The notes under the pieces: model-generated
What the model was told of the DNA's origin: nothing
The model's input: the letters and a program-made list of their open reading frames with translations, nothing else
Databases searched by the model: none
Virus record (IMG/VR): IMGVR_UViG_3300036865_000084
Origin: an uncultured virus (IMG/VR IMGVR_UViG_3300036865_000084)
Taxonomy: Duplodnaviria > Heunggongvirae > Uroviricota > Caudoviricetes
Reading direction: 5' to 3' (one strand)
Length of the DNA stretch: 20,000 bases
Translations under genes and position numbers: made by a program
In this document: piece by piece, positions 1 to 20,000 of the stretch
Layout: each line of letters begins with the position of its first letter
Position numbering within the stretch: position 1 is the stretch's first letter

Positions 1-297
1 CTTCCGGTGCTTGTCGCCACCGCTCTCGTACTCATGGAGAGCAAGGGCAAGAAGACGACCGACGTCCTCTGGGTAGGCACCCACGACGGCGAGTTCGCGG
101 GCACGTGGGACGACTTCAAGTCGATGAGCATCATGCGCGGGGACCTCGTCATCTGCGGCGACGGATGGTGGCTCGTACGCGAGCCCGCTAGCTACCGGAG
201 CGGCGGCAAGCGTTGGCGCTACATCGAGCCGCCGATCTGCTTGACGACGGCGAAGCCGCTTCGAGAGTGCTGGAGGAAGAAGCGATGCAACGAATAA
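1..297 (+). CDS. Phage hypothetical protein (5' end may lie outside the window)
   Basis: Frame is open from base 1. The pattern GKKTTDVLWVG..DG....WDDF....DLVICGDGWWL.RE resembles a small phage protein family I recall, function unknown. Confidence 0.65.
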   Translation, partial: LPVLVATALVLMESKGKKTTDVLWVGTHDGEFAGTWDDFKSMSIMRGDLVICGDGWWLVREPASYRSGGKRWRYIEPPICLTTAKPLRECWRKKRCNE

Positions 298-482
298 TCG
301 AAGTCAGGACAGAGGGACACGTCTACGAGCTAGACCGTCTCGAGAATGCGCGAGGCGCGGAGCATCCGCCGGTCTTCGCTGTGACCTTCGACCGCCATCA
401 CAGAAAGCCGTTCACGACGCTCGAAAGTGCTTGGGCGTCTATCGAACGGTCGGTGCGCGAAGAGATCGAGAGGTACATGTGA
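285..482 (+). CDS. Hypothetical protein (65 aa, MQRIIEVRT...)
   Basis: ATG at 285 preceded by GGAGG at 272-276; overlaps the upstream stop; its TGA overlaps the next GTG start. Confidence 0.6.
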   Translation: MQRIIEVRTEGHVYELDRLENARGAEHPPVFAVTFDRHHRKPFTTLESAWASIERSVREEIERYM

Positions 483-1009
483 AGCGTCTCGCCCTCCTCT
501 TCCTCAACGGCTGCGCGCTTCTCGCAGGGCTCGACGGCTACGAGCAAGCCTCTCTCGATAGCGGTGCCGCCGAGGCCGCGCCGGCAGCCGACAGTGGAAG
601 CCTGGACGCCGACGCAAGCCTCGACAGCGGCGCGGAGTCTAGCATCGACGGCGGCACCGACAGCGGCAGTAGCGACGCCTCAAGCAGCGACGCCGCCATC
701 GACGCCTCAAGCCCCGACGCCGACGCCGACACGTGCCCGCTCCCGACGTCGCCCGCGACGTGCTCCGGCGGCCAGCCCGGCTACGACAGGCCTGCCACGT
801 TCTTCTTCACCGGTCACGCCGGTTGCGCGGGCGGCTTCACGCAATGTGCTCCCGTCGCGACGCCGGCGCAGTGTCAATGCGCAGGCACGTACAACTGCGC
901 GTGCGTCATGGCGGCGCACGCGGGCGGATACTCGAACTGCGCGCCCGACTCGGGCTACAACGTTACGTGCGATGATTCGTCGGGCACCGTCAACGTCAAC
1001 ATCTACTGA
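479..1009 (+). CDS. Putative lipoprotein with Asp/Ser/Ala/Gly linker and Cys-rich C-terminal domain
   Basis: GTG at 479 (GTGA overlap). N-terminus KRLALLFLNG-C looks like a lipobox; repeated SLDSG/SIDGG/AIDAS linker; 10 Cys in the C-terminal domain. This architecture is typical of myxobacterial surface proteins. Confidence 0.75.
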   Translation: MKRLALLFLNGCALLAGLDGYEQASLDSGAAEAAPAADSGSLDADASLDSGAESSIDGGTDSGSSDASSSDAAIDASSPDADADTCPLPTSPATCSGGQPGYDRPATFFFTGHAGCAGGFTQCAPVATPAQCQCAGTYNCACVMAAHAGGYSNCAPDSGYNVTCDDSSGTVNVNIY

Positions 1010-1018
1010 GGCACCCCC

Positions 1019-1513
1019 ATGATCGTGCACGCATACCTTGGAGAGATCGTCCATCACATGAGCACGGACAAGCGCCGCCGCTTCAGACCGTCCGGGCCCA
1101 TCATGCTGTGCGAGCCGGGCGGCAAGATGCGAAAAGCGTCCGAGCGCCCGAAGGAGAACCCGCGGCAGATGTTCGGCGGCGGAGGCCTCTCGGCGCGCCT
1201 CTTCGTGGGCCTCAATGTCGGCGACACGCCGACGCACTCGATCGAGGACGTCGTCAAGGTCGTCGGCGACAACTACAAGGGCTCGGCGAGCTTCATCGCG
1301 CAGAAGGGCATCTACATCGACGATCACAACCACGCGATTCACGAGGACAGCGTTCAAGTCTTGCTCTTCGCCGACACCGACAGCGAGGAGAAGTTTCTCG
1401 ACGAGATGACGAAGCTCGGAGAGACGCTCGCGTCGAAGCTCCAGCAAGAGAGCGTCGTCTTGGAGCTCCAGAAGAAGGGGATCTCGCAGGGGGTCTACGG
1501 CGTGAGGCCGTAA
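1019..1513 (+). CDS. Putative phage SAM lyase (SAMase)-like / DUF3574-like PII-fold protein
   Basis: RLFVGLN...KGIY(x9)EDSVQV...KLQQESVVLE matches the GxY..E.S/TV.V...QxxV pattern of T3 SAMase-type enzymes as recalled. GAGG 7 nt before ATG 1019; alternative start at ATG 1058. Confidence 0.6.
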   Translation: MIVHAYLGEIVHHMSTDKRRRFRPSGPIMLCEPGGKMRKASERPKENPRQMFGGGGLSARLFVGLNVGDTPTHSIEDVVKVVGDNYKGSASFIAQKGIYIDDHNHAIHEDSVQVLLFADTDSEEKFLDEMTKLGETLASKLQQESVVLELQKKGISQGVYGVRP

Positions 1514-1515
1514 GC

Positions 1516-1524
1516 TGCTACTCT
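1516..1524 (+). promoter_or_regulatory. Putative extended -10 element (TG-c-TACTCT), leaderless start at 1531
   Basis: TACTCT at 1519-1524 lies 6 nt before the ATG; no SD; same spacing recurs at eight other starts. Confidence 0.5.
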
Positions 1525-1530
1525 CGACCC

Positions 1531-1932
1531 ATGGCCGACTGCCCCCTCGAGAGCCCGCCCGCCCCCTGGCGCGTCTGGCCTTGGGCCGTGCCCGCGGAGC
1601 TCGGAGCGTTCGCGCAGGCCGCGCGCGTGCGCGCGTCGGCGCGGCCGGGCGGCTACCCCTACGGCGTCGTCACCGAGACGATCCCCTACGGCAGCCTGCT
1701 CGTCGGCGCGTTTGCTTGTCACCATGACCGCACGGTCAAGCCCGACGGCACCGTCCAGTATGGATGCTACGACGCAGTCACCCTCGTCTACCAAGCCGCG
1801 GCGACCCCCGAGCCGCCGATGCCAGCGAAGACCGATTGGGGCGCCATCGCCGCGGGTACCGCCGCCATCGCGGTCGTCGTGGCCGGGTTTCTGACCGTCA
1901 TCCGCACATCGCCCGCGAGGGCTGCGCGGTGA
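1531..1932 (+). CDS. Hypothetical protein with uncharacterised N-terminal domain and C-terminal membrane anchor
   Basis: ATG 1531 (MADCPLESPP...), in the frame of track ORF 1108..1932; Pro-rich linker then WGAIAAGTAAIAVVVAGFLTVI and a basic tail. Confidence 0.75.
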   Translation: MADCPLESPPAPWRVWPWAVPAELGAFAQAARVRASARPGGYPYGVVTETIPYGSLLVGAFACHHDRTVKPDGTVQYGCYDAVTLVYQAAATPEPPMPAKTDWGAIAAGTAAIAVVVAGFLTVIRTSPARAAR

Positions 1933-2333
1933 GCGCTCTCGCGCGCGCGCTCGTCGGCTTCGCGGCCGGCGGCTTCGCCGGCTACATCGCCGAGACGCTA
2001 TACACCGGTGAAGCAAGATACAGCCACTTCTTCGACGACCGGAAGATCCCCTTTCTCCCCATCTACGGCGTCGGCGCGGCAGCCATCGCCGCAGCGGCGC
2101 CGGCGCTGCATGAAGCCGACGCGCCGTGGTGGCTGCGCTTCGTTTTCTACTCGGCCGGGCTCACCGTCGTCGAGATGGCTGGCTGCGCCATCGACAGAAG
2201 TGCCGGCGATGCATCTTGGAACTACGACAATTCTAAGGCTCTAGCGACGGCGGCCGGCGGCTGCGTGAGTCTTCCGCACTCGCTTCTCTGGGGAGCTCTC
2301 GGCCTTGCCGTTGACCAGCTTGTGATGTTGTAG
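1929..2333 (+). CDS. ABC_trans_CmpB / DUF1113-like membrane protein
   Basis: GTG 1929 (GTGA overlap); motifs GYIAE, PFLPIYGVG, TVVE..G, WNY, GCVSL..SLLWGAL match this family; about 4 hydrophobic segments. Confidence 0.75.
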   Translation: MSALARALVGFAAGGFAGYIAETLYTGEARYSHFFDDRKIPFLPIYGVGAAAIAAAAPALHEADAPWWLRFVFYSAGLTVVEMAGCAIDRSAGDASWNYDNSKALATAAGGCVSLPHSLLWGALGLAVDQLVML

Positions 2334-2465
2334 CGCCGTCACGTTGTCGGCCTGAAGTAGCTCCAAGATGCGCGGCTTCTCGGCTTCGGTGAACGCGACG
2401 GTGCCGTCGCCGACGTGCAGGATCAGGACGTTGCTTCCGATGCGTTCGAGTTTGATCCTGGTCAT
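2241..2465 (-). CDS. Hypothetical protein (74 aa)
   Basis: ATGA-coupled to the upstream receiver gene and fills an otherwise empty gap; its 3' end overlaps the convergent gene by 93 nt. Confidence 0.5.
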   Translation of the reverse strand: MTRIKLERIGSNVLILHVGDGTVAFTEAEKPRILELLQADNVTALQHHKLVNGKAESSPEKRVRKTHAAAGRRR

Positions 2466-2887
2466 TCGTCTTCTCCTGGCGGCAGCGTGGCGGCGCCCGA
2501 GCGCACAACGCGCACGATGACGCTGGAAAGCTCGTCGATCGAGGTCACGGGCTTCGGTACGAACAATGTTGCGCCCTCAAGGCTCCGCGGGTCAATGCCC
2601 GAGGCCGCTCCAGAGAAGACGATGATGGGGATGTTCTCGAAGAACTCGTCGTCGCGCTTGATCTCGAGAAACCGCTGGCCGGACATACGCGGCATGATGA
2701 GATCCAAGATGATGCAGTCGGGCCGCCGCTTCGGGTCGTAGAGGACTCTCAAGCCCTCGACACCGTCGGCCGCCTCGATGACCTCGAAGCCGTCGCCGCG
2801 CAGGAGCCGCGCCACGACATGACGAACGTGCTCGTCATCGTCGATGAGGAGGATGCGGACGCCGATGCCGGGCTGCCCTCTCGTCAC
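2462..2887 (-). CDS. Stand-alone response regulator receiver (CheY-like) protein
   Basis: RILLIDDD acidic pocket, IILDLIMP phospho-acceptor Asp, IIVFSG Ser and FVPKP Lys-Pro are all intact; no output domain; GTG 2887 overlaps the upstream TGA. Confidence 0.92.
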   Translation of the reverse strand: MTRGQPGIGVRILLIDDDEHVRHVVARLLRGDGFEVIEAADGVEGLRVLYDPKRRPDCIILDLIMPRMSGQRFLEIKRDDEFFENIPIIVFSGAASGIDPRSLEGATLFVPKPVTSIDELSSVIVRVVRSGAATLPPGEDE

Positions 2888-3291
2888 GGATGCCCGCCCT
2901 TGTCGTAGTAGTGCTTCACGACGAGCAGGATGATCGCGATGACGATGTACACCGCGCGCTCGCGCCACATCTTGGCCGCCGACACCGACGTCTGGATGAT
3001 GAAGCGCCCGGTGTCGCTGAGCTCGTCTTTCACGCGCTTCTCGCCGCTCTCGAGGCTCCCGAGACGGCGCCCCTGCTCGCGTACGCGGAGCTCCACCGCG
3101 CGAAGGCGCGCGAGGGCGTCTTCTGCCGTCGGCGGCTCGTAGTCGCGGCGGTAGTCGAGGTGGTCAGGCTGCACCTCTTCGCGTACGGGCGAGAAATCGC
3201 GCGACGGCGATCGTGGCCGCATCCCCGGGTCGTCGCGGGGCGCAAGCGGCGGTCTCGGTTGACCCGGTCGGGGCGGCCTCGGCGGCTCCAT
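2884..3291 (-). CDS. Hypothetical membrane protein (Pro-rich N-terminus, coiled coil, C-terminal TM helix)
   Basis: Heptad-like LARLRAVELRVREQGRRLGSLE, then TM AVYIVIAIILLVV; TAGTCT 6 nt upstream of the ATG. Confidence 0.7.
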   Translation of the reverse strand: MEPPRPPRPGQPRPPLAPRDDPGMRPRSPSRDFSPVREEVQPDHLDYRRDYEPPTAEDALARLRAVELRVREQGRRLGSLESGEKRVKDELSDTGRFIIQTSVSAAKMWRERAVYIVIAIILLVVKHYYDKGGHP

Positions 3292-3309
3292 GGGCGAAGA
3301 CTACTATAG

Positions 3310-3663
3310 CTAGAGCTTCATCGCCCGCCGCACGCTCGCGGCCTTCGGGATGTCCGACGCATCGTTCGGCGCGCACGCGTCGCACCAGTAGCCGGCGACG
3401 AGCCGCCGCGTCGCGGGGCCGGCGCACTTGCCGCACGGGGTCACCAGAAGCAAAAGATCGTGAATGAGCTCGTTACGGCCGTTGATCTGGAGCTCGACGA
3501 CGCGGCCGAGGCCCTCAAGCAAACTCGCCGTCACCTCGTCGGCGCGCTGGCGCGCGAGCCGCGCCTCGTGGTCGATTCGGACGAGCAAGGCGTCGAGGCT
3601 GAAGGTCTCGACGCTGGACTTCGACCGCGGAGAGTCAGGGCGCGTATCCGGCTCATCGGGCAT
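3310..3663 (-). CDS. Hypothetical protein with C-terminal CxxC...CxxC zinc-finger-like motif
   Basis: PCGKC...WCDAC. Start moved from 3705 to ATG 3663 because TATACT lies 7 nt upstream and this removes the head-to-head overlap with the selenoprotein gene. Confidence 0.65.
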   Translation of the reverse strand: MPDEPDTRPDSPRSKSSVETFSLDALLVRIDHEARLARQRADEVTASLLEGLGRVVELQINGRNELIHDLLLLVTPCGKCAGPATRRLVAGYWCDACAPNDASDIPKAASVRRAMKL

Positions 3664-3668
3664 CGGAT

Positions 3669-3680
3669 CGAGTATACTCG
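3669..3680. promoter_or_regulatory. Palindromic bidirectional -10 element CGAGTATACTCG
   Basis: Perfect 12-bp palindrome giving TATACT on both strands, 6 nt before ATG 3685 (+) and 7 nt before ATG 3663 (-). Confidence 0.65.
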
Positions 3681-3684
3681 CGTC

Positions 3685-3897
3685 ATGGTCGTCAGAATTC
3701 TCCATTGCTCGATCTGAGGCTACAAGACGAAGGCCGCCGGTCTGGCGGCTGCGCTCCGCGCCAAAGGTGCTGAGGTGACGCTCGGTCTCGGCAACCGCGA
3801 GGCGTTCGACGTCATTGTCGACGGGGAGCTCGTCTACTCGAAGCTCGAGGACGGGCTACTCACGAACGATGCCATTCTGAAACGGATGGGCGTGTAG
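3685..3897 (+). CDS. SelW/SelT/SelH (Rdx family) selenoprotein, CxxU motif, TGA at 3715-3717 read as selenocysteine
   Basis: Reading through the TGA gives MVVRILHCSI-U-GYKTKAAGLAAALRAKGAEVTLGLGNREAFDVIVDGELVYSKLEDGLLTNDAILKRMGV* (70 aa). CxxU-GY and FDV.VDG.LVYSK are Rdx hallmarks; SECIS-like hairpin immediately downstream. Missed by the ORF track. Confidence 0.9.
3715..3750 (+). promoter_or_regulatory. Bacterial SECIS element
   Basis: Stem GCCGCC (3733-3738) / GGCGGC (3744-3749) plus G3732.U3750; apical loop GGUCU follows a 21-nt spacer after the UGA; resembles the GGUC loop of the E. coli fdhF SECIS. Confidence 0.8.
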
Positions 3898-4524
3898 ATA
3901 CGCGACCGCGCTCGGACGATTGAGGCGCTTGTCGGCCGCGAGACCGAGCCACGGCTTCGACGGGAGACTCCACGCGCCGGGGGCGTGAATGAGCAAGTCG
4001 AGCGCTGTCGCCGCGCGTGCGCGGTCCATCCCCTTCCATTCGTGAATCTGCCATGGCCCGAAGGCGAGACCTTCGTCTTCGTTGCCGACGTGCCGCGGGT
4101 TCTTCGCCAAAACACTCTCGCGATGGGCGATGAAGATCAAGCTGACGACGTACTCCGCTTGCTCCTTCACGCCCGCGGCTTCGACGGCGTCAGCGCACTC
4201 GTTCGCGAACGTCGTCCAGCGCGCGAGCCGATCCTCTTTCGTCTCGAGGTTTCTCTCGGCGTACGCCGGCATCAAGCCGACGACGGCGTCGACGGCGTAG
4301 CGGTGGAGCGCGTCGGGAGGCGGCACCTCGGAGGCGGCGGCGGCGGGCTGAGGCGGCGCCGCGGCTGTCGGCGGCACCGCGATCGATGTCGGCGCCACCG
4401 GAGCTACCGCGGCAGGTAGCGCCAGATCGGGAATCGGGCTCGCCTCCGACATCATCAAGCGCATCACGAGCGCAGAGCCGATGAGAACGAACCCGAGAAA
4501 CGCGACGGTGGCGATGAGTTTCAT
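3856..4524 (-). CDS. Membrane-anchored lysozyme-like / lytic transglycosylase-like protein
   Basis: ATG 4524 (MKLIATVAFLGFVLIG, signal or anchor); Pro/Ala linker; IAHRES (catalytic Glu-Ser-like) followed by DEGLAFGPWQIH (GLMQ-like motif). Confidence 0.6.
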   Translation of the reverse strand: MKLIATVAFLGFVLIGSALVMRLMMSEASPIPDLALPAAVAPVAPTSIAVPPTAAAPPQPAAAASEVPPPDALHRYAVDAVVGLMPAYAERNLETKEDRLARWTTFANECADAVEAAGVKEQAEYVVSLIFIAHRESVLAKNPRHVGNEDEGLAFGPWQIHEWKGMDRARAATALDLLIHAPGAWSLPSKPWLGLAADKRLNRPSAVAYLHAHPFQNGIVRE

Positions 4525-4567
4525 GCGGGCGACGCTGCCACGAGGCGGAGCGCGCGGCAAGCGCTGT

Positions 4568-5512
4568 TCAGCCTCCGCCGGCCGGCTCGCTGAAGCCCGG
4601 AGCGCTCGCCTCGATGTAGACCGCGAGGCCCTCTGCGTCGCCGGCGAAGCGCTGAAGATCGACGTGTGTCGCGATGCCGGGGCACGTGCCCGTGTCGCTG
4701 TACTGGTGGAAGTCGTAGCTCGGCGTCGCCGGCAGGCGCACGCCGTAGTGCGCGATCGAGAGGTCGGCGGCAACGCCGTAGAGGTTCATGCTCTTCAAGA
4801 GCGTGTCGCCGATGTAGAGGACGGGCTGCCGCATCGACAGAATCGTCAGCGCGTCGATGCACACAAGCACCTCGTCGCGCGTCGGCGTCACATACCGACC
4901 GTTCACGAGGTACGGCTCGACGTCGATCATCGGCGGGAGCTCTCCCGGGTCGTCGCCGAGCTGCGCGACGAAGTGCTGCATTTGAAGCTTCACGTCGACG
5001 CCGGTGTAGAGGAAGTGGTAGGCGCCGCGGGGGAGGCACCCCTTCGAGTCGGGCCAATTGTCGACGAACGTCTTGTCGACGCCCGAGGCTCCCATCGTCG
5101 CGCGGATGTACGCGTAGAGCTTCTGCCGCCAGTAGAGCGGCGGGGCCGAAGCCGCTTTCTTCCAGTCGATGCTCTTCTGATACTCGCTGACGTCGATGCC
5201 TTCGGCGGGCATCGACACGACGTTCGTATCGGTGATGTCGCCGGTGACTTCGTAGATGGTGACGCCGCGGTGGCGGATGTGATTCTGGAAGTCGGGCGGA
5301 TGAACGTTGACCCACGCAAGGAGCGGTACGCCAGACTTCGCGTCGACGGTGAACTCCCCCGTCGTCGATTGGAAGAGATCCAAGGGCCCGTGGAGAATAT
5401 CCACAGCCCACGCGCTGATCGCGGGCGTCACCTCGCTGTCGTGGAGGGGACGGCAGCCGCCCGGGGGCGGAGGGTTCGGCGGCAGCGGCAACAGCGTCGC
5501 AGGTTGCGTCAC
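4568..5512 (-). CDS. GH25 muramidase (endolysin) with extra N-terminal domain
   Basis: GIDVSEYQ..IDW, YIRATMG, RGAYHF, PPMIDVE (DxE), HQYSDTG..PGI...VDL; GTG 5512 overlaps the upstream TGA. Confidence 0.92.
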   Translation of the reverse strand: MTQPATLLPLPPNPPPPGGCRPLHDSEVTPAISAWAVDILHGPLDLFQSTTGEFTVDAKSGVPLLAWVNVHPPDFQNHIRHRGVTIYEVTGDITDTNVVSMPAEGIDVSEYQKSIDWKKAASAPPLYWRQKLYAYIRATMGASGVDKTFVDNWPDSKGCLPRGAYHFLYTGVDVKLQMQHFVAQLGDDPGELPPMIDVEPYLVNGRYVTPTRDEVLVCIDALTILSMRQPVLYIGDTLLKSMNLYGVAADLSIAHYGVRLPATPSYDFHQYSDTGTCPGIATHVDLQRFAGDAEGLAVYIEASAPGFSEPAGGG

Positions 5513-5793
5513 GTCGTCTGCTTTCGCGCTTGCACCGCGCCCGCGAACCCCGTGACGAGCCATGCCGCGAGGCCGAGCCCCGCAGTCGCGAGCCCGGCTT
5601 CACGCCAGCGAGGGGATAGCGCGGCGGTGACGAGCCCGCCTCCCGCCGCCAGCGCGAGCCCGGCTTGCGGATTCGCGACCAAGGCGCCCGCGCCTGCGCC
5701 GAGCGCCAACGCGCCGAGGCCGAAGGCGACGTTTCCGATCGAAGTCGTCGGCGGCGACAACGGGTTTTCGCGGCGACGCTTCGCGAGCTTCAT
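5509..5793 (-). CDS. Small Gly/Ala-rich multi-pass membrane protein (holin-like or virion membrane protein), 94 aa
   Basis: ATG 5793 (MKLAKRRRENPLSPP...), 2-3 hydrophobic helices; coupled by ATGA upstream and GTGA downstream to the GH25 lysin. Confidence 0.7.
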   Translation of the reverse strand: MKLAKRRRENPLSPPTTSIGNVAFGLGALALGAGAGALVANPQAGLALAAGGGLVTAALSPRWREAGLATAGLGLAAWLVTGFAGAVQARKQTT

Positions 5794-5960
5794 CGCTGGG
5801 GCCTCACTGGGCCGCGCCGAGGCGCGCGGCTCGAGTTGCCCATGCCGTCGGCGACACTGCCTCCATGGCCCGCCGTCAGATCGGCGATCGTGCCGAGGAA
5901 GACGAGCTCGGGCTTCACATAGGGCTTCTTGACGGGCTGCTTCTTCTCGTCGTCGGGCAT
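5790..5960 (-). CDS. Lasso-peptide-type RiPP precursor (56 aa)
   Basis: MPDDEKKQPVKKPYVKPELVFLGTIADLTA|GHGGSVADGMGNSSRAPRRGPVRPQR*: exact YxxPxLxxxGxxxxxT leader, Thr at -2, core Gly1 and Asp8. Own TG-a-TACGCT -10 element 6 nt upstream; ATGA overlap with the next gene. Below the ORF-track size cut-off. Confidence 0.85.
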   Translation of the reverse strand: MPDDEKKQPVKKPYVKPELVFLGTIADLTAGHGGSVADGMGNSSRAPRRGPVRPQR

Positions 5961-5985
5961 GCCTCGAGCGTATCATGAAGCCAGG
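5961..5985. promoter_or_regulatory. Divergent promoter in a 25-bp gap (overlapping -10 elements)
   Basis: Minus strand TACGCT (5972-5967) with upstream TG, 6 nt before ATG 5960; plus strand TATCAT (5971-5976), 9 nt before ATG 5986. Confidence 0.5.
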
Positions 5986-6639
5986 ATGGCGCTCGACCCC
6001 GACTTCTTCCCCGACTTGCGCGCCGTCGCCGCAAGCCTTCAGGCGAACCCCGCGGACGTGATGCTTGTGCTCTACGGAGAATCTGGGTTGGATCCCGCCT
6101 CCCATCGCGCGGGCTCTGACTACTACGGTATCAATCAGATGAACGGCGGCTACTTGCGACGCGCGGGCATCGACCCCGCGGACTACCTCACGTGGCCCGC
6201 GTCGCGGCAGCTCGACGCCGTCGTCGCGCCGTTTCTGAAAGGGCTCGTGGCGAGTCAGCTCAAGAAGCCCGTGCGAAGCGCGGGGGTGCTCGAGGCCCTG
6301 AACCTCTATCCCGCCGCCGTCGGCAAGCACGGCGACGCGCCCGACGCCATCGTCATCGACGGAAATTCAAACGACGCCGCGGAGCGCGCCGCATATCGTG
6401 CGAATCAAGCGCTCGATCAAGATCACTCGGGCGCGATCACGATCTCGGATCTCGACACATGGCTTCTCACGCGCTCGAAAGACAAGCCGTATCAACAGGC
6501 GCTCGCGCAACTCGGCGGCGCGCCAACGCCTTCGCCCCCGACTCAAAAAAGCAGCATCACGGGCGCCTTCGGCAAGGCGTTCGCGATCATCGGAGCGGCG
6601 AGCTTCTTTGCGTGGGCGCTGAGGAAGAGACGCGTGTAG
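5986..6639 (+). CDS. Lytic transglycosylase-like protein with C-terminal membrane anchor
   Basis: VMLVLYGESGLDP, YYGINQM, AYRANQALDQDHSGAITISDL (EF-hand-like) as in phage SLT-type lysins; ends with Pro linker, TM helix and RKRRV. Confidence 0.8.
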   Translation: MALDPDFFPDLRAVAASLQANPADVMLVLYGESGLDPASHRAGSDYYGINQMNGGYLRRAGIDPADYLTWPASRQLDAVVAPFLKGLVASQLKKPVRSAGVLEALNLYPAAVGKHGDAPDAIVIDGNSNDAAERAAYRANQALDQDHSGAITISDLDTWLLTRSKDKPYQQALAQLGGAPTPSPPTQKSSITGAFGKAFAIIGAASFFAWALRKRRV

Positions 6640-6648
6640 GCTCAGCCC

Positions 6649-7470
6649 ATGGGCCAATTCACCAACTCGTGGCGCCTGCGCGTCCGGCGTCTCGAATACC
6701 TCATCGAGCGCGCCTTGCGCGCCGGTCAGGCGGTCGCCAACGCGTGGCTCCAGGGCGGCAACGCGTTCGGCGCCACGGGGGTCTTCGGCACGCTCGACAA
6801 TAACCCCGTCAACGTCATCACGAACAGCGTCACGCGGTTCGCGTTCGACACGAGCGGCAACATCGTGCCGGCAGTCGACAACAGCGGCTCCGTCGGAACG
6901 TCGGCGCGCCGCTGGGGGTCGTTCATCGGCGTCAGCGTCACCGCCGGCGGAGGCGCCAGCATCATCACGGTGAACCCCGCGGCTGGGCTCGTCGTCCGCT
7001 GGGGCGCGACGCAAGCGGCGCTCGCCGCGGGCGACATCGGCATGGACCTCGCGACGGGGCGCGGGACGCTCTTCGTCGGCGGCGTGAGCCAGGAGATGGC
7101 GGTTTTGGGGGATCTCCCCGGCGGCGGCGCGGCGACGTTCCCCGCGACCATCACATCAGCCTCACCGCAGTACACCGCCATCGGCACAGATCGGCTGATC
7201 GAGGTCGACGTCTCGGGAGGGCAGCCCTCCGGCGGCCTGCCGATCAAGTTCGACGCCGCTGCCACTACCGGCACGCAGCATACCGTCAAGGTCGTCGCCG
7301 GAGACGCCGCGGTCAACACCGTCGGAGTCAGCGGCAACGGACAAAACATCGAGGACCCCAACAACCTGGGGACGTTCACCGCCTCTACCGTCTTCATCAA
7401 GTCGCCCGGCGGCGCCGTCACGTGGATGTTCGACGCCAACAACCGCTGGGCCGTCATCGCGAGCGCATGA
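6649..7470 (+). CDS. Putative fibre/spike-like virion protein
   Basis: Gly/Thr/Asn-rich beta-type sequence; WLQGGNAFGATGVFGTLDNN...RFAFDTSGNI.P...SVGTSARRW resembles segments of tail-fibre-domain proteins; TAGGCT 6 nt before the ATG. Confidence 0.65.
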   Translation: MGQFTNSWRLRVRRLEYLIERALRAGQAVANAWLQGGNAFGATGVFGTLDNNPVNVITNSVTRFAFDTSGNIVPAVDNSGSVGTSARRWGSFIGVSVTAGGGASIITVNPAAGLVVRWGATQAALAAGDIGMDLATGRGTLFVGGVSQEMAVLGDLPGGGAATFPATITSASPQYTAIGTDRLIEVDVSGGQPSGGLPIKFDAAATTGTQHTVKVVAGDAAVNTVGVSGNGQNIEDPNNLGTFTASTVFIKSPGGAVTWMFDANNRWAVIASA

Positions 7471-8996
7471 AAGCCATGAAAAACCATCTCGCTCTTCTCG
7501 TCGCGCTGTTTTTGATCGCGTGCCCCGGCGATACGACGCCTGTCGCCGTCGACGCCGGCGCGAAGCCTGCGCCTACGGATGCACCCCCGCCGCCTCTGCC
7601 GCTCGACAACGCGCCGGCGCAGCCGACGCCCGACTGGATGCTCAAGCCGCGGCCGCCGCTCGGCAACGTCAGAGCCGCCGGCACGCGCCCGCCCATCATC
7701 CCCGCGAGCTGGACGGTGCCCGCGTGGTTCATCGATCCTGCGAATAGTTCTGGTGCCGCGAGCGACAACAATACCTGCACGACATCGGGAGCTCCGTGCC
7801 TGACGTACGCCGAAATAGCGGCGCGATGGGGCACGTACTTTCCCAGGCTTCGACAGACGACCACGTTCACGTGGATGTCGAGCCACACCGATGGCACGGA
7901 TCCTGTCATCCAGAACCCGTACCTCGAGAACGGCGCGTCGCTCTTCAACAACGGGACGTTGGTGCAGACGTGCACGGGCACATTGGCTGGCGTCGTTGCC
8001 AAGAATCGGAACACGCCGCAGCTCCTCAACGCGACGTTGCCGGCGGGAGCGGCGATCAATCAGCTCATCATCAACACGACCCACGCTTCGCGCGCCTGGA
8101 CGTACACGTCGCTCGGAGCCGGCGCCTTCTCGATCTCGCAGCCGCTCGTCAGCCAAACGTTGCCGCACAACTTTATCTTAGCGGGCTCCGAAGTCGACAC
8201 GTGGGCTAACACCGATGCCGTCACGTGCAACACGCTCTCGAACATCAACTTCGTGCAGCTTTATCCAACGGTCACGGACCTCGGAACTGGATCCGCGAAC
8301 GCGGGGATCTACCTGCAACAGATCGGGGTCTTTGCCCCGTTTTCGACCTCGGATCTCGTCCTCATCAACAGTCAGGTCCGCTTCTTCGAGGTATTCTCGA
8401 ACAAGGGGATACAGACGGTCCTCTCGACAAGTAATGCGACGAATGGCGTCTACAACACCGACGTCCTCGGGAACTTTCAGAAGCAAACATGCGCGCAAGG
8501 AAGTACGGCGTTCGTTGGCGGTATCGCGCGCGGCCCACAGCTCTCCGGATGCACCGTCATCATTGACGGCGACGCAATCGCTGCTGCGACCAACAACATC
8601 ATTCAAGGGCTTTCATCGACTGTTGCCGGCGTTACCGGCCTCGGTCTCGTCTACATCGAATCAGGCAAGTCGCTCCAAGCTTCCGCCGGCGCTACCGGTA
8701 TCGCCAATAACCTCTCCATCGGCACACCGATCCTCTGGGGTCCAGGTAACTTTCGCCTCGTACAGACTGCGCACGTGACCTATCCAACAGGCGCCGGCTC
8801 GACGACATTCATCCAAACTGGCGCGTTCACGATCAACGGATTCACGACGGCGTGCGGGCACTCCAACGCGAACAACCCCGACGTCATCAACTGCGCCATC
8901 AACATCACCGGCGCGAATCTCGATGCCGCTCAAGGCATCGCGGGCTTCGGCGGTAACGCGTTCATCCCCGGCGGCGGCGGCATCTCGACGTTCTAG
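7467..8996 (+). CDS. Putative spike/adhesin-like beta-rich protein with lipoprotein-like N-terminus
   Basis: ATG 7467 (ATGA overlap); LALLVALFLIA-C lipobox-like; Pro linker; WFIDP...SDNN....APCLTYAE motif typical of the cap preceding beta-helix domains. Confidence 0.7.
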   Translation: MKAMKNHLALLVALFLIACPGDTTPVAVDAGAKPAPTDAPPPPLPLDNAPAQPTPDWMLKPRPPLGNVRAAGTRPPIIPASWTVPAWFIDPANSSGAASDNNTCTTSGAPCLTYAEIAARWGTYFPRLRQTTTFTWMSSHTDGTDPVIQNPYLENGASLFNNGTLVQTCTGTLAGVVAKNRNTPQLLNATLPAGAAINQLIINTTHASRAWTYTSLGAGAFSISQPLVSQTLPHNFILAGSEVDTWANTDAVTCNTLSNINFVQLYPTVTDLGTGSANAGIYLQQIGVFAPFSTSDLVLINSQVRFFEVFSNKGIQTVLSTSNATNGVYNTDVLGNFQKQTCAQGSTAFVGGIARGPQLSGCTVIIDGDAIAAATNNIIQGLSSTVAGVTGLGLVYIESGKSLQASAGATGIANNLSIGTPILWGPGNFRLVQTAHVTYPTGAGSTTFIQTGAFTINGFTTACGHSNANNPDVINCAINITGANLDAAQGIAGFGGNAFIPGGGGISTF

Positions 8997-10387
8997 ACGT
9001 CGCTCACCGCCATCGTGGTCGAGGGGCAGGCGGGATCGAAAATCTTCTGTCCGAAGCCTCCGCTCGCAACGCTCGCCAGAAAATTCGCAAAAGAGAGGCT
9101 TCGGAGACCGGTCAAGGTGTAGGTCGCCGGGTCCATCGCCGGGAGCTGACTGATCGGCGCGGTCGAAACTCCGAAGAGGATGTCCGAGTACCCTCCGCCC
9201 GTGCCGGTGATTGCAAAGGCGGTCCCCGTGTCGAGAGAGCCGACCGTGACCTGGCTTCCCGGCTTCACGAAGACCGCGCTCGTGTGATTTGCGCTCCCGA
9301 AGAGGCCATGCCGGATGACGAGGCTCGAGTCGTGGTCCACGGTCAAGAAGGACGTCGAGTTGTAGACGCCGATCGGATGGTGGACATGGAAATGGCTCGG
9401 CTGGTTCCATATGATCGCCGGGCAGGAGTCGAAGATGTCGAGGTCGCTCAACATGACCCCACCGTTCAAGATCACAGAGCAAGCTCGAACGAGGTTGTAA
9501 TTCTGCGCGAAAAAGGTGGAGACGACGAGAGCGCCGGTGATGTAGCAGGAGTTCGCGGTGACGTTGGCGAGGCCTGGGGTGTAGTTACTGAGCTCGGAGT
9601 TGTAGAATGCAACTTGCCCCTTCTCGAGCCCGAAACCGGCATGGCCGATGTTCGCCGGCCCTTGAGGAATCTTGACGAGCCGGAACGCAAGCGAAGGTTG
9701 AACGCCCGCTCGCGTCGAGAAGGTCAAGCTTCCGACGTCCTGAATGAGCACTTGCCCGAGGAGCCTTCGTTCGAGGATCTGATACGTCTCGTTGCCGGCG
9801 AGCGTGATCTGGAGATTATTGAACGGCGCGGTCGAGGAGGGTTTGTTCGGGACGCTCACCGCCGCGACGCCGCCGCCGAGATCCTGGTAGACGATGAAGC
9901 CTCCGCCGGCGTTCGGCCCCGAGGTGAGAACGACCTGCTTGTTCAAGTAAGGCGTCCAAGAGCCGATCGCGAGGTCGGTGACAAGTGTGATTTGTCCCGA
10001 TGGACCGACGTTCGTGACAAGGTTCGTTGCGGCGCTGAGCTGGCCCGTGTGAAGCACCTGCGACGCGCCCCCGCCGAGCACCGTAACCGTGCCGCCGATG
10101 CCGTAGATTTGCGAGAGCAGAATCGGATCCGTCTCGGGCCAATCGGTCTCGAATTGAAGCGTCACAGGCACCGGGACGGGCCTGAAGAAGCCTGTGCGTC
10201 GAAAGTATTCTGCGAACGTGCGAAGCGGCGCCGCAATGCCGTCAGCGCCGTCGCTGCCGACGTTCGCGTCAAAGCGCCAGAGCGGCTGCGAGAAGACGGC
10301 ATCGCCGCGCGGCTGAAGTGGTAGCGCCGCCGCGACGTGACGAGCCTGTAGAAACGCCTGCGCCGCCTGAAGTGCGTGCCGTCGCAT
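8993..10387 (-). CDS. Putative spike-like beta-rich protein, paralogue of 7467..8996
   Basis: ATG 10387 with TAGAAT 7 nt upstream; WRFDANVGSD.ADG..APLRTFAE..RR.G, TDPI, YQDLGGG...VS.P and GFG...F.P align by eye with the convergent gene. Confidence 0.7.
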   Translation of the reverse strand: MRRHALQAAQAFLQARHVAAALPLQPRGDAVFSQPLWRFDANVGSDGADGIAAPLRTFAEYFRRTGFFRPVPVPVTLQFETDWPETDPILLSQIYGIGGTVTVLGGGASQVLHTGQLSAATNLVTNVGPSGQITLVTDLAIGSWTPYLNKQVVLTSGPNAGGGFIVYQDLGGGVAAVSVPNKPSSTAPFNNLQITLAGNETYQILERRLLGQVLIQDVGSLTFSTRAGVQPSLAFRLVKIPQGPANIGHAGFGLEKGQVAFYNSELSNYTPGLANVTANSCYITGALVVSTFFAQNYNLVRACSVILNGGVMLSDLDIFDSCPAIIWNQPSHFHVHHPIGVYNSTSFLTVDHDSSLVIRHGLFGSANHTSAVFVKPGSQVTVGSLDTGTAFAITGTGGGYSDILFGVSTAPISQLPAMDPATYTLTGLRSLSFANFLASVASGGFGQKIFDPACPSTTMAVSDV

Positions 10388-10454
10388 AGATCCGATTCTA
10401 CCCGGCTGCCGCGAATCGTCTACGACAGCCCGCCAATCGTCTATGATGCCTGTC
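10388..10454. promoter_or_regulatory. Divergent promoter region with AATCGTCTAYGAY direct repeat
   Basis: TAGAAT (minus, 10400-10395) and TATGAT (plus, 10442-10447), each 7 nt from an ATG; repeat copies start at 10414 and 10435. Confidence 0.55.
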
Positions 10455-11069
10455 ATGTCTCCCGAGACCGCACGCCTCTATCGAACCATCGACTACGTCC
10501 TGCCGACCCTGCCCGGGTGGTGCGCACCGGAGAAGGGCAAGAAGATGGCCGAGGTCATCCTCGAAAACGAATCGGAGGTCTGCGTTGAGCTCGGCGTCTT
10601 CGGCGGACGGAGCCTCGTCGCGATTGCACTCGCTTTGAAGGCACAACGAAAGGGCCGCGTCTTCGGGGTCGACCCCTATACCGCCGCGGCGGCGCTCGAG
10701 GGCACCAACGATCCCGAGAACGACGCCTGGTGGCGGAAGCTCGATCACGAACAGATCCACGCTGCCGCCGAGCGCGTGCTCGACGATCTCGAGCTCTCGA
10801 AGTTCGCGATCATCCTTCGAGCGCGCTCGCAAGACGCATCTCGGAACTGGCCGTCGATCGATTTGCTGCACCAGGATTCCAATCACTCCGAAGAGGTGTC
10901 GTGCGCCGAGGTCGAGCTCTATGCGCCGGTCCTCAAGCCCGGCGGCATCTGGATCATGGACGACACTAACTGGCAGACGACGCGCAAGGCGCAAGACAAG
11001 CTTCTCGCGCTCGGCTTCACTGCGCAGCACCGCGAGGAGTCGTGGGCGATTCTGCGAAAGCCTCTGTGA
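10455..11069 (+). CDS. Class I SAM-dependent methyltransferase (Methyltransf_24-like)
   Basis: LPGWC..EK, VELGVFGGRS, GVDPY, IDLLHQDSNH, LKPGGIWIMDD. Confidence 0.88.
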   Translation: MSPETARLYRTIDYVLPTLPGWCAPEKGKKMAEVILENESEVCVELGVFGGRSLVAIALALKAQRKGRVFGVDPYTAAAALEGTNDPENDAWWRKLDHEQIHAAAERVLDDLELSKFAIILRARSQDASRNWPSIDLLHQDSNHSEEVSCAEVELYAPVLKPGGIWIMDDTNWQTTRKAQDKLLALGFTAQHREESWAILRKPL

Positions 11070-11082
11070 ATCGCGAAGCCGG

Positions 11083-11691
11083 TTACAGCAGCTCGCGTAG
11101 ACGATTCAGCCACCACGACGTATCAGGCAGCCCGACGATACGGCTCGTGAAGAACGTCAGTGTGCGGCGCCCGTAAAGTTCATTCCCCGCGGTGGCACGC
11201 AGGCGAGCCGTCTCCTCGGGCACATGGTCGAGCCCTGCGGCTTTGAAGCGTTCGACCCAATACGACTCCACCTGCTCGTTGACGTGGTGGTGGCCGCCCT
11301 GTCCCGGGGTCGCGAAGGTGATGCAGACGTGGCGGCAGCGCTGAAGCGCCGCCATCCAATTACACATGTACTTCGCCTCGACGTGCTCGACGAACTCGGC
11401 GCTCCATCCGAGATCGTAGATGTCGATCGGCGTGAACGGGCCCGTCGTGAAGTCGTGGCCGACGACGGCGTCGCACCGCCGGTGCGCGAGGGCCGCGGGG
11501 TCGCCTTCGACGCCGAGCGCCTTGCCGACGCGCTCCTGAAACCAGCGGGTCGCGAAGCCGGCGCCGCACCCGACATCGAGCACGCTCTTGACGCCGTAGG
11601 TGGTGATGAGTCTCTCCCAGATGTCGGGGAGCCACGTGGTGACGTCGGGGCCATTGACGTTGGATCCACCGAGATGCGAGGGGGTTGTCAT
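11083..11691 (-). CDS. Class I SAM-dependent methyltransferase
   Basis: SVLDVGCGAG motif I, GVEGD, YDLGWSAEFVEHVE, ATPGQGGHHHVNEQ..YW, typical of glycan-locus methyltransferases. Confidence 0.9.
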   Translation of the reverse strand: MTTPSHLGGSNVNGPDVTTWLPDIWERLITTYGVKSVLDVGCGAGFATRWFQERVGKALGVEGDPAALAHRRCDAVVGHDFTTGPFTPIDIYDLGWSAEFVEHVEAKYMCNWMAALQRCRHVCITFATPGQGGHHHVNEQVESYWVERFKAAGLDHVPEETARLRATAGNELYGRRTLTFFTSRIVGLPDTSWWLNRLRELL

Positions 11692-11700
11692 AGGATTTTT

Positions 11701-12387
11701 CTACACCATCTTCTCATGCCGCGAGTCGGTTTGGTCCCACGGAAAACCGATCGGCGGCGGCGGATCCATTCGCGCGCTCGGCGAGCTTGGCCGCTGGATG
11801 AAGAGCCGGGGACTCAACGTGTACGAGTAGACGTCGTCTTTCTTGGACCACTCGGCGAGGATGCTGTCGACGTTGCCGATGTAGACGCGGCTTTCACATA
11901 GCCTGCGCGCGAACTTCCGAGACATCGCGTACGCGTGCGTCGTCAGCATGCCGCGGTTGCGGATGACATGTTTTCTAACGCGACACCTTGGCTCGCATTC
12001 GTAGCCGCCGCCGAGGTAGAGAAGGTCCCAACTCTCCGGCACCTCGTCGATCATGACCCCGAAGCGCTTCTCGAGCGTCGCGCCAGGACACGAATCGAAG
12101 ATGACGACTTCTTCTTGCGTCGGCTGGTAGCCGGCCTTGAGCAAGACCTCGCGCGTCGTCAGCATGAAGTCGTCTTCGAAGACGAGAAGACGATTCTCTA
12201 GCTTGCCGTCCGCGAGCTCTTCCCACAAAACCGTGTGGCTGTCGCACGGGCCGCCGACGGCGGGGAGGCGTTGGCACTTTTCGATGCCGCACATCGCCAA
12301 CTCTTTTTGCGACTCAGCCCATCTGTCCGGCCGGCGGTCGAGGTTGATGAGGAAGATCCGATCGAAGTACGAGTCGACGGTTTGCAT
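11701..12387 (-). CDS. Glycosyltransferase family 25-like
   Basis: FDRIFLINLDRRPDRW, SH..LW, LVFEDD, WDLLYLGG, TTHAYAMS. Confidence 0.88.
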   Translation of the reverse strand: MQTVDSYFDRIFLINLDRRPDRWAESQKELAMCGIEKCQRLPAVGGPCDSHTVLWEELADGKLENRLLVFEDDFMLTTREVLLKAGYQPTQEEVVIFDSCPGATLEKRFGVMIDEVPESWDLLYLGGGYECEPRCRVRKHVIRNRGMLTTHAYAMSRKFARRLCESRVYIGNVDSILAEWSKKDDVYSYTLSPRLFIQRPSSPSARMDPPPPIGFPWDQTDSRHEKMV

Positions 12388-12393
12388 CACATC

Positions 12394-13332
12394 TCACATC
12401 TCGCTGAGCGGCTGGTTGTCGACCCAGTGATGCGTCGGCGCAACCGGGATCGGAAACGGCTCCCCGCGAAGCGCGCGCTCGCGGAGCTCGCGGAGATTGA
12501 AGGCGTTGCCGAGCGTCCACGTGCGGCTCGCTTCGCGCTGGAGACGGGTCAGGAGCGCGTTGGAGCTGTAAGGGCCGTCGGGTCCCGGCCACGGCTTGTC
12601 GAGCCGGATGACGGGGTTATCGCCGTGTCCGAGCTCGTCTTCGACGGTGCCGCACGCGCGCGTGATTTTCATCGGGACCCCGAGCCGCTCGAGGCGCGTG
12701 CCGAAGTCCCAGTCTTCGCCGCCGATGGAGTCGTAGATTTCGTCCTGACCGTTCACCGCGAGCGCGTGCTCGATGGGCAAGGAGAACGTGCCGCCGTAGA
12801 GCCACGATCCGTAACACGGATGAAGCTTCTCGTCGGGGAGGCGCTTCAAGCGTGAGTCCTGACCGGCTTCGAAGCGGCCGTCGGCGGAAGGGCCGCCAGC
12901 GCGCCAGCTTCCGTCGGGGGAGCACTGAAGGTCGAGATACTTGCAAGTCGTGCCGGCGAGCACGTATCTGTTTTCGGCCGCGTGCAGGTGCGCCTTCAGC
13001 CAGCCAGGCAGCAAAACGGATAAGTCATCGACGAAGGCGATGTGGGGGTGTCGAGCGAGCGCCAGCGCGGTGTTCCGCGTGTTGGCCGCCGCGAAGTAAT
13101 CTTTCGTCGTGAGCCGATGGGGGCCTTGCCACACCGTCGGCTTCGGGGGGTGGTGCTCGATCGCGAAGCGGCCGTCGACGATGCGTTTGAAGTCGTCTCG
13201 GCGCGCGTCGTCAAGTTTCCCGTCGATGACGAGCACCTGCATCCCTGGCAAGACACCCTCGCGCGCGAGGCTCCAGACGAACCAGTCGAAGCGCGGGCGC
13301 TGGCGGAACGTCAGATAGGCGATCGTGAGCAT
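12394..13332 (-). CDS. GT-A fold glycosyltransferase (GT2-like)
   Basis: LTIAYLT, VLVID, AANTRNTALALA....IAFVDD (DxD-like), AVNGQDE.Y...GGEDWDFGTRL. Confidence 0.82.
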   Translation of the reverse strand: MLTIAYLTFRQRPRFDWFVWSLAREGVLPGMQVLVIDGKLDDARRDDFKRIVDGRFAIEHHPPKPTVWQGPHRLTTKDYFAAANTRNTALALARHPHIAFVDDLSVLLPGWLKAHLHAAENRYVLAGTTCKYLDLQCSPDGSWRAGGPSADGRFEAGQDSRLKRLPDEKLHPCYGSWLYGGTFSLPIEHALAVNGQDEIYDSIGGEDWDFGTRLERLGVPMKITRACGTVEDELGHGDNPVIRLDKPWPGPDGPYSSNALLTRLQREASRTWTLGNAFNLRELRERALRGEPFPIPVAPTHHWVDNQPLSEM

Positions 13333-13481
13333 AGCTTTGCGATGACGTCTTCGAGGTGACGGACGCGGTTCTCGATCGAGTTTCGGAACGCGCGCTCGCT
13401 CGGCGTCTCGTCACGTCTTGACCGCGCCGTTTCCTCGCGCAGCGCCGCCAGCGTTTGCCGCATGACTTCGTCCATTTCCAT
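13311..13481 (-). CDS. Small hypothetical coiled-coil protein (56 aa)
   Basis: MEMDEVMRQTLAALREETARSRRDETPSERAFRNSIENRVRHLEDVIAKLCSRSPI*; GAGGGGAG SD upstream; bridges the gap between two genes. Not in the ORF track. Confidence 0.5.
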   Translation of the reverse strand: MEMDEVMRQTLAALREETARSRRDETPSERAFRNSIENRVRHLEDVIAKLCSRSPI

Positions 13482-14517
13482 CGACTCCCCTCATCAAACA
13501 CGCGATGTCGAACTCGTCGACTTCCGCGAGCCAGGCTTCTTCGTCGTGTACGCCGAAGGAGAGCACGAGACGGTCCGGGTGTCTCGGGTGCCGCGCCATG
13601 CCGGCGCAGAACTCGACGCCGATGCGGCGGAAGTAAAACGGCGACGAGATGCCGGCGACTTTGAGATTTCTGTCGAACGCCACGAACATGTGCACGTAGA
13701 CGCGTCTCGCTTGAAGGATGATTGTCTCGTGCACGACCGCGAGGTAGCCGCCGAGCACCTCGACGAGCTGACTACTGCCGTGAAGATCGCCGAGCGGGCG
13801 GCACGGCAATGACTCCGAGACGGGCTTGGTCTCTCCCGGAGCGCGTACGACGGTCGGATCGACGCTGTAGATCCAGCGGAGCTTTCCGTTCGGCAGGATG
13901 ACGGGCATCCAATTCTTCTCGGCCCGGCCGGGTGTCTCGGTCACCTGCACGTAGGCGCGAGCGACGTCGAAGTCGTCCGTCAGCTCGACGAGAGCCATCT
14001 CCACGCGCCGCCCGTTGAGCACCGTCGCGCTCGCGCCGAGTCGGTTGCCGAGCGAGAAGAGCCGCATGTCTTCGTAGCCGCTCCGCGGGGCGAAGTCGTC
14101 GTTGCTGATCGTCTTCACGCGCCTGACGGCGAGGCTGCTAGTGAGCCGCAAGAAGAGATTCACCGTGTGCGGGCTCGGCGTCGACCCAGGCAGCCGGTAA
14201 TTCACGCAGCGCACGGTGCAAAGGAGCTCTCCCTTGTGCGCGACGACGGAGGGATTACACGGCCAGTAGCCATCGGGCACCGCGCTGAGCGGCAGCCCGA
14301 TCGGGCGAAGCTTCGTGCTCTTGCAGAGCGCCTGAAGGCGCGGAACCGGCGCCGCGTGCACGCGCGGAGACGACGCGGACACCGACATCGCGGCGGCGGG
14401 GATGGGCGCGGGCGCGACGGCGGGCGCCTCTTGCGTCTTGGAGAGGTTCAAGAAGTAGGCGCGGTTTTTCGCGGCCTGAATCGCGGCGGCGGCCTTGGCG
14501 CGCTGGGAGATCGCCAT
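13411..14517 (-). CDS. Beta-propeller glycoside hydrolase-like protein (GH130/GH43/DUF377-like)
   Basis: ATG 14517; CNPSV..VRCVNY, GYEDMRLF, EKNWMP, GSSQLV, YLAVVHE, PFYF...GVEFCAG, SFGVHD. Confidence 0.75.
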   Translation of the reverse strand: MAISQRAKAAAAIQAAKNRAYFLNLSKTQEAPAVAPAPIPAAAMSVSASSPRVHAAPVPRLQALCKSTKLRPIGLPLSAVPDGYWPCNPSVVAHKGELLCTVRCVNYRLPGSTPSPHTVNLFLRLTSSLAVRRVKTISNDDFAPRSGYEDMRLFSLGNRLGASATVLNGRRVEMALVELTDDFDVARAYVQVTETPGRAEKNWMPVILPNGKLRWIYSVDPTVVRAPGETKPVSESLPCRPLGDLHGSSQLVEVLGGYLAVVHETIILQARRVYVHMFVAFDRNLKVAGISSPFYFRRIGVEFCAGMARHPRHPDRLVLSFGVHDEEAWLAEVDEFDIACLMRGVDGNGRSHAANAGGAARGNGAVKT

Positions 14518-14563
14518 GTCGAAGTCATACTCCCGAGGGCGCGCTGCGGCTATACTCAGGCGC

Positions 14564-15241
14564 GTGAACGAGCGGCTTCTCTGGGTCGGCGGACTCGTAC
14601 TCGGCGGTGTTGCCGTCGCAGCTGGCGTCGCCGCGGCGACGAAACCGAAGCAACAGTTAGCGCCGTCACCGGGCGGGTGCGCGCCGCAGCCCCCGCAGCC
14701 GTTCTTGATACGCACGAACTACCTGAAGACGCCGGGCGGTCTTCCGGCGGCGAACAAGTACCGCACCGAGAAGTACGGCTACTTGCCAGGGCTGACGGAT
14801 TCGAGCTGGAATCCGGCGACGGCCGCCTCGAACGCCGTCCCGACGACGTTCTTCGGGCTACCGATCACGCTCAACAGGCGCGTCGTGCCTGTCCTCAAAT
14901 GCGTCGAGCAGGTCATCAAGAGCGAGTGTGTCGCGACCCTGTACACGCCGCGCGCGCTCTCTGGCCTCCGGAACTATAACAGCTACCACGGCGGCGAGAT
15001 CTCCAATCATATGTGGGGCATCGCCATCGACATCGATCCAGATCGCAACCCGTGCTGCGGCTGCGTGGGGCACTGGGCCAACGACCCGCGGTGCGCTCGA
15101 CCGTTCGAGCAGCAGTACGACCTACCGAACTGCTGGATCGGTGTGTTCGAGCGCTACGGCTTCTACTGGCTCGGCCACGACGAGCACATTCGCGACACGA
15201 TGCACTTCGAGTTTCTCGGCGACCCGGAGCTAGTCGGATGA
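14564..15241 (+). CDS. M15-family zinc peptidase (peptidoglycan peptidase) with N-terminal TM anchor
   Basis: GTG 14564 with TATACT 7 nt upstream; TM LLWVGGLVLGGVAVAAGVAAA; SNHMWGIAIDID (SxHxxGxAxD) and DTMHFE zinc motifs. Confidence 0.9.
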   Translation: MNERLLWVGGLVLGGVAVAAGVAAATKPKQQLAPSPGGCAPQPPQPFLIRTNYLKTPGGLPAANKYRTEKYGYLPGLTDSSWNPATAASNAVPTTFFGLPITLNRRVVPVLKCVEQVIKSECVATLYTPRALSGLRNYNSYHGGEISNHMWGIAIDIDPDRNPCCGCVGHWANDPRCARPFEQQYDLPNCWIGVFERYGFYWLGHDEHIRDTMHFEFLGDPELVG

Positions 15242-15915
15242 CGGACTGGCGCATCATCCAGCGTGGTGCGGCGCCGGGCCCCCTGGTGCTCGTCTACCAC
15301 TTGAACGAGCGCGCGAACGATGCGCTCCGGCTAGCTGCACCAACTGCGACGATCGCGAACGACACCGTTCACGGCTCGATGTACCAAGACGCCGAGACCA
15401 TCGACAAGAGCATCGCAGAGATCGGCGGAGGCCCCTACGCGCCGGTGGTGCTTGCGGGCTTCAGCGCCGGCGGTCTCGCGACGAGACGTGTCCTTGAGCA
15501 AGGCTCAGATCCAGATGCGCTCGTGATCGCCGACGGCACCTATGCGATGAGCGAGTCGCAGATGGCGGCGTGGAAGGCGTACGCCGCCAAGGCTCGCGCC
15601 GGCCAGCGCGTAATGCTCGCGTCGCACTCGGCGTACTCGGCACCCAACAACACATGGCACGTGCTTCAGGAGATCGCGGGGGTGCCGCTGCCGCTCAACG
15701 GGGAGAACCGATTCCAAGACGGAAACCTCATCATCTTGTCGTCGCCGACGGCGCATAACTACCACGGAGAGGTGCTGCTCCCGCGGATGGTTGGGGAAGC
15801 GCTCACAATGCTCGGGGCGCAGAAGCCAGCGCCCGAGAAGAAGCCCGCGCCGTGGGTCGCAGCGCTCGGCATCCTTGCGGCGGCGGGGGCGGCTGCGATA
15901 ATCATCAGGCGATGA
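15238..15915 (+). CDS. Alpha/beta-hydrolase fold protein with C-terminal membrane anchor
   Basis: ATG 15238 (ATGA overlap); VVLAGFSAGG nucleophile elbow; ends KPAPEKKPAP-WVAALGILAAAGAAAIII-RR. Confidence 0.75.
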   Translation: MTDWRIIQRGAAPGPLVLVYHLNERANDALRLAAPTATIANDTVHGSMYQDAETIDKSIAEIGGGPYAPVVLAGFSAGGLATRRVLEQGSDPDALVIADGTYAMSESQMAAWKAYAAKARAGQRVMLASHSAYSAPNNTWHVLQEIAGVPLPLNGENRFQDGNLIILSSPTAHNYHGEVLLPRMVGEALTMLGAQKPAPEKKPAPWVAALGILAAAGAAAIIIRR

Positions 15916-16067
15916 TCGAGCAACCCCGCATCGCCCGCGAGCTTGCTCGCCGCTTGCGCGAACGGCCCTCTGACGCGTCGGTGCGGGAAGACGCGGCGCT
16001 CGCGCTCGAGAGCTTGGCGGACCTCTACGAGAGGACGTTTCGGATGCTCGAGAGGCTCAAGAAGTGA
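15912..16067 (+). CDS. Small hypothetical helical protein (51 aa)
   Basis: ATGA overlap upstream and GTGA overlap downstream; MIEQPRIARELARRL... Confidence 0.6.
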   Translation: MIEQPRIARELARRLRERPSDASVREDAALALESLADLYERTFRMLERLKK

Positions 16068-16429
16068 AGCTCACCGATCCGTGGTTCGAGGCACACTTCA
16101 TCGCCGGCACGACCGCGCGCGGGCATCACGGCATCGACACGCTCGACGGCGCCGACGGCCTTCAGCTCTGGTGCCCGTGCGGCTACGGCAAGCCTGAGTA
16201 CCCGCTCGATGGCGCGCGCCCGCACGCTATCCTCGTGAGCTTCACGAACCCGCGCGGATGCGCGCCCGCGCCGCCGGAAGCCGGATCGCAGTCGCGCGAC
16301 GGCGGCCCGTCGCGCTGGGAGATCGTCGGCGGGGCCGGCCTTGACGACCTCACGCTCAAGCCGTCGATCGACGTAGGTACGCCGTCGTGCTGGCACGGCC
16401 ACATCACGAACGGCGAAGTGACGCCGTGA
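16064..16429 (+). CDS. DUF6527-like Cys/His protein
   Basis: LWCPCG...RW...G..LDDLTLKPSI....CWHGHITNGEV. Confidence 0.65.
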   Translation: MKLTDPWFEAHFIAGTTARGHHGIDTLDGADGLQLWCPCGYGKPEYPLDGARPHAILVSFTNPRGCAPAPPEAGSQSRDGGPSRWEIVGGAGLDDLTLKPSIDVGTPSCWHGHITNGEVTP

Positions 16430-17304
16430 GTATTTGCCTCTCCATGATCGTGAAGAACGAGGCTCACGTCCTCGGCCGCTGCCTCATGTCAGTCCGGCCC
16501 TATATTTCACGATTTTGCATCGTCGACACGGGCTCCACTGACGACACCCAACGCGTCATCCGGATGACGCTCGAGGACATCCCGGGCGAGATCCACGAGC
16601 GCGAGTTCAGGGACTTCTCGACGAATCGAAATGAGGCGCTCGCCCTCGCCGGAAAAAGCGGCTACGCGCTCGTCATGGACGCCGACGACGTCCTCGAAGT
16701 TCATCCCCCTGTCGCGCGTCTCACCGCCCCCGGCTATGCGGTCAGGGTCGACGACGATCCCCTCACCTACTACCGGACGATCCTCTTCAAGCTCGACGCC
16801 GGCTACGAGTACCGCGGCGTCGTGCACGAGAGTCTCTTCGGCCCCGTGCCCTCGAAGCTCGAGAGCGTCGTCTACAAGCGCATCGGCGGCGGCGCACGGA
16901 GCCTCGCTGGGCTCCAGAAGAAAGCCGCGCGTGACGCCGCCCTCCTCGAAGCCGTCACCGACCCCACGCCGCGCGACGTCTTCTACCTCGCGCTGAGCTA
17001 CCGCGACGCCGGTGAGCTCGAGAAGGCTCGCGAAGCGTACGCACGCCGGGTCTTCTTGGACGGCTTCGAAGAGGAGCGCTTCATCGCGGCGCTCGAGTTC
17101 GCGAAGCTCGAGGCGCGACTCGGCTCCGATCGAGACCTCGTCGTCGCGGCGTACATGCGAGCGCACGCGATGCGGCCGACGCGCGCAGAGCCTTTGCGCT
17201 ACCTCGCGCGCTATCTGGAATCCCTCGCCGACGGCATCAAAAAGCCGGATGACACTTTATTCATAGAGGAAGCAGCGTACACTCGAGCAGATGACCCGGC
17301 TTAG
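16426..17304 (+). CDS. GT2 glycosyltransferase with C-terminal TPR
   Basis: GTG 16426; ICLSMIVKNE, IVDTGSTDDT, DFSTNRNEAL, VMDADD, YRGVVHE, then FYLALSYRDAGELEKA TPR-like helices. Confidence 0.9.
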   Translation: MSICLSMIVKNEAHVLGRCLMSVRPYISRFCIVDTGSTDDTQRVIRMTLEDIPGEIHEREFRDFSTNRNEALALAGKSGYALVMDADDVLEVHPPVARLTAPGYAVRVDDDPLTYYRTILFKLDAGYEYRGVVHESLFGPVPSKLESVVYKRIGGGARSLAGLQKKAARDAALLEAVTDPTPRDVFYLALSYRDAGELEKAREAYARRVFLDGFEEERFIAALEFAKLEARLGSDRDLVVAAYMRAHAMRPTRAEPLRYLARYLESLADGIKKPDDTLFIEEAAYTRADDPA

Positions 17305-17671
17305 CCGTCTGGAGGCGCTTGTCGCGCGAGCAGGAAGCCGCGCGGCCGCCGTCGGACCGCTCGGTGAAGAGGTTGTGGGAGTTCTCCGCTTCAACGCCTC
17401 GACGCCGTCCCCGAGTCTCCTCTACGCCTTGCCCGTCGGCGTCGTCATCGATCGCATCTCGATCCGCATCACCACACCGTTCAATTCCGGTGTGCGCGTC
17501 GCCATAGGACTCGCCGCGCTGCCGCTGCTCGATGTCGATGCGACGCTCACGGGTCAGTACGAGAACCGCTTCCTCGACGAGGTGGTCGCGCCCGATCAAC
17601 TTCTCTTGACGTTCACCGGGATCGCGACGGTCGGTGCCGGCGTCGCGCTCTTCAAGATCGCCGCCGCCTAG
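17291..17671 (+). CDS. Putative virion structural protein (small beta-sandwich)
   Basis: LPVGVVIDRISIRITTPFNSG.RVAIG resembles the C-terminal domain of the next gene; TACACT 7 nt before the ATG. Confidence 0.6.
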   Translation: MTRLSRLEALVARAGSRAAAVGPLGEEVVGVLRFNASTPSPSLLYALPVGVVIDRISIRITTPFNSGVRVAIGLAALPLLDVDATLTGQYENRFLDEVVAPDQLLLTFTGIATVGAGVALFKIAAA

Positions 17672-17682
17672 GAGAAAAAAAC

Positions 17683-18498
17683 ATGTCTCTCTGGAGCAAA
17701 ATCCGCGGCACCCTGGAGGCGCTCTTTCAGATCGGCGGTCCGACCGGACCGCAGCTCAAGAACAACGCCGGCGCGGTGGAGGCCAGAAATAGCGCCGACA
17801 CCGCCTACGCCGTCATGCGTGGCGGCGCGCCTGTCGGGGACAACGATCTCGCGACCAAGACCTACGTCGACACGCTCGCGTTTCGCACGGTCGTGAGCGC
17901 GCAGTTCAACGGCAACAACGCCTTACCCTCGAACAGCTCCACCGAGCAGTTCTACGTCGTCACGACGACGGGCCCGAACGCAACCATCGGGCAGCTCCTC
18001 TGGGACGACGGCTCGAACGCCGGCACGGTCACGGTGCTCGCCGCGGCGTCGCGCGCGATCATCACCAACGCGGCTTTTAGCGGCGGCACGATCACGCTGG
18101 CAGCGACGAGCGAGTACTACTGGACTGGGGCCGCGTGGGCGCTCATCGGGCCGCAAACAGCGACATCGGGCGTCGTTCGCACGATTCGGTTCGCGATCAC
18201 GAACGCTGCCTCGCAGTCGTCGGCGTCGCAGATCCCCGCCAACGCGTTCGTGCGCGAAGCGTGGCTCGAGGTGACAACGCCGTACAGCGCGGGCGGCACG
18301 ATCGCCATCGGTCAGACCGGCACGGCTTCGCTCCTGATGGCCACCGGCGACAACGTGCCGCAGACCGCGGGCACCTATCAGCTCATGCAGGACACTGCGT
18401 GGGGCGCGTCGGCGCTGGCGGTTTTGGTCACGGTTGGAGGAAGCCCCGCGGCCGGTGCGGGCGTCGTCCTCGTGAGCTACGTCGTCCCCGATGCCTAA
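17683..18498 (+). CDS. Putative virion structural/fibre protein
   Basis: GGAG SD; PVGDNDLATKTYVD (fibre-type 'ATKxYVD' motif); C-terminal IPANAFVREAWLEVTTPYSAGGTIAIG beta-sandwich. Confidence 0.7.
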   Translation: MSLWSKIRGTLEALFQIGGPTGPQLKNNAGAVEARNSADTAYAVMRGGAPVGDNDLATKTYVDTLAFRTVVSAQFNGNNALPSNSSTEQFYVVTTTGPNATIGQLLWDDGSNAGTVTVLAAASRAIITNAAFSGGTITLAATSEYYWTGAAWALIGPQTATSGVVRTIRFAITNAASQSSASQIPANAFVREAWLEVTTPYSAGGTIAIGQTGTASLLMATGDNVPQTAGTYQLMQDTAWGASALAVLVTVGGSPAAGAGVVLVSYVVPDA

Positions 18499-18946
18499 AC
18501 TGAATCAGCTTCGGTCGCTCGTCGCGCTCACGTTGGCGTCGAACTTCACGACGACCAACGCGACCGCGACGTCGACCAACCTGACGTTCAACATCGCCGC
18601 GAACGAGGTCTGGATCGTCGACGTGCAGATGACCGTGCAATGCTCGTCGACCGGTGGCGTGAAGGTCGCCGTCGCCGCGCCGACGGGGGCCACGATCGAA
18701 GGCTGGTACGACTCGAGTCTCGGCGCGATCACGACGCTCTCGTATCAGCGGCTCACCGCGATCAACACGCTCACTTCGACAGCGACGCACATCGTCGCGA
18801 CGACGCCCGGCGGTGACAAGATGCGGTTCACGATCACCGCGGGGTCGACCGCCGGCGCCGTCACGATCCAGCTCGCGTCGGGGACGAGCGGACAGACGAC
18901 GACGGTGTTCTCGGGGGCTTCGCTTGTGGCGCGACGCGCCGCCTAG
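18491..18946 (+). CDS. Putative minor structural / fibre-tip beta-sandwich protein
   Basis: Thr/Ala-rich; TNLTFNIAANEVWIVD...AGAVTIQLAS.......TTVFSGASL pattern seen in phage minor tail proteins. Confidence 0.6.
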   Translation: MPKLNQLRSLVALTLASNFTTTNATATSTNLTFNIAANEVWIVDVQMTVQCSSTGGVKVAVAAPTGATIEGWYDSSLGAITTLSYQRLTAINTLTSTATHIVATTPGGDKMRFTITAGSTAGAVTIQLASGTSGQTTTVFSGASLVARRAA

Positions 18947-19100
18947 CGGGGTTCATCCAGTGGCGGTTCCGCCTCCACCACCTGATGTTGCCGGCGTGGT
19001 TGCGGCACCCGTCGGAGCAGAAGACGACGCGGGTGGGGCGTTTCGCACGACGTCGACGAGCCGCAAGCGGCTTCCAGCAACAGAGGCAGTGGTTGAGCAT
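18861..19100 (-). CDS. Possible small zinc-finger protein
   Basis: ATG 19100 with GAGGAG SD; MLNHCLCCWKPL...VFCSDGCRNH; overlaps both neighbouring genes. Confidence 0.45.
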   Translation of the reverse strand: MLNHCLCCWKPLAARRRRAKRPTRVVFCSDGCRNHAGNIRWWRRNRHWMNPARRRVAPQAKPPRTPSSSVRSSPTRAGS

Positions 19101-19426
19101 CGTCGTCTCCTCAGTTTGTCGCGGCAGCTCCGCGAGCACGTCTTGGTGTCGGCGCGAGACGCCGTGAAGAGCGCGCCGCAGGTGGCGCAGAGCTTTCTTC
19201 TCGCAGCGGCTCTGGCTTTCAGCCGCTTCTTCGAGAGCGCCTGGCGCTTGCACTTCATCGAGCAGTAGCGGCGGCCGCGGAAGTGAAGCTTCTCGCAGGT
19301 CTCGCAAGGCTTCGCGATGCGCGGCTGGCGCGCGCGGTAGCGTTTTCCGGCGGCGCGCAGCTGGAGGCGGCGGATGTAGCGGTTGAATACGGCGGGGTCT
19401 TCGAGAGAAGCGACGTCTACCGTCAT
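18953..19426 (-). CDS. Basic protein with two CxxC...CSxxC zinc-finger motifs (putative DNA-binding)
   Basis: CETC...YCSMKC and CATCG..F....TCSRSC; ATGA overlap with the upstream gene; the low-complexity C-terminal tail may be spurious. Confidence 0.7.
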   Translation of the reverse strand: MTVDVASLEDPAVFNRYIRRLQLRAAGKRYRARQPRIAKPCETCEKLHFRGRRYCSMKCKRQALSKKRLKARAAARRKLCATCGALFTASRADTKTCSRSCRDKLRRRRCSTTASVAGSRLRLVDVVRNAPPASSSAPTGAATTPATSGGGGGTATG

Positions 19427-19614
19427 CGCCCAGTGACCCTCATCGCTTCCACGGCCGCCCGCCGCATTTTTTCGATTGCCAACTTCTCGAACCTCGGCAG
19501 CCGCATCATCGCGACGTCGTCGACATGCCAGCCGAGCTGCCGAAGCGCAGACACTTGAAACGCGGAACCGTCTGGGCAGACGAGCAAGCTGCGACTCGAA
19601 TCGAACAGAAACAT
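19423..19614 (-). CDS. Hypothetical protein (63 aa)
   Basis: ATG 19614 (MFLFDSSRSLLVCPDG...), coupled to the downstream gene by ATGA. Confidence 0.55.
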   Translation of the reverse strand: MFLFDSSRSLLVCPDGSAFQVSALRQLGWHVDDVAMMRLPRFEKLAIEKMRRAAVEAMRVTGR

Positions 19615-19680
19615 TGTTCTACAACGTCTAACACACTCCCTTGACTCCGTCACCCTCCTCTGGCACTTCTAGGGACGCCG

Positions 19681-19793
19681 ACGGGGTCGCAACCGCTCGC
19701 CCGACTCGTCTCCTCCGAAGCTCCTGACCCCCTCCGGCGCCCGGGCTAGAAGCCGGGCGAGCGATTGCGACCTCGTGGGCAAAGGGGTCAGGA
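19681..19793. repeat. Interleaved inverted repeats upstream of Prim-Pol
   Basis: 19681-19706 pairs with 19751-19776 (26 bp, 3 non-Watson-Crick positions); 19722-19731 TCCTGACCCC pairs perfectly with 19784-19793 GGGGTCAGGA. Confidence 0.8.
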
Positions 19794-20000
19794 TGCGTCT
19801 CGAGATCGAGAGCCTTTCAGGCTCTACGCTGGACCACGCTCTTTCGTTGGCGTCGTTCGGCTTCAAGCCGGTGTTTGTTCATGTACCGCTCGAAGGCGGC
19901 GGGTGCTCTTGCAATCGAAAGAGCTGCGGCAGCCCCGGCAAGCACCCGATCCTGAATCGTTGGCAAGCCATCGCCACGAGCGACCCGATCGCGCTTCGGG
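19793..20000 (+). CDS. Bifunctional DNA primase/polymerase (Prim-Pol) N-terminus, truncated by the window end
   Basis: MRLEIESLSGSTLDHALSLASFGFKPVFVHVPLEGGGCSCNRKSCGSPGKHPILNRWQAIATSDPIALR...; AL.LA..G..., CSC...C.SPGKHP....W...AT.D is the Prim-Pol signature. Not in the ORF track because there is no stop. Confidence 0.88.
   Translation, partial: MRLEIESLSGSTLDHALSLASFGFKPVFVHVPLEGGGCSCNRKSCGSPGKHPILNRWQAIATSDPIALR

Follow-up and report, generated by a model that had tools for sequence, protein, structure and literature searches.

UGA is recoded as selenocysteine in bacteria by the SelB/SECIS system, for which fdhF of E. coli is the prototype. Among viruses, the glutathione peroxidases of poxviruses are virus-encoded selenoproteins that rely on the selenocysteine machinery of the host. 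The SelW family and its UGA/SECIS mechanism have long been known and are common in bacteria. In the available text of a Sargasso Sea survey, SelW-like proteins form the most abundant selenoprotein family, with 48 genes, and bacterial SECIS elements are described as carrying a G in a small apical loop (PMC1088965); the available part of a further study puts SelW-like genes at 11.3% of marine selenoprotein genes (PMC9402790). For phages, predicted tRNA-Sec genes have been reported in Basilisk-like Bacillus phages (PMC6145125) and in huge wastewater phages (PMC10747093), and the portions of both papers available to us speculate on Sec-containing phage proteins. These reports hint that phages engage selenocysteine decoding, but their available text concerns tRNAs only and contains no selenoprotein gene (PMC6145125, PMC10747093), and the GOS paper, in the part that could be consulted, mentions viruses in its introduction only (PMC2398784). 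Across the full-text literature, a coverage outside which most subscription journals lie, we found no description of a phage-encoded selenoprotein.

Here we analyze a 20,000-nucleotide stretch of DNA (the window) from an uncultured virus assigned to the Caudoviricetes (IMG/VR record IMGVR_UViG_3300036865_000084), which contains a SelW-like gene with an in-frame UGA. The gene is ordinary in itself; what is unusual is its phage-like location, and comparable genes recur on about 50 uncultivated phage contigs. Bacterial SelW-like selenoproteins share with it the fold, the N-terminal CxxU, the position of the UGA and an in-frame SECIS, whereas the window gene differs from them in its phage-like genome, in an identity of at most ~53%, in a His for the Tyr before the Cys and in the lack of GRFP. 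As in other cases of SelB/SECIS recoding, a hairpin stands right after the UGA, within the frame, with a G in a small apical loop; unlike known bacterial SECIS elements, it matches no Rfam family, and its binding by SelB is putative. The nearest viral structures (TM 0.5-0.6) belong to phage thioredoxins and glutaredoxins, which are likewise small, phage-carried redox proteins of the thioredoxin fold, but these have CxxC, involve no recoding, lie outside the Rdx family and failed to reach significance in the comparison of folds (best E = 0.014). Poxvirus glutathione peroxidases differ in coming from eukaryotic viruses, in having the SECIS in the 3' UTR and in belonging to another protein family, while the window differs from the tRNA-Sec phages in having no tRNA in its 20 kb. 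On balance, we favor the reading that this is a genuine bacterial SelW-like (Rdx) selenoprotein gene, carried as an accessory on a tailed phage or prophage of ~75 kb.

A SelW/Rdx reading frame runs through a TGA

The frame opens at ATG 3685, passes the Cys codon TGC 3706-3708 and TGA 3715-3717, and continues for 59 sense codons to TAG 3895-3897. Its read-through product contains the motifs HCSI-U-GY and FDVIVDGELVYSK, and the main features are:

3685..3897, + strand: SelW/Rdx-like coding sequence, 70 residues, with the in-frame TGA as codon 11
3706..3717, + strand: CxxU redox motif, from Cys8 (TGC) to Sec11 (TGA), placed by the structural model between strand 1 and helix 1
3715..3717, + strand: UGA predicted to be read as selenocysteine; TGA in 79/80 and 77/80 relatives, Cys in 11/13 distant homologues

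A SelW/Rdx selenoprotein hidden by this TGA, with its U at the last position of CxxU, had been proposed from the letters of the window and a list of its open reading frames (hereafter the sequence-only reading). The frame is indeed open for the 59 codons past the TGA and both quoted motifs are present, and the proposed identity is now backed by profile HMMs, an alignment of homologues, the codon, the SECIS hairpin and the fold. The HMM search that the same reading had suggested placed the read-through product above the curated cut-offs of both families concerned, namely PF10262 (Rdx; 41.8 bits versus a cut-off of 22.6, E = 1.3e-10) and TIGR02174 (CXXU_selWTH; 39.3 bits versus 34.2). The product falls outside the narrow equivalog NF041051 (SelTWH_Campy), where it scored 40 bits against an equivalog cut-off of 88.

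Distant homologues came from a HMMER pass over 1.84 billion representative proteins, which gave 15 matches at E <= 0.001; we aligned 13 of these, omitting the window's own fragment and a 1024-residue protein that matched only in part, over a short stretch. The sequence-only reading had also proposed aligning homologues at position 11, and there 11 of the 13 have the second Cys of CxxC opposite the U of the window, the other two having Ser and Trp. The Trp-bearing homologue is probably another case of TGA, read with a different code. Among closer relatives, described below, the codon is TGA in 156 of 160.

An AlphaFold model of the product, based on a family alignment of 46 rows, reached pLDDT 90 and pTM 0.76; in it, residues 2-7 form a strand and residues 14-26 a helix. 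When this model was compared with the PDB using Foldseek, all listed matches at E <= 0.001 were Rdx-family structures (3DEX, with TM 0.84, 2OJL, 2FA8, the MIEN1 structure 2LJK, 2OKA and 2P0G), followed by mouse SelW (2NPB, E 1.6e-3, TM 0.74) and thereafter by ordinary thioredoxins at TM ~0.55. At the sequence level, the product matched 2LJK in the PDB with E = 2.7e-6.

Within its family, the window protein is the most divergent copy seen. Its best neighbor, in rankings made with blastp, is 47-53% identical, compared with a median best-neighbor identity of 79.7% over 160 relatives; on metagenome contigs the best relative is 47% identical, and no clear donor lineage emerged from the ranking. It departs from the family at two nearly invariant positions, Tyr7 being replaced by His and Gly39 by Glu, and it lacks the GRFP motif that is usual elsewhere.

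The TGA and a SECIS hairpin are conserved in relatives

We gathered relatives with peptide patterns that exclude the codon at the CxxU position, and then read that codon from the DNA:

Metagenome loci: 123 confirmed; of the 80 kept, 79 have TGA at the CxxU position and 1 has TGT
Bacterial genome loci: 102 confirmed; of the 80 kept, 77 have TGA at the CxxU position, 2 have TGT and 1 has TGC

The bacterial loci span the Acidobacteriota, Polyangiaceae, Thermoleophilia/Gaiellaceae, Planctomycetota, Gemmatimonadota and others, and selD was found above the cut-off in four of five bacterial genomes with TGA-type SelW relatives.

Downstream of the TGA, the window contains one further element of the gene:

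3732..3750, + strand: bacterial-type SECIS hairpin with a 7-bp stem, including one G-U pair, and the apical loop GGUCU

Positions 3732-3738 pair with 3744-3750 in seven of seven pairs, the stem starts 17 nt after the U of the UGA, and the hairpin stands in exact register with that of the family. Its folding energy alone is unremarkable (z = 0.07, with 93 of 200 shuffled sequences folding equally well), and the weight of the hairpin therefore lies in its register and in covariation.

Across 66 family sequences, 86.1% of the stem cells were paired, versus 72.8 +/- 1.0 in shuffles, and 56 cells showed a double change, versus 13.9 +/- 5.4, a number reached by none of 500 shuffles. Controls in which the pairing partner was slid brought pairing down to 21-55%. 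Paired codons also switch jointly (Ala...Ala versus Val...Thr), as a constraint acting on the RNA predicts. A covariance model of the UGA and SECIS, built from 65 relatives with the window left out, returned a full-length match at 3715-3762 with 45.5 bits (rough E = 4e-10), while the next-best match in the window scored 12.2 bits; among curated Rfam families, none matched the SelW hairpin. On these sequence grounds, the predicted architecture corresponds to a genuine selenoprotein gene.

SelW-like genes occur on other phage contigs

Searches of established phage and mobile-element collections returned little. PHROG families gave no significant match to the window protein (best E = 0.34), tblastn against 50,697 deposited phages gave no match for the window SelW, for a distant Cys homologue or for two of the phage copies described below, a SelW-type query found no match in plasmids, and a viral structure library held nothing at E <= 0.001 for the SelW model. 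A scan of IMG/VR with the window's own peptides was also empty, a misleading result because the phage copies differ in the C-terminal motif.

We then searched IMG/VR at the DNA level with a YC-x-x-UGA-SECIS signature, which recovers 109 of the 160 known relatives and misses the window gene because a His precedes its Cys. This pattern matched 53 contigs: two matches arose by chance, one gene was cut by the contig end and 50 contigs held complete ORFs, 38 of them distinct. All 38 exceeded the Rdx cut-off (31-78 bits) and each contained one in-frame TGA. Likewise, each of the five largest records bearing such a gene (56-96 kb, CheckV completeness 11-52%) had an Rdx match with one TGA. A second IMG/VR pattern, which also fits the window gene, gave 28 Rdx-like genes among the 120 matches listed, all known from the first pattern, with no close viral relative of the window's SelW type among them.

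To characterize the surroundings of these genes, we scanned 102 of the 158 ORFs of at least 100 aa that they contain; these came from nine loci, after two loci, one of them a near-duplicate, and ORFs antisense to longer ones had been set aside. Phage-family matches were present in the flanks of all nine annotated loci, and included a UvsX-like recombinase (E = 2e-71), baseplate wedge subunits (E = 7e-26), a gp32-like SSB, a DnaB-like helicase, an exonuclease, PhoH, thymidylate synthase, Hsp20, an endolysin, a CobS-like ATPase and a Dda-like helicase. As we read it, the predicted gene set of the eight AT-rich loci appears typical of marine T4-like phages. The remaining annotated locus (L206) is GC-rich and differs from these eight.

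The hairpins of the phage loci also covary. The family covariance model found 27 of the 53 IMG/VR loci at E <= 0.01, and in 17 distinct rows of an alignment fitted to that model 81.5% of cells were paired (65.1 +/- 2.4 when shuffled), with 18 double-change cells versus 6.2 +/- 2.0; slid controls fell to 29-41%. In the five SelW-bearing phage records, selB was absent, as was any tRNA-Sec above the gathering score. The window protein is 26-44% identical to the phage copies, which indicates a separate acquisition. The sequence-only reading had known of no well-characterized phage example; our literature search agrees on this point, but the gene is not unique, with about 50 phage contigs in IMG/VR carrying such genes.

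We consider the chances evenly balanced that at least two unrelated kinds of phage, one a GC-rich wetland phage of ~75 kb and the other represented by ~50 AT-rich contigs that are mostly marine T4-like by gene content, carry SelW genes with a working SECIS, and thus represent an undescribed class of selenium-dependent accessory genes. If so, phage fitness and host range would be tied to the selenocysteine machinery of the host, and the SelW-like signal taken as 'bacterial' in environmental metagenomes would in part be viral. Decoding of these genes would further mean that phages exploit the rarest translational recoding system of their hosts, and selenium availability and host sel genes would become factors in phage-host biology.

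Expression and proposed decoding by the host

SelW is the only + strand gene inside a - strand block that extends from 2462 to 5960, and it lies beside lysis genes. Its Shine-Dalgarno signal is weak, with no clear sequence, and the following element precedes its start:

3673..3678, + strand: -10-like box TATACT, ending 6 nt before the ATG; putative promoter of a leaderless SelW mRNA

The pattern TANNNT at a gap of 6-7 nt precedes 7 of 32 predicted starts but only 25 of 1445 start-like triplets (binomial P about 1e-6, for a motif that was spotted by eye before testing). The recurrence of this box before starts points to leaderless transcription, and SelW is probably expressed from a promoter of its own (TATACT) as a leaderless mRNA. 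The start of the SelW frame also overlaps a predicted divergent ORF (3310-3705) by 21 nt.

In the mechanism that we propose, host SelB carrying Sec-tRNA(Sec) would bind the hairpin during infection while the ribosome stands at the UGA, and selenocysteine would be inserted at codon 11 to give a 70-residue CxxU thiol/selenol oxidoreductase, whose role may resemble that of the thioredoxins and glutaredoxins that many phages carry. It is a reasonable inference that the phage SelW would depend on the selenocysteine machinery of its host, and with decoding by host SelB and Sec-tRNA(Sec) the phage would need a selenocysteine-competent host to benefit. Two further proposals of the sequence-only reading find no support: redox control of 'many Cys-rich proteins', given that 15 of 19 other candidate genes encode less than 3% Cys, and a 'selenium-dependent switch'.

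The SelW gene might instead be present on the phage but go undecoded, either in a host without selenocysteine machinery or with a SelB that is blind to the hairpin, so that translation would stop after 10 residues and the gene would be silent cargo from a bacterium. The window itself is compatible with this, since it holds neither a sel gene nor a tRNA-Sec, as had been claimed beforehand: Pfam families of SelA, SelB and SelD were absent from its 143 ORFs (33 + 110) in 20 kb of the ~75 kb contig, ARAGORN found no tRNA in the 20 kb, and Rfam gave no match at gathering scores across the window, with chance-level matches alone at 3650-3950. The unusual divergence of this copy, including its two departures from nearly invariant positions, points in the same direction. 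Against it, a copy that is only ~50% identical to all sampled relatives has kept 59 codons open after the UGA, all seven stem pairs and a loop of the family type, and the ~50 other phage contigs with intact ORFs and covarying hairpins argue for selection in phages. An open frame, conserved core residues and an intact stem in what is the most isolated copy argue for function, and we regard silent carriage as unlikely.

The window derives from a phage-like element related to a complete phage

The window corresponds to about positions 802-20801 of a 75,123-base wetland metagenome contig. Its genes are tightly packed, with stop and start codons that often overlap, and many of its ORFs have no family match. 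Those with a match encode a GH25 lysozyme, an M15 peptidase, three glycosyltransferases, two methyltransferases, an HNH nuclease, a DUF6527 protein, a receiver domain and a CmpB-like membrane protein, and the GH25 and M15 proteins have PHROG matches of the endolysin type. The genes that bear most directly on the nature of the element are:

4568..5563, - strand: GH25 lysozyme (endolysin-like), with family and PHROG matches
5929..6639, + strand: baseplate-hub-like/transglycosylase-like protein, the marker that ties the window to related phage genomes
6649..8996, + strand: two putative tail proteins, of 273 aa (T4 gp9/10-like, an Atlas lead) and 509 aa (a beta-helix lead)

The hub-like protein matches the C-terminal part of baseplate-hub PHROGs (E = 7e-7). 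It has 27 relatives, of which the best are 63-66% identical and lie on contigs of 9-67 kb, with others on contigs of 59, 75.6 and 77.5 kb; the GH25 lysozyme has no relative in IMG/VR. The single-sequence fold of the 273-aa protein reached a pLDDT of 40.9.

Scanning IMG/VR for the hub-like protein gave 19 loci, the best of which lies in a record (G001) that is a complete phage genome of 76,031 bp with direct terminal repeats and a CheckV completeness of 100%. Annotation of its 101 ORFs of at least 150 aa revealed a DNA polymerase, a primase-helicase, a Dda-like helicase, a thymidylate synthase, an endolysin and an integrase, together with two tail-fiber proteins and virion structural proteins. 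Six of 32 window proteins have matches in this genome, and the relationship is distant, mostly at 30-38% identity:

479..1009, + strand: upstream flanking gene, 35% over 126 aa
5509..5793, - strand: small downstream gene, 60% over 30 aa
5929-6639, + strand: hub-like gene, 38% over 178 aa
7467-8996, + strand: 509-residue protein, 32% over 463 aa, with three paralogues in the tail-fiber module of G001
8993-10387: 33% over 100 aa
11083-11691: methyltransferase, 32% over 143 aa

The order of the 479, 5509, hub-like and 509-aa genes is identical in the window and in G001, with SelW lying between the first two, and the gene at 5509..5793 is divergent from the hub-like gene in both. No Rdx gene is present in G001. 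The description of the window as a phage-like element in the sequence-only reading is thus borne out by the homology, and in part the gene order, that it shares with a complete, terminally repeated phage. In our reading, the contig represents a phage or prophage that is a distant relative of G001, in which SelW would be a lineage-specific accessory gene beside the lysis genes.

The contig could alternatively be a piece of bacterial chromosome, or another mobile element, with an ordinary bacterial SelW-like gene. The 20-kb window, a part of the ~75 kb contig, contains no hallmark virion gene such as those for capsid, portal or terminase, and glycosyltransferases, methyltransferases and receiver domains occur in bacteria too. 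Nor did the 50,697 deposited phages provide a BLAST-level match to the whole window as DNA or, in tblastn, to four of the five proteins tried (the 487-aa, hub-like, 273-aa and 509-aa proteins), the fifth, of 434 aa, having two weak cyanophage matches. A bacterial origin is nonetheless distinctly improbable in view of the six proteins in common with a complete phage, the order of the tail-fiber module included, and of the hub-like relatives on contigs of 51-77 kb. Two samples of bacteria, each comprising 401 genomes, by comparison yielded just one match apiece to the hub-like protein at E <= 1e-5. The nearest Atlas neighbors of the 273-aa and 509-aa proteins, which we treat as leads, are all Uroviricota clusters, and the window is tightly packed and free of housekeeping genes, while no relative of its largest ORF turned up among 5.8 billion proteins.

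Authenticity and annotation of the in-frame TGA

A TGA at this place could also stem from an error in sequencing or assembly, or from a recent nonsense mutation in what is really a CxxC gene, and the codon is seen in assembled contigs: an assembled wetland contig compared with the window over 2500-6500 gave no reported difference, although that run may be the window's own source, and two other, independent sequencing runs hold parts of the region as assembled contigs, neither of which spans TGA 3715-3717. Such an origin is very unlikely because TGA is the normal codon at this position in the family (156 of 160 relatives) and a matching SECIS lies downstream, and at a word depth of 15.6 no variant was reported.

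Stop-codon recoding is known in some phages and one distant homologue carries Trp at this position, but assignment of TGA to an ordinary amino acid throughout the element is effectively refuted by the ordinary use of TGA as a stop in the window, as claimed in the sequence-only reading, where it ends 10 of 19 other candidate genes and is in-frame in none, and by a window-wide scan that found no other convincing TGA-interrupted frame.

Standard gene callers systematically truncate genes of this kind. Under table 11, the SelW frame is split in two, with one part at 3460..3717, which stops at TGA 3715-3717, and another at 3775..3897, and in large protein collections the gene is represented by its own 40-residue tail piece alone.

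SelW-like genes in other uncultivated phages

Intact SelW-like CxxU genes with the conserved hairpin were present on about 50 uncultivated phage contigs (IMG/VR loci L195-L247), where they fell into at least three sequence subfamilies and adjoined genes for UvsX, SSB, PhoH, ThyX, Hsp20, baseplate wedge or endolysin. Most of these contigs were AT-rich (31-40% GC), the sole GC-rich one among the viral contigs found with a SelW-like gene being L206 (58% GC). The L206 gene was also the nearest phage copy to SelW of the window (44% over 59 aa). Its neighbours were a Dda-like helicase and two glycosyltransferases, as well as a glutathionylspermidine synthase, itself another thiol-redox accessory gene. 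In the protein library, one distant SelW-like homologue, P0008, carried Trp at the Sec/Cys position of the family. This residue is probably a TGA translated by a gene caller using a Trp-reading code, which would make P0008 another hidden selenoprotein.

Gene neighbourhood and promoter-like boxes

Two genes of opposite orientation lie immediately upstream of SelW, and a third meets its 3' end:

2462-2968, minus strand: stand-alone response-regulator receiver domain (E = 5e-17)
3310-3705, minus strand: small protein whose C-terminus has a CxxC...CxxC pair
3856-4524, minus strand: 222-residue protein that has a hydrophobic anchor at its N-terminus and a linker rich in Ala and Pro

Measured from its first ATG, the 3310-3705 reading frame overlaps the start of SelW by 21 nt, and the 3' end of the 3856-4524 gene overlaps that of SelW by 42 nt. 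No family match was obtained for the 222-residue protein, whose C-terminal domain resembled a lytic transglycosylase on visual inspection alone.

Across the window, a -10-like TANNNT box stood 6-7 nt before 7 of the 32 predicted start codons (background, 1.7%), as in these examples:

3673-3678: TATACT, before the SelW ATG
1531, 6649, 14564 and 17291: start codons preceded by a box
10387, minus strand: start codon preceded by a box

Shine-Dalgarno motifs were few throughout the window, and their scarcity, together with the boxes, suggests leaderless transcripts; the host of the phage possibly belongs to a group in which such transcripts are common.

A further group of genes may represent a glycan-modification module of the phage:

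10443-17304: two methyltransferases, three glycosyltransferases and one protein of 368-434 aa

The 368-434-aa protein was weakly similar to mannosyltransferase/FkbM-methyltransferase regions of cyanophages.

Contig ends and repeats

The contig containing the window was available in two assemblies, of 75,222 bases in the protein collection versus 75,123 bases in the wetland metagenome run X1, and the difference of exactly 99 bases would fit the terminal k-mer overlap of a complete genome that assembles as a circle. At 3533-3559 of the window, several other contigs from X1 and a second run, X2 (two of them 6,215 and 1,106 bases long), aligned over a stretch of about 25 bases only and diverged beyond it, and one joint, supported by just 20 bases, jumped from 3559 to 6210; this site may be a short repeated element common to other genomes. 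A separate 26-base stretch (5462-5487) recurs as an inverted copy about 44 kb onward in the same contig, at record positions 49581-49606.

Follow-up and report, generated by a model that had tools for sequence, protein, structure and literature searches.

Orphan within 20 kb: a lasso-family precursor gene ahead of lysis-like genes on a tailed-phage-like element

Described lasso and phage-borne RiPP clusters

Kinase-associated split-B lasso clusters include the paeninodin type. Another is bsf of Bradymonas sediminis (BsfA/B1/B2/C/D/K/N), reported in a paper that also defines a lasso leader motif of Tyr(-17), Pro(-14), Leu(-12), and Thr(-2) (PMC10368454). RiPP clusters are also found on phages and prophages, as with the bacteriocin sublancin, which is encoded on SPbeta (bioRxiv 10.1101/2020.10.01.322628). 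In the full-text literature searched, coverage of which leaves out most subscription journals, no phage- or virus-borne lasso precursor is described.

We analysed a 20-kb stretch of DNA, hereafter the window, which corresponds to bases ~802-20801 of a 75,123-base contig. It encodes a 56-aa ORF that resembles bsf in its Y(-17)xxP(-14)xL(-12) leader and its Gly1-Asp8 ring logic, and the bacterial relatives of this ORF resemble bsf in the enzymes found beside them, namely, B1 (PqqD), B2 (Transglut_core3), C (Asn_synthase), an HprK-like kinase, and an ABC exporter. Unlike bsf, the window has the precursor only and Thr rather than Ile at position -2, and where bsf has a nucleotidyltransferase the relatives often add a PRMT-like methyltransferase (27/52 loci). 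The resemblance to sublancin and SPbeta lies in having a ribosomal peptide natural-product gene on a phage, but those elements carry a whole cluster (precursor, modifying enzymes, immunity, and transporter), whereas the window carries a precursor only in its 20 kb, placed in a lysis operon.

The precursor and its bacterial family

The 56-aa ORF, with the translation MPDDEKKQPVKKPYVKPELVFLGTIADLTAGHGGSVADGMGNSSRAPRRGPVRPQR, is present in public gene calls (P0001). Its composition is coding-like, with GC at codon positions 1/2/3 of 0.69/0.52/0.82, the last of these being like that of neighbouring genes, and its hydropathy profile has no hydrophobic segment. The first-pass annotation had read an exact lasso leader in this ORF, and all five of the residues concerned (Y14, P17, L19, G23, and T29) are confirmed, with Y14, P17, L19, and T29 taking the places of Tyr(-17), Pro(-14), Leu(-12), and Thr(-2) and the leader ending at A30. 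The description of the core also holds: its 26 residues begin with Gly1 (G31), place an Asp at core position 8 (D38), and include five Arg and no Cys. Both the Gly1 and the Asp8 columns are invariant or at least 90% conserved in family alignments A1 and A3. The predicted mass of the core is 2658.34 Da when linear and 2640.33 Da (monoisotopic) when cyclised, that is, core minus 18 Da.

Contigs from two other sequencing runs are identical to the window wherever they overlap it, with zero variants. An exact 50-mer of the precursor ORF is absent from viral, genome, and metagenome contig collections, a word-indexed homologue search with the 56-aa ORF returned only the ORF itself, and tblastn found no match among 50,697 phage records or 72,556 plasmids. 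A phmmer search against 1.84 billion representatives recovered 15 other proteins at E<=1e-3, 11 of which are peptides of 50-78 aa that have the motif KKPY..P.L..LG.....T.G.GGS..DG in common (E-values to the small family peptides, 1.7e-6 to 9.7e-4). The window ORF keeps every invariant and near-invariant column of alignment A1, and several members (P0058, P0064, and P0074) carry the NCBI name "lasso RiPP family leader peptide-containing protein." The leaders follow the layout K/R-K/R-P-Y-x-x-P-x-L-x-x-x-G-x-x-x-x-x-T-x, and the cores start with G-x-x-G-S/T-x-x-D-G, which implies a Gly1-Asp8 ring. Core length in unfused members is 12-30 aa, a range that takes in the 26-aa core of the window with its Arg/Pro-rich tail. 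No characterised member of the family was found in the literature searched.

The conserved columns of the family were written as an IUPAC DNA pattern, which has a single match in the window, at the 56-aa ORF, and none in 200 shuffles (0/200); scanning a genome collection with it gave 52 bacterial loci from many phyla. These loci were picked by a pattern that the window ORF itself matches, so that agreement in the pattern columns arises by construction, and the unbiased support for membership comes from the phmmer search. Besides the cyclase, the neighbours of the family precursors usually include a B1 of the PqqD type and a B2 peptidase, together with an HprK-like kinase, a methyltransferase resembling PRMT, and an exporter of the ABC class. 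With HMMs seeded from Pfam-verified representatives (Asn_synthase, Transglut_core3, and PqqD), a cyclase was detected in 46/52 loci, B1 in 42, B2 in 38, a kinase in 39, the methyltransferase in 27, and an ABC exporter in 29.

We built a precursor profile from 22 cyclase-adjacent precursors, leaving out the window sequence, and this profile scores the window ORF at 51.1 bits (E 2e-15), with the next of 391 six-frame segments at 4.8 bits. The best-scoring curated model for the ORF, NCBIfam lasso_leader_L3 (NF033521), gives 16.4 bits (E 0.007, residues 14-32), below its cut-off of 19 bits. The same model, run on 39 of the 54 locus precursors, passes 23, leaves 11 below the cut-off, and has no hit to 5, which indicates that the NF033521 cut-off misses true family members. 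Judged by its sequence, the 56-aa ORF truly belongs to the lasso-precursor family.

Enzymes to mature such a precursor had been noted as missing from the window, and our scans of its 20 kb likewise turned up neither a cyclase nor a B1, a B2, a kinase, or an exporter. Pfam searches of 26 window ORFs found no lasso enzymes, and six family enzyme HMMs run over the 391 six-frame segments reached a best E of only 0.09-0.8. These scans cover the 20 kb, and ~54 kb of the contig lies outside it. The sequence evidence thus far points to a genuine lasso-family precursor, orphan within the 20 kb, on a phage-like element; maturation in trans is its likeliest course.

Gene string and phage-like surroundings

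In phage-like surroundings, the precursor ORF comes first in a string of lysis-like genes, followed by a membrane-protein gene and then a GH25 lysin (Table 1), which is the arrangement first proposed for it. The ATGA overlap between the precursor stop and the start of the 94-aa gene is also as proposed, and an SD-like GAGG for the latter lies 8 nt before its ATG, inside the 3' end of the precursor. The 94-aa protein had been called holin-like; its position and hydropathy, with three to four hydrophobic stretches (residues 17-42, 43-61, and 66-89), agree with that label, but searches of Pfam, PHROG, and NCBIfam gave no match and no holin family. The lysin matches PHROG endolysin families phrog_291 and phrog_6219 (best E 4.9e-19) and has three candidate starts, all in frame, at ATG 5563, GTG 5512, and GTG 5431. 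A further GTGA overlap, claimed between the 94-aa gene and the lysin, depends on a lysin start at GTG 5512 and is lost with either ATG 5563 or GTG 5431, the last being the start implied by a 287-aa database gene call. The next gene on the same strand, for a 221-aa protein with no family match in Pfam, PHROG, or NCBIfam, is possibly part of the lysis string.

TABLE 1 Precursor gene, its parts, and the surrounding genes in the window
Feature	Coordinates	Strand	Basis
Lasso-family precursor gene, 56 aa	5790..5960	-	ORF list, GC3, phmmer relatives, family profile
Leader, residues 1-30	5871..5960	-	
Predicted core, residues 31-56 (26 aa)	5793..5870	-	
Stop codon of precursor gene	5790..5792	-	
94-aa Gly/Ala-rich membrane protein	5509..5793	-	Hydropathy; start overlaps precursor stop (ATGA)
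GH25 muramidase (endolysin)	4568..5563	-	Pfam Glyco_hydro_25, E 1.1e-18; PHROG endolysin
221-aa protein, N-terminal hydrophobic anchor	3856..4521	-	Hydropathy
217-aa divergent neighbour, lysozyme-like	5986..6639	+	phrog_13530, E 1.3e-8; phrog_196 "baseplate hub," E 7.5e-7
Tail-like gene, 273 aa	6649..7470	+	ESM Atlas lead only, within 6649..8996
Tail-like gene, 509 aa	7467..8996	+	ESM Atlas lead only, within 6649..8996

On the other strand, the 217-aa protein matches phage baseplate-hub families over their lysozyme-like C-terminal parts and has a C-terminal hydrophobic stretch of its own. For the 273- and 509-aa proteins, the nearest ESM Atlas clusters are 100% viral (Uroviricota), with scores of 0.91 and 0.84 and cluster families that include a T4 gp9/10-like N domain and a beta-helix; we treat these matches as leads only. 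Other phage-like genes in the window encode an M15 peptidase and an HNH endonuclease (Pfam/PHROG), and no capsid, portal, or terminase gene was found in its 20 kb. The context looks like that of a tailed-phage-like element.

Against 50,697 phage records, blastn of positions 4400..7600 found no match, and tblastn of three large window proteins found two weak glycosyltransferase-like matches only. The closest relatives of the lysin have 73%, 58%, and 59% identity to it, and a lysin search of IMG/VR found nothing. The 18 metagenome loci with lysin relatives have the lysin alone in common with the window (35-48% identity), and lysin matches at E<=1e-20 occur in 6/401 Myxococcota genomes, at only 33-39% identity.

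The precursor had been credited with its own -10 element, which we could not reproduce: scanning 3600..6700 for sigma-70 promoters returned 0 sites, and inspection by eye gave only a 4-of-6 hexamer. The GAGG before the precursor ATG is poorly spaced, at 1 nt. From the precursor ATG to that of the 217-aa gene there are 25 nt, and an alternative in-frame ATG of the latter, at 5959, would overlap the precursor.

Maturation in trans and competing explanations

We modelled a Myxococcales family B1 (L006, alignment A2) together with the window precursor (alignment A3). The predicted complex scores 0.55, compared with 0.00 for the best control, and the prediction runs have at least 93% contact agreement, with a partner pLDDT of at least 55. 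The mark for the complex score is reached by 116/157 solved complexes and 2/215 mismatched pairs. Passes with scores no higher than 0.60 make up only 18 of the 157 solved complexes, but include both of the passing mismatches. RRE-leader complexes have already been solved, and the pass of the predicted B1-precursor complex may therefore reflect likeness to them. The model lends weak support to the leader of the window precursor being RRE-competent.

Our leading account, held at a little below even confidence, is that an intact precursor was captured, coupled to lysis genes, made late, matured in trans, and released by lysis. Under this account, a tailed-phage-like element would have captured the precursor alone from the bacterial split-B lasso family (B1 RRE, B2 peptidase, and C cyclase), and the ATGA stop/start overlap would wire it to the front of the lysis genes (membrane protein and GH25 lysin), with peptide production falling late in infection. 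The leader would dock on a B1 RRE whose gene lies in the host or in the 54 kb outside the window, B2 would cleave after Thr(-2)-Ala(-1), and the cyclase would join Gly1 to Asp8 to give a cationic lasso peptide of ~2640 Da and a net charge of ~+4. Lysis of the cell would then set the peptide free, so that an exporter would be unnecessary. Against maturation in trans, placement in a late lysis operon would leave little time for it.

A second virus record bears on whether such capture might have happened more than once. Looser pattern scans of viral sequences gave 8 loci, and that in IMG/VR record L077 (141,960 bp; CheckV 78%) alone is family-like; we rejected the other 7 as chance matches that lie inside large ORFs or lack a start. 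The 53-aa ORF of L077 scores 47 bits on the same precursor profile and passes lasso_leader_L3 (21.6 bits versus the 19-bit cut-off), and the whole record has no PF00733, PF05402, or PF13471. L077 resembles the window in pairing a small viral ORF of lasso-leader type with a lack of lasso enzymes, here across the record; unlike the window, it is AT-rich (33% GC), and its ORF stands behind a tRNA array rather than in a lysis module. Its core lacks Asp or Glu at positions 7-9, making a canonical ring impossible. We tentatively raise, as a possibility with the balance tilted against it, that viruses carrying only a precursor recurrently (the window and L077) hijack host B1/B2/C, with a lysis-released antibiotic or signal, or a block on the host lasso peptide, as the outcome.

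It is also conceivable, though unlikely, that the precursor is a silent passenger or decaying remnant that illegitimate recombination took out of a lasso cluster of the host, and that now sits in a divergent promoter region and is not translated to effect. The poor SD spacing and missing promoter match would fit this, as would the divergent gap, which is a mere 25 nt if the ORF is coding and 192 nt, typical of a divergent promoter region, if it is not translated. None of the 18 metagenome lysin loci shows a lasso-like ORF, and the bacterial family itself includes loci, L010 and L022 among them, with no cyclase within 4.6-8 kb. Decay is harder to reconcile with a frame that stays intact between its ATG and a stop codon sharing bases with the start of the following gene, with retention of all invariant leader and core columns, and with a GC3 like that of neighbouring genes. 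The nearest known relative is just 23/32 identical over the conserved block, so the precursor is no fresh copy of any sampled gene.

Rather improbable, in our estimate, is an ordinary split cluster with B1/B2/C on the same ~75-kb element. The window takes in only part of that contig, which leaves room for it. In the bacterial family, however, an earlier and rougher set of HMMs, to which antisense ORFs had contributed in part, placed a cyclase in 47/52 loci. Its distance from the precursor did not exceed 200 bp in 40 of these 47 and reached 2081 bp at the most, whereas here the precursor has cyclase-free flanks of 5.8 kb on one side and 14 kb on the other. Cyclase, PqqD, and B2 domains are likewise missing from the whole 142 kb of L077.

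We consider it quite improbable that the peptide is a decoy or competitive inhibitor that occupies a host B1 RRE (or the dependent B2 or kinase) and stops host lasso-peptide production, any product being incidental. The leader does have every RRE-recognition residue, and its modelled docking on a family B1 weakly passes, but a leader alone would suffice for this role, yet the core retains Gly1, the G-S block, Asp8, and Gly9 like true substrates. An anti-phage role of any lasso peptide was not found in the accessible portions of the literature searched.

Highly improbable is a small lysis-module protein, such as a membrane-protein regulator, with a functionally meaningless lasso likeness, or a chance ORF: its position directly before the holin-like gene, its translational coupling, and the sub-threshold score on the curated lasso model would suit such a protein, but it has no hydrophobic segment and no PHROG lysis family, and the whole-library E-values down to 1.7e-6 against family peptides, the profile score of 51 versus 4.8 bits for the next frame, and the absence of the motif from all shuffles speak against both, with the chance-ORF reading rejected on the same grounds.

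RiPP precursors are usually viewed as parts of self-contained clusters, and the phage-borne natural-product genes described so far come with their enzymes. If capture of a precursor alone followed by maturation in trans is the correct account, a substrate-only virus would represent a novel form of host-machinery hijack or of auxiliary gene. Such a virus would also show, in nature, lasso enzymes working on a foreign precursor in trans, and lysis-based release without an exporter. The peptide itself would then serve as an antibiotic or signal, programmed by the phage and directed at neighbouring cells, or would block the host's own lasso peptide.

Leader, core and relatives of the precursor ORF

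The 56-codon minus-strand ORF taken from the ORF list (MPDDEKKQPVKKPYVKPELVFLGTIADLTAGHGGSVADGMGNSSRAPRRGPVRPQR) has Y14, P17, L19, G23 and T29 at each of the leader positions that the first-pass annotation had given, and the 26-aa core proposed there, with Gly1, Asp8, five Arg and no Cys, is likewise borne out by its sequence. If cleavage follows A30, Y14, P17, L19 and T29 correspond to Tyr(-17), Pro(-14), Leu(-12) and Thr(-2) as the lasso leader motif is numbered in PMC10368454, and the core has a computed monoisotopic mass of 2658.34 Da in linear form and 2640.33 Da minus water. The GC content of the ORF at codon positions 1, 2 and 3 (0.69, 0.52 and 0.82) is similar to that of the adjacent genes in a window of 60-68% GC.

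A word-indexed protein search with the precursor ORF returned only itself, and an exhaustive phmmer search against 1.84 billion representatives returned 15 further proteins at E<=1e-3. Eleven of these are peptides of 50-78 aa with the common motif K/R-K/R-P-Y-x-x-P-x-L-x-x-L-G-x-x-x-x-L-T-x-G-x-G-G-S-x-x-D-G; the matches also include a repetitive 1351-aa protein that looks unrelated (P0002) and three multi-unit proteins (P0003, P0005 and P0010). We made an IUPAC DNA pattern from the invariant and near-invariant columns of the family, which matches the window once, at the precursor ORF, and matches none of 200 shuffles. A profile of 22 cyclase-adjacent precursors, from which the window sequence was left out, scores the ORF at 51.1 bits (E 2e-15), with the runner-up among the window's 391 six-frame segments at 4.8 bits. 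The bacterial loci described below were picked by the pattern that the ORF fits, so agreement in those columns is by construction and the unbiased evidence is the phmmer search. Together, the phmmer relatives, family profile and pattern shuffles rule out a bare motif match, and on sequence grounds the ORF belongs to a family of lasso precursors. It keeps all of the conserved leader and core positions, and across the conserved block its nearest relative, the protein P0004, is identical at 23 of 32 positions and its nearest genome locus, L041 from Nitrospira, at 20 of 32, indicating that the gene is no fresh copy of any sampled gene.

The lasso-leader HMM check proposed in the annotation gave a divided answer, in that lasso models take the top three NCBIfam places for the ORF yet none reaches its cut-off, with lasso_leader_L3 at 16.4 bits (E 0.007; cut-off 19). 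Such a score is ordinary for the family, since 11 of the 39 locus precursors (of 54) compared with this model are also sub-threshold and 5 have no match, the other 23 passing.

Bacterial loci of the family and S74-fused precursors

The family pattern matches 52 loci in one-genome-per-species contigs, from taxa that include Myxococcota, Acidobacteriota, Nitrospira, Gamma- and Alphaproteobacteria, Cyanobacteria and Chloroflexota; several family members carry the NCBI label 'lasso RiPP family leader peptide-containing protein'. Clustering of the neighbours, followed by a Pfam scan of representatives, brought out six recurrent kinds: an Asn_synthase/GATase protein of about 620 aa (the lasso cyclase, C), Transglut_core3 (the leader peptidase, B2), PqqD (the RRE protein, B1), a weakly HprK-like kinase, a PrmA/PRMT-like methyltransferase and an ABC transporter. 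Final enzyme HMMs, seeded from Pfam-verified sequences after a first set partly contaminated by antisense ORFs, found the cyclase in 46 loci, B1 in 42, B2 in 38, the kinase in 39, the methyltransferase in 27 and the ABC transporter in 29. The first set placed a cyclase in 47 of the 52, the additional one being a cyclase fragment at a contig end (L006), at a distance from the precursor of <=200 bp in 40 of 47 and at most 2081 bp. Three of the five cyclase-less loci (L010, L012, L022, L031 and L040) are short or end close to the peptide gene.

We note that seven cores from Nitrospira, Acidobacteriota and Polyangiaceae (L003, L004, L008, L017, L020, L028 and L041) have a Gly/Met-rich tail and then a terminal Cys-Leu, possibly a conserved site of C-terminal modification; the PRMT-like methyltransferase is present in all seven of these loci.

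Peptidase_S74, an intramolecular chaperone that cleaves itself from phage tail fibres, is fused to the C-terminus of the lasso precursor in nine bacterial loci out of the 52, above the Pfam cut-off in every case, with a cyclase adjoining all but one (L022). A full-text search found no literature linking lasso peptides to S74 or intramolecular chaperones, and these proteins may be an undescribed, self-trimming type of precursor. The multi-unit proteins P0005 (199 aa), P0010 (268 aa) and P0003 (111 aa) each consist of two to five tandem units, in which a lasso-type leader-like stretch precedes the initial ~15-25 residues of the S74 motif (S-D-x-R-L-K); judged from this arrangement, they look like multi-core precursors with self-cleavage sites between.

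Features of the window and S74-fused precursors of bacterial loci
Feature	Location	Strand	Remarks
Precursor ORF	5790..5960	-	56 aa
94-aa Gly/Ala-rich protein	5509..5793	-	three to four hydrophobic stretches
GH25 muramidase (lysin)	4568..5563	-	Pfam GH25 and PHROG endolysin matches
221-aa protein	3856..4521	-	downstream of lysin; N-terminal membrane anchor, no family match
Lysozyme-like protein	5986..6639	+	C-terminal hydrophobic stretch; matches C-terminal parts of 'baseplate hub' PHROGs
Two genes after lysozyme-like protein, divergent		+	nearest ESM-Atlas clusters all viral (leads): T4 gp9/10-like and beta-helix families, scores 0.91 and 0.84
M15 peptidase	14495..15241		Pfam/PHROG
HNH endonuclease; several glycosyl- and methyltransferases	further along window		Pfam/PHROG
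S74-fused precursor	L005:7929-8333		
S74-fused precursor	L015:7941-8324		
S74-fused precursor	L022:7712-8128		
S74-fused precursor	L026:1249-1620		
S74-fused precursor	L036:7941-8318		
S74-fused precursor	L039:7769-8140		
S74-fused precursor	L045:7757-8119		
S74-fused precursor	L047:7935-8339		
S74-fused precursor	L050:7950-8333		

Surroundings of the precursor ORF

The statement that the 20 kb hold no lasso enzymes proved correct: Pfam finds none of the six enzyme families in 26 ORFs, the six enzyme HMMs run over all six frames give a best E of 0.09, and the precursor ORF belongs to no lasso gene cluster inside the window. Its placement at the head of a lysis-like gene string stands as far as an endolysin and a hydrophobic 94-aa protein are present, but the latter, which had been called holin-like, matches no family in Pfam, PHROG or NCBIfam. 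Of the two overlaps said to couple these genes, the ATGA joining the precursor stop to the start of the 94-aa ORF is present, with GAGG 8 nt upstream of that ORF's ATG, while the GTGA at the stop of the 94-aa ORF hinges on the lysin starting at the in-frame GTG 5512; other possible lysin starts are ATG 5563 and GTG 5431, the latter implied by the public 287-aa gene call. The precursor's "own -10 element" was not recovered, as a promoter scan of 3600..6700 gave no promoter-like site. The sole SD-like GAGG for the ORF ends 1 nt short of its ATG, and 25 nt lie between this ATG and the start of the divergent gene. In the sequence GCATGC (5957..5962) the precursor ATG (minus strand, 5960) overlaps, back to back, an ATG on the plus strand at 5959 that is in frame with the divergent gene; if that gene began at 5959 and not at 5986, the coding regions would overlap and leave no intergenic promoter space.

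The window corresponds to about 802-20801 of a 75,123-base wetland-metagenome contig (window base 3800 is record base 4601), about 54 kb of which lie beyond the window. We found no housekeeping gene, tRNA, capsid, portal or terminase in the window, which probably belongs to the genome of a tailed phage or to a prophage. Wall-degrading or wall-directed genes are unusually numerous for 20 kb (the GH25 lysin, the lysozyme-like 'baseplate hub' domain protein and the M15 peptidase), and the membrane-anchored 221-aa protein is situated among them. Two methyltransferases (Methyltransf_24/CmcI-like and Methyltransf_11) and four glycosyltransferase-like genes (GT25, GT7C-like, a 434-aa protein 24% identical to cyanophage mannosyltransferase-like genes, and GT2) occupy 10443..17304, a block with a possible role in altering host-surface or virion glycans. 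The N-terminal domain of the lysin (residues ~27-107, outside GH25) is 47-49% identical to ORFs in a Byssovorax genome (G005:C1121) and in four metagenome contigs (L066-L069) that carry it without the GH25 part, the identity to the Byssovorax ORF being 49% across the N-terminal 80 residues of the lysin. This domain is a candidate wall-binding module, and the Byssovorax sequence similarity gives a weak hint at a Polyangia host.

Recurrence in viruses, proposed maturation and possible function

The strict family pattern has no match in 2.9 million IMG/VR contigs, and two looser patterns yielded 8 loci there, 7 of them chance matches. The eighth, L077, is a 141,960-bp record (CheckV 78% complete, 33% GC) with a 53-aa ORF at 7971-8132 (+), directly behind a tRNA array (11 tRNAs in 16 kb). 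The family profile gives this ORF 47 bits, and its lasso_leader_L3 score of 21.6 bits clears the cut-off. The entire record lacks Asn_synthase, PqqD and Transglut_core3 domains. The L077 peptide is likewise a stand-alone one with a lasso leader. Its core is Pro-rich with two Cys and, unlike the window core with its Asp8, has no Asp/Glu at positions 7-9, and is therefore no canonical lasso substrate. A full-text literature search found no published description of a phage- or virus-borne lasso precursor; bacterial RiPPs and phages are discussed in PMC11118758, and the word 'lasso' is absent from the main text of PMC12360287 and of bioRxiv 10.1101/2020.10.01.322628.

The RRE complex check, run with a Myxococcales family B1, lends weak support to recognition of the precursor: the modelled complex scored 0.55 against 0.00 for the best control, with at least 93% contact agreement between runs and partner pLDDT of at least 55. 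Of 157 solved complexes 116 attain the mark used, as do 2 of 215 mismatches, but the range of 0.60 or under, where this score falls, holds only 18 of the solved complexes and both passing mismatches. RRE-leader complexes have already been solved structurally, and the model's pass may thus reflect resemblance to them.

It is possible that the precursor is a silent passenger. Its poor translation and promoter signals and the short gap to the divergent gene speak against a function. Two further wetland-metagenome runs contain short pieces identical to the window with no variants. The closest lysin relatives are 73%, 58% and 59% identical, and the metagenome loci compared have the lysin alone in common with the window. 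A leader-only decoy is argued against by the core, which keeps its ring-forming and conserved residues and so points to a substrate.

The best available reading, as yet unproven, takes the ORF for a virus-encoded orphan precursor, which a phage-like element would have acquired by itself and positioned in front of its own lysis genes. We hypothesize that the leader would be bound by a B1 RRE, that B2 would cut after Thr(-2)-Ala(-1) and that C would cyclise the core from Gly1 to Asp8, with all three proteins encoded elsewhere, either in the host or in the part of the element outside the window. The peptide would be set free by cell lysis, so that no exporter would be needed.
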